Sequence record: PV764938.1
Reading direction: 5' to 3' (one strand)
DNA: 64,000 nt
Part shown: positions 1-64,000 of the stretch, piece after piece
How the letters are laid out: every line of letters starts with the position of its first letter
Position numbering within the stretch: the first letter of the stretch is position 1
Made by a program: the position numbers and the translations under genes
Notes under the pieces: generated by a model
The model's database searches: none
Told to the model about the DNA's origin: nothing
The model's input: only the letters and a program-made list of their open reading frames with translations

Positions 1-191
1 TCGGACATGAGTCCGACTTCACCACCATATAGATCAAGTGCGGTGATCAGTTGAAACTCGTTGAGTTCCTTTAGTCGAGTATCCAAGATATCCAAGCGAA
101 TACTCTTGGGATCACCAAGCTGCTCGTTGGTCAGATAGCAGAAGCTGCAACGGAAGTTACAGAAGTACGTGGGGTTCAAGCTTACTTTCAT
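1..191 (-). CDS. Radical SAM protein, N-terminal part (runs off the window edge)
   Basis: Not in the ORF track. Manual translation from ATG at 191: MKVSLNPTYFCNFRCSFCYLTNEQLGDPKSIRLDILDTRLKELNEFQLITALDLYGGEVGLMS. It has a CxxxCxxC motif and a GGE motif, and an ATGA overlap with the upstream stop. Confidence 0.9.
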   Translation of the reverse strand, partial: MKVSLNPTYFCNFRCSFCYLTNEQLGDPKSIRLDILDTRLKELNEFQLITALDLYGGEVGLMS

Positions 192-1273
192 GCGAGTCCA
201 TTGACCTCCAGGATGTCCGTAGCAAGCGTTTTCATCGTCCGGCAGTGCTGGTCTACCAGATTCGCTTCCTTCAAGTCCTTGACTGTTTTACGGCATCCAT
301 TGCAAATTGCAAACATTGGACAGCTATAGCACTCGTGCTTCATGGAATCCAAATTAATATCGTCCTGCAGCGGTGTGAAAAACTCACCCTCGAGGACTTC
401 CTTTTGGAAATCGATTGGCTTGTCACGGTCATCACCGAAAGCACCGCAACTGTAATAGTCGCCACCGGGCTGAAGCGTACGAATACCTTCGTCGCACTTG
501 CGGTTTTGTGGGCAGATTGTCGGATGATCCTTGAGACGTTTGGTCATCTGCTTCGTGTTGAATTCCCAGGGCGTCAATCCGGCTTTGTGAATGTCCACGT
601 AAATCTTGTAGATCTTCGACAAGATATATGGATTGCCGGATTGTCCCATTTTATGTCCGGTGCGTGGATCCACAATGATGTCACCGGAAGCCATCGCATA
701 ATTGAGTTTACACTCGACGCCATGCTTCTGTCCGTCTTCGTCAATATAGGCGGGTTTGCCGTCGGACATTTCGCGAGCCAGCTCAACGTTCTTGATCGCA
801 AGGTGTTCGTTCTCGTCGGTCACCACGCTGATAAAGTCGGGACGATATCCAACATGCTCAAGCATTGCGTTGGAGACTTCCCATAGATCTTGCTCCGTGA
901 ACAGTGACAAGTCGCCCTTGACACGTCCGGGACCGTAATTGAAGCTAGTTGCGACACCCATACGTGGATGTTGAAACAGCTTGGTCCACTTCTTCGGGTT
1001 TTTCAAGAACGGCCACAAATTGCTTGTGAAGCTGATGCTTGCACGATACTCGTGTTTGTCTAGGTGATCGATGAGTTGCCAGTAATACTGGGGCGGAACC
1101 ATCAGAGGATCACCGCCGTTTACGATGATCGTACTCGTATGAGGGAACCGTTTGAGGAACTGATAAATGCGCTCAAGATCCAACGTCTGCGCGGAATGAG
1201 CAGCGATTTTTGTGCTAGAGCAGAACGTGCATTTGAAATTGCAGAGCTCAGTGGGTTTAATAATCAGGTCCAT
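188..1273 (-). CDS. Radical SAM/SPASM-domain protein
   Basis: CNFKCTFC, GGDP motif, C-terminal CPQNRKC..SCG..CYSCPMFAICNGC..HC. Start moved from 1438 to MDLIIKP at 1273 (GAGG upstream; avoids overlap with the neighbour). Confidence 0.92.
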   Translation of the reverse strand: MDLIIKPTELCNFKCTFCSSTKIAAHSAQTLDLERIYQFLKRFPHTSTIIVNGGDPLMVPPQYYWQLIDHLDKHEYRASISFTSNLWPFLKNPKKWTKLFQHPRMGVATSFNYGPGRVKGDLSLFTEQDLWEVSNAMLEHVGYRPDFISVVTDENEHLAIKNVELAREMSDGKPAYIDEDGQKHGVECKLNYAMASGDIIVDPRTGHKMGQSGNPYILSKIYKIYVDIHKAGLTPWEFNTKQMTKRLKDHPTICPQNRKCDEGIRTLQPGGDYYSCGAFGDDRDKPIDFQKEVLEGEFFTPLQDDINLDSMKHECYSCPMFAICNGCRKTVKDLKEANLVDQHCRTMKTLATDILEVNGLA

Positions 1274-1280
1274 TTTCGCC

Positions 1281-2189
1281 TCAGTAGGACTCGTACGTTT
1301 CCAACTTAAACATGCTCTCGATACGCAGGAGGTCATCGTAGCCGGGATAACCGGCTTCACCAATCTTCGTCTTGAGCTTTGCCACTGGGATACGGCCGCA
1401 ACAGGATAACGCATATACGGGATCAAAATCCGGATCAAGGTATTTTAGCGGGCCGATATGATCGTAGAAGTATTGAATAAGCTCGGCTTCAACTCCACCG
1501 AGATCCTGCCCGAAGGGGATCATGAATCCGCTGCCCAGCATAGTCGGAGGACCGAAACGCTTGAGCTTGACAGGCTCATAGGCGTTCTCGACTGCACCGA
1601 ATCGCAAGATATTGTGCCACGGCATATCCGCGTAAGTGAGTTCCGCATACACAGTTCCCGGTACGATATCCATCGTCGTAAACTGTAGCCACGACTCATC
1701 AAACTTGCGAGCAAAGTGCGGATCCGGCACATGGATGATTTGCCCGAAAGATGAGCCCTCGTTGCCGTTGTTGAACTCATTGTCCTGCACGTTATCCAAG
1801 AAGAACATTACGCGCTTGAGTGAGTCCATGATCGCCTTGACTTTATAGGCGCGATCGAGTGTTCCGAGTTTTCCCTCGCTCAGCAGCTTGTTGAGGTCAC
1901 GAAGCAATTTTGTTCCATGAGCCGGTTTCAGTTTACCGAAGGGCAGCTTTTGGAACTCGTGATTGATCTCTGCGAGTTGATTTCGGATCGTAGACCACAG
2001 GGAAACCGCTTGCTCTTTTGTCGAGCAGAATACCGCATCCGTCAGATGTAGCGGGTTATCCGTAGGATTGGCAATCGAATACTCAAGCATATCACGCCAA
2101 GCCACCGCCGGTGGAGTATCCAGGAATTCCCATTGTGCGGAGACCTTGCTGTTGTCTCCAGCATCGAACATCATATTCAAAATGCTCAT
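1281..2189 (-). CDS. Hypothetical protein in the radical SAM operon
   Basis: 302-aa ORF coupled by ATGA to the 116-aa ORF; no family recognised. Confidence 0.8.
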   Translation of the reverse strand: MSILNMMFDAGDNSKVSAQWEFLDTPPAVAWRDMLEYSIANPTDNPLHLTDAVFCSTKEQAVSLWSTIRNQLAEINHEFQKLPFGKLKPAHGTKLLRDLNKLLSEGKLGTLDRAYKVKAIMDSLKRVMFFLDNVQDNEFNNGNEGSSFGQIIHVPDPHFARKFDESWLQFTTMDIVPGTVYAELTYADMPWHNILRFGAVENAYEPVKLKRFGPPTMLGSGFMIPFGQDLGGVEAELIQYFYDHIGPLKYLDPDFDPVYALSCCGRIPVAKLKTKIGEAGYPGYDDLLRIESMFKLETYESY

Positions 2190-2536
2190 CGGAATCTCTC
2201 CTTCAGCTCTCGGATAAATTCCTTCTGGAAATTCTCATGGCCGGAAATATCGACGGCGGCGAAGTTCTTCACCTTGTCTCGATTGTTGAAGACGAAGGGA
2301 ATCATCTTGTCGTCCTGTACGAGCTTCAAGTAGTTCTCGGTTGTGGGAACCAACTGAATCAGGAATGCTTGGTAAAATGGAATGTTCTGTTTCTTGCGGA
2401 TAATCCCAATAACGTGTTCGTCAAAGGATTTGTGGACACCTAGGATGCACCGATCATACGGATACATCACAGTCAGTCCGTATTTGCGAATCTCGCTTGC
2501 ACATGCGTCCAAGTAGCTTGTATCGTCATCGAACAC
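2186..2536 (-). CDS. Hypothetical protein in the radical SAM operon
   Basis: 116-aa ORF overlapping both neighbours on the same strand. Confidence 0.75.
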   Translation of the reverse strand: MFDDDTSYLDACASEIRKYGLTVMYPYDRCILGVHKSFDEHVIGIIRKKQNIPFYQAFLIQLVPTTENYLKLVQDDKMIPFVFNNRDKVKNFAAVDISGHENFQKEFIRELKERFR

Positions 2537-3623
2537 TTTTCACCTCGCTGATCTTCCGGTGGACGTCCTTCATCCAACAATCGTTCATTGTTCGATTGGG
2601 GCCATTGAAATGCTGTTGCAGGAAACATCCGAGACCGCAGCGGCTAAAATATTCGCAACTCAGGCAATCCATCTTTGTGATGAACTCGCCTTCCATTTCG
2701 CCTGCCGTCTTCGGAGCAACTTCCTTCTGAAAATTATTTAAGAGAATCGTGCAACGACCAGCTTTACCATCGGGCATAATCGTGTAGGTGCTCTGACAGC
2801 TCATCGCATTGGTTTCGTTCAGCATCCATCCGGTGATCGGATGCACAAGCGGATAATTGTCGGTCAAGAACACATACATGTCACGGAGTTCATGATCCTT
2901 CGGGCTCATAAGCTCGTGATTGGCTTCCGGTGTATAATAGTCGAAATACACTTCGAAGTGTTCGTAGATATAGTCGAAATGCGGAATATTGCGGGATAGA
3001 AACTTACGAATGTTCGGCGCAGTCAACACGACGTTGACCACGCTGATGTAGTCCTTGTAGATCTCCAAGTTCTTCGCAAAAATGATCAAGTCCTTTGCGG
3101 AGAAACGCATGGATGGATCGTAGCTGGTGCCCAAAGTGGTCTTTGCACCAGTCGCATTAAGCGTGTCGATGAGCGACTTTACCGCTTGCGTGTTGAAGTG
3201 AACCAGGTTGCTAACAAATACAAACTCAACGGGATACCCCATCATATCGCAGAAATCACGGACGTCAAGAACCAACATGAGGTAGTCCACATATTGCTTC
3301 TCGGTGAATCGATCTTGGAATACTTCTCCACCCATGAAGTGAATTGAGAAGGTCTCTTTGCGCATTTTCTTCAGCAATTGGATCGCTTTGATAACATCCT
3401 GGGCTTTGCCACGGATATTATCGATGCCGACTTCGGAGTCGTGATCCTGATTGCAGAACTTACAGGACAAATTGCAATGCTCGAATAGGGTGACAATGAT
3501 TTCGCCCTGTGTGCTGCGCTTTTTGCTCAGCAGGGTGTCAGTCATTTCAACGATAGGTTTAACCGAGGGATCGATGTCATTGATACTAATGACATCGTCA
3601 CCACCGAATACGAGCTTTTCCAT
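2526..3623 (-). CDS. Radical SAM/SPASM-domain protein
   Basis: CNLSCKFC, GGE, C-terminal CQSTYTIMPDGKAGRC..CLSCEYFSRCGLGC..DC. Start moved to MEKLVF at 3623 (GGA upstream). Confidence 0.92.
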   Translation of the reverse strand: MEKLVFGGDDVISINDIDPSVKPIVEMTDTLLSKKRSTQGEIIVTLFEHCNLSCKFCNQDHDSEVGIDNIRGKAQDVIKAIQLLKKMRKETFSIHFMGGEVFQDRFTEKQYVDYLMLVLDVRDFCDMMGYPVEFVFVSNLVHFNTQAVKSLIDTLNATGAKTTLGTSYDPSMRFSAKDLIIFAKNLEIYKDYISVVNVVLTAPNIRKFLSRNIPHFDYIYEHFEVYFDYYTPEANHELMSPKDHELRDMYVFLTDNYPLVHPITGWMLNETNAMSCQSTYTIMPDGKAGRCTILLNNFQKEVAPKTAGEMEGEFITKMDCLSCEYFSRCGLGCFLQQHFNGPNRTMNDCWMKDVHRKISEVKSVR

Positions 3624-3624
3624 T

Positions 3625-4404
3625 TTATTCCTGGAACTGTTGGGCTTCGTAACGAGCTGCCTGTTCAAGCATCGCAATTGGGTCGTACTCTGCGGTACCC
3701 ATCGCGTCGAAGATCATCGGCAGCGGGTTCGTTTCCTTCATGAAGTGGAAGAACAGATTCTGTCCACCGAACATGTAATCCTCGAACTGCTTTGTGAAGT
3801 AGAAGAATCGCTGACCCGGAACACTGAAGAACAATTCCATGAACTGTGGAATATCAAACAGTTGCACGAAGTTATTGCCGACAACATGCTCATCGTCAAT
3901 GTTCTCGTACTGTTCCTTTGCGTTACCGAAAGCATCAGTGAAGCCCTGGCTTGCCTTCATCGTGTAAACGATCATGGAGTCCATAAAGATAACCCACTTG
4001 GAGACCATAATCTGGTTGTCCATGATGAACTCAATGATTTCCTCTGCATCGAGAATTGGGTTCTCGATGTTGTGATAGAAGTCATTGATGTCTTTAGCGG
4101 CCGTGAGAATAGAACCCACAGTGAGAGCCAAACTAGGGCAACCCAGAAGATTGCGGAAGCTCATGTACTCGGCGATCAGATCGAAACGTTCCTGTTTTGG
4201 AATGTCACGGCTGACTTTGAGATCGCATGGGATTTCCAAGTTGCTCAGATATACGAGCAACTGTTTTCCCTTCAACGCGCTTGTCTCATAGTCCACGATG
4301 AACGCGAGTGCTTCATCGGAGAAACTCTTCTGCAGATTCTCCATGCTGATCGGAGCAGGAGTTTCAATAAGCTGAGCTGGAGTTTTGTTAGACAAATCAA
4401 ACAT
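3625..4404 (-). CDS. Hypothetical protein in the radical SAM operon
   Basis: 259-aa ORF with AGGA RBS, between the CHxS-tail protein and a radical SAM gene. Confidence 0.85.
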   Translation of the reverse strand: MFDLSNKTPAQLIETPAPISMENLQKSFSDEALAFIVDYETSALKGKQLLVYLSNLEIPCDLKVSRDIPKQERFDLIAEYMSFRNLLGCPSLALTVGSILTAAKDINDFYHNIENPILDAEEIIEFIMDNQIMVSKWVIFMDSMIVYTMKASQGFTDAFGNAKEQYENIDDEHVVGNNFVQLFDIPQFMELFFSVPGQRFFYFTKQFEDYMFGGQNLFFHFMKETNPLPMIFDAMGTAEYDPIAMLEQAARYEAQQFQE

Positions 4405-4413
4405 GTAGGTTCC

Positions 4414-5334
4414 TTATCGACGGCTACGGCTGCTATGACACGAAGCGTGGCACGATGTGTGGCAATAATCCAAGATAATAGACGCCGTGTAGTTCTTGGA
4501 GTCAAGCCAAATGTTCTTCATACGTTCGAAAACTGTGATCAGAGTATCCGCTGCAATGACAGCACCCTTCGGGTCAGGACCACCGCCCTGGCCACCGGAG
4601 TCAATACGAGGACCACGAATCGGGTCACCTGTAATCGTCCACGAAACCGTGATATAGTCGAGTGCGCTTCGGAATGGTTCCGCAAAGTGCGTGATGCCCG
4701 ACTTCGAACCCTGCTGGGAGAATGTATACCACTGCTCGACAGTTACGAGCGTGTCACCCTTTACGGGGATTTCAACACCATCGAATGTATGCGGATACGT
4801 CTTGCTGTTGTAGTCGCGATCCGTAATTGCCATACGCTCAGTGATCGTTCCCTTACGGATCTTGGAAATAGCAGATGTGTGCATGGCAATGGCGTGTGCA
4901 ACCGAGCTCTGAATACTTGCTGCTTCTGTTCCGGGAACACCAACACCGGTACCACCATTTGTGTCCCAGAAGCTTCGCTGACCATCAACACGGTCGCCGG
5001 AGTTCTGTGGAACTTGACCGTCATCGGGAAGGTCTGACTTTGGTCCGCCTAGAACGTCAGTGAGAACAATCTTTGCGCCGCCCTTCTTGAAATAGTGCGG
5101 AACATTGTTGACGGGAATCACTTCCGAGAAACCCTGCGGAGACGGATTCTGCGAGTCCGCAATACCCAAACGGTAAACGGTCTTCAGCGGATCCGCTGCA
5201 TTGTCCTTGTGGAATTGGATAGCCGCTTCGACTTTACGGACGAACTCCAAACGGAACTTTCCGAGAATGTCGTCGTATGCGGTAGGAGAGGTTTCCTTCG
5301 CATAAACTACTGAACCTTTTGTAGGATTCGCCAT
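4414..5334 (-). CDS. Protein with C-terminal (CHxS)3-RSRR tail; candidate radical SAM substrate
   Basis: 306 aa ending YCHTSCHASCHSSRSRR; start overlaps the stop of the upstream radical SAM gene (TAATG). Substrate role is inferred. Confidence 0.8.
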   Translation of the reverse strand: MANPTKGSVVYAKETSPTAYDDILGKFRLEFVRKVEAAIQFHKDNAADPLKTVYRLGIADSQNPSPQGFSEVIPVNNVPHYFKKGGAKIVLTDVLGGPKSDLPDDGQVPQNSGDRVDGQRSFWDTNGGTGVGVPGTEAASIQSSVAHAIAMHTSAISKIRKGTITERMAITDRDYNSKTYPHTFDGVEIPVKGDTLVTVEQWYTFSQQGSKSGITHFAEPFRSALDYITVSWTITGDPIRGPRIDSGGQGGGPDPKGAVIAADTLITVFERMKNIWLDSKNYTASIILDYCHTSCHASCHSSRSRR

Positions 5335-6404
5335 TAATCTCTCTCCTGTAGAAATTTGTCAAACAGATCGTAATCGTTCACTGTTTTCAAATGTTTAATT
5401 AGGCTTTTCGGGCTTGCACACACATTGCCCTGCCAGAGCATCTGCTGACAATCGCCATTGCAGATATCAAATACTGGGCAACTATAGCAGGCCGGGTTTC
5501 TGAAACTTTCACAAGCAATCTTCTTCATACGACCAGGGTTGTAGAAGAGATCCTTGATCTCCATTGACAGCGTACCGTAGTTATTTACTGGAGCATCGTT
5601 CGGGCAACCACCAATGGAACCATCGGGATTCAGTGTGAACATTTTGGTTTCACAATTCCTGCAGAATACGCCACCGGTATAGCCGCGATTGAACTTTTCC
5701 AGGAGACCGTTCATGAACACATTCATTGGTGCCCATTCCCAAGCCTTATGCTCAACTGATTGTTCCCACATACGCAGGAACCATGCGTCCATTTCAATAT
5801 TGCTGGGGAAGATGCTGTCGTTGCCAATAGCATTCCCGTGCGGGGTGAGTCGTTCCAAGCTGATGTAGCGGACACCCAGATCAGCCGCCATACGAAGCAG
5901 CTCGATGGGTTCCTTTTGGATCGTATTCCGAGACAAGCTCACCATCAGCGTTACATCGAAACCCTCATCTACGAGAGTCTTGACGTTCTTGCGCCATAGT
6001 TCTTCTTGCTTCTCGTTCTCGAAACGAATGCCATCATCCCAAGACGTGGCAATAGTGTTGCTGAATGCTTCCTTCATGAAGCTCAGCTTTTCTTCGTCCA
6101 AGTTATAGGTCAGGTTCGTGCAAGCGGAAAACCGCATGTTCGGGAACAGATCCTTTGTGGCTTCCCAGACCTTGCGCATATGGCTAACTGGAGCCAAGAA
6201 CGGCTCACCACCGTGGAACTCTACAGTGACATGTTGGAGCAAGGGCTGTGCTTGCTTCAAACGTTTGAACCAATCGATTGTATGAGTCGGGTTGAAGTAA
6301 ATCTTACGACCCAAACGACCACTCGTGAAACAATGATCGCAATTGAGCTGGCACGTTTCCGTAGTCTTCAGGTATATGTGGAGTTGCTTGAGCATGTTAT
6401 CCAA
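5334..6404 (-). CDS. Radical SAM/SPASM-domain protein
   Basis: CQLNCDHC, HGGEP, C-terminal CRNCETKMFTLNPDGSIGGC..CYSCPVFDICNGDC..VC. Confidence 0.93.
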   Translation of the reverse strand: MDNMLKQLHIYLKTTETCQLNCDHCFTSGRLGRKIYFNPTHTIDWFKRLKQAQPLLQHVTVEFHGGEPFLAPVSHMRKVWEATKDLFPNMRFSACTNLTYNLDEEKLSFMKEAFSNTIATSWDDGIRFENEKQEELWRKNVKTLVDEGFDVTLMVSLSRNTIQKEPIELLRMAADLGVRYISLERLTPHGNAIGNDSIFPSNIEMDAWFLRMWEQSVEHKAWEWAPMNVFMNGLLEKFNRGYTGGVFCRNCETKMFTLNPDGSIGGCPNDAPVNNYGTLSMEIKDLFYNPGRMKKIACESFRNPACYSCPVFDICNGDCQQMLWQGNVCASPKSLIKHLKTVNDYDLFDKFLQERD

Positions 6405-7014
6405 TCAGTGAGGGCTGATCTGCCCACAGCATTTGAGTCTTGACACGTGGCTTGATCGAGCCAGTACCGAAACTGATCATTACGGAATCTTCGACGTTGG
6501 TTGCACAATGTTTCAAACCCTCGGGCATGAACAGCCAATCGCCATCTTCTAGTGTGTAGGTTCCGGATTCAGTCTCCATCGTTTTGGTGCCGGAGACCAT
6601 GTAACACATGACATGACCTTCATCCTTGTGCCATCCAAAAGAACCTTGATTTTCAAAGCCAATGAATAGGTGACCGTTTACGGTCTTACCAACGCCGGCT
6701 TCAAGATCCGCTACAAGATCCACAAGCTCCTGGTTGTATGTTTCCATGTCCTCAACCTTAATTGGCCAGCCATGGTATTGGGCGATTCCCAGCATATCGA
6801 ACTTGTTTTTGATGCCTGGGAAGTCAGCGATGCAATCGGTTTGCCAGAAGGTTCCATCCGAAAACAGCTTGATGATATAGGTTTCACCACTCTCGAGAGT
6901 TGCCATGTTCGAGGCAATTGCAAGCGGGTTCTCCGGGAGATTCAGCTCGACCGGGTGATGAAAGTGGAATGCTTCAAACTTCTCGAAGCGTTCGAACTCA
7001 AATGGAAGTGCCAT
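6397..7014 (-). CDS. JmjC/cupin-like Fe(II)/2OG oxygenase
   Basis: GSFGWHKDE (HxD), GTKT, LEDGDWLFMPEGLKHCA (distal His), typical of the cupin_4/JmjC double-stranded beta-helix. Confidence 0.8.
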   Translation of the reverse strand: MALPFEFERFEKFEAFHFHHPVELNLPENPLAIASNMATLESGETYIIKLFSDGTFWQTDCIADFPGIKNKFDMLGIAQYHGWPIKVEDMETYNQELVDLVADLEAGVGKTVNGHLFIGFENQGSFGWHKDEGHVMCYMVSGTKTMETESGTYTLEDGDWLFMPEGLKHCATNVEDSVMISFGTGSIKPRVKTQMLWADQPSLIG

Positions 7015-7041
7015 TGCCTTGTCCTTTATGAAACCGTTCCT

Positions 7042-7071
7042 ACACTACGTGGTGCGACACGGACAAATCAA
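7042..7071 (-). promoter_or_regulatory. Sigma70-like promoter for the radical SAM operon
   Basis: TTGATT-18-TAGTGT on the minus strand, 27 nt upstream of the JmjC start and downstream of a terminator. Confidence 0.45.
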
Positions 7072-7084
7072 TATTCTTGCGACT

Positions 7085-7108
7085 AAAAAGGGCCCCTTGC
7101 GGAGCCCT
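7085..7108 (-). terminator. Intrinsic terminator after the tail fibre gene
   Basis: AGGGCTCC-GCAA-GGGGCCCT followed by a T run on the minus strand. Confidence 0.85.
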
Positions 7109-7131
7109 CTTTGTGTTAGTTTTGTGGGCGC

Positions 7132-9012
7132 TTACTTGGAGCCCACAACGCACAATACGGTGCCTTCTTCGTCGGTTAGCTTATCAGCGAGTGCGCGACC
7201 AACAATCAAATGTGCGGAAACTGTTGCCAGTTCTGCATCATCCAACGCAATCGCAACGCCTGGAATGTCCGAGAGAACCAAACGCTGACCCTTACGGATT
7301 TTACCGATCAAACGAACCGGAACACGTCCCGAAAGCGCAACCGGTGGGTGAGTGTGGTCAGGACCCGCACCCGAGTTAAGCAGGAAGCCTGGCTGTGTCG
7401 AAACAACACCAAAGTAGTTGATATCGTCGGCACCACTTGTCTGTGTGACTTCCTTCTCACCACCGAGGCTTACAAGAGTTCCCTTCGGATAGAGATGGTC
7501 GGATTCGTAACGTTCCGCCAAGTCAGCGTATCGTGTCTTAGTTGCTTCACCATCAAAGACGTTAGCGTAGATTGTGCCCCAACGCTGACCCGCGTTACCC
7601 ATGTCGTGCTGGCCAGTTGGAACCGACGACTTATCAAGTGGAACAAACGAACCCTGTGGAAGTTGGCTAACAACGTCGCCTGTTACTTCTTCAGCGATTG
7701 CCTTGACTGCGTCCTTACCCTGCTGGGTGAGCATCGCAGTACCAACGTAATCGTTTGCTTCTGTTGCAAATAGATCCGTGAAGATGATTTCAACGTCGCT
7801 GGTTGCGGCTTCAGTCTTCAGAGACTTAGCTGCGTCGAACATCTTGGCCTTTTCTGCTGTGTCACAGAGTTCAGCCTTCTTGGCCATACCAAATACGTTG
7901 ACTTCGGAAATGTCTGCTTCACCATCTGGATCAGAGTCACCAGCGTAGACATACTTGGAGAAGAAACGCAACCAGTGCTGTGCCTTCGAACCAAGATCCA
8001 ACACGATGTCTTCTACGATTGGGGCAGTGTCAACGTCTGAGCGCAAGAACTGCGAAGAGTTCAAACCATTGAGACGTTCTGCGTCCGATACCTGGCCGTT
8101 AAAGATCATTGCAGCATCGTGGTTCTGGTTAACACCAGGCTGCAAGGTCAAGCTCGTAGCGTCGGGATCGTATGGGTCAGCCCATGCACCGAAGTCCATT
8201 CCCTTGATCTTGTTCTCTTTCAGCTTGACAATCTGCGGAACCCAAACCGATACAATCTTACCATCGAGGACGACCATGAACATGTCGATTTCGATTTCTT
8301 CGCCAGTCGTCGGGTCAATAACAGTTTCCTTAGTAGTTTCAGTCCATGAACCACCATTAGGATCATTTGGATCTTGGAGACCCTGCGGCCCAATAAGAAC
8401 CCAACCATTCGGAACAATAGAACCATCAACGCGCTTTACCTTCGGAGGGAACGATGACAACGATTTCAGCGAGGAGTCGAATGCCCACAGTTTACGTTCA
8501 GGAAGCATCCACCAAAGATCACCTTCACTTGGGTTCGGCGGAGGAGGAACAATTTCGTCATCAGGAAGTTCTGCAGGATCTGTACCACCAGGAACACCCG
8601 TGTAGGGACCACCGACCTTCTTCCACTGGTAACCATCCCAGTAGTAGATTGTGCTGTCTTCGATGTTATACCACAGGTCACCCGGCTCTGGGTTTTCCGG
8701 TGGGTTTACAGAGCTCTGCGCACCACCAACGTTAATCCAAGTTGTACCATCGAACACCTTCAGCTTATTGACAACCGAAGGAGGCGGGCCCGGATCGAAA
8801 GTGTGGAACCATGTCTGACCCTGTAGTGGGTTAGCCGGTGGAGTTGGACTCGAAAAGGATTCCAACATGTGAACGAAGTTCTCAGCAACAGACTCACCGT
8901 AATCGACAGTACCGCGACCAAGCAGAGTCAAGCTTGTGGTTTCAGAATCTCTTGTAAAGTCCTGGACATTAGTGAGCAATGTCCCGTCTGTACGATTAAT
9001 TGAATATGGCAT
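7132..9012 (-). CDS. Tail fibre/baseplate-attached protein with C-terminal peptidase G2-like chaperone domain
   Basis: Three PxNPxxGxxW motifs and Pro-rich linkers; C-terminal YADLAERY..VVSTQPGFLLN..VALSGRVPV motif. Confidence 0.7.
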   Translation of the reverse strand: MPYSINRTDGTLLTNVQDFTRDSETTSLTLLGRGTVDYGESVAENFVHMLESFSSPTPPANPLQGQTWFHTFDPGPPPSVVNKLKVFDGTTWINVGGAQSSVNPPENPEPGDLWYNIEDSTIYYWDGYQWKKVGGPYTGVPGGTDPAELPDDEIVPPPPNPSEGDLWWMLPERKLWAFDSSLKSLSSFPPKVKRVDGSIVPNGWVLIGPQGLQDPNDPNGGSWTETTKETVIDPTTGEEIEIDMFMVVLDGKIVSVWVPQIVKLKENKIKGMDFGAWADPYDPDATSLTLQPGVNQNHDAAMIFNGQVSDAERLNGLNSSQFLRSDVDTAPIVEDIVLDLGSKAQHWLRFFSKYVYAGDSDPDGEADISEVNVFGMAKKAELCDTAEKAKMFDAAKSLKTEAATSDVEIIFTDLFATEANDYVGTAMLTQQGKDAVKAIAEEVTGDVVSQLPQGSFVPLDKSSVPTGQHDMGNAGQRWGTIYANVFDGEATKTRYADLAERYESDHLYPKGTLVSLGGEKEVTQTSGADDINYFGVVSTQPGFLLNSGAGPDHTHPPVALSGRVPVRLIGKIRKGQRLVLSDIPGVAIALDDAELATVSAHLIVGRALADKLTDEEGTVLCVVGSK

Positions 9013-9040
9013 AAAGCACTCCTAGCAATACATTTGCTGG

Positions 9041-9046
9041 TATTTA
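9041..9046 (-). promoter_or_regulatory. Late promoter (TAAATA)
   Basis: AATAAATA about 30 nt upstream of the ATG at 9012. Confidence 0.65.
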
Positions 9047-9066
9047 TTTGGTCATAAACCTAGTGT

Positions 9067-9666
9067 TTAATTCAGAGTTGTTCGAATCGTGTAGACGACT
9101 TCAATCAATCGGTTCAATGACTTTTGGATCGGGTTGAAAATGACGTGAGTCAAAAGCTGACCATTACCTGGGCCGGATGGATCATACGTCTTGAGACCAA
9201 GCTCATCAAACACGAAAGCCGACTCTGCATCAGAGCTATCGTCGAATGCTTCCTGACCCGAAGGCTCCGAATAATCCAACGTGCAGGTGATGATGATATC
9301 CGAATAAACAGTACCAACAAGGTGACGAACTTCAATGAAATTCTTTGACGTATCCGTGTTCAAAGAGCTCTGATCATTTACGACCTTGAAATACGTTGGG
9401 TTGTAGAGATCAGCACCCGTGCCGGTTACGTTCGGTGGGTAATAGGTAATGCCGCCGGTTCCAGAGACTGCGGAGCCTCCAGAACCAAAGTGCATTTCGT
9501 GAATGTTGCCGTTGGGACGGCCAGCAAGACCACGCGCAACAGCAACACTCATGTTCTCATAGTGAATCGCATTGGACTTATCCAAAAGGACTTCACCGGT
9601 TTCTTTGTCACGAATCAGGACGTGACCTTTAAAGCTAACGTTGAAGCCGTCTTTTACCGATTCCAT
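9067..9666 (-). CDS. Virion structural protein (baseplate/fibre-attachment region)
   Basis: 199 aa, AGGAG RBS, late promoter, flanked by wedge and fibre genes. Confidence 0.7.
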   Translation of the reverse strand: MESVKDGFNVSFKGHVLIRDKETGEVLLDKSNAIHYENMSVAVARGLAGRPNGNIHEMHFGSGGSAVSGTGGITYYPPNVTGTGADLYNPTYFKVVNDQSSLNTDTSKNFIEVRHLVGTVYSDIIITCTLDYSEPSGQEAFDDSSDAESAFVFDELGLKTYDPSGPGNGQLLTHVIFNPIQKSLNRLIEVVYTIRTTLN

Positions 9667-9689
9667 GTTTGTCTCCTTAATTAACAGGA

Positions 9690-9695
9690 TATTTA
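9690..9695 (-). promoter_or_regulatory. Late promoter (TAAATA)
   Basis: TAAATA immediately after the TAA stop of the 4555-aa gene. Confidence 0.6.
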
Positions 9696-12600
9696 TTATA
9701 CCGTCGGACCCGGCTTACCAACGTTAGCTGCACTCCACCATGTCTTCCAGTTCTTCGAGAAGTCCATTGTGGAATGTGCTCGCATGTTTGTCGTGTTGAA
9801 CGTGAGCAGCGCGTGTAGAACAGAACCGTCGAACACCTTAGTGTTGATCGGAGCATCGATCATGCGCGAAGTGCCACCTGTACCACGACCCAGACCTGTG
9901 AGTGTGAACGTACCGTCACCGTTATCAACGACACCAGTATAGGTGATACGCTCAGTGCCAACCCAAACAACGCCATCAACATAACGACTCAGGATATCGT
10001 TGATACGAGCCTTCAAAGCTTCTGTAATATCAACGTTATCAGCTATAGCGACTGTATATCCAGGCTCAGTTGGGTGCGGCTGTTGCCACAGAGCGTCAAT
10101 ACCCAAGCTACGGTAAATACCCAAAATGCGTTGTTCTTCAACCACGTAACCAATTGGTTTGTATTTGAATTTGATTGTTCTAATATTGTCTTCGACTTCA
10201 TTAGATGTGATGGAAACTACCTGACCGATTGCCAAAGTGTCTATTTCAGACGCGTTAGCCAAAACCAAGTCTTTACCATTTGGTGATTTCTTTAGCAAAT
10301 CACCAACAGACAACGAGAATGCAGGATCCACCTTGAATTCATAACTTACATTGTTTGGACGCTTTGCTTTCAGATCTCCAACAGTGAGTGTTTTTGGATT
10401 GCCATTATTATCAGTGAAGCTAACACCAATGCTGAGTGCGACCTTTGCCTGCAATTCTGCAAGATTCGGATTTGCCGGGTCATGCAGCGGGAACAGACCA
10501 GGAATTGCAACGCTCATTGTCTGATCCGCTGGCATCAACGGAGCCGATAGTGCGATACCATCTTCCTCGAGGAATACACCTTCCCAAGCACCAATCGAAT
10601 CCTTGAAGAAACGGAATGCTGTGGGCTGTGTTGTTGGCATATCACCCTGCGATGTCGCCTGACGATAAACAGTCATCATCAGAGGATCACGAACACGCAA
10701 GCGAACAAGCTCGTCTGGATGACCACCATCGAACCAAGGCTGAACTAGCTCACCACCTTCGAGGCGAATGTCTTCGACACTATTAGAGTCTTCCCAGTTG
10801 CTCTGGTTCGGATTGATGTTCAAGTCACGACCCACGTAGTATTCGTACTCGTTTGCCCAACCCGTCTGGTAATCCCATGCGAACATGTCCCAGAGACCCT
10901 GGCCTAGATCAGCGCCATCAACGACTGTGCCGCGGAAATCACAACCACGAATCAACGTGTCGAGTTCCTTGCGCTTCATTGTCGCACTTGGCTCGTAATA
11001 GCGTTCGATGCGATCGGCGAGGCCACCATTGATGTTCATGTCCCAACGAACGTTGTAGAACTCAACGAACTCGGTTCCGCTCCACATGTAAGCGGCCGGA
11101 TCACGATCAGGACCAACCTTCACGTTGACGATATCGCCTCGGTTGATCAGTGCTTGTCCACCCGCGTTCACAGCATTCTGCGAATCACGAACCAACTGAT
11201 CACGCAGAGTTGTCGAATCAACAACCAGCTGCTGATACTCTTGACCCGGAATACGATACAGATCTTCGAGTTCACCGAATGTCTTCGTGTATGCGCCGTG
11301 GACCCAACGCTGTTCGTTACCATCCCACGGAACTTCCGGAGGAGACCAACCAACAATCGGGCTGCACGATACACGATCGAACAACATTGTGATCTGCGGA
11401 CGACGAACAGGATTCCACTTGTCGTCCCAGTTCTCTAGCGTGTAGTTGGTCTTCTGGTAGTTTTCGTACCAGTGACGCATCTGAGGATCCGTACGAAGCA
11501 CAAGCTCATCAGCTGGAACCTTCACGTCCAGCTTGCGCCAGCTTTGTGTGGTTTCATCGTAGTAGAGTGGCTTGTCGAAGTCAGTGATCGTCAAGTTCAT
11601 GTGTTCCATTGGTGGGCTCAAGCGACGAACAAAATCACGTACCTTAACGTGGTATGGCTTCACATCATTGATGTAAGACAAGATGTTGTCGATTTGATCC
11701 TTGAACACGATCGGGCTCTGGTTCAACTGCTCGTTGTAGCCGGCCATGTAGAGGAACGATGTCTTGAAGACCCAGTCCGTATAGTTGTGCTGGGAGACCG
11801 CAGTCTTTACCATGCTGAAGAACAACTTGTTACGTTCCAGAGACGTCAACAGCTTCGTGCGAAGTTCTGTGAGCAAGTATTGGAGTTCCCAAGAACCATC
11901 ACGCTTCTTCGAGCTACCAACCTTGTAATCGTTGAAGCCGTAGACCATCATGTTCTTCGCGTAGAAGTTGTCGTTCAGGCGAATCGTTGCCTTCTCCTTA
12001 GCGACCTGAATCCAGCTGCCATCCTTGTAGACGTACCAAGCCCAACGAGGATCTGTTGGACCCTGAGTATCGACTTGAACAAGTGTTCCACGGAGCAGAG
12101 TTGTGTCGAGCTTCTTATCGGCATCACGCTCTTGACGAGTCGCATAACGCTTGACTGGGAAGTCGTTGATGCTCCACTCTGGATCGTACCAATCCACAGC
12201 CTTCCACATCTCACCCTCACGCATACGATAACGCTGAGCCTTAAACAGAACGTAACCGGTTTCGCTTGCACGAGCATCCGATGGCAAATAGATCCAAAGT
12301 GTCCAGAGACCGTTTGTCTCAGGAGTACCCTGCATGAATACCTTCTGACCCGCCTTCACAACGCCAGTTGCGGAAAGCTGATCACGCTCAAACTCGTCAA
12401 CGACTTCGAACGCATAGGAATTTGCATCGGGCTGTGGCTCTTCCGATTCGAAGATCTCACGCCATTCGTAACGTGTATCCAAGAATGCTTCGCTTGCGAA
12501 GATTTCATTCATTGTGTCAACGAAAGCCTTACGAGCTTCGCGACCCGGAATGAGGAATCCATACTGGTCAACATCCGACTTGAACCATGTCTGGCCTGGA

Positions 12601-15600
12601 CGGCTGAGAGCGCCGTAACGCTCACGCTCGTTGAGCCATTGATCAGGAACCTTACGGAATGCTTCAACTGTGCGAGTCTGATAAACCTTAGAACCAACAC
12701 CGAAACGCAGAGTACCAACGCCGGTCAGACCAACAAAGGTGTTGCCGTTCAGGTATTCGTATTGGATCCAATAGTCACCGATCTTGACTTCGCCTGACGG
12801 GTCAAAACCAGTTGCATCATCAACCGTGAAGCTTGTGGACAACGAGTTCAGTTCAGTTGTCAGCGAACCAACAAAAGTCTTGCGCTGAGTATTGTTGTCC
12901 CAACCAACAAGCGAGTCACGCATCTTGATCCAGAGGGATTCGTCGATGTTGTTGCGCTCATCGTTTTCACGAAGCAGCTTGTATTGCTTGTGGACAAGAC
13001 CATCATTCGCAGACTTCTTCCACTCGATTTTCAAGCTTGTGGAGTAATCGTTCACGTATTGCTTTGCACCACCTACGAGAACCTTGTTCGTGTCAACAAT
13101 TGCGAACCATGGGATATCAGCGGATGTTGGATCCTGAATGATCGTCGCAATCTGCATTGCTGTGAGGTTGCGATCTTCACGGAACGGAACAGTGGCTGAG
13201 TTGCGCACCCAGAAGTAATAGACAGTTTCGTTGCGGCTCAATTCTTTGTTGTACTCGGTGCGCTCAACCCAGCTTGCGTTGGTGTTGATGTCCTTGACAG
13301 TACCCGTAGGCTTGTGCTCATCGGAATCAACACTGACGTTACGCTTCTTCTCGACTTCTGCGGACCAGAACGCCGGAGCAACCGTCGAACGTGTCCATTC
13401 GTAGATGTCGATTGTGATGCCCGGAGCCAACTTGCCCCAGTTCTTCCACTTGTATTCGGTTTCGCCGATTTCGTAGTCCAAGTAACGAGTCGTAGAGATA
13501 TCCCACCAAATGTCACCGACCTTAGCAGAATCCCAAAGACGTTCATTCGAGTTGATGCTCTTCGCCAGCGGACCATTCGAGTAGATAGCGGGATCGTACT
13601 CCAGAATATAGGAGATTTCGCGCTTTGCCGAACCCGGGATAAAGCCCTTGAATGGATCGTAAAGCTGAAGCGTCTGTAGTGTTTCCGATGTGTTTACGTC
13701 GTAGATCACTGCGGACTCAACCATGTGAGTATCGATCTTCGGAGTTTCCTGGCGAATTTCCTGCCAGATGGCACCGTCGATGGAATCCATACGCTCAAGT
13801 ACGCGCCAACCCGTTACAGCTTCCGAAGCAACTTCCCATTCCTGGGCAACGAATGCATCTGTTGTAACGCCATGCGTTGTGAAGCTCATTGTCGCTGTTG
13901 TGTAGTTGGTGCCGCGATTCGTCATTACGATCGCCTTAATGCGAGCTGGCTTCATAACGCACTCGAACACTACTGGAGTATCTGAGGCATCATTGACAAC
14001 CGTTACGATCGGCGCTGCGTCATAACCCCAACCTGCATCCAATACGATTACTTCTGTGATCGCACCGTTTTCTACCTTGCTGATACGAGCCTCTGCACCC
14101 TTACCCGACAGGTTCTTCGGAGTAATCAAGAGCTTCTCAGTTCCAGTGTAACCGATGTTTGCCTCAGGGTTCATGACCTTGATTTTGTAGACGCTTGTCG
14201 GAGCAAGCATCACATAAGCGGCAGCATCTTCACCATCACCGGTGATTGTTACGGTTGGCTCGTGTGTGTAGAGCGTGCCCTTGTCCGTGATTACTGGACG
14301 ATCCAGTGACTTGATGTCGTTGTCTTGTGGAACAATCGAAGCCTCAAGACCCGAACCAGTCTGGATTGCACGGTAAACAACACCATCGCGAGTGATGAGT
14401 TCATGATACTCATAACGCTCACCAGCAGTCCATTCCACAGCACGCTCAAGTGTCGAACGACCATCATCCAAGAGGATACGGTCACCGAGCTTCCAATCAT
14501 CGACTGGGATCAACAGCGGATCTTCTGGACCCTCATTGTTGTCAAAGCGTACGGAGTTCCAAGCGAAAATGTCGCCACCGGAACCTGTGATGCTTGTGCG
14601 AACTGGATTGTCGTCGGCATCGAATAGTTCGAAACCACTGGTGTAGTGGTAATCAACTACCAGCGTGAGTAGACCATCGCTTACACCATCGCTGTTGTAG
14701 AATGCGACCATCTTGTTGTCGCTGTTGATGCGCTCGTTCAAGTAGAACGGCGTACGAGTACCAGCAACCTTCAAGTCGATATCGCGTGAACCAGCAACTG
14801 TGTTGTGTACGGTTACCAGCGAACGCGTCGATGTTCCGATAACGCCGTTTGTTACGTTCTTTGTCGTAGTTGGTTCACCAGTTGTCGTATCCAGAACATA
14901 CTCGGGGAATTCAACCTCGTAAGTGGTACGTTCGTCAACGCTGGAGATTGGCAATTGTACGCTCTGCACGTAGAAGTCCGGCGAGTTAGTTCCAGTCGGA
15001 GCAGGGAACTCAATTGGTGTGCTCTCATAGACCCACTCGTTTACGTTCTCGGCCGTTGCAGGCTCGATTACGCGGTGACGCCATTGAGCCATAACTGTTG
15101 GCTCCAGAGTCTCCGGAGTGGATTCCAAAATAGCCTGTGCAGGTGCACCACCGTTTGGTGTCTCGACTGTGATTGTTGATTCACCACCAACCCACGAGCA
15201 CTTACCCCAATCCGTAATTGTGATGCTGCGAACAGTCCACAACATGATTGGTTCAACAGTTGCGCCTTGGCCACCACCACCGCTTACAACGACACGTGGC
15301 TCAGTGAGATAACCATCACCAGTGTAGGCGTGGAACTTAACCTCAGGAGCACTTGCGTAACCGGCACCGTTGTAATCGATGAGAACCGCAGTCACTACAC
15401 CGTTGGAGATTTCTGCCTTAACCGCAGCGTGCGATGTTGGGTTACCGCCTTCGAATGTTACGAACGGACGCATTTCCCAGCCCGAACCACCTTGGAGATC
15501 CGAAATACCACCAACGCCACCAGCGTTTAGGTTTGCTGTTGCGGATGTTCCAGTACCTGCGCCTGGGATTACGACTGCATCAAGCTTTTCGCCATCGAGG

Positions 15601-18600
15601 ACAGCCGTGCCCTTAGCACCAGTACCGCCGCCACCGATAACAGTGATCGTCGGAGCACTCGTGTAACCGGTGCCTGGGTTGGTCACAGCATAACCGATGA
15701 TAGTTCCAACAATATTGGCCTTCGCTTTGACTCCAGTTGGTCCTAGGACCGTGATCTTAGGCTCGCTTGTAGCTGCATAGCCCCAACCAGGATTCGTTAC
15801 TGTGATCGCGCTAGGAGTCACGAATACGTTTCCGTTGCGAACCAAACGAACAGTTGCGGCTGTATCGTCTTCGTTCAGGACAATTGTGTCATCGTAGACG
15901 TTGACTGTGATTGGGCTCGAATACGAGAACGTTGGACGACCCGGAGCCGGCTTCACGCTGCGGAAAGCAGTCGAAGAGTTGACCGCACCGATGAAACGAT
16001 CTGTTTCAGTGAGTGTACCAATTGTGATCGTCGGGTTGTTTCCGGCTGGGTATGTGAATGGACGAACAACCGAAGCCGTGATCTTGTTGATCACGATACC
16101 CGAGTCTGCCCACAGATCCATGATCGGAATCTGTACCAACGAGTTACCATTGTTGCGAAGTGTTTGACTTGCATCGATGAAGATCTTTGCGCTGTTCTTG
16201 AACTTCGCCTTGTAGGTGTTCAGAAGCATTTCCGTTGTGTTATTGTCCGGCAGGATACCATCGAGGATGGTCTTTTCCATGCGTGCTTCTGCCTGTTCAA
16301 TATCGGTCTCGAACGTTGGGTTCAAGCTTACGATTTCCGGACGAGGCTCCTGCGGGTTGTGATCGATACCCAATGCATCAAACATGTTGACGTTTGTGGA
16401 AACTACCGTGCCCTGAGTAGAGAAGCTCTGCGGACGAGTCATGTTTACGTTTGCGGATGTATCACCGAAACGGAAAACATTCCAATCACCATAACCGGTG
16501 TCGTAGACCCATGTGCGATCACCCGGCAATACGATTTCACCGACGAGTTCCAGATTAGCCGTAACTGTCATCTGACCCGGTGCAATTGCAAGACCAGTTG
16601 CCTGAGTCACGAACACATACAGAGCATTCTCATCGTTGAGCTTGCTGGTCAAGTATTCGAATACTTGATGTGTGTAGGTCTGGAGCTTATCGGTCTGAAC
16701 CGAAGTCTTCTCCATGAACTTCTCGGGCTCAGCGATAGTACCGATGGAAACGATTACTTCGGCTTCGCCAGCTTGTGTGAGTGGGAATGCTTCAACAATG
16801 TCAACGACAAAGTTCTTGATTCGGTACATGCCCTGGGACAGGTTCGGAACAATGTTGATCTTACGTGGTGCAGTAGAAGATTCCGCATACTTGATCGTTA
16901 CGGTGTTCGTGATCGCAGAGGATGGTTCCTCGCGCTGGATTCGACGATACAACGCATTGAAGTTGTTCATTGTGGTTGCAGTCCACTGAACATCATCCAG
17001 ATGAACGTAGCCGGCCGATGGCAAGTTGCCCTTCTGCTTTGCCTTAACATCGATGAGCGGCCAATCCGGATTCTGTGTGGAATGGCGCCATACCCAACGA
17101 GGATCCTTGTGCATGAATTCGCCGGTCTCGTTGTTGAACAAGTCGTAGATCTTTGTTGCCTTGTCGTCTTCAGTCGCAACAAACAGACCCGTGTAATAGT
17201 TCGGAGTAAACTCGAACGTGAATGTGATCTCCAGGTTACCGCTGTCCTGTGCATTTGTGATGTATGCGGCAACCTCTAGAGCGGCATTCGAGATCTGCTG
17301 GCCATCATCGAGAATCACAGTCTTCGAGCTACGAGTAGCCAAGTTGACTGGACCGACATAACGAGCATTGTCGTCTACGTCGCCGATTGTGAGCTGTGGC
17401 TGAACACCGTTGAACTCATCGAGAACCTTGATCGTGAAGGACTTCAGGATGATTCCCTCAACACGCTTGAACTTTGCAAGCTCTACGATGCCGTTTGTTG
17501 GCGGATCCTGGAGCGTAACAGATGCGGTTGCAGGAGTTGTTGGGTTACCACCGACGAACTCAATCTGCGGTGCAGTTTCAAAACCGCCACCACGATTCAA
17601 TACTTCAACACCGCTGATCGAACCACCAGTTACGGTAACCTGTACGATTGCGCCAGTGCCTGTACCAGTGAAGCGAACGCTAGTTGCTGGATCATATCCG
17701 GAACCTGGGTTGCTTACTGTGATAACTGTTGCGCGACCACCGGAAACCTTAACGCCGATACGACCTGCTGCCGTGAAGTTGAAGTTCGGGAACAGAATAT
17801 CACCAACGCCTTCGTAACCAGCACCTGGGCTTGTCAACGTAAGTTTTGTAATTGCACCGGTTTCAGTAACTTCGGAGATCACAGCCTTTGCGTTTCCGTT
17901 ACCACCAGCGAATCGGATTTCCTGACCCACTGCATAACCGGAGCCAGCACCTGTTGTACCTTCCTGCGGAATAACATAAACCGAGAGGATCTTGGAAGAG
18001 TCAAAGTTGACACCGGTGACTCGTGCAGCCGCACCGAAGCCTGTGCCGTCGATTTCAACGACGTCGCCTTCGAAGAAGCCTGTGCCACCCTTGAGAACCT
18101 TGAGCTCAGCAATACCGGAGTTCTTCCAGTTTAGGATTGCCTTGAGCGATGCACCCGAAGTGTCGCCGATTACGTTAACAGCCGGAGCCTCAAGATAGCC
18201 AGCACCGACGTTGGTCATCTTGACCTTCTTGATGCCGTTGATGCTGTAGGTCGCACGAACTGTTTCTACGTTCTTCAGGTAATCCCAGTGATCAGCATCC
18301 CAAGCCAAACGCAAGTCCCAACCACCCTGACCGGAGCCGTTGAATTGGAACATTTGCGGGCTGTTCTTGAAATCACCCTGCTTGATCAGGAAGTCCATGC
18401 TTGGACGGATCTCGCTTGCACCGTATTCACCAATACGGAAGCCCCACTCTTCAAGAACATTCAAGCCATCGTTGTGGCGAACAAACTTGCTGCGGAACAG
18501 CTTGCGCATTGCAGAGATCGTACCCTTCTGCTGGATAACACCCTGGTGGAACTCGAATTGGTTCGTAGGTGTCATCAACAGGTTGCTGAGGTATTCCTTC

Positions 18601-21600
18601 TCCTGGTAACCGAAGTTTGCACGAGCGCGATCCTTCAGGTTGCTGTTTTCGATGGACTCGATGTCGAAGAGACGACGGAAGTCATCGGCGGCCTTTTCGA
18701 AGTTCACAGTCAGCTTGTTACCGGTTACGAGGAAGCCAGGGGCTTCAACGCGACCCTTCCAGAACTTTGTCTTGAATCCCTGCAAACGCAAACGATTCTG
18801 ACGAATGTTGAATAGTGGCGAGTAAACGATGTCACCGAAGATCGTCGTATTGTTGACGACGATTACATGCTCGATTTCACTTACGTGGAGACGGCAAGCA
18901 AACATTTCCTGACCACTGCGGGTCTGGATAACAACTGAACCTGCATCACGAACAACGTTTGTGTTGTAGGCCTTGATTGGGTTACCCAGCTTGTCCAGGA
19001 TCGAGTAAACGCCGTTGACGATCTGTTCGATTGGCTCAACATTGCCGTGATCGGTTACGAACTTGATCTCCGCACTGTTTGGCATCAACGAGATCATGTC
19101 GCCTTCTTTGACATCAGCATCTTGTGCCCATGCGAGGAAGTCCTTGAGGCTCAGTCTCCAGTCGTTAACCGTGGTATCATCAACGCTTACGGAATCAAAC
19201 TTCCAACCACGCGAAACCAAGTAACGCTCGTAGCCGCTGATGAATGTTGCCATTTCCTGTGGTGTACGGATAAGCGAACCAAACGGAATACGCTCGACGA
19301 TTGTGTCGTTCTTTGCGTCTCGGTAATACTCAACAGCCGCCGCATCCGCATAAGCTGGACGAGCAACTTCTAGCCAATACTGAGGCTCAAAGCTACGCAG
19401 GCTAGTATGGGTTTTGATCGCACGGTAGAACTTGTCCAAGTAGCGAACCGTTGTGTTCGTCGGATAGTAAGTGTTCTGCTTCCAGTTAGGAATGCGAACA
19501 CGCGAACCTGCACCTGCTGTAACAGAGATTGCACGACCACCAACATCGCTTGGGATGATCTTGAATACTGGATCCAGGATGTCATAGCCGAAGATCTTCC
19601 AACCATTTGTGGCCTTGCGAACAAGAATACCACCAAGGAATTCTTCACGGATGCTTGGGCTCTTGTAGAGCTCAACAGCGACATCTTCTGGTGGCAAACG
19701 ATCGATGTTATCGGAGACCACGTAAAGGGAATCAGACTGTGTGAAACCAGCAACCTTGTATGCGAGCTTCACATCGAGACCACGAATGAGCTTACCAAGG
19801 TTCTCAGCGATATCCTTGTTCTTGCTCTTCAGGTAATCGACAACCCACTGCTGAGTACCATGACGATAAGCAACGGTGCCATCGAACAGAAGTTCCGAAT
19901 GAACGTATTCGTCAGCATAAGGGAAACCAAAGCCCTGATTCGCAACGAGATCCAAATTGCGTTCGATGTTCCATGTTGTTTCAACGAAACGTGGTGGCTT
20001 CATCAAGTAGCAAGCCTGAGCCAACGCAAACGGATACCAGAAGCTCTGCTTCCATGCGGATTCAGCCGGAGCACCATCACCCCATACCCATTCGTCAGAG
20101 GCCTTAACCGTACGAGGCGGAGTGTTTGTGATCTTTGCCTGTAGCGGATCCAACAGGTTACCCTGATCATCAACTGGGAGCCAGTTCAACAAGTTCGGCT
20201 TTGCGAAACGCGCATGTGTTCCCGCGTTTGGACCTTCAGCGATCTTGCCGGCCTGAATATCGCGCCACATCAAAACGTTACCGGAACCGTACGGAGCTAC
20301 GCCATAACGGGTTTCCCACCAGGATGGCTGGTATTCAAATCCAAGCATTTCCCACGGATGGGTGTGCGGACGATCCGTGCCATAGTAGAAGTTGTAGATG
20401 CCTCTCCAGTGTCCTGGGAGTGGCTGATTGTCACGGTCAACGCAAGAACGCCAGTTCCATGTGAATGGATCGTTTGCGTTGTAGGTGTCGTTGACTCGGT
20501 AATCGATGCCGAAGTTTACGGCCCACTTCTCGAACATTGGACGCAGAATTGTGTTCATTTCTGCATTCGAATATTCGGCGGAGTAGAACTTGTTGGAAAC
20601 AAGCGACTTGTGGTCGAAGAAGCCTTCTTCGCGCTCACGAACGAACACTGGTGCGCTGTAGTAGATACGGCTTTCAAGTTCCAGAGTTACGGCATCACGA
20701 ATGTCCGTGAAGGAACCATCTGGGTTGATTGTACCGTAGCAGGGGAACGAGCTACCATCGTGACCGATGATGAAGTCCTTGTTGAGCTCCTGGTCCTTAT
20801 ACGTGGACGGAACTTGGATCGGGTAGATGCCCAAGAAGCTCGGTGTCGGTGGGATGAATGTCGGAGCGGATGAACCCTCACGAGCAGCCATCTGGGAATA
20901 GTAGAACGGGAAGTCCTGCGTAAAGCCCTTCGCGATTTCTTCAAGTGCGAAATCAACCCATGCAGCCGGAGTTGCAGAGTTTCCGAGTCTGTTGGAGATC
21001 ATGAATTCTTTAATCTTCTGGTCAAACTTACCACGGAAGCGAGCGTACTCGTCCTGCGCATAAGCCGCAGACTTCACGAAGTCGATGTCTTTGTTGGAGT
21101 TCAACAGCATCGTACGAAGCAGCGGTGCAGTATGCGAAACAATGAATGTACCCTTGGACAGATCCTTCGGGATATCCTTCCAGTTATTGCTAGAGTATTC
21201 GAGACCTTCAAAGCCTTCTTGCGAACGAATCACACCAATGAATTGCTCGAAGAGATCACCACGGGTTGCGTAGGTGATTTGGTCCCACTTCGGGTTTGCT
21301 TCGAGGTTCAGAGGAATCTCATACTGACCCGTAGAGCTCAACGGCTTGTTTGCGGGGTTGAACGTTGCAACATCAACGCGGTCGCCATCCTCCAGATCTA
21401 CAAGGAGAACCTGGTTGTTACGACGAATGTAATCGACGCCCTGCTTCAGCTCAACATTGTTGCGCTTGACCTTGAGGTTCTGTGCGATTGGCTCAACTGG
21501 TTCCTGGCTTGCTGTGAACAAACGGTGACCGTTTGCTGCGACAAACTTGTCAACAACCATCTGGCGGCTCTGTTCAGCCACTGCATACCAATCGTTCGTC

Positions 21601-23363
21601 AAAATCTGCTTAGAACCGCTGCCGATCTTGTAAAAACGTTGTTCGGGCAGATCATAGGAATCAACACCGATACGGTAAGAACCCGTGTAGGTCGCCAAGT
21701 AGTTCTCGAATACGATCTCACCCTTGGAGTCATAAACTAGACGGATTCCGAGAACCGTATCCGTGACCGAGCTCAATGTGGAGTCTTCACGATAACCGAA
21801 GAGTCGGCAGCCCTGGAAGTTGCTGTTTGGATAGATACCAACGTCGTCGAATGCAACACCGTTTGCATCATACAAGTAGAACAGCGGGAACTGGTTAGCT
21901 GTGAGCTTGCGCTGAGCTGTCTGCCAGATTTCACCGTTCCAGTGCATGTTCATGCCACCCAACGATGTGCCGAAGAGAACGTCAACGGATTCACCAATCG
22001 TCGGAGCACCCGAAACATCAGCACCATCAGCAACGAGAGTTGCCTTCATCTTGCCGTTTGTTGGGTTGAAGCTTACACGATAAACGCGGTTTGTGATTCG
22101 AGAGTCATCGTCGTTGATGACAAGAACACGAATAACATCGTCGTCACCATTAGCGGAGATCCATTCGCGATTCAGGATTGTGCCGTCGATGCGCTTGGTC
22201 GAATTGACTTGTCCGTTGATTGCCGTGAGGAAATCGTTGACACTGTGGGAAACCAGATGAACAGCCTTAAGCTTGCTCGAACCGAAGTTGAACAGCTGAA
22301 TGTTGCGAACGAACTCGATAATCGGACGCTTTGCCTGTGCGTTCTTGAGGCTTTCCTTTGAGAAGTTCAGCACCAAGCTCTTGTGGAACCAACGGTTGCC
22401 AGTGGACCATGGGTTGCCATCAGAAGCGCCACGCTGAATGACGATGTGATCCTTCTTGAGACCCAAATCCGGAGCATCATCAGGAACCAATACGATTTCT
22501 TCACCAACACCTTCAACGATGAAGATCTTACCGAGGAGTGCCTGTTCCTTGTCGTTCTTAACGACGATTCGCAGATTCGACTCAAGCTTCACATCGTTCT
22601 CGAACGCAAATGTAGACTGACCGATGATATCCTGCAGAGAGGAAACCGCTGTGAAGACCTTAACGATTGTGTCCTTCGCAGGAGGCGGAGTCAGTGTTAC
22701 CTGCTTCGTGTTTGCATTGTAGGCGAACGGAACCTCGATACCATCGACGGTTACCGAGACTTGCGCCGCAAGCACAGGCGCCGGGTAGTTTGTGGTCAGA
22801 TTGAAGACGCGAACTGCGCCATCACCCACATACTTGGCAGCATGACCGCGAACCTCAACAGGAGTCGGGCCCTCAGGGATCCAGAAGTATTCACGGAAGT
22901 TCAAAAACTTATCGAGGTCAACACTTGGGCACCAGCTGAAGTAGTTCTGGGAGAACAAGCGGTGATGGTTGTTGACGAGACCACCTTGGAAACGAATGTT
23001 GTTGATGAGGTCTTCGTAGAAGAGCAACGCATTGTTATCGCCGTTCGAATCGATGGAGACCATGCTTGGTTCCAGCTGATAGAACGCACGTTCCTTGGTT
23101 TCTTCTTCCAAGTAATAGTTGGTATCTTCTTCCGAGTAACTGACTGGGCGGCCGATATAACCGTTCAGTGGCTTGCTCTGACCAGGTTCAAACAGGTGAT
23201 CCGCAGAAGCCGCGAAGAACTTCTGCAGAGTTTCCGTTTGGTTTACACCTGGGAGCAAGTTGACCACGTGGCGCTTATCAAAGTTTACTTTGTCCACGTT
23301 GGCGCCAGAGAAACGATACGAAGCGTTTAGTTGCTTACGATTATCGGGCAGCTTGTCTACCAT
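9696..23363 (-). CDS. Giant baseplate wedge protein (gp7-like), 4555 aa
   Basis: Uninterrupted 13.7-kb ORF directly after the gp6-like gene; many (N/G)xGxGY..APxV repeats like those in gp7 of T4-like marine phages. Confidence 0.75.
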   Translation of the reverse strand: MVDKLPDNRKQLNASYRFSGANVDKVNFDKRHVVNLLPGVNQTETLQKFFAASADHLFEPGQSKPLNGYIGRPVSYSEEDTNYYLEEETKERAFYQLEPSMVSIDSNGDNNALLFYEDLINNIRFQGGLVNNHHRLFSQNYFSWCPSVDLDKFLNFREYFWIPEGPTPVEVRGHAAKYVGDGAVRVFNLTTNYPAPVLAAQVSVTVDGIEVPFAYNANTKQVTLTPPPAKDTIVKVFTAVSSLQDIIGQSTFAFENDVKLESNLRIVVKNDKEQALLGKIFIVEGVGEEIVLVPDDAPDLGLKKDHIVIQRGASDGNPWSTGNRWFHKSLVLNFSKESLKNAQAKRPIIEFVRNIQLFNFGSSKLKAVHLVSHSVNDFLTAINGQVNSTKRIDGTILNREWISANGDDDVIRVLVINDDDSRITNRVYRVSFNPTNGKMKATLVADGADVSGAPTIGESVDVLFGTSLGGMNMHWNGEIWQTAQRKLTANQFPLFYLYDANGVAFDDVGIYPNSNFQGCRLFGYREDSTLSSVTDTVLGIRLVYDSKGEIVFENYLATYTGSYRIGVDSYDLPEQRFYKIGSGSKQILTNDWYAVAEQSRQMVVDKFVAANGHRLFTASQEPVEPIAQNLKVKRNNVELKQGVDYIRRNNQVLLVDLEDGDRVDVATFNPANKPLSSTGQYEIPLNLEANPKWDQITYATRGDLFEQFIGVIRSQEGFEGLEYSSNNWKDIPKDLSKGTFIVSHTAPLLRTMLLNSNKDIDFVKSAAYAQDEYARFRGKFDQKIKEFMISNRLGNSATPAAWVDFALEEIAKGFTQDFPFYYSQMAAREGSSAPTFIPPTPSFLGIYPIQVPSTYKDQELNKDFIIGHDGSSFPCYGTINPDGSFTDIRDAVTLELESRIYYSAPVFVREREEGFFDHKSLVSNKFYSAEYSNAEMNTILRPMFEKWAVNFGIDYRVNDTYNANDPFTWNWRSCVDRDNQPLPGHWRGIYNFYYGTDRPHTHPWEMLGFEYQPSWWETRYGVAPYGSGNVLMWRDIQAGKIAEGPNAGTHARFAKPNLLNWLPVDDQGNLLDPLQAKITNTPPRTVKASDEWVWGDGAPAESAWKQSFWYPFALAQACYLMKPPRFVETTWNIERNLDLVANQGFGFPYADEYVHSELLFDGTVAYRHGTQQWVVDYLKSKNKDIAENLGKLIRGLDVKLAYKVAGFTQSDSLYVVSDNIDRLPPEDVAVELYKSPSIREEFLGGILVRKATNGWKIFGYDILDPVFKIIPSDVGGRAISVTAGAGSRVRIPNWKQNTYYPTNTTVRYLDKFYRAIKTHTSLRSFEPQYWLEVARPAYADAAAVEYYRDAKNDTIVERIPFGSLIRTPQEMATFISGYERYLVSRGWKFDSVSVDDTTVNDWRLSLKDFLAWAQDADVKEGDMISLMPNSAEIKFVTDHGNVEPIEQIVNGVYSILDKLGNPIKAYNTNVVRDAGSVVIQTRSGQEMFACRLHVSEIEHVIVVNNTTIFGDIVYSPLFNIRQNRLRLQGFKTKFWKGRVEAPGFLVTGNKLTVNFEKAADDFRRLFDIESIENSNLKDRARANFGYQEKEYLSNLLMTPTNQFEFHQGVIQQKGTISAMRKLFRSKFVRHNDGLNVLEEWGFRIGEYGASEIRPSMDFLIKQGDFKNSPQMFQFNGSGQGGWDLRLAWDADHWDYLKNVETVRATYSINGIKKVKMTNVGAGYLEAPAVNVIGDTSGASLKAILNWKNSGIAELKVLKGGTGFFEGDVVEIDGTGFGAAARVTGVNFDSSKILSVYVIPQEGTTGAGSGYAVGQEIRFAGGNGNAKAVISEVTETGAITKLTLTSPGAGYEGVGDILFPNFNFTAAGRIGVKVSGGRATVITVSNPGSGYDPATSVRFTGTGTGAIVQVTVTGGSISGVEVLNRGGGFETAPQIEFVGGNPTTPATASVTLQDPPTNGIVELAKFKRVEGIILKSFTIKVLDEFNGVQPQLTIGDVDDNARYVGPVNLATRSSKTVILDDGQQISNAALEVAAYITNAQDSGNLEITFTFEFTPNYYTGLFVATEDDKATKIYDLFNNETGEFMHKDPRWVWRHSTQNPDWPLIDVKAKQKGNLPSAGYVHLDDVQWTATTMNNFNALYRRIQREEPSSAITNTVTIKYAESSTAPRKINIVPNLSQGMYRIKNFVVDIVEAFPLTQAGEAEVIVSIGTIAEPEKFMEKTSVQTDKLQTYTHQVFEYLTSKLNDENALYVFVTQATGLAIAPGQMTVTANLELVGEIVLPGDRTWVYDTGYGDWNVFRFGDTSANVNMTRPQSFSTQGTVVSTNVNMFDALGIDHNPQEPRPEIVSLNPTFETDIEQAEARMEKTILDGILPDNNTTEMLLNTYKAKFKNSAKIFIDASQTLRNNGNSLVQIPIMDLWADSGIVINKITASVVRPFTYPAGNNPTITIGTLTETDRFIGAVNSSTAFRSVKPAPGRPTFSYSSPITVNVYDDTIVLNEDDTAATVRLVRNGNVFVTPSAITVTNPGWGYAATSEPKITVLGPTGVKAKANIVGTIIGYAVTNPGTGYTSAPTITVIGGGGTGAKGTAVLDGEKLDAVVIPGAGTGTSATANLNAGGVGGISDLQGGSGWEMRPFVTFEGGNPTSHAAVKAEISNGVVTAVLIDYNGAGYASAPEVKFHAYTGDGYLTEPRVVVSGGGGQGATVEPIMLWTVRSITITDWGKCSWVGGESTITVETPNGGAPAQAILESTPETLEPTVMAQWRHRVIEPATAENVNEWVYESTPIEFPAPTGTNSPDFYVQSVQLPISSVDERTTYEVEFPEYVLDTTTGEPTTTKNVTNGVIGTSTRSLVTVHNTVAGSRDIDLKVAGTRTPFYLNERINSDNKMVAFYNSDGVSDGLLTLVVDYHYTSGFELFDADDNPVRTSITGSGGDIFAWNSVRFDNNEGPEDPLLIPVDDWKLGDRILLDDGRSTLERAVEWTAGERYEYHELITRDGVVYRAIQTGSGLEASIVPQDNDIKSLDRPVITDKGTLYTHEPTVTITGDGEDAAAYVMLAPTSVYKIKVMNPEANIGYTGTEKLLITPKNLSGKGAEARISKVENGAITEVIVLDAGWGYDAAPIVTVVNDASDTPVVFECVMKPARIKAIVMTNRGTNYTTATMSFTTHGVTTDAFVAQEWEVASEAVTGWRVLERMDSIDGAIWQEIRQETPKIDTHMVESAVIYDVNTSETLQTLQLYDPFKGFIPGSAKREISYILEYDPAIYSNGPLAKSINSNERLWDSAKVGDIWWDISTTRYLDYEIGETEYKWKNWGKLAPGITIDIYEWTRSTVAPAFWSAEVEKKRNVSVDSDEHKPTGTVKDINTNASWVERTEYNKELSRNETVYYFWVRNSATVPFREDRNLTAMQIATIIQDPTSADIPWFAIVDTNKVLVGGAKQYVNDYSTSLKIEWKKSANDGLVHKQYKLLRENDERNNIDESLWIKMRDSLVGWDNNTQRKTFVGSLTTELNSLSTSFTVDDATGFDPSGEVKIGDYWIQYEYLNGNTFVGLTGVGTLRFGVGSKVYQTRTVEAFRKVPDQWLNERERYGALSRPGQTWFKSDVDQYGFLIPGREARKAFVDTMNEIFASEAFLDTRYEWREIFESEEPQPDANSYAFEVVDEFERDQLSATGVVKAGQKVFMQGTPETNGLWTLWIYLPSDARASETGYVLFKAQRYRMREGEMWKAVDWYDPEWSINDFPVKRYATRQERDADKKLDTTLLRGTLVQVDTQGPTDPRWAWYVYKDGSWIQVAKEKATIRLNDNFYAKNMMVYGFNDYKVGSSKKRDGSWELQYLLTELRTKLLTSLERNKLFFSMVKTAVSQHNYTDWVFKTSFLYMAGYNEQLNQSPIVFKDQIDNILSYINDVKPYHVKVRDFVRRLSPPMEHMNLTITDFDKPLYYDETTQSWRKLDVKVPADELVLRTDPQMRHWYENYQKTNYTLENWDDKWNPVRRPQITMLFDRVSCSPIVGWSPPEVPWDGNEQRWVHGAYTKTFGELEDLYRIPGQEYQQLVVDSTTLRDQLVRDSQNAVNAGGQALINRGDIVNVKVGPDRDPAAYMWSGTEFVEFYNVRWDMNINGGLADRIERYYEPSATMKRKELDTLIRGCDFRGTVVDGADLGQGLWDMFAWDYQTGWANEYEYYVGRDLNINPNQSNWEDSNSVEDIRLEGGELVQPWFDGGHPDELVRLRVRDPLMMTVYRQATSQGDMPTTQPTAFRFFKDSIGAWEGVFLEEDGIALSAPLMPADQTMSVAIPGLFPLHDPANPNLAELQAKVALSIGVSFTDNNGNPKTLTVGDLKAKRPNNVSYEFKVDPAFSLSVGDLLKKSPNGKDLVLANASEIDTLAIGQVVSITSNEVEDNIRTIKFKYKPIGYVVEEQRILGIYRSLGIDALWQQPHPTEPGYTVAIADNVDITEALKARINDILSRYVDGVVWVGTERITYTGVVDNGDGTFTLTGLGRGTGGTSRMIDAPINTKVFDGSVLHALLTFNTTNMRAHSTMDFSKNWKTWWSAANVGKPGPTV

Positions 23364-26300
23364 TTACTTGATCCTCAAACTTGTTGGAGTATTCGAAGGA
23401 ATAATCTCCACATCATTAACGCTGACTGTTGGGAAGAACATTTCGTCCGGATTGCAACGCACTTCAAACAATTCACCAAAACCCTGCGATTCCTTCAGGG
23501 GAACGATTACAATCGATGAGATGGCCGTGACCAATTCCCTGTGAATGTAACCGGCGAGTTCTGTGAAGTAGAATGTTTCACCAAAGTCCCAGCTATTTAC
23601 ATCGAAGAAAGTTTGCACTGCCTGGATGATACGGCTCTTGATCTCACCATCGGAGACTGTCGTATTTGGCAGCTTAACCACTTTGAATTTCGCCTGTAGT
23701 TCGTTAGCAGCCGACTTTCCAAACAGCAATTTGTATTTGACTGGTCGCCAGCTGATTTGGTCGCTGAACATTTTGAACTCTTCGAGATCGCTGTAGGAGT
23801 TGCGAAGCTGGAGTTCACTTGTTGGCTCCGGAAGCAAGTTGATGTTGCTGCCATTGCGGTACCAAGTCTTCATCAGCGTGTCATATTCGCGTGTCAACAC
23901 AAATACGTCGATGATGTTGGAGATCGCCGGGTCAATACGATGGTCTACTGGAGCAAAATGCTTCCACTGGAACTTGAGGTTTGTTCGACCCTTATTTGCC
24001 GTATACTCGGACTGATCGTCAAGCGGAGCAATTTCCTTTGTGCGACCAATTACGGGAACCGCAGCAATACCCATGAGATTGCGGTAGAATGTACCGGTGC
24101 GCTGATCATCCTCATAGATGTAGATGATTTCATTCGGTTGCAATACCGGCAGAGTGTCACCGTAAGCGAACGACTTGATACCATCGACAATCTTGTAGCT
24201 GGAATAGCCGTAGGTGTCGGTGATACGCTTGTGGAATACCCACTCACCCTTGCCGGTGATATCGTTGAAACTTTCGGGGTTGTCAGGCTGACCATCGACA
24301 TCAGCGTCGTTGAACGTGATCTTCACACGACGTGGTTCCATATAACCGTCGTCGTAGTTGTAGGTGTTCTCAATGTCCCAGACAACGTCTTTGATAAGGC
24401 CGGGGCTTGCAGGGCGCCAGTACTCGATGAGCACAGCCTTCGGTGTGTCCGTGGTCAAATCCAAGTCTGCACGAGTTGTTTCAAACTTAATACCCGCGGT
24501 GTGATCCAAAACGCACTCGTAGTAGGTGACGACTTCTGCACCATTGTAAGTGTCCCAAACGCTGATAACATCGCCAACGAAGTAACGCTTTTGCGGAACC
24601 CAAACCTGTGCATTGATCACATATGGGCTTGTGTTGGAGCTCAAAATGTTCACGTGGTCGGTACCGACCTTACCCGTGTTTGGATCGATGCTGCGGTATT
24701 TGTTGATGAAGAAGAATTTCACGTCTTCTACGGACTCAAATACATAACGAAGACCGCGTGCCGTGATGCGCCAGTTCAACGGGCTGTACTCACACTTAAT
24801 GAGCCAAGAAGAATCGCTTGTGGATTCGCTTGTCTCGAAATCATAAGCACCGCTCAGGTTCATTTTAGCGGAGTCGATGAAGTACCACTTACGTTCAACA
24901 AAGTCCCAGCCCATACCAAATGTACGCTTAGCCGAGATCAACTGAGTCAGTGTTTCGTATTCGGCAACAGACAGTTCACGTCGAATAGTCGGAAGCAAAC
25001 GAATTACAGAATCGCCAGTCTCAACGACTTCATTCAAACGTACCGGACCTTCATTGGAATTCAGAAATGCTGCGCCAGTACCATCCACGTTGTTAACGGT
25101 GACCCAACCAGCCTTCTTGAACTTGACGAGTGCGCCCTGCGAGATGAACTTCTCAACGCTGGTATCCGAGGCATGTACGCCCAATACAATCGCCGCATTA
25201 TCCCATTCTTCATCACTGCTTGGGATGGTCGCAGTACGAGCAAAACGACCCGTAGACGAGTAGATGCTGTTGGAGCTCTGCTGCCAAATTACTGGAGTTC
25301 CAGAGAACGTAAAGTTGTAGGTACCATTACCAGTTTTTTCGAGCCAATCCTGGTACAAGAAGTCACGCATTTCAACGCTTTGGATTGCAGGAGTGATCTT
25401 GTTGGTGATCATGTCCTGGATCGAGAAGTTGCTGCTCAGCGGGATTTCATCGTATGAATAGTTCTCTTCACGGAAGATCGAGCCATCATCCGAAAACACG
25501 TTGGTGCTTTGGTATGTGCCGGTTGGATCGTTCAGATCGATGAAGCGAGAGTGACCCGAGTAAACGCGGTTGATGCTCTTGATCTTCAAGGCCAGGTTGT
25601 TGCTGGCTGGGAAATTGTTGTAGTCTTCACCCGAAACCATACGACCCTGTGTCGCATACATTCCGCTGGCACGGCGACGGATTTCATCGTTTGTTTCAGC
25701 TGGTGCTGCATTGATCACAGTCTCTTGGAGCGAGAAGCTCATCACAACAGTCTGTGTCTTTTGGTTCGAGGCCAAGTAAGGCAGCGAGATCGCTACGTTT
25801 CGCATGTCTTCGGGACGGATGTTCATCGTTGTTCCGGCGGATTGACGGAACCAAAAACGAATGTTGCCCATCGGAATTGTACCGAAGCGACCATCACCAA
25901 AACGCAGGCTTACGTTGTCGTTGTCACGGGTTACGACTTGGAAAATATCACGAACGTTTGTGTCCAAGCTGTTGTAGGAGATGTTCTCACCGCTCATGAC
26001 GATCTTTGTGATGTCGTCGGTCGGAACAAATCCAACACGAGTCCAATCGTTGTCAACGTCGCCGTTATCCTCGACTGTCTGTAGCCAAACGTCAATGTCG
26101 TTGATGTTGTTGACGTCGATATCGATGACACGGTTTTCAATTGGCTCAGTGATCTGAATATCACGACGTTGTAGCGAACCCTGCTTGAACAACAGGAAGA
26201 AGCCTGTGTCCTTGGAGTTGTTTCCGTTACCATCGTTACGATAGATCAAGTGGAAGCTGTTTTGTGGGTTTGGCGAACGCTCAAAGAATCCCTTTTGCGT

Positions 26301-26960
26301 CGAGAAGTCTACGTTGACGACGTCGAAGTTATAGTTGATACCACCGATGGAGCTCGTAAATGGAATGTTACCGCTTGTAAACGGAATATTCTCCATACGA
26401 TACAACTGAGTGTTGATACCACTGATACTTGCGGTCTTCAACGGAGTACCGAAGGGGTTGGTCGTGATCAGCGTTGCGTTCAATACGAGAATAAACTGTT
26501 CAAACCAATTGGGGTTGTTTGGATCGTCCCACAGAATAACCACGTTATTCAGGTTAGTACCCGAGGAGTCAACGATATCCTGGGATGCACGGATTTCCGT
26601 AAGCTTTACGAGACCACGCGCCGGATAGTTGCGTCGTGGGGCGTAAGAGAGCGATCGGGACAAGCGCAAGATGCTTTCGCGTGCGCGGGCAATCTCCAGG
26701 AAGTTTTCGCGTGCGTTGATGTCCATACGGAACGCCAACGACTGTCCCAGGTATGCCATCAAGTCCAACAGCGCGACAAATTCGGAAGATTCAATCCAGT
26801 CGTTGAAATCCTCCGGATAGTTGCGCTGAATGTAATCCTTCATGGATTCACGAATCGTGTCGAAGTCGAAAGCATTCAAGTTGACTTCGGAGAATGCCTT
26901 GTAAATGGCAGTCCAGTCCTGACCCGCAAATAGCTCGGATTGACGAATTGTTGAACTCAT
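23364..26960 (-). CDS. gp6: Baseplate wedge subunit gp6-like
   Basis: N-terminal DFDTIRESMKDYI..DFNDWIESSEFVALLDLMAY..ARENFL..ARESIL..LSY and GDGRFG motifs; follows gp25. Confidence 0.85.
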   Translation of the reverse strand: MSSTIRQSELFAGQDWTAIYKAFSEVNLNAFDFDTIRESMKDYIQRNYPEDFNDWIESSEFVALLDLMAYLGQSLAFRMDINARENFLEIARARESILRLSRSLSYAPRRNYPARGLVKLTEIRASQDIVDSSGTNLNNVVILWDDPNNPNWFEQFILVLNATLITTNPFGTPLKTASISGINTQLYRMENIPFTSGNIPFTSSIGGINYNFDVVNVDFSTQKGFFERSPNPQNSFHLIYRNDGNGNNSKDTGFFLLFKQGSLQRRDIQITEPIENRVIDIDVNNINDIDVWLQTVEDNGDVDNDWTRVGFVPTDDITKIVMSGENISYNSLDTNVRDIFQVVTRDNDNVSLRFGDGRFGTIPMGNIRFWFRQSAGTTMNIRPEDMRNVAISLPYLASNQKTQTVVMSFSLQETVINAAPAETNDEIRRRASGMYATQGRMVSGEDYNNFPASNNLALKIKSINRVYSGHSRFIDLNDPTGTYQSTNVFSDDGSIFREENYSYDEIPLSSNFSIQDMITNKITPAIQSVEMRDFLYQDWLEKTGNGTYNFTFSGTPVIWQQSSNSIYSSTGRFARTATIPSSDEEWDNAAIVLGVHASDTSVEKFISQGALVKFKKAGWVTVNNVDGTGAAFLNSNEGPVRLNEVVETGDSVIRLLPTIRRELSVAEYETLTQLISAKRTFGMGWDFVERKWYFIDSAKMNLSGAYDFETSESTSDSSWLIKCEYSPLNWRITARGLRYVFESVEDVKFFFINKYRSIDPNTGKVGTDHVNILSSNTSPYVINAQVWVPQKRYFVGDVISVWDTYNGAEVVTYYECVLDHTAGIKFETTRADLDLTTDTPKAVLIEYWRPASPGLIKDVVWDIENTYNYDDGYMEPRRVKITFNDADVDGQPDNPESFNDITGKGEWVFHKRITDTYGYSSYKIVDGIKSFAYGDTLPVLQPNEIIYIYEDDQRTGTFYRNLMGIAAVPVIGRTKEIAPLDDQSEYTANKGRTNLKFQWKHFAPVDHRIDPAISNIIDVFVLTREYDTLMKTWYRNGSNINLLPEPTSELQLRNSYSDLEEFKMFSDQISWRPVKYKLLFGKSAANELQAKFKVVKLPNTTVSDGEIKSRIIQAVQTFFDVNSWDFGETFYFTELAGYIHRELVTAISSIVIVPLKESQGFGELFEVRCNPDEMFFPTVSVNDVEIIPSNTPTSLRIK

Positions 26961-27355
26961 TAGCCGTTCATCCCTTCTCGAGTTCTCTTGTCGAACTCTA
27001 CGCTGAAATTCTCATATACGCCCCAAGGCTCAAAATAGAGGGTGAAGCTGATTACTAGACCTTGCTCCACCTCTTGAACATTTAGCGTTTCAATGCGAAC
27101 GCGACTGTCGGAATTGACTACGCGACGTGCTTCTTCAACGATAAGTTCGATGTTTGACTCTGTTAGCGGCTCAAATAGTAGGTCCCAAATCATGCAACCA
27201 TACGTGGGCATCATTACGCGCTCGCCGCGACTCGTATGGAAGTGATTAAGAATATCGCGCTTTACGAGATCCAAATCGTACAATGTCCAATTGCGAGTGG
27301 CCACATTGTTACCATTTGGAATGGTCGAAAAGCCCTTAAATAGATGGCGCGCCAT
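26960..27355 (-). CDS. gp25: Baseplate wedge gp25-like
   Basis: DLVKRDILNHFHTSRGERVMMPTYGCMIWDLLFEPL..DSRV, the GPW/gp25 signature. Confidence 0.92.
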   Translation of the reverse strand: MARHLFKGFSTIPNGNNVATRNWTLYDLDLVKRDILNHFHTSRGERVMMPTYGCMIWDLLFEPLTESNIELIVEEARRVVNSDSRVRIETLNVQEVEQGLVISFTLYFEPWGVYENFSVEFDKRTREGMNG

Positions 27356-27375
27356 AAAGTGTCTCCTATTTTACA

Positions 27376-27381
27376 TATTTA
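27376..27381 (-). promoter_or_regulatory. Late promoter (TAAATA)
   Basis: AATAAATA upstream of the gp25 RBS (AGGAG). Confidence 0.65.
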
Positions 27382-27422
27382 TTGGTGCATAAAATGCCCT
27401 GTTAACTATAAGGCTCAAAACG

Positions 27423-27680
27423 ATGAAAACAGATAAGGTACTTGATGAATTTAAGTCAAAGCGTGAGGTCATTCACGTCTCGGAATTCACTGATGAAATG
27501 CTTGAAGAAATAATGAATGCCGAGTGGGGCAAAGTCTCGGAAACGGGAACGCGAAAGCTCAGTGATGTGAAAATTGCTGATGCCCTTAACACACTTGATG
27601 TTGATCCCAAGAACACAGTCGGAACAGTTATCGAACCCGACAAGGAAATCGAATGGAAAGACGTTAAGGAAAAAGGTTGA
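27423..27680 (+). CDS. Hypothetical protein
   Basis: 85-aa acidic/basic ORF preceding the exonuclease. Confidence 0.6.
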   Translation: MKTDKVLDEFKSKREVIHVSEFTDEMLEEIMNAEWGKVSETGTRKLSDVKIADALNTLDVDPKNTVGTVIEPDKEIEWKDVKEKG

Positions 27681-27683
27681 TTT

Positions 27684-28331
27684 GTGGATACAGAAACATA
27701 TAACAGGCTACTAATGGTACAAAAGAAACAAAAACAAGAACTCTATGTAAGTACGGATATTGAAGCAAACGGTCGGGTCCCAGGACTCTCTTCCATGCTT
27801 AGCTTTGCAAGCGCAGTATTCGACATTGACAAAAATCTCCTCGGAACATTTTCGCGCAATTTGGAATTGCTACCGGGCTCCAATCCGCATCCGGAAACAG
27901 ATGCATTTTGGAATGAATCCGAAGCAAACAAAGCCGCATACTTGGTAACCCGTGTTGACATGGTAAGCCCAGCCGATGCAATGCGTGATTACGTCGCATT
28001 CCTCAAGGATCTCCCAGGTACTCCAATTTTCGTTGGTTATCCTGCGGCTTTCGATTTCAAGTGGATCGACTATTACGCTCATGCGTTTGTCGGCGATAAT
28101 CCCTTCGGTTTCTCCCGTTGCATTGACGTTAAGTCCTATGCTTACGCGGTCCTGAAGAAGGAAAAGTTCTCCCACACTGCAAAGCGCAACATGCCAAAGA
28201 ATTGGTTCGACAATCTCCCGCACACTCACATCGCACTAGACGATGCAATTGAGCAGGGCGCAATGTGGATCAATTTGCTCCGAGAAACTACTGGTCTGCC
28301 GCGTCTTGCGGATTTGACGTTGGCTGCATAA
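27684..28331 (+). CDS. DEDDh 3'-5' exonuclease (Rv2179c/RNase T-like)
   Basis: STDIEANG (ExoI), AAFDF (ExoII), HIALDDA (ExoIII). Start may instead be the ATG at 27714. Confidence 0.85.
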   Translation: MDTETYNRLLMVQKKQKQELYVSTDIEANGRVPGLSSMLSFASAVFDIDKNLLGTFSRNLELLPGSNPHPETDAFWNESEANKAAYLVTRVDMVSPADAMRDYVAFLKDLPGTPIFVGYPAAFDFKWIDYYAHAFVGDNPFGFSRCIDVKSYAYAVLKKEKFSHTAKRNMPKNWFDNLPHTHIALDDAIEQGAMWINLLRETTGLPRLADLTLAA

Positions 28332-28340
28332 ATCGTGCAT

Positions 28341-28369
28341 AAAAACGATGGGCCCGTTTAGGGCCCATC
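28341..28369. terminator. Terminator between convergent genes
   Basis: GATGGGCCC-GTTTA-GGGCCCATC, 9-bp stem, with an A5 run on the left (U-tail on the minus strand). Confidence 0.8.
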
Positions 28370-28372
28370 CTC

Positions 28373-28576
28373 TTATCCAAAATACCCACCAACTACTATA
28401 TCATCCTCATTGATGCTTGGGAAGTACCGGCGTTCATCCCGGAAGAACACTGCACTCACTGTTTCCTTTGGCTTCACCACGTAAACTCCAAACTTGGACA
28501 TTTCGTGAGCAAAAACTCCGATTGTGAGCTTCCTTTTGAGAAGCTCATCAACCTGTGCCTGCTTTAGACTCTTCAT
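28373..28576 (-). CDS. Small hypothetical protein
   Basis: 67 aa, GGAG RBS, directly after the spike gene. Confidence 0.65.
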   Translation of the reverse strand: MKSLKQAQVDELLKRKLTIGVFAHEMSKFGVYVVKPKETVSAVFFRDERRYFPSINEDDIVVGGYFG

Positions 28577-28586
28577 GCGTATCTCC

Positions 28587-31500
28587 TTAAACTGGAACGT
28601 AACGAGCGGTTACACTTCCGGATTCACTCGCTGCATTCAAGCCAATCAAACCACCATTTGCGTCCAACACTGGTCCACCCGCCATACCAGGCTTCAAACC
28701 ATTGACGTCATTTGTCGCCATACCGTTTAGACCATAAACTGTCAGACCACCGGCTGGAGTTCCAGGACCCGTATACTTGACCGTCTTGTTGTTCTCACCC
28801 GTTGGATTCGCAGGCATCGAAATCAAAGTTTCTCCAAATGCGTAACCGTAGCTCTGCATTGGAACACCGTCCGATTGTAGGCCTGCCATGTTGATTGGTA
28901 CCAAGTCAGCGTAATCGTAATTGCGGATTCTGATATGTGCGATGTCCTTGGATGGGTTCATCGCAATCAGCTCTGCAATTCGCATACGACCACCAATTTC
29001 CACATAAACGATTTGTCCGATTGTGGCAGTGTCGATACCAATGACCTGTGCGTTTGTCATCAGCGTTCCTGAGAAGTTAATGACTACGCCAGTACCCACG
29101 TTGTTACCGGAGATGACTTTACCGATACTCAAACGACCCGAAGGCGGCACCGGAACGATTGTTCCGTTTTCTTCACCCTCTTCTAGCTCGGATGGCTTGT
29201 TTGGATTCTTGATTTGATCCAAAAGCTGTTCAAGCTGCTTTAGAGGTGTCTTCGGTGTCTTTCCATCCACTGTTTTTCCGTTGGTTGTCGGGAACGTTGG
29301 GAATATCTCAGCAAGGTTGTCGATGAGGTCTTCCTTCGATTGTTTTCCTTCACGCCACTTTTCGATGCCGGCCTTGACTAGCAAATAGTTGGCAATCTTG
29401 TCCTGCAGGCTTGCTGTGAATTTCTGAGTACCCGAAAGTCCCAAAGCATCACGCGCTTCCTGTAGATCAGGCTGGCTGATATTATAGCGACCAACACCAG
29501 TTTCACCACTTGGGTTAGACGGCGAAGCCTTCATTTGTTCCTGTAGCTGATCGATTTGATCCAACGTCATATTGGTCAGGTTCTTATCGCCACCACTGTT
29601 GGCTCCCTTACCAGCTGTTTCGTTGTAACCGTCACCGGCATCAGTTCCTTCGCTTTGTGCGACCTTGTCAAGGAGCGGGTTGTTTGCGGAATTGTTTCCG
29701 TTGGTTGTGTTAGGATTACCGGAGCCAGAGCCTCCACCCGAACCACCACCTGATCCGCCAGAACCTCCTCCTGATCCACCACCAGCGCCGCCAGAACCAC
29801 CACCGGCTCCGCCGCCTCCGCCACCAGATCCACCTCCACCTCCGCCAGAGCCGGAACCACCTCCGCCCCCACCAGATCCACCGCCGGATCCTCCACCAGA
29901 TCCACCGCCACCTCCTCCGGAACCACCGCCTCCAGATCCGCCAGAGCCTCCGCCCCCGCCTCCTCCAGATCCGCCGCCTCCGCCACCAGAACCGCCGCCA
30001 GATCCCCCTCCGGATCCACCACCGCCTCCACCACCTGAGCCTCCGCCGGCACCGCCGCCTCCGCCTCCACCGGAACCACCACCAGCGCCACCAGATCCTC
30101 CGCCACCGCCTCCGGCTCCTCCACCAGAGCCCGAGCCAGAACCGGAACCACCGCCTCCGCCGCCTCCGCCGCCTCCGCCGCCTCCGCCGCCTCCGCCGCC
30201 TCCGCCACCACCTCCTCCTCCGGAGGAGTTGTCGTCGTCGTCATCGGTTGGATCGTCAACGTTATCTTCAGGCGGCGTTTCTTCGTCGTCCTTCGGAGAG
30301 CCATCGCTATTTGTGTCTTCGTCTTCTTCACCGCCACCAGAGCAATCGGCAGCTTCATACTCTTCATCACCACAAACGAATTCGTGACCCTTAAATGGCT
30401 CATGTGTTGGCAAACGAGTTACAACAGAATCACGAGTAGTTTCAGGATAGCACTCGGTTAGTTCACGGTCCGGAAGTACGCAAGGATCCTTAATCTCTGC
30501 TTCTGCTGGAGGTTCTGGTTCATTTGGAGTATCCGAGCAATTCTGCATGATCTTTTCGGACTTCATCAGGATCAATTGACCCGAAGTCATCGTAAAGACC
30601 TTGTCGGAATTCACTGTTAGGTTACCACCGACTTGAAGAGAATCCGCACCCTCGATAAGAACAGAACGGTTCTTCTTGATTGTGCTGTGATATGCACCAC
30701 CAATGTCCAACTTGTGGTCCTTATTGGTGATTTGATCCCAGTTGCCAGCGGTTCCCCACTTGGTGTCACCTTCTACGAACGCATTGAAGTTACCACCGAC
30801 ATGCAAATTGAAATCTTTGTCCGAGTGCATGTTGATGCCATTCGCAGCGTGAACGTTGAATGTTTTAGCCGTATACATGTCGATGGCATCATCTGAGATT
30901 TGCACCCAGGAGTTGCCCTTCTTGGTGTTCATGTAGATGTAACCGCAAGTCTCGTGAATGAGAACCTGCACGCCACTCTTGGTACGGAAACGGATGAATT
31001 CATTTTCCTGATTATCGTCCGCATAAATTTGCGAACCGTCAGGAGTTAGGAAACCATAGACGTGACTCGGTGACTCACGACGTGCGCCAGCAGTTGTGGT
31101 ACCGCGCTGAGTGTCCGTGTAAAGTCCCTGCATTGTGAGACCTTCATGAAGAGGATCATAACGGGGACGAGTCGGATCCAAGTTGTTTCCGATTTCAGAG
31201 AATTTGTTGTATTCGCCGACTGGCGGTTCTTCTGCACCACACGAAGCTTCGTCAAAGGATTCACTAACAGGAATACCAGGAACCATGTGGTTCATGTATT
31301 GCTTATACATGGAACCAACCCAGATACCCTTGTTGGGGTCACCGTTGATGAACATGACGATGACTTCGTTATCGATATCCGGCGGAACAGCCCACCAACC
31401 ATAGGAGACTTGGGATTCCGTGTACTTTTTGCCGTCCTTGATGTTACCCTTCTTCCACAGGTTGTCCTGGTTGTTCGGGTATTCTTTGATCGGTGTAGCA

Positions 31501-31721
31501 CCCGCGAACGGGCTGCAATAGTTCACAGTGTACCAGGACTCTTCTTGGTCCGAATCACCCCCAAGGTCGGGAATCCAAACCTTGAGTCGTCCCATGAAGA
31601 TCTCATCTTCATTCTTGCGAACGAATCCAACGTAGACTTGGTTGTAGATATTGGCACGACCTGATGGCTGCTGGGCATAACCATCAGGTGTACGTTCGTT
31701 TCTGTTATATGAATTTGCCAT
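28587..31721 (-). CDS. gp5: gp5/VgrG-like central spike with appended Gly linker, lysozyme-like and degenerate trypsin-like domains
   Basis: OB-fold motifs GRLKVWIP, SYGWWAVPPDIDNEVIVMFINGD; beta-helix region; RLPTHEPFKGH; then linker and two accessory domains. Confidence 0.85.
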   Translation of the reverse strand: MANSYNRNERTPDGYAQQPSGRANIYNQVYVGFVRKNEDEIFMGRLKVWIPDLGGDSDQEESWYTVNYCSPFAGATPIKEYPNNQDNLWKKGNIKDGKKYTESQVSYGWWAVPPDIDNEVIVMFINGDPNKGIWVGSMYKQYMNHMVPGIPVSESFDEASCGAEEPPVGEYNKFSEIGNNLDPTRPRYDPLHEGLTMQGLYTDTQRGTTTAGARRESPSHVYGFLTPDGSQIYADDNQENEFIRFRTKSGVQVLIHETCGYIYMNTKKGNSWVQISDDAIDMYTAKTFNVHAANGINMHSDKDFNLHVGGNFNAFVEGDTKWGTAGNWDQITNKDHKLDIGGAYHSTIKKNRSVLIEGADSLQVGGNLTVNSDKVFTMTSGQLILMKSEKIMQNCSDTPNEPEPPAEAEIKDPCVLPDRELTECYPETTRDSVVTRLPTHEPFKGHEFVCGDEEYEAADCSGGGEEDEDTNSDGSPKDDEETPPEDNVDDPTDDDDDNSSGGGGGGGGGGGGGGGGGGGGGGGGGSGSGSGSGGGAGGGGGGSGGAGGGSGGGGGGGAGGGSGGGGGGGSGGGSGGGSGGGGGGSGGGGGGGSGGSGGGGSGGGGGGSGGGSGGGSGGGGGGSGSGGGGGGSGGGGGGAGGGSGGAGGGSGGGSGGSGGGSGGGSGSGNPNTTNGNNSANNPLLDKVAQSEGTDAGDGYNETAGKGANSGGDKNLTNMTLDQIDQLQEQMKASPSNPSGETGVGRYNISQPDLQEARDALGLSGTQKFTASLQDKIANYLLVKAGIEKWREGKQSKEDLIDNLAEIFPTFPTTNGKTVDGKTPKTPLKQLEQLLDQIKNPNKPSELEEGEENGTIVPVPPSGRLSIGKVISGNNVGTGVVINFSGTLMTNAQVIGIDTATIGQIVYVEIGGRMRIAELIAMNPSKDIAHIRIRNYDYADLVPINMAGLQSDGVPMQSYGYAFGETLISMPANPTGENNKTVKYTGPGTPAGGLTVYGLNGMATNDVNGLKPGMAGGPVLDANGGLIGLNAASESGSVTARYVPV
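29718..30227 (-). repeat. Gly/Ser low-complexity coding repeat (~170 codons)
   Basis: Nearly continuous GGN codons; 25 consecutive Gly at 30147-30221; six perfect copies of CCGCCTCCG at 30151-30204 on the + strand. Confidence 0.95.
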
Positions 31722-31722
31722 A

Positions 31723-33705
31723 TTACTTTCCGCTTTGGTTCTTCGTTATTTGCATTGCTGGAATGCGAACCCCAGTGAGAACCTGTGTGAATGCACCACC
31801 GTTGAATTTGTGTGATACTTGATTGGTTGCATAGTATCCCGAATATGTATCGGTTAGCGTTAGGATAGGATTTCCATCGTCATCAATACCTTGGGGCAAA
31901 AAGAACTTCAGCATGAACATGTGTTCGCCATTGGAGAAGTTTGCCTTATCGTCGGTGCTATCCTGTTCAATGGATTCCGTATTTGTTGCTCCGAGCCAAT
32001 AAGGATCGCCTCGAATTCCTAGATCAACATGTCCGAGGTTTTCACCCAAATCACCATACAGCTGGTTGAGAATACCCGCGTAAATGCTTCGGCTACGCAG
32101 GTTGCTTGCTTCAATAGCTTGGTTAACGTGAGCGCGTGGATCATTACCATCTTGGATAAAGGTCATTGGCAAAGCCGATGGTCCATAACCCATTGTATCG
32201 ATGGATCCGTTGGAGGGTTTATTCAAACCCTCCCAAAGGTCGCCTACACTGGTTGGTGCACCACCAACGGCCGGTGCCTTACAATAGTTGATTGGCTCAA
32301 TTGCATTCTGGTAAATGGGCCATTTCTCGTTCATCGTCTGCTTGTTGAAATCGTCAGGCGAATATTGGATACCCGGACTAGAGTTTTCCGTTGTGATGTG
32401 ACCCTGCATGATGTTGGTGGCGATTGCGAAGTTGAAATTCAGGGAAATGTTGAAATCCAATACTTCTGTGTTCCGACCCGTAAACAGGTATTGATACTCT
32501 TTTTTCAAATAGTTTTGACTTGTCACAAATGCCAGTTTTGCTTGACCCTGTGCAATAGCGTCGTCTGCACCCTTTGCGGAGTTCACTGCTCGCACGTTGT
32601 CGTGACCACGAACATAGAACGTAATCTTGCGAACATAATCCTGAGAAATGGTATCATAGCTTACATTTTCGACCACAGTATCAACACGGTGAGCCGTTGA
32701 GTATTCCTTGGCTTCACTATCGTTTTCCGTTGCAGATTCTGCGGGGTTGATCATTTGTGTCGCAGTTTCCGAAACACTCATAATGTAATCGACGAGGCGA
32801 CCAATATCAGTACCACGGCTAATCTGTGTAACACCTTGGTTACGAGACGAATCCAAGAACTTTTGGTCTCGAATGACTTTGTGTTCAAATGGACTGTTTA
32901 CGACACCACCGTTCTTATAGGGCAAATCTTTGATTTCAACTATAAACGGTGCAGTACCACCATTGGCAACGTTGTAGGATTTCTCCAGAGCTTTGTTGAT
33001 CTGCTTGGCGACACCATCCATGATTTCTTTGACTTTACCTTCGCCTTTGGTAAAGTCGATATTGATGGGCATCTTAATCAGGTTGAACTGGTCGAAGTTT
33101 CCGATCTCGTTATAGCCGACGGCTTCGATCACATGTTTGCCACCGGTCGCATCTAGATCAGTTGTAAGTTTGGTGATGAACAAGCTCCAAATCCATGTCT
33201 TATCCACAGGTTTCTTTGGGGCGCCAGACTCTGGATCATAACCCAAAAAGTCAACACTCAAATAATACGGACACTTCATGAAATTTTTGACGTTAGCTGC
33301 GGCAGCACCGGCGGCCATTTTGTCAGGCAAAGCCATACCCAAGGGTTCAGAAATCTTGATAGTGAACTTGGTTGCGCCAATGTTCTTGGTTCTAAAATTC
33401 GGAGCAATGATTGCGTCGATTTCAACATCAGTAATGTTGAACGTCGTGAGTCCAGTTTCGGCAATGACGACAACGGGAGTCGTCGATGTGCCAGTATCCG
33501 TGCCAATATAGAATTTGAAATGGTAGCTCGGTTGCTCCACGTCGCCCATCGGATTGGCAACAACCGTGCTGATGTCTACTTTCGTAGCCTTAGCCTCGAT
33601 GCCTTTGAAACCCATATTCGCGTTTGGGCTGCCACCGGTTGGACTCACATATCCGTTGAACTGGGCATCGTTGCGTTGACTAGCTGGAACTCGTTGATCT
33701 GCCAT
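31723..33705 (-). CDS. Baseplate hub protein (gp27/gp44-like)
   Basis: 660 aa between gp53 and gp5; C-terminal IRGDPYW..GYYATNQVSHKFNGGAFTQVL motif typical of hub proteins. Confidence 0.7.
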   Translation of the reverse strand: MADQRVPASQRNDAQFNGYVSPTGGSPNANMGFKGIEAKATKVDISTVVANPMGDVEQPSYHFKFYIGTDTGTSTTPVVVIAETGLTTFNITDVEIDAIIAPNFRTKNIGATKFTIKISEPLGMALPDKMAAGAAAANVKNFMKCPYYLSVDFLGYDPESGAPKKPVDKTWIWSLFITKLTTDLDATGGKHVIEAVGYNEIGNFDQFNLIKMPINIDFTKGEGKVKEIMDGVAKQINKALEKSYNVANGGTAPFIVEIKDLPYKNGGVVNSPFEHKVIRDQKFLDSSRNQGVTQISRGTDIGRLVDYIMSVSETATQMINPAESATENDSEAKEYSTAHRVDTVVENVSYDTISQDYVRKITFYVRGHDNVRAVNSAKGADDAIAQGQAKLAFVTSQNYLKKEYQYLFTGRNTEVLDFNISLNFNFAIATNIMQGHITTENSSPGIQYSPDDFNKQTMNEKWPIYQNAIEPINYCKAPAVGGAPTSVGDLWEGLNKPSNGSIDTMGYGPSALPMTFIQDGNDPRAHVNQAIEASNLRSRSIYAGILNQLYGDLGENLGHVDLGIRGDPYWLGATNTESIEQDSTDDKANFSNGEHMFMLKFFLPQGIDDDGNPILTLTDTYSGYYATNQVSHKFNGGAFTQVLTGVRIPAMQITKNQSGK

Positions 33706-34025
33706 TACTTTGTCGCCTGAATGTTGCTGAGCAAACGTTCCTTTGTTGGAACACGGATTTGCAAACCTGCCTTGAAATCATAGATGGGATCGCGAATCAC
33801 ACCTAGGTTCAATACCTGGAATACCCACCAATAATCCTTTGTCCCATATAGTTCATAGCTCAGGTTGTAAGGACGGAAGTTGTACTTGGTCGGGATCACC
33901 ATAGCTTTGTCCGTGGGATCCGGTAGAATGTTTTTGAGTACCAAGTTATCGAGGTACCAAGAAGCTTGTGGCGTTGCCGAGTAAGGCGAACCATTTGAAT
34001 AACGTACGACTGACATTAGAGCCAT
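33705..34025 (-). CDS. gp53: Baseplate wedge gp53-like (LysM-like)
   Basis: RPYNLSYELYGTKDYWWVF..N..RDPIYDFKAG..IRVP. Confidence 0.85.
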   Translation of the reverse strand: MALMSVVRYSNGSPYSATPQASWYLDNLVLKNILPDPTDKAMVIPTKYNFRPYNLSYELYGTKDYWWVFQVLNLGVIRDPIYDFKAGLQIRVPTKERLLSNIQATK

Positions 34026-35449
34026 CCCTTCTGTTGCATGAGTTCGCCGCTTGCAAAGCTATCCCAGTTGAAGCTACGAGCCTTCGCTGGCGTTTGTTGT
34101 ACCGTTACAAGCACACTAAGCGTTGTGACTGTCGGGACCTTAGAGACGCCGCCCGCGCTGCTTACGGTTACATAGTCCACATTATCCGGAAGCTGCACTT
34201 CGTAGTTCTTGACTATCACTGACAGCCCGTTGAACATGTGTGTACCATAGCCGTCCAAAAACACCTGCGGTGGTGGAAGACCCTTGTTGGAGTCATTTTC
34301 ACCAAAGTGCATCTTCGTGAGTACGCGCAGGAAGTGAATACTTGCGAGCAGGTACTTTGCTTCGGTTTCGTTTTGCGCGGTGAATGTCCCCTGGATCGTG
34401 ATATCGATGCTTGGGGTATTCTTGTAGATGTGATAATCCTGGTTCGCATGAGTTGTTTCAAGCGTTTGGTAGTTGGTGCTTGCTTGCATCGAAACAGTTG
34501 GCGTATATGGGAATACGAGACCACCCGTCTCAGTAAGTGGAGCCAAAACACCTGTAAGCATTCCACTACGAATCGATGGCTTCGGGCTCAACTTGATCCG
34601 CTGGTCCGCACTACTTGCGACGCTGGTTACGCCGACAGAAGTATCATATACGGTATTTCCCGAATATTGCGTGAAACCATAGCCGCTGGTGACCGAGTTA
34701 TCCATGAGACCTGTTCGGGTAATCGAACCGAAATCGTTACTCAAGGTGTTGCGGATAATATCGAAGTTGGAGTCGCTGCTTGACGAGATATCAGTATCCG
34801 ATGATACCACTTGGCCGCCGAAGTTCACATAGGTTCGTGATCCACCACTGAACAAACTGGAAGTGGCTGCTGATAGTTCAAATGCGTTATCGATTTCCGT
34901 TTGCAGTTCGCGGAGCAAGGATTCGTAATAGACTTCAGCGGCGAATGCTTCGTCATCTGCGTCCCAGATTTCCTGTTGCGTTGCATCGGGATCCGTGCGC
35001 AGGGAAACCGCATAGGCCGCCGTTTCAATTCGACGTTCGTTTGCGTTTGCGAGTTGGTTCTCGAAATTCAATGAGACCAGCGAGGTCTTCTCATTGGAGT
35101 TACGACGTGCGAGCTCTAGCTGATTCTGATACTCGCTTACATAGGCGTCAGCCGCTGCAATTGCAGCGATTAGCGCGTCTTTGGATTCCTCAGAAGCCGT
35201 CGGATTCTCACCAACAAAGCTGCGATAATTGTCGCGTGCGCTTTGTGCGGAGACCAAAGCTTCGTCGAGATTCTTGGGAGGACTATTAGAGGGAGGAGCC
35301 GCAGGAGTTTCCTCGAGAGCTGTAGAAGCTCCATCGATTGCGGCTTGGCGTGTTGAAAAGCCCGTTACAAGGCGACCATCAGCATACTGAATTGCCCAAT
35401 TGGCTTCAGTGATCTGAACAATTTCGTAGTTTGAATTATCCTGCGCCAT
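34016..35449 (-). CDS. Tail tube initiator (gp48/gp54-like) with helical N-terminal extension
   Basis: C-terminal LVFPYTPT..ITIQGTFTAQN..HFLR..PPPQVFLDGYG..VIVKNYEVQLPDNVDY, a tube-fold motif. Confidence 0.75.
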   Translation of the reverse strand: MAQDNSNYEIVQITEANWAIQYADGRLVTGFSTRQAAIDGASTALEETPAAPPSNSPPKNLDEALVSAQSARDNYRSFVGENPTASEESKDALIAAIAAADAYVSEYQNQLELARRNSNEKTSLVSLNFENQLANANERRIETAAYAVSLRTDPDATQQEIWDADDEAFAAEVYYESLLRELQTEIDNAFELSAATSSLFSGGSRTYVNFGGQVVSSDTDISSSSDSNFDIIRNTLSNDFGSITRTGLMDNSVTSGYGFTQYSGNTVYDTSVGVTSVASSADQRIKLSPKPSIRSGMLTGVLAPLTETGGLVFPYTPTVSMQASTNYQTLETTHANQDYHIYKNTPSIDITIQGTFTAQNETEAKYLLASIHFLRVLTKMHFGENDSNKGLPPPQVFLDGYGTHMFNGLSVIVKNYEVQLPDNVDYVTVSSAGGVSKVPTVTTLSVLVTVQQTPAKARSFNWDSFASGELMQQKGWL

Positions 35450-35978
35450 CCTCTATGAGTGCCTTTCTTACGAGCGCATAAGCGTCTCGCACTGAGTTTT
35501 CACCAACCTCAGAAGGCATCATACGGGCGAATTCTTCAAAGTCACCGGCTGCGGCCGCAGCCCTTGCTTTGGTAGCGGAAACACCATCGGCATCTCCGCT
35601 TTCACGATCGACCTCGACAATACAAGCTTGGGTGAATCCTGCGTAATCAAGCAGCTTCTTGTATTTCTTGGCACGGTCGGAACCAGCTACCATAAAAGCG
35701 GGACGCTTGTTCTGAACCTCGAGAATCTCCATCACATCATAAGCTGATCCGGCGATGTCGAAGTGAACAGAGGGGAACCATCCCTTCAAAACGGCAATAC
35801 GTTGCTCTGGGGTCAGCGGGTTCTTCTGCTTATCCTTTCCGGATTGTTCCCCATCAACGATGTGAAACTCTGCACGGATGCCCGACTCTTTGGCCAGCTT
35901 CTCGATCCGGCGGATCAAGCTGTGGTGGCCCTTTGTCGGTGGATTGCAACGACCTGTTCCCAGAACGATATCGCTCAT
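35436..35978 (-). CDS. HIGH-class nucleotidyltransferase (cytidylyltransferase-like)
   Basis: GRCNPPTKGH, KNPLT, VAGSDR, VSATKAR. Start moved to MSDIV at 35978. Confidence 0.85.
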   Translation of the reverse strand: MSDIVLGTGRCNPPTKGHHSLIRRIEKLAKESGIRAEFHIVDGEQSGKDKQKNPLTPEQRIAVLKGWFPSVHFDIAGSAYDVMEILEVQNKRPAFMVAGSDRAKKYKKLLDYAGFTQACIVEVDRESGDADGVSATKARAAAAAGDFEEFARMMPSEVGENSVRDAYALVRKALIEDGAG

Positions 35979-35995
35979 TTCGTTACCTTCTACGG

Positions 35996-36001
35996 TATTT
36001 A
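35996..36001 (-). promoter_or_regulatory. Late promoter (TAAATA)
   Basis: CATAAATA 17 nt upstream of the ATG at 35978. Confidence 0.6.
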
Positions 36002-36074
36002 TGACTTCTATAAACAACAGCTTTAATAGGGTACTCACCATTATAACTAGAGTGAGTCCAAAAGCAATCCTAAC

Positions 36075-36103
36075 TTGACATCCTCAGTTCAGACGTGTAG
36101 TCT
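36075..36103 (+). promoter_or_regulatory. Sigma70-like promoter of gp55
   Basis: TTGACA-17-TAGTCT. Confidence 0.7.
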
Positions 36104-36193
36104 GAATTTTAATAAAAACCAAGAAAGTGCTGTAGGAATCCAATAACCTTCCTACATGATTGCTCTCAAAAGAACAATAATAAAAGGGGCATA

Positions 36194-37042
36194 ATGGCTA
36201 AGGTCAATTTCCTATCCAATAAAGAACTACTGCATGAGATTCATCTCAGCAAAAATTCCTATTGCTACTACCTCGACAAAACATATTCCAGCTACGATGC
36301 AATCGTATTGGATCTTTCCGAAGTAACCGAACTCCTCATCGAAGATGCCCGCATCAAGCGTGCGAATTCACTGTTCCAGGCTGCCAAGCTTGCTTTGAAG
36401 AATCAAGGTTATAAAGCTCATCAGATTAAAGTCGATCCGGTTCCACTTGAAGATATTCCGGTTGACAGCATTGTAATTCGTGTCATGACTGCTGATCATA
36501 TTCCGCTGCTTCCTGAGGAAGAGCTGAAGCCAGCACAGAAGGCGAAGAAGGATGAGGAAACACGTGTCAAGACAAACTTCAACCCGTTCAAGCATTACCT
36601 GCTAAACTACGATGGCGATGTGAACACCGGCACCGTAGATATGTCGAAGGTAACCTTCCGAGAAGTGGGTCGCTCTCACTGGAAGAATGGTCTCGATAAC
36701 GGTTACTTCAGCATGGACCACGGCAACATTACGGATCGCCTGGCTCGCATGTATTTAAAGCTTGTCGATCGTTATTCGCAGAAGCCAAACTGGCGCGGAT
36801 ATTCCTACTTGGACGAAATGAAGAACCAATCGCTGCTTCAGCTGATTCAAGTGGGTCTCAAGTTTGACGAGCGTCGTTCGCAGAATCCGTTTGCCTACTA
36901 CACGACCACGATGACCAACTCGTTTACTGGTGTGTTCCACAAGGAAAAGCGCAACCAAAACATTCGCGACGATATCCTCATTATGCAGGGACAGACGCCA
37001 TCGAATACTCGTATGGTTGAACACGAGCTTTCACAGCGATAA
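36194..37042 (+). CDS. gp55: Late transcription sigma factor, gp55-like
   Basis: RYSQKPNWRGYSYLDEM..KFD..SQNPFAYYTT...NSF; upstream of gp47/gp46. Confidence 0.92.
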   Translation: MAKVNFLSNKELLHEIHLSKNSYCYYLDKTYSSYDAIVLDLSEVTELLIEDARIKRANSLFQAAKLALKNQGYKAHQIKVDPVPLEDIPVDSIVIRVMTADHIPLLPEEELKPAQKAKKDEETRVKTNFNPFKHYLLNYDGDVNTGTVDMSKVTFREVGRSHWKNGLDNGYFSMDHGNITDRLARMYLKLVDRYSQKPNWRGYSYLDEMKNQSLLQLIQVGLKFDERRSQNPFAYYTTTMTNSFTGVFHKEKRNQNIRDDILIMQGQTPSNTRMVEHELSQR

Positions 37043-37051
37043 GGAATCCAA

Positions 37052-37924
37052 ATGAGCTTTGCCGCGTACATTGCGAGCTTTTTGCCAACGGATAATCAGG
37101 AATTGCGGGACTCACGTTCCGCAATTACCAAACGACAAATCCAATGGTGGCTCGAAAACACCGAAGTCGATATCTTCGTAATCGCCATGAATTACGAAGC
37201 CATTGATTATCTGACAACTCATAGCCGTCTCCAATACATCGTCAGCCCACCAATGAAGTTAACCCCGGCTCGTAACGTGGGATTCAAGCAATTCTATGAT
37301 TCCCAATACGATTTCGGTATCATGATGGACGACGACGCCATCCTCTACGACAAGCCCCAGCATAACCTGGGACCCAAATTGTTTGCGGAGATGGCTGCAC
37401 AGATTCCCGCTTACACAGGTGTCGATGTGTTCTTCCCTATTAATCCTCAGAAGATTGGTTTCAACCCGATATGGGATAAGAATCCAGCCAAGTACAAAGA
37501 CAATCACGTCTTCAAGCGCAGCATGGATCTCAAAGGTTCGATGTTTGTGGTTCGTAATTTCCGCAAATACGGTATGACTGAAGTGTTTCCGGATTTGGAC
37601 TACAATTGGCAAGAAGATACCAAGTTCGCTATCGATTGCGTGGCTGCCGGCCATACTGTTTTGCAGTCGCATAATCTGGTCCTACACGAGCTCTCTGGCA
37701 AAGCAAGCCACTTTGCTGCGGCAGCCGAGCTTCGCGTTCCACGAATGCTGGAGGGAAACACACGAATTGCTCAGCAATACGCGGACAAGGGTCTCCGTAT
37801 GCAAGAGGGTTCACACCTTTTGGATCGTTCCGATTTTATGAAGGCTTGCTGGAAATACGCACAAACGGAATTTGTTGTTCCGCGTGCAGGAACCCAGCTA
37901 TCCGACCTGTTTGATTTTGGATAA
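37052..37924 (+). CDS. GT2-fold glycosyltransferase, TET-associated (TAGT/GREB1-like) type
   Basis: ARN..F....YDFGIMMDDDA (DxD motif), later EDTKFAI..VAAGHTVLQ. Confidence 0.65.
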   Translation: MSFAAYIASFLPTDNQELRDSRSAITKRQIQWWLENTEVDIFVIAMNYEAIDYLTTHSRLQYIVSPPMKLTPARNVGFKQFYDSQYDFGIMMDDDAILYDKPQHNLGPKLFAEMAAQIPAYTGVDVFFPINPQKIGFNPIWDKNPAKYKDNHVFKRSMDLKGSMFVVRNFRKYGMTEVFPDLDYNWQEDTKFAIDCVAAGHTVLQSHNLVLHELSGKASHFAAAAELRVPRMLEGNTRIAQQYADKGLRMQEGSHLLDRSDFMKACWKYAQTEFVVPRAGTQLSDLFDFG

Positions 37925-37926
37925 AA

Positions 37927-38223
37927 ATGTTCAAGAAAAGCCAGCTACTTCCGTATTTCCCATGGGTTGAACTGACCCACAAAAGTGGTCGCGTCGTTGA
38001 TCTTTGTGAAGCATTTGCCAAGCGCGATGCACGTTTGTATCATGTCTCCGACAAGTCGCCTGATGGTACTCAAATCATGGACAAGCCACAATGGTATCTT
38101 GACTTCAAGCATACCAAAGGCAATACGCAGACTATTGAGATTCTGCAGGAGCAAGCCGAAGAGCTTTCCGAGCATTGCGGCGTAAAAATCGAAACTTTCG
38201 AAGACGGAGTCTTCTGGTTTTAA
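37927..38223 (+). CDS. Hypothetical protein
   Basis: 98-aa ORF in the operon. Confidence 0.7.
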   Translation: MFKKSQLLPYFPWVELTHKSGRVVDLCEAFAKRDARLYHVSDKSPDGTQIMDKPQWYLDFKHTKGNTQTIEILQEQAEELSEHCGVKIETFEDGVFWF

Positions 38224-38281
38224 TATTGACGCCTTGGTTCCTGAGCTCGCATAATAGCGAAAAAGTTCAGGAACCATTTTT

Positions 38282-39310
38282 ATGTCAGAAAACCTCTTCA
38301 AGCGTGCAGCCATTTTCGGCGACATCCACTTCGGTAAAAAGAATAACGATCGTCAGTTCAACTCGGACTGCGAAGAGTATATCAAGTGGTTTATCGCACA
38401 AGCAAAAGCGTTTGATGTCGATACGATCATCTTCTTGGGTGACTGGCACGACAATCGCCACAGTATTCACGTAAGTACACTCAACTATTCGCTCTCCAAC
38501 ATGGAGCGACTTAACGAAGCTTTCGACAAGATTTACTTCATCACGGGCAATCACGACCTCTACTATAAAGAGAAGCGAGAGCTTTCGTCGGTCCCAATGC
38601 TTCGTAATTTCAACAACATCACTTACATCAACGAGTTCCTTCACGTTGGTGGAGTTACATTCTGTCCGTGGCTCGTCGGTGATGACTGGAAGAAAATTCC
38701 GACCTATGCGAAGAAGTCTTCTTACATTTTCGGACACTTCGAGCTGCCAAACTTCATGATGAACGCGATGGTCGAAATGCCAGACCACGGCGGTTTGAAC
38801 GCAACGCATTTCGAAGATCTCGAATACATGGCGTTCTCCGGACACTTCCACAAGCGTCAGGTCAAAGGCAAAGTCTGCTACGTGGGTTCGCCGTTCGCAC
38901 ATACATTTGCGGATGCCTGGGATGACGAACGCGGCATGGTGCTTTTGGAGTGGGGACAGACCCCGCAGTTCGTTAACTGGTCCGAAGGTGCGCGTTATCG
39001 CACGATGAACCTTTCTGACCTGCTTGAGGATCCACTGAACCAAATCACTCCGAAGACTTTCGCCAAGATCGTATCGGATTTGGATATCACCTACGAAGAA
39101 GTTCAGTTCATCAAGGACGTGTTCACGCAACAGTTTACACCACGTAAATTGGACATTATACCGAGCGCCAAGAAGAACGATGAACAGGACTTCGAAGACA
39201 GCAACATTCAGTTCCAAAGTGTGGATCAGATTGTCGTCGAGGGTCTAAAGAACATCGACTCACTCACGATGGACAAGAACGTTCTCATCGACATTTACCG
39301 GAGCCTTTAA
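38282..39310 (+). CDS. gp47: Mre11/SbcD-like recombination endonuclease
   Basis: GDIHFG, GDWHD, GNHD, GHFE, SGHFH metallophosphoesterase motifs. Confidence 0.95.
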   Translation: MSENLFKRAAIFGDIHFGKKNNDRQFNSDCEEYIKWFIAQAKAFDVDTIIFLGDWHDNRHSIHVSTLNYSLSNMERLNEAFDKIYFITGNHDLYYKEKRELSSVPMLRNFNNITYINEFLHVGGVTFCPWLVGDDWKKIPTYAKKSSYIFGHFELPNFMMNAMVEMPDHGGLNATHFEDLEYMAFSGHFHKRQVKGKVCYVGSPFAHTFADAWDDERGMVLLEWGQTPQFVNWSEGARYRTMNLSDLLEDPLNQITPKTFAKIVSDLDITYEEVQFIKDVFTQQFTPRKLDIIPSAKKNDEQDFEDSNIQFQSVDQIVVEGLKNIDSLTMDKNVLIDIYRSL

Positions 39311-39792
39311 TGAGCTTTGAAACCTATGACAAGGACAAGCTATTTGCGTCGATCCTAGATACGCTAAGGTCTCGGGTAGCCGATTACGATCGCCTGATAG
39401 AACTCGATGATATCGAGTTCCTTCGCGACGTCAAATGTATCTACGTGTACCATCCTGAACTCTTTGATGAGCGCGAAAACAAATGGCGCAAAATGCCCGA
39501 CACAACAGATGAAATCACGGACCGTACATTCCGTGAGTTCGAAAGTCTGATGCGGATCATTGAGCTCAAGCAGAGGTACAAGATCAACTTTGAAGAGGCT
39601 ACCAAGTTCTTCAAGGAATACTGTGCGTTCAGCCATGGCTTTCCACGGCTTGTCGACCATATCTTCTTCATCATCCCGCACACGGCGATTGATCCCCTAG
39701 TGTTCAAGTTGGCCACCGGCCTGCACATCTACGAAGTCAAAGAAATCTCCCTCTATGACCTCGTCCGCGTTGCAAAGGAAAGTTGTGAATAA
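39310..39792 (+). CDS. Hypothetical protein
   Basis: 160 aa, TAATG-coupled to gp47. Confidence 0.75.
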   Translation: MSFETYDKDKLFASILDTLRSRVADYDRLIELDDIEFLRDVKCIYVYHPELFDERENKWRKMPDTTDEITDRTFREFESLMRIIELKQRYKINFEEATKFFKEYCAFSHGFPRLVDHIFFIIPHTAIDPLVFKLATGLHIYEVKEISLYDLVRVAKESCE

Positions 39793-39855
39793 CCATTTAC
39801 ACGCATTGCTAGTACCAGCGTTGCGTGTAAACTCGTGCTAGAGGAGAACACAGCT

Positions 39856-40284
39856 ATGAATTACGTAGAGCAAATCAAGCGTACCTATTATAGCGAAATG
39901 CACGAGGCCCTTGTAAACTGTGGGCAAATCAACAACTTTGAGAGCGGTGATATCGAGGATCTAACATTCGCCTATGTGATCTATTCGAGATCAGTCGAAC
40001 GCGCATTTGACGAATATGGCGCAGACTGGATCGCCGAACACTACACCAATTATTTGGTATCCCCGCATAACATTTTCAAGTCGATATGCCCGGCTTTGGA
40101 CGCACAGGATGAAGAGCTCAATTATGCGTTTGTTCATCGGCCCTGCGATATTTTGGTTTTCACAAACAAACCGTTGAGCCCTGCTTGGTTCCGGATTGCA
40201 TCGGGTTGGCGAATCGCAGAGATTCAAAGCATCCCTACGCTGTTGGATTTTGTCCAATGCTATCAACGTCCTAGCTTCCAATAA
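39856..40284 (+). CDS. Hypothetical protein
   Basis: ATG at 39856 with GAGGAG RBS (track start at 39835 is an upstream GTG). Confidence 0.75.
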   Translation: MNYVEQIKRTYYSEMHEALVNCGQINNFESGDIEDLTFAYVIYSRSVERAFDEYGADWIAEHYTNYLVSPHNIFKSICPALDAQDEELNYAFVHRPCDILVFTNKPLSPAWFRIASGWRIAEIQSIPTLLDFVQCYQRPSFQ

Positions 40285-40286
40285 TA

Positions 40287-40316
40287 TTGAATTCCTGACA
40301 ACTCTGTTCGTATAAT
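40287..40316 (+). promoter_or_regulatory. Sigma70-like promoter of gp46
   Basis: TTGAAT-18-TATAAT. Confidence 0.6.
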
Positions 40317-40348
40317 GGGAACAATTAAGAATCCCAAAGGGACAGAGT

Positions 40349-42130
40349 ATGATCACAATCAACAACGTAACCATGAAAAACTTTATGAGTGTCGGAAACA
40401 ACACTCAGGCAATCGTTCTCAACGATGCTGCACTCACGCTGGTTCTCGGTGAGAACATTGACCAAGGTTCAAGTGGTTCGCGAAATGGTGTCGGTAAGAC
40501 CACAATGGTCCAGGCTATCTGTTTCGCAATTTTTGGTCAGCCACTGACCAACATCAAAAAAGACAACCTCATCAACAAGACCAACCAGAAGCAGATGTCG
40601 GTAACACTCGACTATACTGTGGACGGGAAGAACTATCGGATTGAGCGCGGTCGTAAACCTCACTATCTCCGCTATTACGTGAATGACGATCTTGTCAATG
40701 CGCCGGATTCCGACGAAGCGCATGGTGAGTCCAAGATCACACAACAGGAAATCGAGAAGGTTTTCGGAATGTCTCATGCGATGTTCCGTCACCTGGTTGC
40801 CCTGCATACGAAGACCACACCATTCCTGTCGGAATCCGCCAATAAGCAGCGCGAACTCATCGAGGAACTCATCAGTATTACTCAGCTCTCTGAGAAAGCT
40901 GAAACCCTCAAGAACATGATCAAGGAAATCAAGGACGAAATCCGCAACGAGGAAATTCGTATCAAGACGGTCACGCAGGGTAACGAAAACGTACAGAAGA
41001 CCATCAACGATCTGAACTTCAAGTCGAAGATCTGGGAACGTGAGCAGCAAAAGAAAATCGAAGCTCTTGCAACGGCGCTCGTGAAACTCGAGGAAATCGA
41101 CGTTGAACAGGAAATCGAAGCCCACAAGCTGCTCAAGCAGTGGGACGAACTCAACTCGGAACTGCAGGTACTTGACCGCGAAAACAGTCGTCTGGTCCGT
41201 TCTATTGGATCCTACGAAGCATCCGAAGTAAAGAAGCAAAGCTCACTCGAAGCCGCACTGGATCAAAAGTGCCCGACTTGTATGCAGGGTCTACATGATG
41301 AAGCGCACGCTCACATTAGCGATCGTCTCCAGAAGGAACTCGAAGAGATTCGTGACGAGCTGACCTCCACACGCGCAGAACAATCAGGTATTGAAACTGG
41401 TCTTATGGAGTTGGCCACCGCGCTTGCTGAGCTTGGTAACCGTCCTGCGACAGCTTATCGCAGCGTTGAACAAGCCTACGAACATCGTGGCCAGCTTGAT
41501 AAGCTCCGCGGCGATCTCGAACGTGAATCTCAAGTTGATAACCCTTATGTGGACCAGATTGCAAACCTCAGCATGAGCGCGTTGCAGGAAATCTCCTACG
41601 ATTACATCAACGAGTTGACCACGATGAAAGAACACCAGGACTTCCTGTTGAAGCTTTTGGTGTCCAAGGACAGCTTCATTCGTAAGAAAATCATCGACCA
41701 GAATCTGTCCTACTTGAACTTCCGTTTGGGCCACTTCCTGACCAAACTTCAACTTCCACATGAAGTAGAGTTCAAGAGCGACCTGTCCGTCGAGATTACC
41801 CAGCTTGGTCGTGACTTCGACTTCGAGCAGCTCTCGAATGGTGAGCAAAACCGTTTGATTCTCTCGCTGGCTTGGGCATTCCGTGATGTTTGGGAAAGCA
41901 TGAATCACAAGCTGAACCTGCTCATTATTGACGAACTCGTCGACTCCGGTATGGATGGCTCTGGTACTGATAGTGCGTTGGAAATCTTGAAGGAAATGTG
42001 TCGCGTAAACGGCAAGTCGATCTTCTTGATCTCGCACAAGGACGGCTTGGAGACCCGCGTTGATCGCGTTGCGGTTGTGCAGAAGGAAAACAACTTCACA
42101 ACCTACGTCAGTTTTACCGACGATATGTAA
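40349..42130 (+). CDS. gp46: Rad50/SbcC-like recombination ATPase
   Basis: Walker A NGVGKTT, zinc hook CPTC, signature LSNGE, Walker B LIIDE, ISH motif. Confidence 0.96.
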   Translation: MITINNVTMKNFMSVGNNTQAIVLNDAALTLVLGENIDQGSSGSRNGVGKTTMVQAICFAIFGQPLTNIKKDNLINKTNQKQMSVTLDYTVDGKNYRIERGRKPHYLRYYVNDDLVNAPDSDEAHGESKITQQEIEKVFGMSHAMFRHLVALHTKTTPFLSESANKQRELIEELISITQLSEKAETLKNMIKEIKDEIRNEEIRIKTVTQGNENVQKTINDLNFKSKIWEREQQKKIEALATALVKLEEIDVEQEIEAHKLLKQWDELNSELQVLDRENSRLVRSIGSYEASEVKKQSSLEAALDQKCPTCMQGLHDEAHAHISDRLQKELEEIRDELTSTRAEQSGIETGLMELATALAELGNRPATAYRSVEQAYEHRGQLDKLRGDLERESQVDNPYVDQIANLSMSALQEISYDYINELTTMKEHQDFLLKLLVSKDSFIRKKIIDQNLSYLNFRLGHFLTKLQLPHEVEFKSDLSVEITQLGRDFDFEQLSNGEQNRLILSLAWAFRDVWESMNHKLNLLIIDELVDSGMDGSGTDSALEILKEMCRVNGKSIFLISHKDGLETRVDRVAVVQKENNFTTYVSFTDDM

Positions 42131-42131
42131 G

Positions 42132-42169
42132 TTGACTAGGAGCCAATTCTCTAGTAGCATTGGCTCCTA
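42132..42169 (+). promoter_or_regulatory. Sigma70-like promoter inside an 11-bp inverted repeat
   Basis: TTGACT-17-TAGCAT; TAGGAGCCAAT (42137-47) / ATTGGCTCCTA (42159-69). Confidence 0.6.
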
Positions 42170-42196
42170 ACTAACCTCAAACGCGAGGCAACGGGT

Positions 42197-42409
42197 ATGA
42201 GAACGTCAGAGGTATTCGACAGTCTAGTAGACGCTGAAGCTATCTCAGACTTCTGCGTTAGCTCACAACTCGTGTATGCGGTTGCATACATCGAAGGCAA
42301 CTTCTATAAGGTTGCAGTCGAAAAAGTCGACGAAGAATGGGTCAAGGGACATTTTCCGGATACCCACGCATTCTACTGCACCGAGGAAAACAAAAATGTC
42401 ACAACTTGA
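42197..42409 (+). CDS. Hypothetical protein
   Basis: 70 aa, GAGG upstream. Confidence 0.65.
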   Translation: MRTSEVFDSLVDAEAISDFCVSSQLVYAVAYIEGNFYKVAVEKVDEEWVKGHFPDTHAFYCTEENKNVTT

Positions 42410-42836
42410 AATTCGCTTCGTCAATAAGTACGAATCCGTGTGGAACCCCAAGACCATGTTCTCGGGTTTCAAGATTCGTGCAGTGCTGGTCAAGTCCAAC
42501 GACGTGATCACAAACATCAACGAGATGTATCAGCTTCGCCGTCGCCTACAGCGCGAACTCGGCACCGAAGACGAGGATTGGATCCTCGAGGAAAATCCGA
42601 ACACTTTGGAAAATGAGCTCTACTTGCAGAACAGCGGCAAGCTGGTCATGTGGAAGCTCCAGGACAACGACAAATTCATCAGCTTGTTCGCGTTCGTCGA
42701 GCAGCACACGGATGATGCCGAAAAGCTCGAACAACAGCGCGTCAAGGATTACGAAGATGATCTGAAGGCACGCGAGGAAGCCCGTGCTAAACGATTTGCC
42801 GGCGGTGTTGATCCGAAACGTTCCGCAGACTTCTAA
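42396..42836 (+). CDS. Hypothetical protein
   Basis: ATG at 42396 with GAGG RBS; followed by a terminator. Confidence 0.75.
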   Translation: MSQLEIRFVNKYESVWNPKTMFSGFKIRAVLVKSNDVITNINEMYQLRRRLQRELGTEDEDWILEENPNTLENELYLQNSGKLVMWKLQDNDKFISLFAFVEQHTDDAEKLEQQRVKDYEDDLKAREEARAKRFAGGVDPKRSADF

Positions 42837-42837
42837 C

Positions 42838-42865
42838 AAAAAGGGCGCTTTTGAGCGCCCTTTTT
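42838..42865. terminator. Bidirectional intrinsic terminator
   Basis: AAAAAGGGCGCT-TTTG-AGCGCCCTTTTT between convergent genes. Confidence 0.9.
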
Positions 42866-43209
42866 TATTCTACTTCAATCCGGTAAATTCGCCGTACTAT
42901 GTCGCCGTGACATAGCTTGAACATTGTGACATCCAATTGGTTCTCAAACAGGATGTAATCGTACTTCTTGTAGGTTTTCGTGTCGAAGTGGGTGAGACGG
43001 TTGTCCATCGCATGTAAGCAATAACGTCCATGAGCCTGGTGTTCCAGGTACTCAAAGACAGACTTTGCAAGTACAAACTCTTCATTGCAATAGCGATCCC
43101 AGAAGCTCATAACGTGGCCCGGCGACATGCGCAGGCAAACTTTCCACTTGAACTTCCCCTTCGGGAGTTTCTTCAGCTTCAGTACTCGTGGTTTGCTGGA
43201 ATTGCTCAT
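42865..43209 (-). CDS. Hypothetical protein
   Basis: 114 aa with GAGG RBS. Confidence 0.7.
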   Translation of the reverse strand: MSNSSKPRVLKLKKLPKGKFKWKVCLRMSPGHVMSFWDRYCNEEFVLAKSVFEYLEHQAHGRYCLHAMDNRLTHFDTKTYKKYDYILFENQLDVTMFKLCHGDIVRRIYRIEVE

Positions 43210-43233
43210 AGGTAGTTCCTCAATTTTTACCTA

Positions 43234-43758
43234 TTATGCAACGCCCTTTGCTCCGAGTTCAATAAGTTTTTCCTTGTTGGCCAGCACAAAGCTCTCATAA
43301 TCGGTTACGATGTAAGCGCGATCATCAGTCTTCTGATAATGCACGTAGGACTTCAAAACGAATTTGTCCTTGAGCTTTTCGTCAAATGCAACCCAGGAAC
43401 CCTTGCGAGTAATCTTAAAAATTGTGAGGCTCAAATCACCGGGCTCCGCAGGTGTCTCGGTCTGATCGATCCAATCGTTGAGCTGTTTGCAGCAACCATC
43501 GATGATCTGATGGAACGCGATGTCCTTGTAGTTCTTGGCTTCCAGGTTCATCTTCGGGAGGTTCTCAGGCGCAATAATATCGCCCTTCACCATGCGCACC
43601 TGACCAGAGTCTAAGAGGACTTTTCGCTGGACGTTTTTGCCACCGACATAGGCGCCAGAGTTCGGGACACGCATCCAGTGGCCACCCAAGTGTTCACCCA
43701 AAAATTTGCAGATTGCGAGTTCCCAGCTATTGCCCTTCGCCTTTGCTTTGCTTGTCAT
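43234..43758 (-). CDS. Holliday junction resolvase (Hjc-like PD-(D/E)XK)
   Basis: KAKAKGNSWE..RVPNSGA..GDII..LEAKNY; TAAATA at 43793-43798 upstream. Confidence 0.85.
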   Translation of the reverse strand: MTSKAKAKGNSWELAICKFLGEHLGGHWMRVPNSGAYVGGKNVQRKVLLDSGQVRMVKGDIIAPENLPKMNLEAKNYKDIAFHQIIDGCCKQLNDWIDQTETPAEPGDLSLTIFKITRKGSWVAFDEKLKDKFVLKSYVHYQKTDDRAYIVTDYESFVLANKEKLIELGAKGVA

Positions 43759-43849
43759 ATTTTCGATTCCATAAATAGATTAAAGTTTTAGATATTTATG
43801 TACCGCTTTTATATTGCGTTGGATTCCTATTTTCTGTTATGTTCTGGTT

Positions 43850-44640
43850 GTTGCACAATTGCATCCAACAGGCTCCATAAGACTCTCCAGAGACCTCTCC
43901 CCATATACTCCAAATTGAATCCCCTCGAATGAGGGCTTGCCCGCAAATAAAACGCAAATAGGGGTGAACTCCCGGGCATTACCACTTAGGACTGATGGAG
44001 CGGTCCTATTTGTCGGCACTAGATGTCGACATTCTCCTGTTGCTGCGAAACGTACAATCATGCAACTTGAGAATGGGAATCTAAGCTTGTCCCCGAGGAA
44101 TGGGATCAGTTTAGTGAAACGGAGAGAAGCCGTTTGTGTCTAGTGCTATCATGACTAAGTGATAGCGAACCCATCTCGAAGCCGCTGGTATGAGCAAGGA
44201 GATGGGGTTAATTGTTGGAGTAACGAACCAACGACCGTCCTGATAAATTTTCAAATTCATTTGCTAATTTAGGAGCCGCGGGTAGTCGCAGTAATGCGCA
44301 GGGGATCAAGTCAGACCTAGCCCCCTTACACCCGTGCATGCCAGTCCATGTGCTTTATTTTGCCTTATTCCCCGCAACCGGGGGAGTCCGTACCTTGAAC
44401 AGAAAGGACCCAAAGGTCTTTAAGTAATCACTGCTTTAGGACTTCGTCCTAAAGAGGTGTCTGCGTTCACTTCGCTATTCGCTCTTTCACTTGACACCAG
44501 GGGATTGAACTAATTGGGGTTTGGGAAATTAAAAGCTTCGCTATTCCGCTAAAAGCTGTACCACTTATATGTGGGTCATGAGTTTACGAATGAACACGCA
44601 TATAAGTGGTACTGGTGTATATCCTCGGATATACCCATGC
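43850..44640 (+). ncRNA. Candidate large structured RNA (or replication origin)
   Basis: No credible ORF; more than a dozen stems read by eye; promoter-like elements upstream. Boundaries and strand are uncertain. Confidence 0.45.
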
Positions 44641-44708
44641 TTCAAAAGAATTTCCATAACCGTGAACACAAAAAATTCTACTTTAACAAATAAATGGAAT
44701 GTTCTGAC

Positions 44709-44737
44709 TTGATTCCATTGATGTTTTCTGTTATATA
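44709..44737 (+). promoter_or_regulatory. Sigma70-like promoter of RNase H
   Basis: TTGATT-17-TATATA. Confidence 0.55.
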
Positions 44738-44772
44738 AAAGAGAAAATAAAAACGACCTGGAGTTTCAATCC

Positions 44773-45159
44773 ATGAGCAAAATTCAAATATACTTCGACG
44801 GAGGTTGCAAACCAAACCCCGGTAACATGGAAATCTGTATCGTTATCGTAGGCGATGGTGCTCCTCAGCCCAAGACAGTATTCGATCTTGGTCATGGAAC
44901 CAACAATATTGCGGAATGGTCAGCACTGCTTTGGGCTGCTTCCACTGCAAAGGAACGCGGCTACAAAGACGTTGAGTTCCTCGGTGACAACATCACGGTT
45001 ATCAATCAGGCCGACAATAAATGGAAGATCAAAGAGCGTAGCTTCTTGCCGTTCAAGGAAGAGTTCATGCGTTTGAATCATGAGATCGGCGGCAAGCTGA
45101 CTCATACACCACGCGCAACTAATCGTGCTGGAACTTATTTGGAGTCTGGCATCGTTTAA
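44773..45159 (+). CDS. rnhA: Ribonuclease HI
   Basis: YFDGGCKPNPG, TNNIAEW, LGDN, NRA: the D-E-D catalytic motifs of RNase HI. Confidence 0.88.
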   Translation: MSKIQIYFDGGCKPNPGNMEICIVIVGDGAPQPKTVFDLGHGTNNIAEWSALLWAASTAKERGYKDVEFLGDNITVINQADNKWKIKERSFLPFKEEFMRLNHEIGGKLTHTPRATNRAGTYLESGIV

Positions 45160-45219
45160 GCGTTGACATACTGGATTGAAACTTTTATGCCTCTCGGACC
45201 CAATTCGAGAGGCATTTTT

Positions 45220-45651
45220 ATGAGTAAACCCTACATGCGTAAGGGCTGGACTTTTGAAGTCAAGTCCTGGGAAAATGACGGCGACAATAAGACGACTGTG
45301 AAGCTTACGGTTGTCCATCGCGATGAAGCCGACGCCTATGCGGATCTGATCAAGCTGTTCGATGACGATCAAATCGGCAACCTGTTCGAACCCGAAGACG
45401 ATGAAGTCAAATATCCGACTGAGCAGTTCAAGCTGTGGGCAACCAAGCATGTGGTTGCATTCGAGCGTATCACCGAACGCAAACTTGCCGACCAAAGCGA
45501 CGAAAGCATTTGGTACACCGTGCTGGATCTCGCATCGAATCTAGGACTTGCCGGCCGCAGTGAATTCACCACTCGCGTTCCCGATGGGTTCACGGTCTTC
45601 TATTGCCCCGAAGATGTTTTCCTGAATGACGTGACCAAGGATTTCAAATAA
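45220..45651 (+). CDS. Hypothetical protein
   Basis: ATG at 45220 with GAGAGG RBS (track start is a TTG inside the -35 box). Confidence 0.75.
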   Translation: MSKPYMRKGWTFEVKSWENDGDNKTTVKLTVVHRDEADAYADLIKLFDDDQIGNLFEPEDDEVKYPTEQFKLWATKHVVAFERITERKLADQSDESIWYTVLDLASNLGLAGRSEFTTRVPDGFTVFYCPEDVFLNDVTKDFK

Positions 45652-45944
45652 TGGCAGCTCTTCAAATTGTTATGGCTGCCGCTGCCCTGCACTGGGTTGG
45701 TGTGTCCATCACCACATCGAAAACATCCGAAGATATGTACCAGCACTACTTCAAGTCTGAGGAAACCTGCTGGACATCTGAGGCTTTGCCGGGTGATCGC
45801 GAAGACCGCGTTTGCATTCCAGTCCCGGCGCTTCCCGAGGAACTGTTTGAGGCTCAACGCTTCAAGTGCGCGGAAGACGCAGAACGTTACGCATGGTCCG
45901 AAACATATCGGCAGCCCATGCGCGACGCTTGCTTGCGTGATTAA
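45651..45944 (+). CDS. Small hypothetical, possibly exported protein
   Basis: Hydrophobic N-terminus, four Cys, TAATG coupling. Confidence 0.55.
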   Translation: MAALQIVMAAAALHWVGVSITTSKTSEDMYQHYFKSEETCWTSEALPGDREDRVCIPVPALPEELFEAQRFKCAEDAERYAWSETYRQPMRDACLRD

Positions 45945-46171
45945 AGGATAGGCAAGCGGGTATCGTTTACTCGCTTGATATTCGCGTCGATCAGCTTCAT
46001 GACGCTTTTGCGCTCCTCGTGAGACAAGTTATAGGCTTCCTCACGGGTTATGCCTCCGCGCATATACCAGCAAATCTCATGAATCTGATCGATGATGGCT
46101 CTTGCCTCTTTTCGATGCCCTGCGATGATACCACCGATAACTCGTGGATCATCCGTTGACAAGAGCCTCAT
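45941..46171 (-). CDS. gp51-like baseplate hub assembly protein
   Basis: EICWYMRGGITREEAYNLSHEER..LI..N; follows the gp26-like gene. Confidence 0.65.
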   Translation of the reverse strand: MRLLSTDDPRVIGGIIAGHRKEARAIIDQIHEICWYMRGGITREEAYNLSHEERKSVMKLIDANIKRVNDTRLPIL

Positions 46172-47004
46172 TCGAAAAAATGGCTAGGGTCGAACATGAG
46201 TTCGGTAGTCCATTCGTTCTTGCATTCCTCCTGCGGACACACAAGCGCAATCTTCCGATCGATGCCCGTATCACGGAATACCTTCATACCTTCTTCAATC
46301 GCATCTATGGCGTCCTTTGAGGCATTCTCGAGGAACTCCCTAATGTGCTTGGGATCGCTAACCTCACCACCCGGCACAACAATACTCACAACAGCATCCG
46401 CGAGCAGATCCAAGTTCAAGTTGGAAATCTTCTCGAAACTATTCGAAAATGCTGTGATGCGAGATTCCTCAGGAAGACCAATTGCAACCAGACTCTGTAG
46501 GAGCTTTGCTTCCTCGAAGGCAGCGAGATTCGTTCGGGTCGTCGCGTTGTAATCGTATGGTCGAATCTTTGCAACCATTTCATCACTGATGCGAACGCTA
46601 TATTCGGGGTCCAACTGCTTGGCTGTGCTCATCACTTCTTCAATTGAGCATTCGAAGTTGTGTTCGTTCTTACACTTGGGGCATGTCGTAGTGAGCTCCA
46701 GTTTGTCTCCAAACGTTGCCTTCTTGATCGCCAGCAGTAGGTAATCAATATCCTGGCTTGGCATTCTACGGGGGTTCTTAACGCCGGGAACGCACGATTT
46801 AATGATGTTCTCGATTGAATACCCGTTTAGTAGACCATCCGGGTTCTTGGCCCAGATTTCATCACGCGCAGCCATCGGATAAACTGCGAGTTCTCCAGTC
46901 ATGCTAGTCTCTAGTTCCTCAGCTGGTGTAAATGCACCGCGAGACGGCAGCACCACGTGGATACCAGGAACACGGAAATATTGGGCTAGTGGATTGTCAC
47001 TCAT
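46168..47004 (-). CDS. gp26: Baseplate hub assembly chaperone gp26-like
   Basis: LPSRG..YPMAARDE..DIDYLLLAIK..CPKC..CPQEEC. Start moved to MSDNPL at 47004 (GAGGT RBS). Confidence 0.85.
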   Translation of the reverse strand: MSDNPLAQYFRVPGIHVVLPSRGAFTPAEELETSMTGELAVYPMAARDEIWAKNPDGLLNGYSIENIIKSCVPGVKNPRRMPSQDIDYLLLAIKKATFGDKLELTTTCPKCKNEHNFECSIEEVMSTAKQLDPEYSVRISDEMVAKIRPYDYNATTRTNLAAFEEAKLLQSLVAIGLPEESRITAFSNSFEKISNLNLDLLADAVVSIVVPGGEVSDPKHIREFLENASKDAIDAIEEGMKVFRDTGIDRKIALVCPQEECKNEWTTELMFDPSHFFE

Positions 47005-47030
47005 TGGATTACCTCGATTGCTCATACTCA

Positions 47031-47074
47031 TATTTAGTACGCGGTTAACCTCGCGGTTTAAGTTTGGGTAAATA
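47031..47074. promoter_or_regulatory. Back-to-back late promoters
   Basis: TAAATA on the minus strand (47031-36) for gp26 and on the plus strand (47069-74) for the 832-aa gene. Confidence 0.65.
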
Positions 47075-47097
47075 ATAGAACGAACCCGGAGGTACTC

Positions 47098-49596
47098 ATG
47101 GCTGATTTTGATATGGAGCAGATGCGGATAATTTTCCAGAATCTTGCTGAAAAACTTGCCAATACCAAGGGTGACGAAAACATCGTTGACAAGCTCAAGG
47201 TCGTTGAGAAAGCAATTCGCGATCTAGAGAAACGCCAGCGTGAACAATCTCAAAAGTCCAAAACGGATCAAAAACGCGAGAACCAGGAATTCATTAGGGA
47301 GTTCGTAAAGGAATTCGACAATGTAACAGTGCTCAAGGATATCCGTACGGCTATTCAAGATCAAGGTCTAAATGGTGCTGGGCCCGGTCAAGGCCCAATC
47401 AACGCAGATCCAAAAGATTTCGCTAAGCTCAGCAGCAAAATCGGTGGATCAATTCTAGCATTTGGTAAGCTCACCTCTGCGATGGGCTCCGGTGCTGCAC
47501 AGGCTGTGAACAACTTTGGTAACCTCAACGGTTCATTCCGTGGTCTTGCGAATGCAGCGGGTATCACAAGTGGGGCATTGTTTGTTGTTGCTAAGACTCT
47601 TGATGAACGTGCTGATGCTTATCGCAGTCTTGTAAACTCAGCAGAAGGTACAATCGGATCTCTCCAGGATCTCGGCAATGCCATGCACGTTTCCACTTTG
47701 AGTGCAGAGGAATTTTCTGAAGCTATCGCCAAGGGAACGCAAGGTACTCGACTGATGGGCGCTCAACCGTGGGCTAAACTCTACGGAAGCATTCTCAAGC
47801 AAACTCAGTCCATGGGATTCTACGGATACACGACTCAACAGTTGGTAGCCGCACAGAATGAATACCTGGACATGCTGGCAAACCGAAACGATTTGTTCAA
47901 TCGCACGGATAAGCAAATCGTTGATGGTCTCCAAGGTTTGCTCGTTGTCAACGACAAAATGGCTTCCATTTTGGGTAAGACACGTGAAGAACAATTGGCT
48001 GCCGCAGCTGAACAAGCTCGTGACCCAGTATTCCAGGTCTGGAAACAATCACTCGGCGATAACGTCGACCAGAACATCATCGATCAGATGATGGCCACCC
48101 TCAACACGATTAGTCCTGCACTGAAAGATATTGGTCAGGACATGATGATGATGAATGGTGGTGTAACAGGTGAAGCTGCTAAGGTTCTCGCAGTATTGCC
48201 ACCGGAAGTTCGTCAGTCTCTCCAAGCGATGGTAGAACAAGCCAAGCAGGGTAATCTAACGGACGAGCAACTCCAGGATGCTATTCAGGGTCTGCAAAAG
48301 CCTATGAATAACTTCACCAAGAACAACGCTGAGGCTTTGGGTATCTTGGGTAAGCAGGTGGGTGAACAATTCCGCTCGGTTGCTGAAATCGCCGTAAACA
48401 CATCAAAGATTAAGCAGGATGACCGAATCACTGCTCGAGGCACCGAGCAAACCGATGCCGGCACTGTAGGCATTCTGCAGGCTAACCAAACGATTCGTGA
48501 AATGGGTGCAGCGGTACGAGATACAGTTACCGGTGTATTGAACCCACTGCTGAACGAATATGGACCTGAGATTAAATCGCTCGTTGGGACCACAAGTGAT
48601 CTCGTCAACAAATACCGTGAGACAATTATCCAACTGCAAAACTTTGACGGTGCAATCAGCGCGATCGGGGCCGTATTCGCCGGTGGAGCTATCATAAACG
48701 CTGCCTCGGGTATCGTTGGTACCCTAGTAGCGGCGCGCATGATCCCGATGATTGGTGAAGCGGTAAAGGTGATTACGAGTCCGCTACGTGGTCTCGCTGG
48801 TAGCATTTCGGGTCTAGGTAGAATGCTGACGGGTGGTGCTCTCGGTAGAAGTATCGGTGCATCCGTTGCTGGTGCTGTGAGTAAGATTCCTGGTCTTGGT
48901 GCAATTGCGGGTGGTGCTGCTCGTGTAGCTGGTCCAGTTGGCGTTGGATTGCTCGCAGGTGAAGTCGCCCGATATACAGACGAAAAGGTCTCTGATTACG
49001 TCTACGAAAATGCACCCGAAGAGGCAAAGGATTTCTGGTACGATTTCCGTAAGAAGGGTGAAGGCTTCTGGGACTTCATGGCTCAGAATCCATTCTCTGG
49101 TACGATTCAGTCGGGTCCAAATGCGGGTAAGAACTATTGGACTGGTGAGCAAGAGTTTAAGCAGGACGAAAATGGTGAATGGGTAGAACTCACACCAGAA
49201 GAAAAAGCTGCATCCAAAAATGTTGAATCCAGCGACCTCGCAGAGATTAAAGACTCGGTAACGGAATCTCCTGATCAAGTCGATCCAAATGCAGTTGCCC
49301 TTTCGGAACTCACCAAGAGTCTTGATCAGCAATTCGCAGCAACCACTCCAGTTGAACCTATGCCAACAGAGCTCACACAAACGCTTGATGTTGAAGGTCT
49401 GATGGCAAGCTTGAAGACAGATAGCACTGCGATGCAGACAACGATTACTGCAACCAACAGCGCGTTGGAACGTATCTATCAGATCCTAAAGCAGAACTTG
49501 GACTTCGACAAAGAGAGCTCACAAATCATTCGTGACCGTCTCGGAGAACTACAGCGTCTGAACGAAGACATCGCCCGTAGCTCTCGCCGTGGATAA
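47098..49596 (+). CDS. Candidate tape measure protein
   Basis: 832 aa, helical Ala/Gly/Gln-rich, with a hydrophobic Gly/Ala segment; late promoter; adjacent to gp26/gp51. Confidence 0.6.
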   Translation: MADFDMEQMRIIFQNLAEKLANTKGDENIVDKLKVVEKAIRDLEKRQREQSQKSKTDQKRENQEFIREFVKEFDNVTVLKDIRTAIQDQGLNGAGPGQGPINADPKDFAKLSSKIGGSILAFGKLTSAMGSGAAQAVNNFGNLNGSFRGLANAAGITSGALFVVAKTLDERADAYRSLVNSAEGTIGSLQDLGNAMHVSTLSAEEFSEAIAKGTQGTRLMGAQPWAKLYGSILKQTQSMGFYGYTTQQLVAAQNEYLDMLANRNDLFNRTDKQIVDGLQGLLVVNDKMASILGKTREEQLAAAAEQARDPVFQVWKQSLGDNVDQNIIDQMMATLNTISPALKDIGQDMMMMNGGVTGEAAKVLAVLPPEVRQSLQAMVEQAKQGNLTDEQLQDAIQGLQKPMNNFTKNNAEALGILGKQVGEQFRSVAEIAVNTSKIKQDDRITARGTEQTDAGTVGILQANQTIREMGAAVRDTVTGVLNPLLNEYGPEIKSLVGTTSDLVNKYRETIIQLQNFDGAISAIGAVFAGGAIINAASGIVGTLVAARMIPMIGEAVKVITSPLRGLAGSISGLGRMLTGGALGRSIGASVAGAVSKIPGLGAIAGGAARVAGPVGVGLLAGEVARYTDEKVSDYVYENAPEEAKDFWYDFRKKGEGFWDFMAQNPFSGTIQSGPNAGKNYWTGEQEFKQDENGEWVELTPEEKAASKNVESSDLAEIKDSVTESPDQVDPNAVALSELTKSLDQQFAATTPVEPMPTELTQTLDVEGLMASLKTDSTAMQTTITATNSALERIYQILKQNLDFDKESSQIIRDRLGELQRLNEDIARSSRRG

Positions 49597-49599
49597 TCA

Positions 49600-49605
49600 T
49601 AAATA
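49600..49605 (+). promoter_or_regulatory. Late promoter (TAAATA)
   Basis: CATAAATA upstream of the portal gene. Confidence 0.7.
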
Positions 49606-49632
49606 GCTTACAATATTGGTTAAGGATTATCT

Positions 49633-51360
49633 ATGACTTGGAAACGTCACTTTCAGCAAATTAGCAAGGATAAGAAGCTACAAACGCTGATGAAAAACCA
49701 GCGTGCGGGTACCTATCCGACGGCTAATACTGGAAACAACTTTCAAAGCTATTTGCCAGAGGTTTATGCGGGTCACCCACAGCGTCAGGAGCGTTATGCT
49801 CAGTACGACGTTATGGACCAGGACTCGGAAGTCAACGCGGCTCTCGATACGATCTCGGACTTCTCCACTCGGCCGGATGATGAAACAAATCAGCTATTCT
49901 TCATCAACTATTATAGTGAACCCAACGACTCAGAAGTCGACATTATCAAGAACCTTCTGAATCAATGGTGCAACTTGAACCAAATGAAGACACGTCTCTG
50001 GCGTATCTTCCGAAATACTCTAAAGTATGGGGACCAGTTCTTCATTCGCGACCCTGAGACTCAAATACTTCATTACGTTGATAACGCAAAAGTAGAAAAG
50101 ATCATCGTTGATGAGTCCAAGGGAAAGACACCTCAATACTATGTGATCAGAGATTTGGATCTGAATCTAATTGAGAAGGTAGCGACAAAGCAGGACGACT
50201 ACGGACAGAACATTCAGGGCACTGGTACAAATAGCTTGAAGCAAAACAACCAGATGACCAATCAGAGTAGTTCATTCCATAAGACTCAGGGACGCTTTGA
50301 TTCTTCACAGAATGCTCATCATGTGGATGCCGCACACGTCGTTCACTTCTCACTGTCCGAAGGGCTTGACGCGAATTGGCCCTTCGGTACATCAATTCTT
50401 GAACCCATCTTTAAGGTGTTCAAACAGAAGGAACTCCTAGAGGATTCCATCGTCATCTATCGTGTTCAGCGTGCGCCCGAACGTCGCGTATTTTACGTGG
50501 ACGTCGGTGGTATTCCAGTTCACAAGTCCCAGGCTTACTTGGACAAGGTGAAGATGGAAATTCACCAGCGTCGTATTCCGACTCGTACGGGTGGTGGCAG
50601 TAATATTCAAGACGCCGCATACAATCCGCTCTCTATCATGGAAGACTACTTCTTCGCTCAGACCGCTGACGGTCGTGGTTCGCGAGTCGAGACACTTCCG
50701 GGTGGTGAGAACCTGGGCCAAATCGACGACTTGAAGTATTTCAATAACAAGATGATTCGCGGTCTCCGCGTTCCGTCCAGCTACCTGCCTACGGGTCCAG
50801 AAGATGGCCAGGCATCGTTCAATGATGGTCGTGTTGGTACCGCTTACATTCAGGAATATCGTTTCGCCAACTATTGCCAACGACTCCAGTTGCTGTTGAG
50901 CTCTGTCATCGAAGACGAATTCAAGCTGTTCATCAAGCGACGTGGTTATAACATCGATGCTGGTATGTTCTCGCTGGAATTCAATCCTCCACAGAATTTC
51001 CGACAGTTCGCACAAATCGAGCGTGACACCGCACAGATCGGTGTATTCAGCCAGCTCGCAGACGTTAACTGGTTGTCCAAGCGATTTCTCGCAACCCGCT
51101 TCATGGGTCTCACTGAGGAAGAACTCGTTGAGAACGAACGCCTGTGGAAGCAGGAGAATCCTCGTCTCACTGAACCCGTTGAGGGCGATGGTGGTGTTGG
51201 TGATGGTGGCGGAGCACCTGGCCTCGATAGCGTTGGCTTCCGTGAACAACCCGAAGACATCGAATTCACAGATGACGAAGGCGCAGATGATGCCGGTGGT
51301 GATGAGCCCGACGCAGGTCCTGGCCAGGACGATTTGAATCTAGATCTAGGAGAAGAGTAA
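49633..51360 (+). CDS. gp20: Portal protein
   Basis: LEDSIVIYRVQRAPERRVFYVDVG..EDYFF..DGRGSRVETLPGGENLGQIDDLKYF. Confidence 0.97.
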   Translation: MTWKRHFQQISKDKKLQTLMKNQRAGTYPTANTGNNFQSYLPEVYAGHPQRQERYAQYDVMDQDSEVNAALDTISDFSTRPDDETNQLFFINYYSEPNDSEVDIIKNLLNQWCNLNQMKTRLWRIFRNTLKYGDQFFIRDPETQILHYVDNAKVEKIIVDESKGKTPQYYVIRDLDLNLIEKVATKQDDYGQNIQGTGTNSLKQNNQMTNQSSSFHKTQGRFDSSQNAHHVDAAHVVHFSLSEGLDANWPFGTSILEPIFKVFKQKELLEDSIVIYRVQRAPERRVFYVDVGGIPVHKSQAYLDKVKMEIHQRRIPTRTGGGSNIQDAAYNPLSIMEDYFFAQTADGRGSRVETLPGGENLGQIDDLKYFNNKMIRGLRVPSSYLPTGPEDGQASFNDGRVGTAYIQEYRFANYCQRLQLLLSSVIEDEFKLFIKRRGYNIDAGMFSLEFNPPQNFRQFAQIERDTAQIGVFSQLADVNWLSKRFLATRFMGLTEEELVENERLWKQENPRLTEPVEGDGGVGDGGGAPGLDSVGFREQPEDIEFTDDEGADDAGGDEPDAGPGQDDLNLDLGEE

Positions 51361-51602
51361 TGCGCTACAATGAGTTTTCGAAGGAATCCCTCGATCACCT
51401 AAGCGAAGGGTTTATCGACCCTAACGAGGATGAGTTTATGAAGGCTCATCCCGGAGATGCGCGTAAGCCTAAGCTCACACTCAAGCAGCTAAACAAATTG
51501 AAGAAAATCCGCGCAACAAACGATCTGGAAAACGCCAAGAAAGAATCCCTTCTTGGCGTTATGTATGGTGCTCCCGAGGAAGACGACGGTGGCGACTTCT
51601 AA
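51360..51602 (+). CDS. Small head-associated protein
   Basis: 80 aa, TAATG-coupled to the portal; RKPKLTLKQLNKLKK motif. Confidence 0.7.
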   Translation: MRYNEFSKESLDHLSEGFIDPNEDEFMKAHPGDARKPKLTLKQLNKLKKIRATNDLENAKKESLLGVMYGAPEEDDGGDF

Positions 51603-51934
51603 TTCAGCTTGATATACTGGGCAAACAAACTGTCACAGATTTTGCGAATCTTATCAAGGTCCTTGGGCTCAACATCCACAAGGGCCTTTTCTTTATTCTC
51701 GATGGCTCGGATCGTATACGAGCAATCTGAACCACTTAGTTGGTAACCTGCCTCCTCTATGTGCAGGATGATTCCCGCTACAGTCTTCGGGTTACGCTTG
51801 TACTCTTCATTCAATGCCTTACAGATTGTGGTCATCAAATGTTGGTTATGGGGACATTCGAGCTCATAGTCGCCTGACTTAATCACAGCTCGTGCATCCC
51901 AAACCACTGTTCGCATTAGTTTGGTCTTCATCAT
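51599..51934 (-). CDS. Hypothetical protein
   Basis: 111 aa with GAGG RBS, convergent with the portal operon. Confidence 0.65.
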   Translation of the reverse strand: MMKTKLMRTVVWDARAVIKSGDYELECPHNQHLMTTICKALNEEYKRNPKTVAGIILHIEEAGYQLSGSDCSYTIRAIENKEKALVDVEPKDLDKIRKICDSLFAQYIKLN

Positions 51935-52041
51935 TTCCTCATGCCGCGTCGCCCCCTGCTTATAGCACGCCTATATAGGCGTTATCAAACCGAAAAAGCA
52001 CACTTTTTGACATATATGGGCATTCTTTTTTTACGTCTGGC

Positions 52042-52047
52042 TAAATA
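52042..52047 (+). promoter_or_regulatory. Late promoter (TAAATA)
   Basis: Upstream of the first acidic core protein. Confidence 0.65.
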
Positions 52048-52103
52048 AAGCGTGAACATTAACCATAAACAAATGTTCTCGTTTATCGAGGAAGGAGTAT
52101 CAC

Positions 52104-53099
52104 ATGCAAAAGGTAGAACTGTCCAAGGTTCTTGATTTGCTCATTGCTGAGGATCGCGAGGAGGCTTCTAAGCTGCTTCACGAGTGGTTCGTCGGTAAGT
52201 CGAAGAGCATTCTAGAAGAACTCATGCAGGAAGATGACGGCGCACTCGACGACATCGAAGATGCTAAGGAAGAAATTGCTTCGGAAGAATTCTATGGCGA
52301 CGTCGATCTTGACGAAGCTGGCGAAGATGAAGTCGAAGGTGGCGAAGAAGAACTCGCTGGTGACGTTGAGGGCGACCTCGAAGGTGCTGGTGACGAAATC
52401 GAAGCTGCTGCCGATGATATCGGTGCAGAACTCGGCGCTGACGAAGTTGAAGTTCCAGTCGAAGACAAGGTTGAAGACCTGGAAGCTCAGCTTGCAAGTC
52501 TGAAGGCTGAATTCGAAAAGCTCATGGGCGGCGATGAAGCTGGTGAAGAAGTTGTAGGCGCAGACGATGAGTTTGCAGGCGACGACGTTGCTGTTGGTGA
52601 CGAAGAGTTCGCGGCTGAAGGCGTATTCGAAGGCGAAGAAGAAGTTGCTGAAGGCGAAGAGCTTGATGAAGCTGCTGACGAAGACGACGACAAGGAAGAC
52701 CTCGATGAGGACTTTGCTGATCTCGAAGAGTCCTTCGAACTGGAAAAGGTTTCCGATCCTAAGCTCGCTGGCGACGGCGAAATCGGTGACGGCGGCAAGA
52801 TCGCTGTTCACAAGGATTCCCCAATCCCACAGCGTAAGACTGGCGACCGCGTAGGTGGTAACGCTGTTGAAATCAAGGGCAAGACCCACAAGGGTTACGC
52901 TCGTGAAGCTTCTCCATCGGTTCAGTCGAAGCCAATCCTGAAGAACCAGGTTCGCAACGCAAAGGCTGATCTTGAGTCTGTTTCGCCAGAAGGTGATAAG
53001 TCTGCTCTGATCAACAAGGGTCCAAAGGCTGATAAGGGCAAGTCCCCAATCGGCGGTGGCGCTGTTGATCTTCGCGGCGATGACCTCAAGCGTAAGTAA
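52104..53099 (+). CDS. Acidic prohead core protein, paralog A
   Basis: Very D/E-rich; between portal and protease like T4 gp67/68; shares four blocks with the next gene. Confidence 0.75.
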   Translation: MQKVELSKVLDLLIAEDREEASKLLHEWFVGKSKSILEELMQEDDGALDDIEDAKEEIASEEFYGDVDLDEAGEDEVEGGEEELAGDVEGDLEGAGDEIEAAADDIGAELGADEVEVPVEDKVEDLEAQLASLKAEFEKLMGGDEAGEEVVGADDEFAGDDVAVGDEEFAAEGVFEGEEEVAEGEELDEAADEDDDKEDLDEDFADLEESFELEKVSDPKLAGDGEIGDGGKIAVHKDSPIPQRKTGDRVGGNAVEIKGKTHKGYAREASPSVQSKPILKNQVRNAKADLESVSPEGDKSALINKGPKADKGKSPIGGGAVDLRGDDLKRK

Positions 53100-53119
53100 T
53101 TTGGATAAATTAAAGTGAG

Positions 53120-53144
53120 AGGGGAGCATTCGTCTCCCCTTTTT
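53120..53144 (+). terminator. Intrinsic terminator
   Basis: AGGGGAG-CATTCGT-CTCCCCT-TTTT. Confidence 0.75.
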
Positions 53145-53165
53145 CTTTAAGAGGAAGGATTAACA

Positions 53166-54398
53166 ATGAGTGAGAAACTCTCAAAAGTATTGGATCTTCT
53201 GATTGCAGAAGACCGCGAAGAAGCTGCAAAGACACTTAATGAGTGGTTTGCAGAACAGCAAGCTTCCATCACAGCAAGCCTTATGGAAGCTGATGAGTCC
53301 GAAGAAGAACTGGACGAGTCCGTTACAATCACAATCGACACAGACGACGATGCAGAAGCTGTTGCAGGTGAAGCAATTGTTGATGAATCCGCCGAGAAGC
53401 CAGAATATTTCGACGTAGCTAAGGATTGGCTTGAGGAATATATCGCTGGCGAAGCTGAAGAACTTGAACCAGGTTCGAGCTACGAAATGATTCTTGAAAC
53501 AGTTCGTCAGCACGTCGAATATACTGCCGAAGAAGGTGGTTATGAGCACCTCGAATGTGAGCAAAAGGCTGAAGCGGTCATCAGAGACCCTGACATCCTC
53601 CAGCTCGTTAAGCAGGCTGCTGGTGGCGTAACCGAAGATGACGAAGCACCGATCGCTGACGAAACTGGCGAAGAAGCTGGTGATGATTTCGGTGGTGATG
53701 ATTCCGCTGTTGAAGACCTCACAGTTGATGAGCGTGTAGAAGACCTGGAAGCCCAGCTCGAAGCACTCCGCGCTGAATTCGCAGCTCTCATGGGCGACGA
53801 AGCAGGCGATGATGAAGTAGACGGCGATGACGCTGGTGAAGAAGAAATCGTTGACGGTGATTCTGATGAAGAAGAAACCGAAGGCGACGACGAAGTTGAA
53901 GAAGCTATTGCTCCGGGCGTCCCAGGCAAGAAGACAACTTTCACTCAGAAGTCTGGCATCGACTTCGGTGGTCATCAGCGCATTCGTGAAGACGAAGAAC
54001 TCGATGAGGACTTCGCTGATCTCGAAGAATCCGCAGACTACAAGTTGGAGCCAGTCACAGCCGAAAAGCTGAAGACAGAAGGCGAAACAACTGGCGTTGG
54101 CAAGAAGGTAAAGGTTACTAAGGACTCCCCGATTCCACAGCGCAAGCCTGATGAGCGTGCTGGCGGTGACCCAGTAGAAATCAAGGGCAAGACCCACAAG
54201 GGTTATGCTCGCGAAGCTGCACCGACCGTTCTCGGTGGTAATGAGACGTTCAAGAACTCTCAGAAGGCTCCGAAGAAGATTTCTAAGGAAGGCGACAAGT
54301 CCGCTGAACTCAACAAGGGTCCAGCACCGGACAAGGGTAAGAGCCCAATCAGTGGCGATCCTAAGCTCCGTGGGAAAGACCTTTCCCGTAAGTCGTAA
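53166..54398 (+). CDS. Acidic prohead core protein, paralog B
   Basis: Shares LSKVLDLLIAEDREEA, VEDLEAQL, DEDFADLEES and KDSPIPQRK..VEIKGKTHKGYARE with paralog A. Confidence 0.75.
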   Translation: MSEKLSKVLDLLIAEDREEAAKTLNEWFAEQQASITASLMEADESEEELDESVTITIDTDDDAEAVAGEAIVDESAEKPEYFDVAKDWLEEYIAGEAEELEPGSSYEMILETVRQHVEYTAEEGGYEHLECEQKAEAVIRDPDILQLVKQAAGGVTEDDEAPIADETGEEAGDDFGGDDSAVEDLTVDERVEDLEAQLEALRAEFAALMGDEAGDDEVDGDDAGEEEIVDGDSDEEETEGDDEVEEAIAPGVPGKKTTFTQKSGIDFGGHQRIREDEELDEDFADLEESADYKLEPVTAEKLKTEGETTGVGKKVKVTKDSPIPQRKPDERAGGDPVEIKGKTHKGYAREAAPTVLGGNETFKNSQKAPKKISKEGDKSAELNKGPAPDKGKSPISGDPKLRGKDLSRKS

Positions 54399-54416
54399 TT
54401 TCGGCTAATTTACGTG

Positions 54417-54440
54417 ATGGGGGCCTTTGGTCCCCATTTC
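54417..54440 (+). terminator. Probable terminator hairpin
   Basis: ATGGGGGCC-TTT-GGTCCCCAT with a weak U-tail. Confidence 0.5.
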
Positions 54441-54463
54441 CGTATCAAATGGTTAAACCCTAG

Positions 54464-54469
54464 TAAATA
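54464..54469 (+). promoter_or_regulatory. Late promoter (TAAATA)
   Basis: Upstream of the prohead protease. Confidence 0.65.
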
Positions 54470-54502
54470 CTAGCGGAATTCCAACTCTATAAAGGTGAAA
54501 TA

Positions 54503-55135
54503 ATGGCTAACTTCCTCACTGAAGCAATGACATTTGATCAGGCCCAGGTTCTTCTCGAAGGTGGTGGCCTGAACGACCAGGGTAAGCCGAAGGATCTCTA
54601 CATGCGCGGCATTTTTGTGCAGGGCGGCGTAAAGAACCACAATCAGCGTGTATATCCGGTCAATGAAATCCGTTCGGCTGTTGATCAGCTCAACGAAACT
54701 CTTCGTCGTGGTGAAAGCATCCTCGGTGAAGCAGATCACCCAGAAGAACTAAACATCAACCTGGATCGCGTTTCCCACATGATCACGGAAATGTATATGG
54801 ATGGTCCTAACGGTATCGGCAAGCTCAAGGTTCTTCCGACTCCAATGGGCAACATCGTCCGTACACTTCTGGAATCCGGCGTAAAGCTTGGCGTTTCTTC
54901 CCGTGGTTCCGGTAACGTTACTGAAACCGGTGATGTATCCGATTTTGAGATCGTAACTGTTGACGTTGTGGCTCGTCCATCGGCTCCAGCTGCATATCCG
55001 AAGGCTGTATATGAGGCCTACAATATGCGCCGTGGTGCAATCACTCAGGACCTCGCTGAATCTATGGTTCATGATGCAAAGGCACAGAAGTACCTGCAGA
55101 ATGAGCTCGTCAACTTCATTAACAGCTTGAAGTAA
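54503..55135 (+). CDS. gp21: Prohead protease
   Basis: GIFVQGGVKNHNQRVYP, GEADHP, VSH, GVSSRGSG, DVVARPSAP. Confidence 0.96.
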   Translation: MANFLTEAMTFDQAQVLLEGGGLNDQGKPKDLYMRGIFVQGGVKNHNQRVYPVNEIRSAVDQLNETLRRGESILGEADHPEELNINLDRVSHMITEMYMDGPNGIGKLKVLPTPMGNIVRTLLESGVKLGVSSRGSGNVTETGDVSDFEIVTVDVVARPSAPAAYPKAVYEAYNMRRGAITQDLAESMVHDAKAQKYLQNELVNFINSLK

Positions 55136-55143
55136 GGTGTACA

Positions 55144-55659
55144 ATGAGAGCTTCCGAGCTTTTTGAATTTTGGAGCCCGAAGGAGACTTCGCAAGAGTTT
55201 GCGAAGTCGTTCTTGGTTCATCATTTTGGGTTTAATGAGTTTAAGAAGGATTTCATGTATGTCAAATCCATCTCTAAAACCCATTACATTACAGTTCGTT
55301 GCTCCACTTATATGGCTCTCGATTTGTTCAATCGAGACACAATGAAGAGTGAAGATAAGATTGTACTTGATGGTGAAGTTACAGCCAAAGTCAAGCAACA
55401 GGCTCTCAACAAGATTGCCCAGTGGACAAAACAGTTCAGCGACAAAGATCCAGAAATGAATGTGACGGAAGCTCCTATCGCATTCCAAAAGGGTGATCCT
55501 GTCACTTACGATTTGCAGCCGAATAAGCGCAATTCTCCGCGTGGTAATGCCGTGTTCAAGATGATGTCCAGTAAGAAGAATCACGCTTACATCGAAACAG
55601 AAACCGAAGGTACAATTATGGTACCGATTGCCGAGCTTGCTCCGCGCGAGTCGAAATAA
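55144..55659 (+). CDS. Hypothetical protein (head operon)
   Basis: 171 aa, AAGGT RBS. Confidence 0.75.
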   Translation: MRASELFEFWSPKETSQEFAKSFLVHHFGFNEFKKDFMYVKSISKTHYITVRCSTYMALDLFNRDTMKSEDKIVLDGEVTAKVKQQALNKIAQWTKQFSDKDPEMNVTEAPIAFQKGDPVTYDLQPNKRNSPRGNAVFKMMSSKKNHAYIETETEGTIMVPIAELAPRESK

Positions 55660-55669
55660 GGAGACCAAA

Positions 55670-56248
55670 ATGTCCGGTCCAGACCTACGTAAATTTATGA
55701 ATATCCTCAACGAAAGCTTTGGTGCTCCAGTTGTTGAAGCAGAAGTTACTCCTCTCACATCCGTAGATGAAGACTATTACGTCTATGCTTGGGAAAGTGC
55801 AGAAGACCAGAACGTATTCGATCTTTGGTGGGAACTATTCCAGACCAATGCTCCTATGACTGCTGAACAGATGAATGTTCCTGCAGAATTTGTAGCGGCT
55901 TTGACCCCAGTTCCCGCTGGTACACTTCAGAAGTTCTACGGCAAGAAGCCAAATCCTAATAGCGATCGTAACGCAGAAATCTTCGAAGATATGGTAGAAA
56001 ATCTGCGTAACTATGGTAAGTTCTGGGATCCAGATGCAGTTGCTGAAGAAGCTGTGTTTGAAGACGAAACACTTGAAGAAACCGGTAACGCAAATGCTCA
56101 GCAGAAGGGCATTCACTTCTCCGGTAAGCCTGCGAACAAGAACAAGGGTGACATGGATCTTTCCTCTCCGAAGTCCACGGCTGCTGGTTCGAAGACTCCA
56201 TTGGCTCAGACAAAGTCCGGCACAAACGTCGGTAAGATCAAATCCTAA
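55670..56248 (+). CDS. Hypothetical head-internal protein candidate
   Basis: ATG at 55670 with AGGAG RBS; basic tail similar in style to the core paralogs. Confidence 0.75.
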   Translation: MSGPDLRKFMNILNESFGAPVVEAEVTPLTSVDEDYYVYAWESAEDQNVFDLWWELFQTNAPMTAEQMNVPAEFVAALTPVPAGTLQKFYGKKPNPNSDRNAEIFEDMVENLRNYGKFWDPDAVAEEAVFEDETLEETGNANAQQKGIHFSGKPANKNKGDMDLSSPKSTAAGSKTPLAQTKSGTNVGKIKS

Positions 56249-56295
56249 TTGGTATAGCGGAGCAAGTCTCCGCTATTTCCATATCAGAATATGTG

Positions 56296-56323
56296 TTGAC
56301 TGGTTCCTATTTCCTGCTACAGT
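56296..56323 (+). promoter_or_regulatory. Sigma70-like early promoter
   Basis: TTGACT-16-TACAGT with TTCCTA in the spacer. Confidence 0.6.
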
Positions 56324-56345
56324 GAGAGCAACAAAGGAGATCGAA

Positions 56346-56537
56346 ATGGCCCGTCGCAAACTTACTGATTCTGAATTCAACACCATCAGCCGCGTTGTTG
56401 GTGTTACTGAAAAAGACAGCAAGATCGAAGCAGCCCGTAAGGGTGTGGCAGCGATGAAGCTTGCGGGAATGCCTGCTTCGGCAATCCGCAAAGCCGAAAA
56501 GATGATCGAGGACGCAATCGCTCGCGGCATCAAGTAA
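56346..56537 (+). CDS. Small basic hypothetical protein (63 aa)
   Basis: MARRKLTDSEF..; AAGGAG RBS; C-terminal part of the track ORF 56013-56537. Confidence 0.7.
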   Translation: MARRKLTDSEFNTISRVVGVTEKDSKIEAARKGVAAMKLAGMPASAIRKAEKMIEDAIARGIK

Positions 56538-57122
56538 TTAGGGAAGCGGAGTAGCTCCGTTCCCCGCATAGTGAGACCAAATGGCGAGGTCGAAGTCGGC
56601 CATCGCCATTTTCTTTTTCGCAGCCTCAGCCAGCAGAATCTTTTCGAGTCTCAAGTAGTCGGGACCATTCGGAATACCATCCGGAACATTTGGCGCACCA
56701 ATATGCTTGAGGTATTTGAGCATATGTGTGTCAATGACTGCGACGTTCTCATTACGCCTGCTATGCAGCGTGAAGAACCGAGAAGTCTTGTAGCCGGCCC
56801 CTGTGATGGCGGTACGAATGTCTTCTGCACTCGCTGTACGGAGCCAAGCTGTTCCCTTAGCTGCTGATTCTTCATACCCTTTCACGAGAAGCGCATACTT
56901 GCCCATTTTCACCTTGCGTAGGGAAGGATCAAGAATACCAATGTGAACCATTCGGTCGATGCTTGTGAATGGATCAAACTGTGGAGTTAGCTTGATGAAA
57001 TCATCGACCTTCTTTGCCATCATCGTCGCTTTCTTGCCTGCCACAGCTAGACAAAACAGCCAGAACTCTTGTAGCTCAGCATCGGTGCGATCGTAGTTGG
57101 TAATCTTGAAGGGGTCAATCAT
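56538..57122 (-). CDS. HhH-superfamily DNA glycosylase, Ogg2-like (8-oxoG)
   Basis: HhH motif ITGAGYKTSRFF with Lys, and VAVIDTH with catalytic Asp. Start moved to MIDPF at 57122 (GAGG RBS). Confidence 0.7.
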   Translation of the reverse strand: MIDPFKITNYDRTDAELQEFWLFCLAVAGKKATMMAKKVDDFIKLTPQFDPFTSIDRMVHIGILDPSLRKVKMGKYALLVKGYEESAAKGTAWLRTASAEDIRTAITGAGYKTSRFFTLHSRRNENVAVIDTHMLKYLKHIGAPNVPDGIPNGPDYLRLEKILLAEAAKKKMAMADFDLAIWSHYAGNGATPLP

Positions 57123-57175
57123 CTGGAATTCCTCTATTTGAGGACACCCTATTAGGGTAGGCTTCCAGGCGTCAA

Positions 57176-57183
57176 TATAAATA
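57176..57183 (+). promoter_or_regulatory. Late promoter, full T4 consensus
   Basis: TATAAATA. Confidence 0.75.
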
Positions 57184-57204
57184 GCGCGTAAAAGGAGACT
57201 TCCA

Positions 57205-57327
57205 ATGAAACAGCGAATCACATTTCTTCAAGCTCTACGCGCAATGAATCAAGATGATCCAACTCGTGCTTTGCGTGTCGCCAGAGAGTATTTTGCGCAG
57301 GAACCTAAGCGCCCGCGCAAAAAGTAA
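57205..57327 (+). CDS. 40-aa basic late peptide (below track cutoff)
   Basis: MKQRITFLQALRAMNQDDPTRALRVAREYFAQEPKRPRKK; AAGGAG RBS. Confidence 0.7.
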   Translation: MKQRITFLQALRAMNQDDPTRALRVAREYFAQEPKRPRKK

Positions 57328-57732
57328 TCAGTAGTTGATACCGACGTCAACCTGAAGGACAAGACGTCCATAGGTATCGTCATCTTCCGGACCGAATGGC
57401 ACCCACCAGTCAGGGGTATCGCCGAACGAATACTTCCGAGAAGACGTAACGCTGTCTTTGCCGTTCAGTGCGGCTTCGAGAATGCTTGCGACATAACGAA
57501 CGCCGCCGATGTCGCGCCAGCAGTTGGGATCCTCAACGAGCTTCTTAGTGTCGAAGAAATATTCGCCGTAGAAGTCCGGGACAGTTTCCGGGTCATTGTA
57601 GTAGAGCGTATTGGGATGCTCAGTTACTGCGATGATCGGCCAACCCTTTGCCTCCGCAAGCTCACGAACCACGTCGTGCTCTTCGCCGAATTCGCAGTTA
57701 TCGACAGTGCGAACAAGCTGAATCACACTCAT
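57328..57732 (-). CDS. Hypothetical protein
   Basis: 134 aa, ATGA-coupled. Confidence 0.75.
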   Translation of the reverse strand: MSVIQLVRTVDNCEFGEEHDVVRELAEAKGWPIIAVTEHPNTLYYNDPETVPDFYGEYFFDTKKLVEDPNCWRDIGGVRYVASILEAALNGKDSVTSSRKYSFGDTPDWWVPFGPEDDDTYGRLVLQVDVGINY

Positions 57733-58106
57733 GCTGCCACCTCTTCTGCCTGCTTACGGAAGTAACCGTACTGGAGGCCGTTCTTGTACTCGTAGTAGCT
57801 TTCGTCCTCGAGGACATAATCGTCGTCGTAGGCCTGCTTGTCCCAGCGGATTGCAGTTGCACGGTCGCCGGCACCCATTTCGATGAGTGCAGCAATACGG
57901 GCTTCGAAGACCACCGCAGCGGCGGCCTGAGCAGCTTCCTGCTCGCGAATTGCGTCGGCGACGGCTTCAGAGAGGCGATCAGCCTCAACACGGAGTTGCT
58001 CGATGGTAAGCTCGTTGTAGATGCCGCGCGGGCGGAAGCCGTAAGCGTCCTTGTGGGCATCCGAAATGTAGGAGAGGAGTTCTTCGCGTTCCGTACGAGC
58101 TACCAT
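57729..58106 (-). CDS. Hypothetical early protein
   Basis: 125 aa with SYISDAHKDAYGFRPRG motif, GGAG RBS. Confidence 0.8.
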   Translation of the reverse strand: MVARTEREELLSYISDAHKDAYGFRPRGIYNELTIEQLRVEADRLSEAVADAIREQEAAQAAAAVVFEARIAALIEMGAGDRATAIRWDKQAYDDDYVLEDESYYEYKNGLQYGYFRKQAEEVAA

Positions 58107-58137
58107 TGTCTTCGATCTCCGTTGCGTTTCTTCCTAT

Positions 58138-58165
58138 ATCATAACATAGGAATAGGAGCTGTCAA
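58138..58165 (-). promoter_or_regulatory. Sigma70-like early promoter
   Basis: TTGACA-GCTCCTA-TTCCTATGT-TATGAT. Confidence 0.75.
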
Positions 58166-58175
58166 CCAGGAATTT

Positions 58176-58412
58176 CTATTTCTTTTTGCTGAAAAACTTC
58201 AGCACTTCACGGGTAGCCTTGGCGTCATCGCCGCGCCAGGACGTCATATTGTTAAGAATATAAAGGCACTGGACTCTACGTTCTTCACCGACCATATATT
58301 TGCCGGCGCGAGCATACGTATGTGCGTACTGGAGCAGATAATTATTGGGCTTATCCACGGCGGCCTGCATTACGGTATCACATGCTTTCCGGTAATCTGC
58401 ATCAGTGAACAT
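58176..58412 (-). CDS. Hypothetical early protein
   Basis: 78 aa, TAATG-coupled. Confidence 0.7.
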   Translation of the reverse strand: MFTDADYRKACDTVMQAAVDKPNNYLLQYAHTYARAGKYMVGEERRVQCLYILNNMTSWRGDDAKATREVLKFFSKKK

Positions 58413-58663
58413 TAGAATTTCCCACCATTTGCGGCACGACGTGCCAGTTCAACTTTGATTGCCTCGTGCATTTCCTTGCCGACCCTGATGAACTCTTCTT
58501 CGGTGATTTCCGTGGCCAAGTCCTTCTCGAAGTAGGTCCAGTTCTTCGCGTGAAAGAATCGAAACTCCTCACGCTCGCCGACTTGCACCTTCAACCAGAA
58601 CTCGGTGTTGCGCTGCATGTAATGTTTGGGAATGCCGTGGGGTGACTTAAAGTCCTCGAGCAT
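58412..58663 (-). CDS. Hypothetical early protein
   Basis: ATG at 58663 with GGAG RBS. Confidence 0.65.
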   Translation of the reverse strand: MLEDFKSPHGIPKHYMQRNTEFWLKVQVGEREEFRFFHAKNWTYFEKDLATEITEEEFIRVGKEMHEAIKVELARRAANGGKF

Positions 58664-58664
58664 A

Positions 58665-58847
58665 TCAGTCTCCAATGATTTCAACAGTGTAGCGGGTACG
58701 GAGGCGGTCCGCTAGATCGTTACGGAACTGATCATGCCCCAAGTAGTTGCCCTTGGTATCACGGGCAACCCAGCGACCACGAAACGGAATGAGATTCTCC
58801 TCAATGAGGATATTGCCGTTTTCACGACGAATGGTAGCCTTTTCCAT
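58665..58847 (-). CDS. Hypothetical early protein
   Basis: 60 aa, TAATG-coupled. Confidence 0.65.
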   Translation of the reverse strand: MEKATIRRENGNILIEENLIPFRGRWVARDTKGNYLGHDQFRNDLADRLRTRYTVEIIGD

Positions 58848-59083
58848 TAGAAGTTCCCTCCTTCGGCAAACTCGTCAGCATCGACTCGATCCATCGTCCG
58901 CTTAACCGCGAACCGCTTTGTATCGTAATCGGTATCAAACTCGCGATTACCGTTCTTGTCGACCTCAAAGACGAACCAGCCTTTGGTTTCGCCGTCGGAT
59001 CCTACTGCCATGTTTTCGACTTCGAAAGTACGGCCCTTGTAGGTGAACCTATAAATGCCAGTGGTGACCTTTGTCGTTTTCAC
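58847..59083 (-). CDS. Hypothetical early protein
   Basis: 78 aa, GTG start with AAGGAG RBS. Confidence 0.7.
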   Translation of the reverse strand: MKTTKVTTGIYRFTYKGRTFEVENMAVGSDGETKGWFVFEVDKNGNREFDTDYDTKRFAVKRTMDRVDADEFAEGGNF

Positions 59084-59105
59084 AGTCAGCTCCTTTGTTA
59101 TCTGA

Positions 59106-59133
59106 ATCCTAACATAGGAACCAGAGTTGTCAA
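59106..59133 (-). promoter_or_regulatory. Sigma70-like early promoter
   Basis: TTGACA-ACTCTGG-TTCCTATGT-TAGGAT. Confidence 0.75.
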
Positions 59134-59215
59134 CCTAGCCAAGACAAGTATCTGACTAGAAAAAACTCAAAAACTGCACTTTTGAGCCTATTAGGCACGG
59201 ATAAATTGGTTGCCT

Positions 59216-59223
59216 TATAAATA
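59216..59223 (+). promoter_or_regulatory. Late promoter, full T4 consensus
   Basis: TATAAATA upstream of gp22/gp23. Confidence 0.8.
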
Positions 59224-59306
59224 ATTCGTAGGCTTAAACAGAAGCGAACATTGCCAATGTTTTAAGACAACTGGTTCAGAAATGAATCAACAAAGGAGAG
59301 TTCCAG

Positions 59307-60719
59307 ATGAATCAAGGATTGAAAGAGCTTTTGGAGAGCGCAGTTCTCAGCGATGAGACTAAGTCTGCTCTGTCTGAAGCTTGGAATTCGAAGCTGGACG
59401 AAGTACGTGCAAGCGTTCGTGAAGAGACAGAAACGAATCTTCGTGAGGAATTTGCAAGTCGTTTTGCTGCTGACAAGCTAGAGCTTGTTGAAGCAATGGA
59501 TCGTATGCTCGGTGACGCTGTAAAGGGTCACGCTGAAACTGCCGCAGTTGAACTGAAGGCTATTCAGGAAGAGCGTGCTCGTCTCACTTCTGCTATCAAG
59601 GAAGCTCGCGCCGATTATAAGGCAAAGATCGCTTCCCAGACCCAAGTCATGGAAACTTTCTTCTTGGAAACATTGAAGAAAGAATTGACGGAATTTGCAC
59701 AGGACCACTCGGCCCTGCGTGCCCAGCGAGTTAAGGTTGCCGAACAGGCTGCTTCGCTGGAAACAGACTATCAGACAAAGCTTTCTGAAAGCATGGAAAA
59801 GCTCCAGTCGATTGTCGTTACAAAGCTTCATGAGGAAATGTCCGAGCTTAAGGCTCAGAAGGCTGCACTCGCAGAAGCAACATCGGCAACAGCGAAGAAG
59901 CTCAATGAACACCGCGCAGAACTGAACACACAGACGGCTAAGGGCATCAAGATGCTCGAGTCCTTTGTTATGTCCCAGCTCAGCAAGGAAATCAAGGAGT
60001 TCGAAGTTGACAAGGCTAACCTCGTTGAGGCGCGTGTCCGTTTCGCTACTGAAGCAAAGTCCAAGCTGGACGAACAGCGTAAGGCGTTTGTCGCTCGTGC
60101 AACGAAAATCGTTGAGTCCACAGTCGACGCACACCTTCGTAAGGAATTGACTCAGCTTAAGGAAGACCTCGTAGAAGCCCGCCAGAACATTTTTGGTCGT
60201 CGCTTGTTCGAAGCTTTCCAGAGCGAGTTTATGACCAGCTACCTTTCCGAAGGTACACAGGTCAAGAAGCTCACAAACCAGCTCGTAGAAGCACAAGCCC
60301 GTATCGACGAAGCCACAGCGGCTGTCAACGAAAAGGCAAAGCTTATCGAGTCCATGGAGCGTCGAGTTAAGCTATCTGAGGAGCGTGCTACTCGCGAGCG
60401 CACTCTGAATGAACTCCTGTCTCCGCTTAGCCGAGATAAGAGAGCTGTAATGGGTGAACTTCTAGAGTCCGTCAAGACGTCCTCTTTGAAGGTTGCCTTC
60501 CAGAAGTATCTGCCAACAATTCTCAATGAGAATGACCGGGGCAGTTCACAAAAGGGTCGACAGTTGTTGTCGGAAACCCCCGTAACTGCGAAGCGTCCTG
60601 TTAGTGAAGTAACGGGCGACCGCAACAATCGTCTAACTGAGTCTGCCCGCGCAGAGATCGTAGAAGACAACGTTGAAGAGATTCACGAACTACGTCGCCT
60701 GGCCGGAATTGAAAAGTAA
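59307..60719 (+). CDS. gp22: Prohead core scaffold protein
   Basis: Long coiled coil directly upstream of the major capsid gene; N-terminal LLES..LSDETK..LSEAW. Confidence 0.85.
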   Translation: MNQGLKELLESAVLSDETKSALSEAWNSKLDEVRASVREETETNLREEFASRFAADKLELVEAMDRMLGDAVKGHAETAAVELKAIQEERARLTSAIKEARADYKAKIASQTQVMETFFLETLKKELTEFAQDHSALRAQRVKVAEQAASLETDYQTKLSESMEKLQSIVVTKLHEEMSELKAQKAALAEATSATAKKLNEHRAELNTQTAKGIKMLESFVMSQLSKEIKEFEVDKANLVEARVRFATEAKSKLDEQRKAFVARATKIVESTVDAHLRKELTQLKEDLVEARQNIFGRRLFEAFQSEFMTSYLSEGTQVKKLTNQLVEAQARIDEATAAVNEKAKLIESMERRVKLSEERATRERTLNELLSPLSRDKRAVMGELLESVKTSSLKVAFQKYLPTILNENDRGSSQKGRQLLSETPVTAKRPVSEVTGDRNNRLTESARAEIVEDNVEEIHELRRLAGIEK

Positions 60720-60730
60720 GGAATATAAAA

Positions 60731-61957
60731 ATGAGCAAGCTTTTTGAAAGCAATTGGACTAAGACCAAGGAAGCCCTTTGCGAAGGCCGCGACCTTTTGG
60801 TAAACATGGACGGTTCCGCTAATCCGAACAAGAAGAAGATTATGGAAACTGTTCTGGAGAACACACGTCAGGAAATGATGAAGCGTTCCCCACTGATGGA
60901 AACAGCTACAGCTGGCGCAACTTCTGCTGGTAACGTTGCTACTCTGAACAAGGTCATCATGCCTGTTCTTCGTCGCGTTATGCCAACAGTTATCGCCAAC
61001 GAAATCATCGGCGTTCAGCCAATGACTGGCCCTGTTGCCCAGATCCACACACTTCGCGTTCGTTATGCTGACTCCGTCGGCGGCGCAGCAGGTGTTACAG
61101 CTGGTACAGAAGCTCTGTCCCCATTCGACATTGCTAAGTATTACTCTGGTAACGAAAACACAGCCCTCCCAGGCGCAGCTCCTACAGCAGTTCTCGAAGG
61201 CCGTCCGGGCAACCGTATGTCCATCCAGATCCTGAAGGAAACTGTTGAAGTCAAGACACGTCGTCTGTCTGCACGTTGGACATTCGAAGCTGCTCAGGAC
61301 GCACAGGCTCAGCAGGGCATCGACATCGAAGCTGAAGTTATGGCAGCTCTCGCACAGGAAATCACAGCAGAAATCGACCAGGAAATCCTGACATCGCTGC
61401 GTCGTCTCCCAGGTGCTGCAACTTCCACATACGACCAGGCAAACGTTTCCGGTACGGCTACATTCGTAGGCGACGAACACGCTGCTCTTTCGGTTCTCAT
61501 CAACCGTCAGGCTAACCTGATCGCTTCCCGTACACGTCGTGGTCCAGGTAACTGGATCGTTGTTTCCCCAACTGCACTCACAGTTCTGCAGTCGGCAACA
61601 ACTTCGGCTTTCGCACGTACAACTGAAGGCGTTTTCGAAGCTCCAACAAACACAAAGTTCGTTGGTACTCTGAACAACTCCATGCGCGTTTACGTTGACC
61701 AGTACGCACCGGACAACACACCGGTTCTCGTTGGTTACAAGGGCCAGGGCGAAATCGACGCAGCAGCTTACTACTGCCCATACGTTCCTCTGACATCGTC
61801 CGGCGTTGTTATCGACCCACAGACTTTCGAGCCTGTAGTTTCGTTCATGACACGTTACGGTTACCTGGAACTCACAAACAGCGCGTCGTCCCTCGGCAAC
61901 GCTGCTGACTACTTGGGTCTCGTAGCGATCAACACAGCTAACCTGAAGTTCCTCTAA
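60731..61957 (+). CDS. gp23: Major capsid protein
   Basis: EIIGVQPMTGP, RRLSARWTFEAAQD, EITAEIDQEIL, YYCPYVPL, FMTRYG. Confidence 0.98.
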   Translation: MSKLFESNWTKTKEALCEGRDLLVNMDGSANPNKKKIMETVLENTRQEMMKRSPLMETATAGATSAGNVATLNKVIMPVLRRVMPTVIANEIIGVQPMTGPVAQIHTLRVRYADSVGGAAGVTAGTEALSPFDIAKYYSGNENTALPGAAPTAVLEGRPGNRMSIQILKETVEVKTRRLSARWTFEAAQDAQAQQGIDIEAEVMAALAQEITAEIDQEILTSLRRLPGAATSTYDQANVSGTATFVGDEHAALSVLINRQANLIASRTRRGPGNWIVVSPTALTVLQSATTSAFARTTEGVFEAPTNTKFVGTLNNSMRVYVDQYAPDNTPVLVGYKGQGEIDAAAYYCPYVPLTSSGVVIDPQTFEPVVSFMTRYGYLELTNSASSLGNAADYLGLVAINTANLKFL

Positions 61958-61978
61958 GAATTACAGGAATGCAAATTG

Positions 61979-62005
61979 GAAAGCCCCGCAAGGGGCTTTC
62001 TTTTT
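61979..62005 (+). terminator. Intrinsic terminator after the capsid gene
   Basis: GAAAGCCCC-GCAA-GGGGCTTTC-TTTTT. Confidence 0.92.
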
Positions 62006-62027
62006 GACTGGACGAGTATCAAGGCTG

Positions 62028-62033
62028 TAAATA
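62028..62033 (+). promoter_or_regulatory. Late promoter (TAAATA)
   Basis: Upstream of the ATG at 62059. Confidence 0.55.
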
Positions 62034-62058
62034 TGGAGAACTCTAACAGGACAAACAT

Positions 62059-62715
62059 ATGCGATCCCGCGGCAATTTTTATCGAGGCATTACTCACGGA
62101 TTACCCACAGTTGTAGGATCTGAACAGGTCATTTATACCTCAGGGTTGTTCACGGCCAACACTACGTTCCAACCAAGAACTACAGCAAACGCGGTAGCCG
62201 GTGACATCATATTTGCAGTGGGTGTCGGAAACTCTGGGGTTATATTGCCAAACCCCACACGCACGGATTCAACCTCTATTGGCGGCGGCCTGTCGTCCCA
62301 AACCAACGCATTTCAGATATTGACTGCGACTGACATCACAAACAATTCAATCAGTGTTACATGCCCGTCTTTGGGCAATTACGTTCTTATAGTGATTCGT
62401 GGAATCAGCACGCTAACCCGTAAACAATCCGTTAACGTGCTGAACGCCACTGATACGGTCCCAGGCTTTACTAAGGCCGCGAATTCAAAATTGATTCTAG
62501 CCATAGTCACCGACCGTACTGATGTTGGTGCTACTTTATCAGTGGCAACGGGATTCGCACTTTTGCGTAATGGGTTTTCGCAATATTTCTCGGTAGCCCA
62601 CGGTGTGCGTAATTCTAGCACCTACACAAGCGGATCAAACTTCACCGTGTTCTCACAAGCCACTGGTGGTGGTGGTGCTTATGGTGCAGTGGCAAGTATC
62701 TACGAAGCAACTTAA
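62059..62715 (+). CDS. Thr/Ser/Gly-rich beta protein, possible capsid decoration or appendage
   Basis: 218 aa, late promoter, directly after the capsid gene terminator. Confidence 0.55.
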   Translation: MRSRGNFYRGITHGLPTVVGSEQVIYTSGLFTANTTFQPRTTANAVAGDIIFAVGVGNSGVILPNPTRTDSTSIGGGLSSQTNAFQILTATDITNNSISVTCPSLGNYVLIVIRGISTLTRKQSVNVLNATDTVPGFTKAANSKLILAIVTDRTDVGATLSVATGFALLRNGFSQYFSVAHGVRNSSTYTSGSNFTVFSQATGGGGAYGAVASIYEAT

Positions 62716-63002
62716 TCGTCGGCGCCTAGATCAGGCTGAATGTTACGGCGATTGCACCATACTGCTATAGCCTGTTGCGCTGAAACCAAATAGTATTCGC
62801 GCTCATCATCCTCAAACATGCCATTGCCCTGGGGCTTGGCGTCGTAGACGGTCTCACCACCCACATCAGGACATTGAACGTAGAAGTTGCCGTGACGGAG
62901 CCGTAGGTATCCGACGTTCTTCCCGTCGTAAAGAGCATCGTACTGTTCGGGGCAAGCATCGCACGTTTTGAACAATTTGATATCCTGCCACCGAACTGTC
63001 AC
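62712..63002 (-). CDS. Hypothetical protein
   Basis: 96 aa with TCDACPEQYD..VGYLRLRHG motif. Confidence 0.7.
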   Translation of the reverse strand: MTVRWQDIKLFKTCDACPEQYDALYDGKNVGYLRLRHGNFYVQCPDVGGETVYDAKPQGNGMFEDDEREYYLVSAQQAIAVWCNRRNIQPDLGADD

Positions 63003-63011
63003 GAGTACATC

Positions 63012-63668
63012 TCACTTAATCTCAACGATGAACGGGTTGTTGTCGCTGTCGGAGACAGTCACCGTGAAATTCATACGCTTCAAGTCCGCAAGAGTCAAGC
63101 TCTCCGGCAAAGTGAGGTGTGCAATCTTCTGCACTTGGGCTTTCACCTGCTGATCATCAACCACACGCGCAAGCGCAACCTGCGTAGTTGGGGCCGGCTT
63201 CTCTGCTTTCGGCTTTGCTGGCTTCTTCACAGGCTTTTCCGGCTGCTTTTTGCCGTTAACAAGCGGACGCGCTGCATTCTTGATGAGCGATGCGACGGTC
63301 TCGCCGGTCAGATCAACATCGAAGGTGATCAGATCGTCGGTCTGCTCGATCACATGAACCGGTACTTCAACGCCATTGAACTTGGCAGCTTTGTTGCGCT
63401 CGATGCCCATGTAGCGACGAGTCGCTGCCGCAATGATCTTGGTGATGCTGTTGGGGTGATGGGTCACGTAAAGCTTACGTGCGTCTTTGCCGTGCCGTTC
63501 GTGAGCCATTTCAGCTGTTTTGTAGAGGGTGACGCGAATCACCTTTGTGCTGACATTGGCTTCGTGAATATAGCAGGCATTCCAGGCATTGAGCTTTATT
63601 GAGCCCGAATAAATGTTGAAGCTGGTGTGCCCTTTTGTAAAGGCAAACCGCACTGTTTCTTTAGCCAT
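63012..63668 (-). CDS. Hypothetical protein
   Basis: 218 aa, GGGAG RBS, Lys/Pro-rich linker. Confidence 0.7.
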   Translation of the reverse strand: MAKETVRFAFTKGHTSFNIYSGSIKLNAWNACYIHEANVSTKVIRVTLYKTAEMAHERHGKDARKLYVTHHPNSITKIIAAATRRYMGIERNKAAKFNGVEVPVHVIEQTDDLITFDVDLTGETVASLIKNAARPLVNGKKQPEKPVKKPAKPKAEKPAPTTQVALARVVDDQQVKAQVQKIAHLTLPESLTLADLKRMNFTVTVSDSDNNPFIVEIK

Positions 63669-63771
63669 CGATCTGTAACTCCCTTTTGAGGCGTGGTTAA
63701 CGCATTGTTAAACAAGCACCTTTGTTCAAATAAGTCAAATAATGCTGCCCTGCGTAGTTAACTGGAACCCA

Positions 63772-63777
63772 TAAATA
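63772..63777 (+). promoter_or_regulatory. Late promoter (TAAATA)
   Basis: CATAAATA upstream of the ATG at 63808. Confidence 0.55.
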
Positions 63778-63807
63778 TGTGGTATTGGTTGTTCAAAGAG
63801 GCAGTTC

Positions 63808-64000
63808 ATGGACAAAACGTATTTCAAACAAAAGTCTTTGATCTTGGCTCGTCAGCTATATCCGACTCTAGACGGTGATTTCCTTATCCAGGAAGCCGAA
63901 AGAATCTTCACATATCTCAGCACAAACAACTACCAGAACTTCATTGGACTCAACTTGATCTTCGATGATATTTTGAGCTTTACGGAAATGCTGATGGCGC
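63808..64000 (+). CDS. Hypothetical protein, partial (runs off the window edge)
   Basis: MDKTYFKQKSLILARQLYP.. open to the end of the window; GAGG RBS. Confidence 0.6.
   Translation, partial: MDKTYFKQKSLILARQLYPTLDGDFLIQEAERIFTYLSTNNYQNFIGLNLIFDDILSFTEMLMA

What the first reader, a model, noticed from the sequence alone, without database searches (positions are those of the whole stretch)
1..7014. Phage-encoded RiPP-like protein-modification operon: four or more radical SAM enzymes, a JmjC oxygenase and a full-size protein carrying a core-peptide-like tail
Seen: nine tightly coupled minus-strand genes. Three complete CxxxCxxC enzymes have SPASM-like Cys clusters, a fourth is cut by the window edge, and a JmjC/cupin comes first. 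A 306-aa protein starts inside the stop of one radical SAM gene and ends in CHTSCHASCHSSRSRR. Established: radical SAM/SPASM enzymes are the maturases of sacti-, ranthi- and triceptide RiPPs and sit next to Cys- or aromatic-patterned precursors. Inference: this is a virus-encoded post-translational modification system whose substrate is the tail of a folded protein rather than a short peptide. Products could be a cross-linked virion component, a metal-binding cap or a released peptide. I know of no characterised phage system of this kind. The operon continues beyond the left edge.
Basis: partly seen in the sequence, partly recalled or inferred. Interest (0 to 1): 0.9.

Follow-up and report, generated by a model that had tools for sequence, protein, structure and literature searches.

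The report
Phage virion protein with radical-SAM-modified tail
A giant Sinorhizobium phage packs four radical-SAM enzymes, an iron oxygenase and helper genes around a virion protein with an invariant 16-residue Cys-His-Ser tail that they most likely modify; the same unstudied gene set recurs in over a hundred uncultured phages and in predatory bacteria.

Summary
The window is Sinorhizobium jumbo phage Phosso. Ten genes sit with gaps of 9 nt or less: a JmjC-like cupin, four radical-SAM enzymes (three with SPASM-type Cys clusters), a 306-aa protein ending in three Cys-His-x-Ser repeats plus Arg-x-Arg-Arg, and four unknowns. Two of the ten genes run past or lie beyond the left edge.

A DNA pattern for the tail found 114 viral loci. 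In all 140 ORFs the motif is the exact C-terminus. 109 loci have a radical-SAM gene in the flanks and in 95 it abuts the tail gene.

The core set (cupin, rSAM-A to D, two unknown families) is shared by unrelated jumbo phages of Agrobacterium, Ralstonia, Burkholderia and Pseudomonas. It also occurs on Bdellovibrionota contigs, one of 1.29 Mb. A fibre gene with an intramolecular-chaperone domain lies next to it in most viral loci and in both cellular loci examined.

Published proteomics show the Atu_ph07 orthologue is a virion protein that runs at the top of a non-reducing SDS gel.

The enzymes resemble anSME-type protein or peptide maturases but fail every curated family cut-off. The chemistry is unknown and no modification has been observed. 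I found no paper on it. Best reading: a new radical-SAM system that modifies a fibre-associated structural protein.

The parts
6397..7014 (-). Cupin / JmjC-like Fe(II)-2OG oxygenase, 205 aa, first gene of the cassette
   Evidence: Pfam Cupin_2 scores 33.9 bits against a cut-off of 27.2, and JmjC_2 scores 22.1 against 22. H129-x-D131...H169 and K144 are invariant in 16 diverse orthologues. A profile of these hits generic cupins and the MINA53 histidyl hydroxylase 2xdv (E 1e-5, the longest matched stretch). The gene lies directly upstream of rSAM-A in 51 of 54 loci.
5334..6395 (-). rSAM-A, radical SAM/SPASM enzyme, 353 aa, directly upstream of the tail protein
   Evidence: CxxxCxxC at 15/19/22 and eight conserved C-terminal Cys. 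The SPASM model TIGR04085 scores 26.4 bits against a cut-off of 27. Its profile matches anSME 4k37 over the full length, E 2.5e-9. It is 81% identical to Atu_ph07 gp171 and 38-44% to the RSL2 and DT01 orthologues.
4414..5334 (-). Tail protein, 306 aa: globular N-domain plus C-terminal 16-residue tail; orthologue of the Atu_ph07 virion protein gp170
   Evidence: 20 homologues, all with the tail. AF2 model: pLDDT 82.6, pTM 0.80, tail residues 295-306 disordered. No PDB fold match. Among viral models it matches Atu gp170 and short 173- and 178-aa proteins, which I take to be tail proteins from their size and did not check. gp170 is detected in virions with 8 peptides and 35% coverage.
4417..4464 (-). 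The tail itself: three Cys-His-x-Ser repeats followed by Arg-x-Arg-Arg and the stop codon
   Evidence: Among 123 distinct viral tails, Cys, His and Arg are fixed by the search pattern. Positions 4 and 8 are Ser in 123/123 although the pattern also allowed Thr, Cys, Trp and Arg. Unconstrained position 12 is Ser in 117/123 and position 14 is Gly in 112/123. Both Ser codon families and both Arg codon families are used. The motif is always the exact C-terminus, 140 of 140.
3625..4404 (-). p20767 family protein, 259 aa (phrog_20767), unknown function, conserved partner
   Evidence: Present in every lineage and usually directly after the tail gene. 441 clusters among 1.84 billion representatives. 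No Pfam, PDB-sequence or PDB-fold match. The Atu_ph07 orthologue gp169 is not in the virion list.
2526..3623 (-). rSAM-B, radical SAM/SPASM enzyme, 365 aa
   Evidence: CxxxCxxC at 50/54/57 and seven conserved C-terminal Cys. Orthologues in Atu_ph07, RSL2 and DT01. Only weak NCBIfam hits to peptide maturases.
2186..2536 (-). 116-aa protein, lineage-specific, unknown function
   Evidence: No family hit. No BLAST match to Atu_ph07 gp167, which occupies the same position.
1281..2189 (-). 302-aa protein, unknown function, restricted to the Phosso/Atu_ph07 lineage and L167
   Evidence: 28% identity to Atu gp166. A relative sits in the reduced cassette of L167. No relation to the 370-aa family found elsewhere (hhalign below 50%).
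188..1273 (-). rSAM-C, radical SAM/SPASM-like enzyme, 361 aa, the best-conserved enzyme of the set
   Evidence: 52-57% identity to its RSL2 and DT01 orthologues and 55-75% across the 19-sequence alignment A4. CxxxCxxC at 11/15/18 and conserved C-terminal Cys. Its profile matches anSME over the full length, E 3e-7.
1..191 (-). rSAM-D, N-terminal 63 codons; the full 306-aa gene and a coupled 141-aa gene (p141) lie beyond the left edge
   Evidence: CxxxCxxC at 11/15/18 and four C-terminal Cys, twitch-like. 49% identity to the RSL2 and DT01 orthologues. p141 is conserved in RSL2 and DT01.
7132..9012 (-). Fibre-like virion protein, 626 aa, the usual upstream neighbour of the cassette
   Evidence: PHROG tail-fibre families. 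It belongs to a family found upstream of the cupin or tail gene in 67 viral loci, whose members hit the Peptidase_G2 intramolecular-chaperone domain. Residues 479-624 align to that region. The Atu_ph07 orthologue gp176 is a virion protein.

Best explanation
This is a conserved protein-maturation module. A fibre- or baseplate-associated virion protein carries an exposed, invariant C-terminal tail: three Cys-His-x-Ser repeats ending in Arg-x-Arg-Arg. Co-encoded enzymes modify this tail after translation. The enzymes are four orthogroups of anSME-like radical-SAM enzymes (A to D) and a JmjC-type Fe/2OG oxygenase. In other lineages there are also further 2OG oxygenases, a B12 radical-SAM methyltransferase and up to about ten radical-SAM genes.

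Shown: the gene set, its linkage, the invariance of the tail, and virion incorporation of one orthologue.

Inferred: that the tail is the substrate, and the chemistry. The candidates are H-abstraction at C-beta of Cys or Ser (oxidation or thioether formation), a His-to-C-beta cyclophane on the His-x-Ser units, and hydroxylation of His or Arg by the cupin. The product would be a rigid, cross-linked or oxidised cap on a structural protein, not a released peptide. rSAM-A, rSAM-C and p20767 look like the minimal core.
For: Linkage: 109 of 114 viral tail loci have a radical-SAM gene, and it abuts the tail gene in 95. The same orthogroups occur in four unrelated isolate lineages and in cellular contigs.

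The tail is the only part of the protein conserved between lineages. N-domains fall into at least four classes with hhalign probability of 34% or less. Codon usage shows that selection acts on the protein. The enzymes are far better conserved than the protein they flank: 81% against 42% identity.

The tail is predicted to be disordered and accessible and holds the protein's only Cys residues.

The enzymes start at the radical-SAM core with no leader-binding domain and match anSME, a maturase of full-size proteins. The cupin has the HxD...H plus Lys signature and matches a protein histidyl hydroxylase.

His-x-x units are known substrates of radical-SAM cyclophane synthases (PMC11499958).

Atu_ph07 gp170 (31.9 kDa) is in the virion and is most abundant in the top gel band. 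Only one other protein under 40 kDa with at least 2 peptides, out of 131, does this. None of the enzymes or gp169 is listed.

Two independent variants without the terminal Arg-x-Arg-Arg both lack the cupin, against 51 of 54 standard loci that have it.
Against: No mass shift or cross-link has been observed. Every enzyme scores far below the curated cut-off of every characterised maturase family, so the chemistry cannot be read from homology. The gel buffer in the proteomics paper lists no reducing agent, so the high-mass form could be ordinary disulfides between unmodified tails. Cys/His-rich tails can simply bind metal. No recognition element or protease was identified, and p20767, p141 and the 370-aa family have no known fold or family. 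The number of enzymes, up to about ten, exceeds what a 16-residue tail obviously needs.
Confidence: 0.65

Rival explanations
1. The tail is an unmodified metal-binding or disulfide-forming end (Zn, Fe or Cu held by Cys and His, perhaps across a trimer). It stabilises or anchors a fibre component. The neighbouring radical-SAM enzymes act on something else.
For: Three Cys and three His in 12 residues. The tail is placed next to a fibre gene. The gel was run without a listed reductant, so disulfide ladders would explain bands 1-9. From my own knowledge, phage fibres and spikes often hold metal ions through His.
Against: Metal binding does not explain the near-invariant Ser at positions 4, 8 and 12, the fixed Arg-x-Arg-Arg end, or the exact C-terminal position in 140 of 140 ORFs. 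It does not explain why the enzymes travel with the tail through unrelated phages and into bacterial genomes while the N-domain is replaced.
Confidence: 0.15
2. The enzymes modify another substrate, such as the adjacent fibre protein, another virion protein or a small molecule. The tail protein is a partner, for example a docking or carrier protein, rather than the target.
For: The fibre gene is a frequent neighbour. Up to about ten radical-SAM genes seem too many for 16 residues. Three conserved unknown proteins could have roles in another pathway.
Against: The fibre family is far less conserved than the tail, and the cellular S74 fibres show no BLAST match to the phage one. Gene order pairs a radical-SAM gene with the tail gene in 95 loci. 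A reduced cassette keeps only rSAM-A, the tail protein, p20767, one unknown and rSAM-C.
Confidence: 0.1
3. It is a true RiPP or cofactor pathway. The N-domain serves as a large leader, and the modified 16-residue end is cut off and released as a peptide or redox cofactor.
For: The C-terminal core position and the repeated motif resemble RiPP precursors. From my own knowledge, mycofactocin and PQQ are built on peptide ends by radical-SAM enzymes.
Against: No protease is recognisable in any version of the cassette. The protein is a virion component. The host domains are 125-310 aa and folded. The genes lie inside the baseplate and fibre module.
Confidence: 0.07

Closest known systems
Anaerobic sulfatase-maturating enzyme (anSME) acting on sulfatases
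   Same: Radical SAM plus SPASM architecture with no leader-binding domain. It acts on Cys or Ser C-beta of a full-size protein. It is the best solved-structure relative of rSAM-A and rSAM-C, matched over the full length.
   Different: Scores are 32-43 bits against a cut-off of 349. The target motif differs. From my own knowledge, the sulfatase motif has Pro or Ala two residues after the Cys/Ser and Arg four residues after. Only the last repeat of the tail has the Arg, and its middle residue is Ala in 5 of 123 tails and never Pro. Here there are four to ten enzymes per substrate, not one.
Triceptide (three-residue cyclophane) synthases acting on His-containing motifs (HaaB, HtkB, YhhB)
   Same: These radical-SAM enzymes cross-link His C2 to C-beta of the residue two positions on, and their precursors carry 2-3 such units (PMC11499958). 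The tail has three His-x-Ser units, occasionally His-x-Asn.
   Different: The YhhB, FxsB, GrrM and XyeB models score 21-29 bits against cut-offs of 310-450. The substrate is a folded virion protein. A Cys precedes each unit.
His-Xaa-Ser system (HxsA-D; described by Haft and Basu, as cited in PMC9062424)
   Same: His-x-Ser repeats at a protein C-terminus paired with more than one radical-SAM enzyme. That system is itself uncharacterised.
   Different: HxsB scores 36.7 against 370 and HxsC 26 against 267.9. The tail protein has no NCBIfam hit at all, and no protein of the cassette returned an HxsD-family hit. Invariant Cys residues interleave the repeats.
Ranthipeptide, sactipeptide and CXXX-repeat maturases (PapB, CteB, TIGR04115) and QhpD/QhpC
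   Same: SPASM enzymes that make thioethers from Cys in repeated short motifs. From my own knowledge, QhpD modifies a protein subunit. PapB is the top NCBIfam hit of rSAM-A.
   Different: All scores are 17-45 bits against cut-offs of 340-453. No acidic acceptor residue is conserved in the tail.
JmjC ribosomal oxygenases (MINA53, and from my own knowledge NO66 and YcfD)
   Same: A cupin with the HxD...H triad and a Lys. A profile match to MINA53, a protein histidyl hydroxylase. The tail offers invariant His and Arg.
   Different: Only 160-205 aa, with no dimerisation or winged-helix domains. The match is weak (E 1e-5) and generic cupins score higher.

Membership tests
Radical SAM superfamily | CxxxCxxC cluster motif and a Radical_SAM domain hit | tested here: met
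   The motif is present and invariant in A, B, C and D. PF04055 scores 30.6 (A) and 29.6 (C) against a cut-off of 29.5. B (22.9) and the D fragment (27.2) fall below it.
SPASM/twitch subfamily | C-terminal Cys-rich domain for auxiliary Fe-S clusters (TIGR04085) | tested here: inconclusive
   A, B and C each have 7-8 conserved C-terminal Cys including a Cx2Cx5Cx3C-type block. TIGR04085 scores 26.4 (A) and 21.3 (C) against a cut-off of 27, with no hit for B. D has only 4 Cys, twitch-like.
His-Xaa-Ser system (HxsABCD) | HxsB and HxsC maturases above the curated cut-offs, plus an HxsA-type repeat protein and HxsD | tested here: not met
   HxsB scores 36.7 against 370 and HxsC 26 against 267.9. The tail protein has no NCBIfam hit, and no protein of the cassette hit an HxsD model.
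CXXX-repeat peptide system | TIGR04115 maturase above its cut-off | tested here: not met
   21.4 bits against 350.
Ranthipeptide (PapB) and darobactin/dynobactin maturases | Equivalog model above its cut-off | tested here: not met
   PapB 45.1 against 340, DynA 44 against 450, DarE 35.9 against 650.
anSME | TIGR03942 above its cut-off, and a sulfatase-type target motif | tested here: not met
   32.4 and 43.1 bits against 349. Only the last repeat resembles the motif, and it does not carry Pro/Ala as a rule. A fold-level relation is supported.
Triceptide synthases (3-CyFE) | Family model above its cut-off, and an aromatic-x-x target unit | tested here: not met
   Models score 21-29 bits against 310-450. 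The target unit, His-x-Ser three times, is present. The cross-link cannot be tested with these tools.
JmjC / Fe(II)-2OG cupin oxygenases | Double-stranded beta-helix with an HxD/E...H iron triad and a 2OG-binding basic residue | tested here: met
   H129, D131, H169 and K144 are invariant. Cupin_2 is above its cut-off and JmjC_2 is at its cut-off. Profile match to MINA53. Activity was not tested.
RiPP (strict sense) | Short precursor with a leader, a recognition element in the enzymes, and proteolytic release of the core | tested here: not met
   The substrate is 125-310 aa, and the Phosso representative is predicted to fold. The enzymes lack N-terminal extensions. No protease was found.
Virion structural protein | Detected in purified particles | tested here: met
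   Shown for the Atu_ph07 orthologue only: gp170, 8 peptides, 35% coverage (PMC6102473 Table S5). Not tested for Phosso.

The most novel reading that the evidence does not exclude
Large phages and predatory Bdellovibrionota share a dedicated enzyme kit of 4-10 radical-SAM enzymes plus Fe/2OG oxygenases. The kit builds a multiply cross-linked or oxidised cap from three Cys-His-x-Ser repeats on the end of a fibre-associated protein. The cap would serve host or prey surface recognition, or covalent anchoring of the fibre. This would be the first radical-SAM-made modification of a virion protein, a new class of protein modification, and a link between phage adsorption and prey attachment by predatory bacteria.
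Probability: 0.4. Interest if true: 0.9.

Novelty: new variant of a known kind. Interest (0 to 1): 0.82.

Why it matters
Radical-SAM/SPASM maturases are known from small peptides and a few enzymes such as sulfatases and amine dehydrogenase. As far as I know, and in the papers I could search, they have not been reported on virus particles.

Here an unstudied system with an extremely conserved 16-residue target is linked to fibre genes in hundreds of uncultured phage lineages (441 clusters of one marker protein) and in predatory bacteria.

It offers new enzyme chemistry on a defined, short and invariant substrate. It may also add a new principle of virion or adhesin construction. Cultured phages that carry it already exist (Phosso, Atu_ph07, the RSL2 group, DT01), and one published proteome already hints at a covalent high-mass form.

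Tried and rejected
1. Nucleotide or cofactor radical-SAM families (QueE, MoaA, activases). Only weak N-terminal core hits; full-length matches go to SPASM maturases. Rejected.

2. Membership in the Hxs, CXXX-repeat, ranthipeptide, triceptide or anSME families. All are far below their cut-offs.

3. Fold assignment of the tail protein's N-domain and of p20767. Confident AF2 models (pLDDT 82.6 and 77.5) gave no PDB match. Profile searches of p20767 and p141 against PDB sequences found nothing usable.

4. Promoter and terminator scan: fewer sites than chance.

5. The tail motif without the terminal Arg. This gave mostly chance repeats and only two system-linked variants.

6. Homology between the Phosso 302-aa gene and the widespread 370-aa family: not supported.

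7. Search for cultured phages with the two-tail type 2 architecture: none.

8. Literature: no paper combines jumbo phage, radical SAM and RiPP; Bdellovibrio, radical SAM and fibre; or radical SAM with virion proteins.

9. The link between the cupin and the Arg-x-Arg-Arg end rests on two variants only, and one of them also lacks rSAM-B, rSAM-D and p141. I keep it as a lead, not a result.

Full report
IDENTITY AND OBSERVATION

The first 9 kb of the window are 100% identical to positions 186001-195000 of Sinorhizobium phage Phosso (PV764938.1, 469 kb), so window base 1 is record base 186001. The fourth radical-SAM gene starts at base 191, overlapping the stop of the third. The record shows that it is 306 aa and is followed by one more overlapping gene of 141 aa, before a convergent gene ends the unit.

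Gaps between the ten genes run from -20 to +9 nt. Upstream on the same strand lie a fibre-like gene (7132-9012), a 199-aa gene, a 4555-aa virion protein and two baseplate wedge genes. Consensus promoter and terminator scans are below chance, so co-transcription is inferred from spacing only.

THE ENZYMES

Pfam and NCBIfam confirm radical-SAM domains. The hits are weak and go almost entirely to SPASM peptide and protein maturases: PapB, DynA, DarE, HxsB, anSME and the cyclophane synthases. All are 10-20 fold below the curated cut-offs.

All four enzymes hit one phage family, phrog_1802, yet they form four distinct orthogroups. Alignments with metagenomic orthologues show invariant CxxxCxxC motifs at the extreme N-terminus. 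They also show 7-8 conserved C-terminal Cys in A, B and C, and four in D. Profiles of A and C match anSME over the full length.

The cupin has an invariant HxD...H triad plus a Lys. Beyond generic cupins, it matches the histidyl hydroxylase MINA53.

THE TAIL PROTEIN

The 306-aa protein has no family hit apart from a weak PHROG match confined to its last 47 residues. Twenty homologues, mostly on contigs of 200-490 kb, keep the tail unchanged down to 29% identity.

AF2 gives a confident globular alpha/beta domain with a disordered tail. It has no PDB fold relative. Among viral models it matches Atu_ph07 gp170 and two short proteins of 173 and 178 aa. The three tail Cys are its only Cys.

THE SAME CASSETTE ELSEWHERE

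Agrobacterium phage Atu_ph07 has the same gene order. The tail protein is 42% identical, while rSAM-A is 81% and rSAM-C 75% identical. The RefSeq start of its fourth radical-SAM gene is set too far downstream; the gene is intact.

Ralstonia and Burkholderia phages of the RSL2 group and Pseudomonas phage pPa_SNUABM_DT01 carry the cupin, rSAM-A and then a 178-186-aa protein. That protein has no BLAST-detectable similarity in its N-domain but the same tail. The p20767 protein, rSAM-B, C, D and p141 follow, with extra radical-SAM genes and 2OG oxygenases. Only 15 of 50,697 phage records hold the system, and all are 222 kb or longer.

CENSUS BY THE TAIL

114 loci have an ORF ending in the motif. 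In all 140 ORFs (123 distinct sequences) the motif is the exact C-terminus. 109 loci contain a radical-SAM ORF and in 95 it abuts the tail gene. The five loci without one have cut flanks.

Two architectures appear:
- Type 1, as in Phosso.
- Type 2, with two tandem 125-140-aa tail genes followed by a further radical-SAM family in four to six copies. Up to nine radical-SAM ORFs occur per locus, and the A, C, D, cupin and p141 genes lie nearby. No cultured phage has type 2.

By column, Cys, His and the three Arg were fixed by the pattern. Ser at positions 4 and 8 is 123/123 although the pattern also allowed Thr, Cys, Trp and Arg. Free position 12 is Ser in 117/123 and free position 14 is Gly in 112/123. 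Homology searches add rare Asn at positions 4 or 8. Both Ser and both Arg codon families are used, so selection acts on the protein.

Dropping the Arg requirement gave 41 loci. Only two are system-linked variants and the rest are chance repeats. N-domains fall into at least four classes that share only about 50-60 residues before the tail.

FURTHER CONSERVED NEIGHBOURS

- A fibre-like family with a Peptidase_G2 intramolecular-chaperone domain lies upstream in 67 loci. The Phosso 626-aa gene belongs to it.
- A 370-aa unknown family (59 loci).
- 2OG oxygenases.
- A KedN5-like B12 radical-SAM methyltransferase (13 loci).
- p20767 counts 441 clusters among 1.84 billion representatives. Its AF2 model has no PDB relative.

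CELLULAR GENOMES

The same pattern hit 40 genome contigs. By my count 27 are real system loci, and 16 of those are in MAGs labelled Bdellovibrionota.

On a 1.29-Mb Halobacteriovoraceae contig the full core sits between a serine dehydratase gene and a ParA-like gene. A Peptidase_S74 fibre-like gene is present, and no other recognisable virion gene lies within 10 kb on either side. A 234-kb scaffold looks alike. MAG labels can be wrong, but a 1.29-Mb contig is not a phage.

PROTEOMICS

Attai et al. 2018 (PMC6102473, Table S5) list gp170 (31.89 kDa; numbering checked) among the virion proteins, with 8 unique peptides and 35% coverage. It was found in gel bands 1-9 and was most abundant in band 1, the top. 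Other proteins of about 30 kDa peak in bands 7-8, and a 137-kDa protein peaks in band 2.

The enzymes, gp169, gp166 and gp167 are not listed, whereas the fibre-like gp176 and gp177 are. The sample buffer lists no reducing agent and was heated at 95 °C. The high-mass form is therefore heat- and SDS-stable, but it may be held by disulfides.

INTERPRETATION

The tail is the constant element and the N-domains are interchangeable. The enzymes travel with the tail and are better conserved than the protein they flank. The enzyme architecture is that of protein maturases without leader-binding domains. The protein ends up in the particle and the enzymes do not. These points together make the tail the most likely substrate (confidence 0.65).

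The chemistry is open. anSME-like C-beta oxidation or thioether formation at Cys or Ser, a His-to-C-beta cyclophane on the His-x-Ser units (precedent in PMC11499958) and hydroxylation by the cupin are all compatible.

A lead on the cupin: two independent variants whose repeats are not followed by the terminal Arg-x-Arg-Arg lack it, whereas 51 of 54 standard loci have it. One of the two variants also lacks rSAM-B, D and p141. That leaves rSAM-A, rSAM-C and p20767 as the minimal core.

KNOWN OR NEW

No curated family model is met (see the membership table). Full-text searches found no paper on this system. Genome papers only list the genes as accessory. I rate it a new variant of a known kind, namely radical-SAM/SPASM maturation of a repeat-bearing C-terminus. 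What is unprecedented is the substrate class and the number of enzymes.

SLIP NOTE

The sulfatase motif is described here in words only and is marked as my own knowledge.

Noticed in passing
window 43758-44773: About 1 kb with no annotated gene lies between the divergent Holliday-junction resolvase and RNase HI genes. It has no ORF over 74 aa, no tRNA and no Rfam hit. A 19-nt hairpin sits at 44558-44612. It may be a regulatory or origin region.
   Followed up: partly
L001 7871-8788 (record 179870-180787, about 5 kb left of the window): A lone fifth radical-SAM gene (gp272, 305 aa) is a paralogue of rSAM-B at 35% identity. It lies apart from the cassette, among small genes on the opposite strand.
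   Followed up: partly
L002 14104-15012 (Atu_ph07 gp164): The RefSeq annotation gives 237 aa, but the full-length rSAM-D reading frame is intact and begins right after gp165. Atu_ph07 therefore also has four radical-SAM genes in the cassette.
   Followed up: yes
L062 and L077 (IMG/VR contig 3300025138_000014, 151 kb): One uncultured phage contig carries both a type 1 locus (single tail gene after rSAM-A) and a type 2 locus (two tandem small tail genes).
   Followed up: no
P0067, P0082, P0086 and seven others: About ten of the best 150 p20767-family proteins carry N-terminal extensions of about 100-335 aa of unknown nature, with no tail motif.
   Followed up: partly
L148 (Dysosmobacter segnis strain BX15, 4.3-kb contig) and L166 (archaeal MAG): System loci appear in an isolate assembly of a Firmicute and in a MAG labelled Methanobacteriota. 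These are probably phage or mis-binned contigs.
   Followed up: no
window 28000-30000 and 52000-54000: Strong local GC-skew excursions of -0.18 and +0.17. Not examined.
   Followed up: no

Follow-up and report, generated by a model that had tools for sequence, protein, structure and literature searches.

We found that a virion protein of the Sinorhizobium jumbo phage Phosso (record PV764938.1) ends in a short tail of C-H-x-S units, that this tail is conserved in a family of phage proteins, and that its gene is linked to genes for radical-SAM/SPASM enzymes. The reading that we favor, and hold to be probable, is that the tail is a core peptide which is kept on its protein and cross-linked by the adjoining SPASM radical-SAM enzymes. 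The window analyzed here comprises 64,000 nucleotides of the Phosso record, and the features in it that bear on this reading are collected in Table 1.

Table 1. Positions of the tail gene, its neighbors and the tail itself in the window.
Feature	Position	Strand	Identification
Tail-bearing virion protein gene	4414..5334	-	306 aa; GenBank XYS97446.1, annotated 'hypothetical'; ORF and translation, 20 full-length homologues, AF2
Tail, residues C291-R306	4417..4464	-	three C-H-x-S units, then R-S-R-R
rSAM_A, radical-SAM/SPASM enzyme	5334..6404	-	XYS97447.1; Pfam Radical_SAM; PHROG 1802 E=1e-73
rSAM_B, second radical-SAM paralogue	2526..3623	-	XYS97444.1, annotated 'oxidoreductase'; PHROG 1802 E=1e-46; Pfam Radical_SAM weak
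rSAM_C, third radical-SAM/SPASM paralogue	188..1273	-	XYS97441.1, annotated start; PHROG 1802 E=4e-57; Pfam Radical_SAM; NCBIfam DynA, anSME weak
Fourth radical-SAM gene, start only (continues beyond left window edge)	1..191	-	XYS97440.1; record 185271-186191; NCBIfam weak radical-SAM matches
Cupin, probable JmjC-type Fe(II)/2-oxoglutarate oxygenase	6397..7014	-	XYS97448.1; Pfam Cupin_2, JmjC_2
Conserved partner PHROG 20767	3625..4404	-	XYS97445.1; PHROG E=1e-70
116-aa protein in module	2186..2536	-	XYS97443.1; orthologue at same place in locus L088
302-aa protein in module	1281..2189	-	XYS97442.1; orthologues in Atu_ph07 and L088
626-aa tail-fibre-like virion protein, just upstream of module	7132..9012	-	PHROG tail-fibre matches; 52% identity to AUZ94958.1; orthologue of Atu_ph07 gp176
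199-aa virion protein	9067..9666	-	75% identity; orthologue of Atu_ph07 gp177

The tail and the protein that carries it

The translation of the tail gene ends in D-Y-CHTS-CHAS-CHSS-RSRR-stop. Mapping of residues to coordinates, from Y290 (4465-4467) and C291 (4462-4464) to R306 (4417-4419) and the stop codon (4414-4416), returned exactly the span 4414-4467 that a preliminary description of this DNA had assigned to the tail, and residues 291, 295 and 299 are, as it had also stated, the sole Cys of the 306-aa protein. A degenerate DNA pattern for three C-H-x-x units occurred once in the window and not at all in 100 shuffles, and no second C-H-x-S repeat was found in the six-frame ORFs of the window beyond the tail gene. 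An ORF on the + strand (3451-5037) was rejected as a gene, being antisense to three conserved genes.

The repeat had further been described as written in varied codons and as conserved at the protein level, in opposition to DNA slippage. The first of these statements applies to unit 3, whose codons all differ, but not to units 1 and 2, which have identical Cys, His and Ser codons; TRF reported a weak 12-nt repeat in the tail DNA (2.2 copies, score 38). The second statement held: across 66 distinct homologous tails all synonymous codons are used at each conserved residue, both Ser codon families included, and because the conserved residues are written with every synonymous codon, we conclude that it is the protein sequence of the tail that is conserved. 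A cleavage signal had also been proposed in R-S-R-R. Because nothing follows this extreme C-terminus, R-S-R-R is not a signal for downstream release; it may serve in recognition or anchoring, or provide a patch of charge.

Up to about residue 290 the protein forms a folded alpha/beta domain, with the flexible tail after it. The AF2 model of the 306-aa protein (pLDDT 82.6, pTM 0.80) gives residues 295-306 a pLDDT below 50, and the tail is predicted to be flexible and attached to a confidently folded domain; in the AF2 model for the short family, the tail contains a weak helix. The predicted fold is confident and has no known relative. Sequence searches of Pfam, NCBIfam and the PDB with the 306-aa protein and with family alignments gave no match, Foldseek of two AF2 models (this protein and the short family) against the PDB found nothing better than E=0.35, and its matches in BFVD were family members only.

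The tail defines a phage-only family, for which a profile search gave 197 cluster representatives, and which matches no described family in Pfam, NCBIfam, the PDB or the known systems compared below. The family and its tie to radical-SAM enzymes are seen in jumbo phages infecting Sinorhizobium, Agrobacterium, Ralstonia, Burkholderia and Pseudomonas, as well as in aquatic phages, uncultured and numbering in the hundreds; the gene is absent from phages RP12 and RP31, which were considered for their virion proteomes. Among 153 tails, conservation by column was 100% for Cys, 99-100% for His, 88-94% for Ser and 97-99% for the R-x-R-R at the very C-terminus, and the C-x3-C-x3-C spacing was invariant, which upholds the likeness in Cys spacing to CXXX-repeat and ranthipeptide substrates that had been pointed out for this tail. 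Outside the tail, the family proteins are only ~25% identical and range in length from ~60 to 470 aa. Twenty full-length homologues, down to 29% identity, all share D289, C291, H292, S294, C295, H296, S298, C299 and H300, and Cys are confined to the tail in 115 of 163 family members. Judged from these alignments, conservation of the protein is highest in the tail.

Among the 153 tails, Tyr is the sole substitute in the His columns, Asn is the main one in the Ser columns, and the last unit has G (44%), S (36%) or N (10%) at its third position, rarely Ala and never Pro. The number of C-H-x-S units is 3 or 4, and one lineage that lacks the third Cys still has H-S-S. The PHROG 35144 profile is matched by residues 260-306 of the Phosso protein only (E=1.4e-4), whereas short relatives match it over 80-130 residues, and the order of secondary-structure elements is the same in the AF2 models of the 306-aa protein and a short relative. 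A scan of the collection with the C-H-x-x repeat pattern extended by D-[Y/F] returned four loci. Two of these were discarded as chance matches, one (L004) in a short antisense ORF and the other (L005) antisense to a low-complexity Ser/Arg/Asp repeat from a giant-virus bin.

The radical-SAM module and its linkage to the tail gene

The tail gene sits within a baseplate/fibre gene cluster, and its ATG is overlapped by the stop codon of rSAM_A (TAATG). In rSAM_A, residues 18-25 contain a CX3CX2C motif, and eight Cys toward the C-terminus make up a full SPASM pattern; the protein thus shows the combination, CX3CX2C plus a seven- or eight-Cys C-terminal pattern, by which the SPASM superfamily is recognized. 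Its score for the TIGR04085 SPASM domain is borderline (26.4 bits, cut-off 27). An alignment showed no change at C18, C22, C25, C248, C267, C306, C309, C315 and C319, and at least 90% conservation of C251 and C329. The enzyme lacks an N-terminal recognition domain. NCBIfam and PDB profiles matched rSAM_A solely to peptide- or protein-modifying SPASM enzymes (PapB, DynA, HxsB, DarE, anSME, CteB and ChlB). PapB was the best NCBIfam match; the PDB profile of anSME was collinear (residues 14-320 against 14-334), and that of ChlB covered the N-terminal core only (28 bits). No enzyme of the module reaches the curated NCBIfam cut-off of any characterized maturase family, the best score being 45 bits against 340.

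The cupin XYS97448.1 is probably a JmjC-type oxygenase of the ribosomal-oxygenase type, to judge by its invariant iron triad H-x-D...H (H129, D131, H169) and 2OG-binding Lys (K144), its Pfam JmjC_2 score (22.1 bits, cut-off 22) and its PDB profile matches to MINA53 (3.8e-6) and NO66 (6.6e-4). The PHROG 20767 gene begins 9 nt past the tail-gene stop, and no Pfam or PDB relative was found for its product. The 116-aa protein XYS97443.1 matched no family in Pfam, PHROG or NCBIfam. No broken genes were seen in the module, and no protease or exporter was recognized in it with the same three resources.

We then counted linkage from the substrate side, in 79 IMG/VR viral contigs carrying the tail gene. 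A radical-SAM gene lay within 6 kb of the tail gene in 78 of the 79 loci, and directly upstream on the same strand in 70. PHROG 20767 was present in 75 (directly downstream of the tail gene in 61), and the cupin in 66. The misses were mostly contig ends, and the divergent loci L085 and L090 still have four ORFs with the CX3CX2C motif. From the enzyme side, the tail gene was no more than 1-2 genes away in essentially all of the best 80 rSAM_A orthologues with enough downstream DNA. Linkage is therefore near-obligate in both directions, in agreement with the guess that paralogous radical-SAM/SPASM enzymes flank the tail gene, and the same module recurs in the unrelated isolates Atu_ph07, RSL2/RSF1/FLC6 and pPa_SNUABM_DT01. 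Because its family always adjoins radical-SAM enzymes, the tail probably serves as a target that enzymes cross-link while it stays on its protein, although the linkage could instead reflect co-assembly or some other shared role.

In the clusters, 3-6 radical-SAM genes and a number of oxygenases accompany one recognized candidate substrate. Because so many enzymes stand against a single candidate, some or all of them may act elsewhere. Aromatic-rich C-termini in marine loci were considered as a second substrate and rejected, since they proved to be C-terminal strands typical of 2OG-Fe(II) oxygenases. The virion role of the tail protein, its large phage-only family, and the JmjC-like oxygenase and conserved partner in the module did not figure in the preliminary description.

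The orthologue in Atu_ph07 virions

The tail protein has an orthologue in gp170 of phage Atu_ph07, for which the mass computed here, 31,894 Da, agrees with the published 31.89 kDa. In the published proteome, gp170 was detected in virions by 8 peptides (35% coverage) and is a proven virion protein; by this orthologue the tail protein is a virion structural protein. The virion list also contains gp176 and gp177, and lacks gp171 (radical SAM), gp172 (cupin) and gp169.

The migration of gp170 was anomalous: despite its 32 kDa, it was spread over gel slices 1 to 9 with a maximum in slice 1, at the top, whereas other Atu_ph07 proteins of 28-36 kDa had their maximum in slices 7-8. The published sample buffer names no reductant. 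For that reason, the high-mass gp170 species could be plain disulfides.

Candidate chemistry and competing explanations

The route that follows is inferred as regards the pairing of enzyme and substrate, the kinds of bond and what the knot does. The SPASM enzyme encoded immediately upstream and translationally coupled to the tail gene would bind the last ~16 flexible residues, possibly with the terminal R-x-R-R as its anchor, and would take an H atom from a side-chain carbon, giving covalent side-chain bridges inside the C-H-x-S units. Further steps in this maturation, or help with it, would come from the radical-SAM paralogues, the JmjC-like cupin and the PHROG 20767 product. A division of labor in which different paralogues act on Cys and on His, as the preliminary description had proposed, is conjectural. 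The result would be a small and rigid knot, positively charged, that ends a protein of the baseplate or fibre; the knotted protein would enter the particle and the enzymes would not. The most likely chemistry would be a three-residue ring from His(C2) to Ser(C-beta) in each unit, with the Cys forming thioethers or left free for inter-chain bonds. More broadly, the tail may carry a His-Ser ring, a thioether or formylglycine.

Radical-SAM cross-linking is known mainly on small secreted peptides, and the whole-protein cases (HxsA, CrpA and the quinohemoprotein amine dehydrogenase subunit) are very recent and few. In the present case, enzymes of this class accompany, with almost no exceptions, a conserved tail borne by a protein of the phage particle. 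Literature searches on jumbo phages together with radical SAM, SPASM or virions yielded gene lists and no functional study. If the tail is modified, this would account for the puzzling batteries of 3-12 radical-SAM genes in many large phages; virion assembly would gain a new type of post-translational modification, with RiPP-type chemistry building a virion part instead of a secreted peptide; and the tail would be a natural, abundant and easily purified substrate for His-x-Ser chemistry. If it is not modified, phage tail structures would still gain a new and sharply defined motif, based on metal or on thiols.

The suggestion that H-x-S is a documented type of radical-SAM target was borne out: two types of target match, the His three-residue cyclophanes (PMC11499958) and HxsA (PMC13128918). 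Triceptides are three-residue cyclophanes on aromatic-x-x motifs, among them the rings made by HaaB and HtkB, which on H-x-x motifs link His-C2 to the C-beta of X3 (PMC11499958). Each of the three phage units likewise contains an aromatic residue (His), a free middle residue and Ser; the replacement of His by Tyr only and of Ser mainly by Asn, and the tandem units at the C-terminus, add to this likeness. In contrast to the phage protein, triceptide precursors are short peptides with leaders, and the invariant Cys of the tail have no counterpart. The phage enzymes fall far short of the cut-offs of all cyclophane-synthase models (bits/cut-off: YhhB 28/445, FxsB 28/370, AmcB 27/425, GrrM/OscB 23/310, XyeB 21/450).

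In the HXS anti-phage system, the HxsA effector, with its HxS repeats, is matured by the radical-SAM enzymes HxsB and HxsC plus HxsD; in one unit, the His and the Ser beside it are indispensable and bear a covalent change of +8 Da, and the effector blocks phage DNA entry in the periplasm (PMC13128918). HxsA and the phage protein are both whole proteins with tandem, basic-rich H-x-S units (three in the phage tail), both are adjoined by paralogous radical-SAM genes, and both belong to a phage-host entry setting. They differ in that HxsA repeats have neither invariant Cys nor a fixed four-residue period, that the phage enzymes score 37 bits against the HxsB cut-off of 370 and 15-26 bits against the HxsC cut-off of 268, and that the phage module has the cupin and PHROG 20767 in addition. 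The HxsA model (TIGR03979) had no match at E<=1 in the Phosso protein and 60 short members, in which no Pfam domain, and hence no peptidoglycan-binding one, was found, and NCBIfam gave no match to HxsD among the module neighbors. That a virion protein with a radical-SAM-knotted end and an HXS effector with the same His-x-Ser chemistry are opponents or mimics at the same infection step seems to us quite unlikely.

Thioethers are the other precedent for cross-linking, and CrpA is a full-size protein that receives them from the SPASM enzyme CrpC (PMC13692751). The phage tail shares with the substrates of PapB (ranthipeptide), of CXXX-repeat maturases and of CrpC a Cys at each fourth residue and a SPASM radical-SAM enzyme. 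However, the phage enzymes reach 45.1 bits against the PapB cut-off of 340 and 21.4 against 350 for the CXXX-repeat maturase TIGR04115, the tail has no Asp/Glu acceptor at the usual spacing, its His and Ser are as conserved as its Cys, and the third Cys is missing in one lineage.

The chief rival reading is that an unmodified tip binds metal instead. Here the three Cys and three His, a good ligand set, would hold Zn, Fe or an Fe-S cluster, singly or across the chains of an oligomer, and stabilize the end of a fibre or spike, while the radical-SAM enzymes would have another substrate. Phage spike and fibre tips such as those of P2 gpV, phi92 gp138 and T4 gp37 do hold metal ions by His motifs, which are H-x-H inside beta-helices, with no Cys and no dedicated enzymes. 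The tail resembles these in being a C-terminal repeated ligand-rich motif on a virion protein of the baseplate/fibre region; Cys and His are its invariant residues, the tail Cys are unique in most members, and the weak helix predicted for short members would align residues i, i+4 and i+8. Foldseek of the AF2 models against the PDB found no structural match to the tip proteins. Metal binding would give no account of Ser at 88-94% with Asn as main substitute, of His replaced by Tyr only, or of the lineage that lacks one Cys yet has H-S-S; these substitution patterns would fit chemistry on His and Ser better than pure metal binding. It would also leave over a near-obligate, translationally coupled radical-SAM gene, and tails of the metal-chaperone type usually vary in length and order, whereas this one is fixed at each position. 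We consider this explanation unlikely.

An enzyme like anSME could turn one or more Cys into formylglycine, whose aldehydes would react with amines of neighboring virion proteins to give covalent high-mass complexes, as the gp170 maximum at the gel top might suggest. Like anSME, which acts on whole proteins, rSAM_A is a minimal radical-SAM core with a full SPASM and no recognition domain, collinear over its whole length, and the last unit with its Arg (C-H-x-S-R) loosely resembles C/S-x-P/A-x-R. Yet the Pro/Ala position of that motif is not kept, the target is no sulfatase, the scores of rSAM_A (32.4 bits) and rSAM_C (43.1) fall far under the TIGR03942 family cut-off of 349, and the invariant His would be left without a role, all of which makes this conversion very unlikely.

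We give similarly little credence to inter-chain disulfides that would fasten the protein into large assemblies of the virion, the tail itself undergoing no radical chemistry. The smear of gp170 in a buffer with no listed reductant and the occurrence of Cys in the tail alone would agree with them, but the conservation of His, Ser and R-x-R-R and the enzyme linkage would go unexplained, and disulfides are unusual in proteins made in the bacterial cytoplasm. Hardly credible, finally, is a classic RiPP core that, once modified, would be cleaved off the carrier domain to leave as a small cationic peptide: the C-terminal position, the variable number of units and the many tailoring enzymes of the cluster would suit it, but the module has no recognized protease or exporter, and the carrier is a conserved virion protein that is sometimes joined, as in family member P0043, to a tail-fibre domain.

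Conservation and variation of the C-terminal tail

Record 186001-195000 of the 469-kb genome of Sinorhizobium phage Phosso (PV764938.1) is 100% identical to window 1-9000, and in translation the tail protein ends in D-Y-CHTS-CHAS-CHSS-RSRR-stop. As the preliminary description had it, the three tail Cys (positions 291, 295 and 299) are the only ones in the 306-residue protein. The back-translated C-H motif has a single occurrence in the window and none in 100 shuffles, and the other reading frames of the window hold no second copy. The earlier claim that the codons vary and form no DNA repeat stood for the third C-H-x-S unit, whose codons differ from those of units 1 and 2, but not for units 1 and 2 themselves, which form a weak 12-nt repeat (TRF score 38). 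Among 66 distinct tail DNAs, all synonymous codons are used for every conserved residue, both Ser codon families included; therefore, selection acts on the protein.

Alignment of homologous tails, proposed earlier as a check, revealed strong conservation. Twenty full-length homologues, all on large phage contigs, came from a word-indexed search; the tail is the best-conserved stretch of their alignment, with D289, C291, H292, S294, C295, H296, S298, C299 and H300 invariant at identities down to 29%. The orthologue in Agrobacterium phage Atu_ph07, gp170, is 42% identical overall and ends in FCHSSCHASCHNSRSRR. When 1.8 billion cluster representatives were searched with a profile, 197 matched, only about seven of them full-length; the remainder, mostly ~190 aa (range ~60-470 aa), aligned only over the last ~50 residues and carry the same tail at the end. 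In 153 tails the Cys columns are 100% conserved, His 99-100% (sole substitute Tyr), Ser 88-94% (main substitute Asn) and the R-x-R-R before the stop 97-99%, while the middle residue of each unit is free. The third unit lies within 8 residues of the protein end in 163 of 166 proteins, 115 of which (of the 163) have no Cys outside the tail.

Four-unit tails occur at locus L099 and in the family proteins P0121 and P0157, and in P0020 and P0022 other residues replace R-x-R-R. In the lineage of loci L105-L107 the tail reads C-H-x-x, C-H-S-S, H-S-S, then R-N-R-R, the third Cys being gone and the third H-x-S kept. An unmodified metal site, in which these residues would serve as ligands only, is unlikely: the substitution pattern (His to Tyr only, Ser mainly to Asn, one Cys lost with H-S-S kept) argues that His and Ser would take part in chemistry beyond metal ligation alone. 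Mini tail proteins of 126-140 aa form two tandem copies in three of their four loci, and those of L085 and L090 lie immediately downstream of fibre-like ORFs, with divergent CX3CX2C ORFs coming next.

Coordinates of the tail gene, its neighbours and related features (window positions unless a locus is named)
Feature	Position	Strand	Remarks
Tail protein gene	4414-5334	-	XYS97446.1, GenBank 'hypothetical protein', 306 residues
Tail	4414-4467	-	Exactly Y290 through stop codon; 3' end of gene
Phosso radical-SAM group	1-6404 and L001:10940-23465		
Fourth Phosso radical-SAM gene	Starts 191		Continues past left edge
gp176 orthologue	7132-9012		52% identity; gp176 is an Atu_ph07 virion protein
gp177 orthologue	9067-9666		75% identity; gp177 is an Atu_ph07 virion protein
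4555-aa ORF	9696-23363		'virion structural protein'
528-aa open frame	3451-5037	+	Not a gene: no homologues, antisense to three conserved minus-strand genes
Tail variant without third Cys	L105:5047-5688, L106:5047-5724, L107:5047-5724		Radical-SAM and PHROG 20767 genes retained
Mini tail proteins	L090:5758-6530, L095:5327-6144, L096:5776-6611, L085:5932-6312		
Aquatic loci	L021:8301-8930 and 9920-11032, L010:9939-10475		Radical-SAM genes interleaved with ORFs with 2OG-Fe(II)-oxygenase-like C-termini

The radical-SAM enzyme and its gene module

The Phosso minus strand encodes, in order, a fibre-like 626-aa protein, a cupin, the radical-SAM enzyme rSAM_A, the tail protein, a PHROG 20767 protein, the paralogue rSAM_B, two small unknown proteins, and the further paralogues rSAM_C and rSAM_D. 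The rSAM_A stop and the tail-gene ATG overlap (TAATG), and 9 nt separate the tail gene stop from the next start. A block of cupin, rSAM_A and tail genes, followed directly or one gene later by PHROG 20767, recurs in Atu_ph07, in Ralstonia phage RSL2 and Ralstonia and Burkholderia relatives, in Pseudomonas phage pPa_SNUABM_DT01, on small metagenome contigs and on a 67-kb Logan contig whose tail protein (P0043) has a tail-fibre domain. Other loci also have a fibre-like gene ahead of the cupin (in L021, for example, a 1001-aa ORF), and therefore the module travels with a fibre gene.

Among 79 IMG/VR loci with a tail ORF, a radical-SAM gene lies within 6 kb in 78 and directly upstream on the same strand in 70; PHROG 20767 is present in 75, the cupin in 66 and all three in 64, the loci missing a neighbour being mostly contig ends. 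Even the most divergent loci, L085 and L090, have four CX3CX2C ORFs beside their tail genes. Conversely, nearly all of the best 80 rSAM_A orthologues with enough downstream DNA lie within 1-2 genes of a tail gene. Broken genes were not encountered. One genome per species of bacteria and archaea (185,579) yielded only nine loci, all MAG contigs with the same module, and the system is essentially phage-only. The complete phage module is present on MAG contigs L093-L100, which bear labels such as Bdellovibrio, Rhodobacteraceae and Gemella and probably represent phage sequence that was binned into bacterial genomes.

rSAM_A has an invariant CX3CX2C (C18, C22, C25), shows a SPASM pattern of eight C-terminal Cys, is too short at its N-terminus to hold a recognition domain, and matches PHROG 1802 (E=1e-73). 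Its matches to NCBIfam maturases (PapB 45 bits, DynA 44, HxsB 37, DarE 36, anSME 32, cyclophane synthases 21-29) are weak against cut-offs of 310-650 bits. The PDB matches of a 24-orthologue profile are SPASM peptide- or protein-modifying enzymes only (8vpo, CteB, anSME, ChlB). By sequence, then, rSAM_A is a peptide- or protein-modifying SPASM enzyme outside every described family. Its nearest parallel in architecture is anSME, which aligns collinearly over the whole length; that the tail itself acquires formylglycine is improbable. The cupin retains H-x-D...H and Lys and, beyond generic cupins, matches JmjC ribosomal oxygenases that hydroxylate His and Arg (MINA53, NO66, JMJD5). No recognisable relative of PHROG 20767 was found.

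Protein fold and virion data

AlphaFold2 with the family alignment predicted a confident alpha/beta domain (pLDDT 82.6, pTM 0.80) with the last 12 residues at pLDDT <50; in the model of a short family member the elements follow in the same order and the tail again has low confidence. Neither model has structural neighbours in the PDB, and a BFVD search returned family members only.

Virion evidence comes from one proteome, that of Atu_ph07, in which gp170 is given as 31.89 kDa (PMC6102473, Supplementary Table S5). Calculation gives a mass of 31,894 Da for the orthologue, and the numbering is consistent with gp176, gp177 and gp180-182. gp170 was identified by 8 unique peptides covering 35% of its sequence and was spread over gel slices 1-9. 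Its maximum was in slice 1, as is that of 76-139 kDa proteins, whereas the other well-supported 28-36 kDa proteins have theirs in slices 7-8 or lower. The virion list lacks gp171 (rSAM_A), gp172 (cupin) and gp169 (PHROG 20767) (PMC6102473). Therefore, the tail protein is a particle component and belongs to large species that are either very stable or covalently linked; the module enzymes remain in the cell. The sample buffer contained SDS, with heating at 95 C and no reductant named (PMC6102473). As a reading of the tail, plain interchain disulfides are improbable, about as much so as formylglycine. Two other Atu_ph07 proteins of 32-36 kDa, gp321 (2 peptides) and gp616 (1 peptide), also peak in slice 1 (PMC6102473, Supplementary Table S5). 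gp180, the counterpart of the 4555-aa ORF, is annotated as structural and missing from the published mass-spectrometry table; it may be too large for gel entry.

The tail as a putative enzyme substrate

The tail resembles a substrate in being fixed position by position, flexible, terminal and variable in unit number; it is joined to unrelated N-terminal lengths and is almost never found without a translationally coupled radical-SAM gene. In three-residue cyclophanes (triceptides), whose aromatic-x-x rule the tail H-x-S fits, links from His-C2 to C-beta are proven (PMC11499958). In the HxS-repeat protein HxsA, with which the tail substitution pattern agrees, His and flanking Ser are essential and bear a radical-SAM-dependent +8 Da change (PMC13128918), and SPASM enzymes install thioethers on whole proteins (PMC13692751). 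The earlier suggestion that H-x-S matches cyclophane and His-Xaa-Ser patterns is thus borne out by the first two of these papers. The HXS defence system is the nearest parallel to the module in logic, and His-containing triceptides and CXXX-repeat/ranthipeptide systems are nearest in motif. Every family-level membership test failed, with scores at 5-15% of the cut-offs, and HxsA, HxsD and the CXXX-repeat precursor gave no match; only SPASM radical-SAM and JmjC-type cupin features (superfamily level) and PHROG 35144 membership were found.

On the substrate-like signs, the substitution pattern and these precedents, we read the tail as a putative core peptide, which rather probably would be cross-linked by rSAM_A and its paralogues while staying on its protein; a released peptide is very improbable. 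The cupin might hydroxylate His or Arg, and a protein associated with the baseplate or fibre would end up with a rigid cationic knot. If the tail is modified, what is new here is that radical-SAM maturation acts on a structural protein of a phage; in the literature searched, the module appears in gene lists only.

Phosso has five radical-SAM genes in about 12 kb (XYS97447, 97444 ('oxidoreductase'), 97441, 97440 and 97429), and pPa_SNUABM_DT01 (L011) has six consecutive ones and a 2OG-Fe(II) oxygenase. The products of these additional radical-SAM and oxygenase genes may act on something else. The RSL2 cluster also includes a dihydrofolate-reductase-like ORF073.

Follow-up and report, generated by a model that had tools for sequence, protein, structure and literature searches.

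Domain layout of the spike gene

The window, a 64,000-nucleotide stretch of record PV764938, comes from the Sinorhizobium jumbo phage Phosso and carries on its minus strand a gene (CDS XYS97457.1) that the record labels 'hypothetical protein'. The open reading frame list and the translation gave a protein of 1044 amino acids followed by a stop codon, which matched PHROG 430 and 13211 ('baseplate hub subunit and tail lysozyme'). A baseplate module surrounds the gene, whose neighbours encode a gp25-like protein (PF04965), a gp6-like wedge protein (phrog_10646/219) and a gp53-like wedge subunit, and the annotation of the record is consistent with this setting. From the N- to the C-terminus we distinguished a gp5/VgrG-type OB fold (residues 13-237), a putative beta-helix (288-400), a Cys/His segment, an acidic stretch, a Gly/Ser leash (500-668), a lytic transglycosylase (LT) domain (678-838) and an HtrA-like Trypsin_2 domain (875-1044). 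The features lie as follows.

28587..31721, minus strand: whole gene of the central spike protein of phage Phosso
30882..31721, minus strand: gp5/VgrG-type OB-fold region, residues 1-280
30522..30881, minus strand: putative beta-helix (needle) region, residues 281-400
30312..30521, minus strand: Pro-rich segment after the helix, with C414, C424, C450, C460 and the motif PTHEPF..H
30231-30311, minus strand: acidic stretch preceding the leash
29718..30224, minus strand: Gly/Ser leash of 169 residues
29208..29690, minus strand: lambda-R-like lytic transglycosylase domain, residues 678-838
29649-29651, minus strand: codon GAA of the LT catalytic residue Glu691
29100-29207, minus strand: linker before the pseudo-protease domain
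28590..29099, minus strand: HtrA-like trypsin-fold pseudo-protease domain, residues 875-1044
29046..29048, minus strand: codon CAG of Gln892, which aligns with the catalytic His
28944..28946, minus strand: codon GAC of Asp926, the retained catalytic Asp
28680..28682, minus strand: codon GCG of Ala1014, which aligns with the catalytic Ser

The OB region matched PF04717 (Phage_base_V; E 5.6e-9, 36.7 bits, cut-off 23.8), phrog_13211 (E 7.6e-43) and the PDB entries 7aef_q and 7b5h_AJ, which are spikes of contractile injection systems. Together with the PHROG assignments and the baseplate neighbours, these matches support the identification of the protein as a gp5/VgrG-like spike. The region that follows is a putative triple beta-helix: PF22178 (Gp5_trimer_C) aligned to residues 288-370 with E 1.1e-4 and 22.7 bits, under the Pfam cut-off of 30.9, and the 7aef_q alignment, which spans residues 218-314, extends into it. 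Cysteine positions were read from a full-length alignment of Phosso and its closest relatives (the Phosso branch) with the sister lineage of phage Atu_ph07. The Phosso branch has a fifth cysteine, C395, just upstream of the Pro-rich segment at the end of the beta-helix, and the motif PTHEPF..H is kept in both branches. The leash is composed of 136 Gly, 28 Ser and 5 Ala; it is found in every Phosso-branch relative, with varying length, whereas the Atu_ph07 branch lacks it. A 67-aa open reading frame downstream of the spike gene (28373..28576) was considered as a PAAR cap and set aside, having no Pfam or PHROG match; the PAAR gene of Phosso is located elsewhere in the genome, separate from the spike gene.

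The LT domain was recognised by a family profile (A3) that matched the PDB entries 3d3d and 1am7 (lambda lysozyme; E 9e-6, positions 2-136), and by phrog_90 endolysin (E 5.6e-13). No convincing Pfam match was obtained for the LT domain of Phosso by itself, and comparison of the single sequence with the PDB was weak (E 0.99), lambda lysozyme being reached only by the family profile. Both this profile similarity and the catalytic Glu in the motif SEGTD were found for the Phosso domain, in keeping with lambda R-like (GH104) membership. When the state of this Glu was compared in each relative, it was present in Phosso, L008 and L009, whereas L011, L012 and P0003 have Ala or Ser instead.

The C-terminal domain is an HtrA homologue in which the catalytic His and Ser were replaced once

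The original prediction had aligned three strings of the C-terminal region with HtrA/trypsin-2 motifs. All three are present in the translation of 28587..31721 (minus strand), and a Pfam search with the last 204 residues matched Trypsin_2 from end to end (E 1.4e-10; positions 1-144 of the 144-position profile; score 42.5 bits, the curated threshold being 27.6). A family profile of this domain retrieved the solved structures of Deg1, Deg8, HtrA, DegQ and DegP at E values of 1e-8 to 1e-7, and the alignments placed TNAQV on TNYHV, KDIA on KDVA and PGMAGGP on PGNSGGP of the HtrA proteases. A chymotrypsin-like fold, which the prediction had proposed to check by modelling and structural search, was indeed recovered. 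AlphaFold2 supplied with a 30-sequence alignment modelled the domain with a pLDDT of 84 and a pTM of 0.81 (single-sequence input gave a pLDDT of 34). Foldseek then matched MarP, PepD, Deg1, DegQ, DegP and DegS in the PDB with TM scores of 0.65-0.72, probability 1.00 and E values of 1e-11 to 1e-9, and BFVD entries were matched as well. These results demonstrate true homology between the last 170 residues of the Phosso spike and HtrA-type serine proteases. The PDZ domain of HtrA proper had no match in the Phosso spike, where the protein stops about 30 residues past the GGP motif.

Reading the codons directly confirmed the two substitutions that had been reported at the active site: the catalytic His is replaced by Gln (CAG, 29048-29046) and the catalytic Ser by Ala (GCG, 28682-28680), where the Atu_ph07 branch has CAC (His) and TCA (Ser). 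Relatives were collected from IMG/VR and from metagenome and genome contig scans, except P0003, which came from a word-based protein search with the C-terminal region. The triad was His-Asp-Ser in 23 of 23 bacterial relatives and in the two spikes of the Atu_ph07 branch (Atu_ph07 gp699 and L013), and Gln/Asp/Ala in all six members of the Phosso branch (Phosso, L008, L009, L011, L012 and P0003; 52-95% identity). Accordingly, the His and Ser columns of the 30-sequence alignment were intact in every relative outside the Phosso branch, and the Asp was invariant throughout. Coincidence could not account for such agreement. In the tree, the spike-fused domains formed one clade (support 98/97), within which five Gln/Ala members formed another (support 100/100) on a long stem of 0.6; the sixth, P0003, is absent from the underlying alignment (A2). 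The fixation of Gln/Asp/Ala in all six members points to one ancient loss. The exchange of the two catalytic residues happened once, in the ancestor shared by one branch of Atu_ph07-like jumbo phages, the sample being small, with eight spike-fused members and one loss event.

Judged from the residues it encodes, the Phosso domain cannot carry out canonical serine-protease chemistry. Because Gln892-Asp926-Ala1014 stands in place of the triad, the domain is an HtrA-family homologue predicted not to be a competent enzyme, that is, a pseudo-protease. A genome scan revealed no second Trypsin_2 gene in Phosso able to supply the activity; in the same scan the spike domain scored 42.6 bits and that of Atu_ph07 67 bits.

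Selection on the domain and its possible roles

Purifying selection acts strongly on the dead protease domain. When Phosso was compared with L008, its dN/dS was 0.046, as against 0.043 in the LT domain and 0.033 in the OB fold, values that are only approximate since dS in this pair is high (0.8-1.7, about 0.9 for the protease); pairs further apart were saturated. The ratio of dN in the protease to dN in the OB fold was similar in the dead branch (1.5-2.8) and in the live branch (2.1). Only seven differences in the domain are fixed between the branches, and the catalytic His and Ser are two of them. Invariant columns were enriched within six residues of the triad (20 of 39, against 38 of 131 elsewhere; p = 0.013). 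Within the Phosso branch, identity in the protease domain exceeded that in the LT domain (72% versus 45% and 68% versus 60%), and all six members, down to 52% identity, keep a full-length, intact reading frame. Retention of the domain despite its dead triad, as originally proposed, is therefore well founded, with Gln and Ala fixed across all of these relatives. Strong purifying selection, with the active-site motifs as the best-conserved part, marks it as a maintained pseudo-protease, kept by selection no less strongly than the remainder of the spike. That the domain is instead a functionless relic decaying towards loss is contradicted by this selection analysis, and we regard it as highly improbable, even though its catalytic residues are gone, three relatives also lack the catalytic Glu of the adjoining LT domain and a long stem branch lies under the Gln/Ala clade.

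The domain probably serves as a non-cutting binding or assembly module. Apart from the replaced residues the active-site cleft is intact, including GLKPGMAGGPVL (oxyanion loop and S1 wall), TNAxV and KDIA, and for this reason we favour a clamp that would hold peptides without cleaving them. Such a clamp would be the natural counterpart of the Ser-to-Ala substrate-trap mutants of HtrA, and the Foldseek matches include structures inactivated in this way (3lt3, 'Ser343Ala mutant, inactive form', and 4ynn, 'S190A variant'). The LT and clamp domains would be tethered to the end of the needle by the 169-residue Gly/Ser leash and, after puncture, the clamp would grip envelope or cell-wall peptide as the adjoining LT engages glycan. 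Conservation of the GGP loop and of nearby motifs may, on the other hand, reflect fold stability rather than ligand binding. A second possible function, as a three-fold assembly module of the spike, is suggested by analogy: the protease domains of HtrA form trimers in their native state, and so does the spike. We infer ligand binding, trimerisation and the position of the domain in the virion. The suggestion that the domain is fused to the tip of the spike stood only in part: it belongs to the same polypeptide as the gp5/VgrG-like spike, but the leash and the LT domain, the latter not part of that suggestion, separate it from the beta-helix. Moreover, the orthologue Atu_ph07 gp699 is absent from the published mass-spectrometry table of the virion, in which its neighbours gp696, 697, 698 and 701 are present, so that incorporation into the virion and continued attachment of the C-terminal module are putative.

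Two further readings deny either a host ligand or the loss of catalysis. A role purely in assembly would have the domain nucleate or cap the spike trimer, in the manner of the C-terminal intramolecular chaperones of phage fibres; the ancestral protease would then have been a self-processing enzyme, an activity given up by the Phosso branch. The C-terminal location of the domain and the trimeric HtrA proteases among the Foldseek matches agree with such a role, and the missing gp699 leaves room for processing. We nevertheless think it unlikely, as it gives no account of why conservation is best in the motifs close to the active site, a flexible leash of 169 residues is ill-suited to pass registry to the beta-helix, and the known fibre chaperone domains (Peptidase_S74) differ in fold from HtrA and carry a Ser-Lys dyad. 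Hydrolysis by a non-canonical mechanism, with other residues standing in for His and Ser, could draw on the retained Asp926 and oxyanion loop and on a His three residues past the Asp (DIAH), at a site that is Gln in the live branch but His in five of six dead-branch sequences. This His is not conserved, however, because it is Tyr in L012, and the nucleophile site in GMAGGP lacks Ser, Thr or Cys in all six members. Ser-to-Ala is also the standard inactivating mutation of the HtrA family, as the titles of the Foldseek matches illustrate, and the Trypsin_2 score of Phosso, 43 bits, is well under the 67 bits of Atu_ph07; we give this possibility almost no weight.

All in all, we are fairly confident that this is an HtrA-homologous domain that lost its triad once and is maintained by selection, most plausibly as a non-cleaving peptide clamp and maybe as a three-fold assembly module. 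A bolder and rather doubtful extension takes into account the three Phosso-branch relatives in which the catalytic residues of both the LT and the protease are missing. In the Phosso branch, a wall-breaching cassette of LT and serine protease, carried behind the needle, might have been wholly converted into a non-catalytic cell-envelope anchor on a very long poly-Gly leash reaching up to ~60 nm. If so, the spike would set a grappling module on its tether into the periplasm rather than digest a passage, a step of phage entry not yet described.

Comparison with related spikes and tail-tip enzymes

Spikes of contractile tails and of type VI secretion systems (T6SS) carry active enzymes. Our literature searches found no paper joining central spike, trypsin-like, baseplate and phage, none mentioning Phosso and none on a dead-protease spike domain. 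The two sister lineages split cleanly, the Atu_ph07 branch with an intact triad and the Phosso branch with a dead one, and phages of both can be cultivated, Atu_ph07 on Agrobacterium and Phosso on Sinorhizobium. This live/dead pair offers a ready comparison for asking what purpose a protease serves on a phage needle and what role a pseudo-enzyme takes on after catalysis is lost. The 'tail lysozyme' annotations among Atu_ph07-like phages conceal an additional domain, and the enzymatic state of these proteins cannot be transferred between relatives by homology, as even the LT Glu is missing in three of them.

The closest counterpart is Atu_ph07 gp699 (YP_009612364, 865 aa, 'baseplate hub subunit and tail lysozyme'), which has the same order of OB fold, beta-helix, LT and trypsin-like domain, shares the baseplate gene neighbourhood, and is 72% identical to the Phosso spike in the OB region and 45-49% in the protease domain. 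Unlike Phosso, it has the His-Asp-Ser triad and the canonical LT motifs TEGTD, GRYQI and WASLP, and a short mixed linker in place of the poly-Gly leash, and it is without the five cysteines. That a dead triad goes together with a Gly leash and additional cysteines counts as a single phylogenetic observation. In the 2018 paper on Atu_ph07, gp699 is only a predicted lysozyme and the protease domain goes unmentioned. With the HtrA family (DegP, DegQ, DegS, Deg1, MarP Rv3671c and PepD) the Phosso domain shares the fold and counterparts of the motifs GxGxxI..TNxHV, DxAxL and GxSGGPxxxxxGxxIGIN; it differs in the His-to-Gln and Ser-to-Ala replacements, in the lack of a PDZ domain and in its place on a phage spike, HtrA being a periplasmic quality-control enzyme.

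Phage T4 gp5 is arranged as OB fold, GH24 lysozyme and beta-helix. Like it, the Phosso spike joins in one polypeptide an N-terminal OB fold, a putative triple beta-helix needle and a predicted peptidoglycan-cleaving domain. In Phosso, however, both extra domains follow the helix instead of lying between it and the OB fold, the glycosidase is lambda-R-like and a protease-fold domain is added, which agrees with the earlier statement that this is not the T4 gp5 architecture. Dual wall hydrolases at the tail tip are also known from phi29 gp13 (lysozyme and M23 peptidase) and from the lactococcal Tal proteins (M23 peptidase, with a Gly-rich cleavage site). They resemble the Phosso spike in pairing a glycan-cleaving with a peptide-cleaving domain and in having Gly-rich linkers, but their peptidase is an active M23 metallopeptidase whereas the Phosso domain is trypsin-like; no M23 domain is encoded in the Phosso or Atu_ph07 genomes.

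In its predicted domain order the Phosso spike resembles the 'evolved' VgrG spikes of T6SS rather than T4 gp5. Vibrio cholerae VgrG3 has a C-terminal lysozyme-like or pesticin-like domain and Pseudomonas aeruginosa VgrG2b a C-terminal Zn-metallopeptidase (PMC9927483, PMC6560169). In these proteins the enzymatic domains likewise follow the beta-helix and target the periplasm or the cell wall (PMC9927483, PMC6560169), as the Phosso module may do, and PAAR is encoded separately in Phosso as in T6SS. The evolved VgrGs differ in being secretion-system effectors that are active enzymes and have immunity proteins, whereas the Phosso protein belongs to a phage baseplate and its protease is dead. The VgrG2b protease is a metallopeptidase and the Phosso domain is trypsin-like, and the Phosso spike, unlike an evolved VgrG, has no gp27-like domain fused at its N-terminus.

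A trypsin-like domain at the end of the Phosso spike

The window comes from the 469,473-bp record PV764938, that of Sinorhizobium phage Phosso, which infects S. meliloti; window position 26000 falls at record position 212000. The original prediction had quoted three peptide strings from a protease-like domain of the central spike, with Gln and Ala in place of the catalytic His and Ser. All three strings were found in the spike translation, the domain occupies the 3′ end of the ORF, and both substituted codons were verified, together with a retained Asp, by reading them directly from the sequence.

28587..31721, minus strand: spike ORF, 1044 aa (record product XYS97457.1, 'hypothetical protein')
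29048-29046, minus strand: CAG, Gln892, replacing His
28946-28944, minus strand: GAC, Asp926, retained
28682-28680, minus strand: GCG, Ala1014, replacing Ser

The claimed likeness to HtrA and Trypsin_2 motifs was borne out, since Pfam Trypsin_2 covers its whole profile within the last 204 residues (E 1.4e-10, 42.5 bits, cut-off 27.6) and the triad motifs aligned on solved HtrA proteases (TNAQV/TNYHV, KDIA/KDVA, PGMAGGP/PGNSGGP). A profile built from four family members matched 96 HtrA-type chains of known structure at E <0.01, led by Deg1 (9.5e-9). AlphaFold2 reached pLDDT 34 from the single sequence versus 84 (pTM 0.81) with the 30-sequence alignment A2, and the latter model was all-beta, as expected. 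Foldseek against the PDB matched it at the top solely to chymotrypsin-fold HtrA-type proteases (MarP Rv3671c, PepD Rv0983, Deg1, DegQ, DegP, DegS and Deg8; E 1e-11 to 1e-9, TM 0.65-0.72, probability 1.00), because of which a fold other than chymotrypsin-like was set aside. These results confirm that a trypsin-like domain with a substituted triad is real and no chance resemblance.

Domain order and genomic setting

Automatic annotation already listed the Pfam domains and named the protein a gp5/Vgr OB-fold protein. The spike was divided as follows.

Residues 1-280: gp5/VgrG OB-fold region (PF04717, E 5.6e-9; phrog_13211, E 7.6e-43)
Residues 281-400: beta-helix (Gp5_trimer_C match below cut-off)
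Residues 401-470: Pro-rich segment with motif PTHEPF..H and four of the five Phosso-branch cysteines
Residues ~395-470 (window 30312-30540, minus strand): cysteines C395, C414, C424, C450 and C460, kept throughout the Phosso branch and lacking in the Atu_ph07 branch
Residues 471-497: acidic stretch
Residues 500-668 (window 29718-30224, minus strand): Gly/Ser leash, 169 residues (136 Gly, 28 Ser, 5 Ala)
Residues 678-838: lytic transglycosylase (LT) domain (family profile against lambda lysozyme 3d3d and 1am7, E 9e-6)
Residues 875-1044: trypsin-fold domain

The PDB matches of the OB region were the spikes of Algoriphagus and Anabaena contractile injection systems. We assigned residues 678-838 to a lambda-R-like transglycosylase because SEGTD, GRY(N/Q)I and (W/F)..LP align with lambda lysozyme; the top solved-structure match of this profile, outranking lambda lysozyme, was PDB 11mn chain A ('66 kDa protein', E 2.6e-7, chain residues 267-352). 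The fifth cysteine, C395, belongs to the last part of the beta-helix region and the PTHEPF..H motif is kept in both branches; together these elements could form an apex behind the helix that binds metal or is locked by disulfides. Leash length varies among all Phosso-branch relatives, the Atu_ph07 branch has no leash, and the GGN repeats of the Phosso leash yield spurious overlapping ORFs (29576..30403, minus strand; 29665..30387, plus strand).

The spike gene is flanked by baseplate genes for a gp25-like protein, a 1198-aa gp6-like wedge protein and a gp53-like wedge subunit. Directly downstream of it lies a 67-aa ORF (28373-28576, minus strand) with no match in Pfam or PHROG, and the same-sized gp700 occupies the matching Atu_ph07 site. 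An Rv2179c-like 3′-5′ exoribonuclease gene (27684-28331, plus strand) separates the gp25-like gene from the spike gene and is read from the other strand; the counterpart position in Atu_ph07 holds gp701, which is a virion protein and carries a tape-measure annotation. Immediately downstream of the gp6-like wedge gene comes a single 4555-aa ORF (9696-23363, minus strand) with the annotation 'virion structural protein'.

Each phage genome carries this single Trypsin_2 domain, as judged by genome scan, and both Phosso and Atu_ph07 encode a separate GH24 lysozyme and no M23 peptidase. Both also encode a PAAR-motif protein (PF05488) far from the spike gene, at record positions 350768-351037 in Phosso, outside the window (34.9 bits), and at 347983-348183 in Atu_ph07 (40.6 bits). 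T4 and T6SS needles are capped; by analogy, the presence of PAAR in both phages suggests that this needle is probably capped as well, and the C-terminal cassette would need a sideways exit from the helix.

Loss and retention in the spike-fused family

Relatives were sought in phage records, IMG/VR, metagenome contigs, genome contigs and a clustered protein database, and eight distinct spike-fused members in two branches were recovered; in BFVD, Atu_ph07 was the only other example.

Spike-fused members (percent identity, given for Atu_ph07 within the protease domain)
Atu_ph07 gp699: live branch, 45-49% identity, His-Asp-Ser
L013, metagenomic: live branch, His-Asp-Ser
Phosso: dead branch, Gln-Asp-Ala
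L008: dead branch, 95%, Gln-Asp-Ala
L009/L010/L003: dead branch, 71%, Gln-Asp-Ala
L011/L004, from a 480-kb contig: dead branch, 67%, Gln-Asp-Ala
P0003: dead branch, 56%, Gln-Asp-Ala
L012: dead branch, 52%, Gln-Asp-Ala

Whether homologues keep the triad thus depended on the branch: it stands in bacterial relatives (His and Ser in 23/23 of alignment A2), Atu_ph07 and L013 (motifs TNAHVVG, KDIAQLRL and GMSGGP), and its His and Ser are replaced in the six dead-branch members, with CAG versus CAC and GCG/GCT versus TCA codons. A maximum-likelihood tree, comprising five dead-branch members out of six (P0003 is absent from A2), grouped the spike-fused domains in one clade (98/97), within which the five Gln/Ala sequences formed a nested clade (100/100) whose stem is long, at 0.6 changes per site. 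The simplest reading is that a spike-borne protease, active in the ancestor, was inactivated once and long ago.

The predicted retention of the dead domain was upheld by a dN/dS of 0.046 between Phosso and L008 (OB region 0.033, helix 0.013, LT 0.043; dS 0.8-1.7), by only seven branch-fixed differences and by invariant columns enriched within 6 residues of the triad positions (20/39 versus 38/131, Fisher p = 0.013). Catalytic His and Ser are among the seven; the rest are small or conservative changes (L/V, V/I, G/A, D/G, F/Y). GLKPGMAGGPVL is the same in 6/6 dead-branch members. Relative constraint is not relaxed, because the domain evolves faster than the OB region to a similar degree in the dead (1.5-2.8x) and live (2.1x) branches. 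Within the dead branch it is better conserved than LT (72% versus 45% in L009; 68% versus 60% in L011).

Beyond the original prediction, Phosso, L008 and L009 retain the LT catalytic Glu691 (GAA, 29649-29651, minus strand) and the aligned column holds Ala in L011 and L012 and Ser in P0003, so that part of the dead branch carries two tandem enzymes lacking catalytic residues; in the live branch the canonical LT motifs are all intact. The poly-Gly leash and cysteines were gained in the branch that lost the triad, and since this is a single phylogenetic event no causal link can be claimed between them.

Possible roles and comparison with known systems

In general terms, the domain is likely to be a non-catalytic HtrA-like module still presenting its substrate-binding cleft. 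Its specific mode may tentatively be a peptide clamp, possible rather than probable, which would be a parallel in nature to the inactive Ser-to-Ala variants of HtrA whose structures include 3lt3 and 4ynn. LT and pseudo-protease would be tethered to the needle end by the leash, up to about 60 nm, and after puncture the module would bind peptides of the envelope or cell wall.

Since HtrA cores are trimeric, as spikes are, the domain probably sits as a trimer. A role purely in assembly or trimerisation is the nearest alternative, in our view an unlikely one. A relic without function is very improbable, the conservation pattern being that of a pseudo-enzyme, with the cleft apparently kept and the chemistry removed, and not of decay; non-canonical catalysis appears just as improbable. 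For the live counterpart, gp699 is not in the published Atu_ph07 virion proteome, which holds gp696, 697, 698 and 701.

The literature search turned up no paper on Phosso and none describing a trypsin-like domain on the central spike of a phage, and the Atu_ph07 paper mentions gp699 solely as a predicted lysozyme. The case is well defined, and two cultivable phages, Phosso and Atu_ph07, allow direct comparison of dead and live forms. In agreement with the original prediction, the order of OB fold, helix and then enzymes departs from the T4 gp5 arrangement. More similar to it are 'evolved' VgrGs of T6SS, in which lysozyme-like or peptidase domains are placed behind the needle (PMC9927483, PMC6560169); these VgrGs and tail-tip dual hydrolases are the closest concepts.
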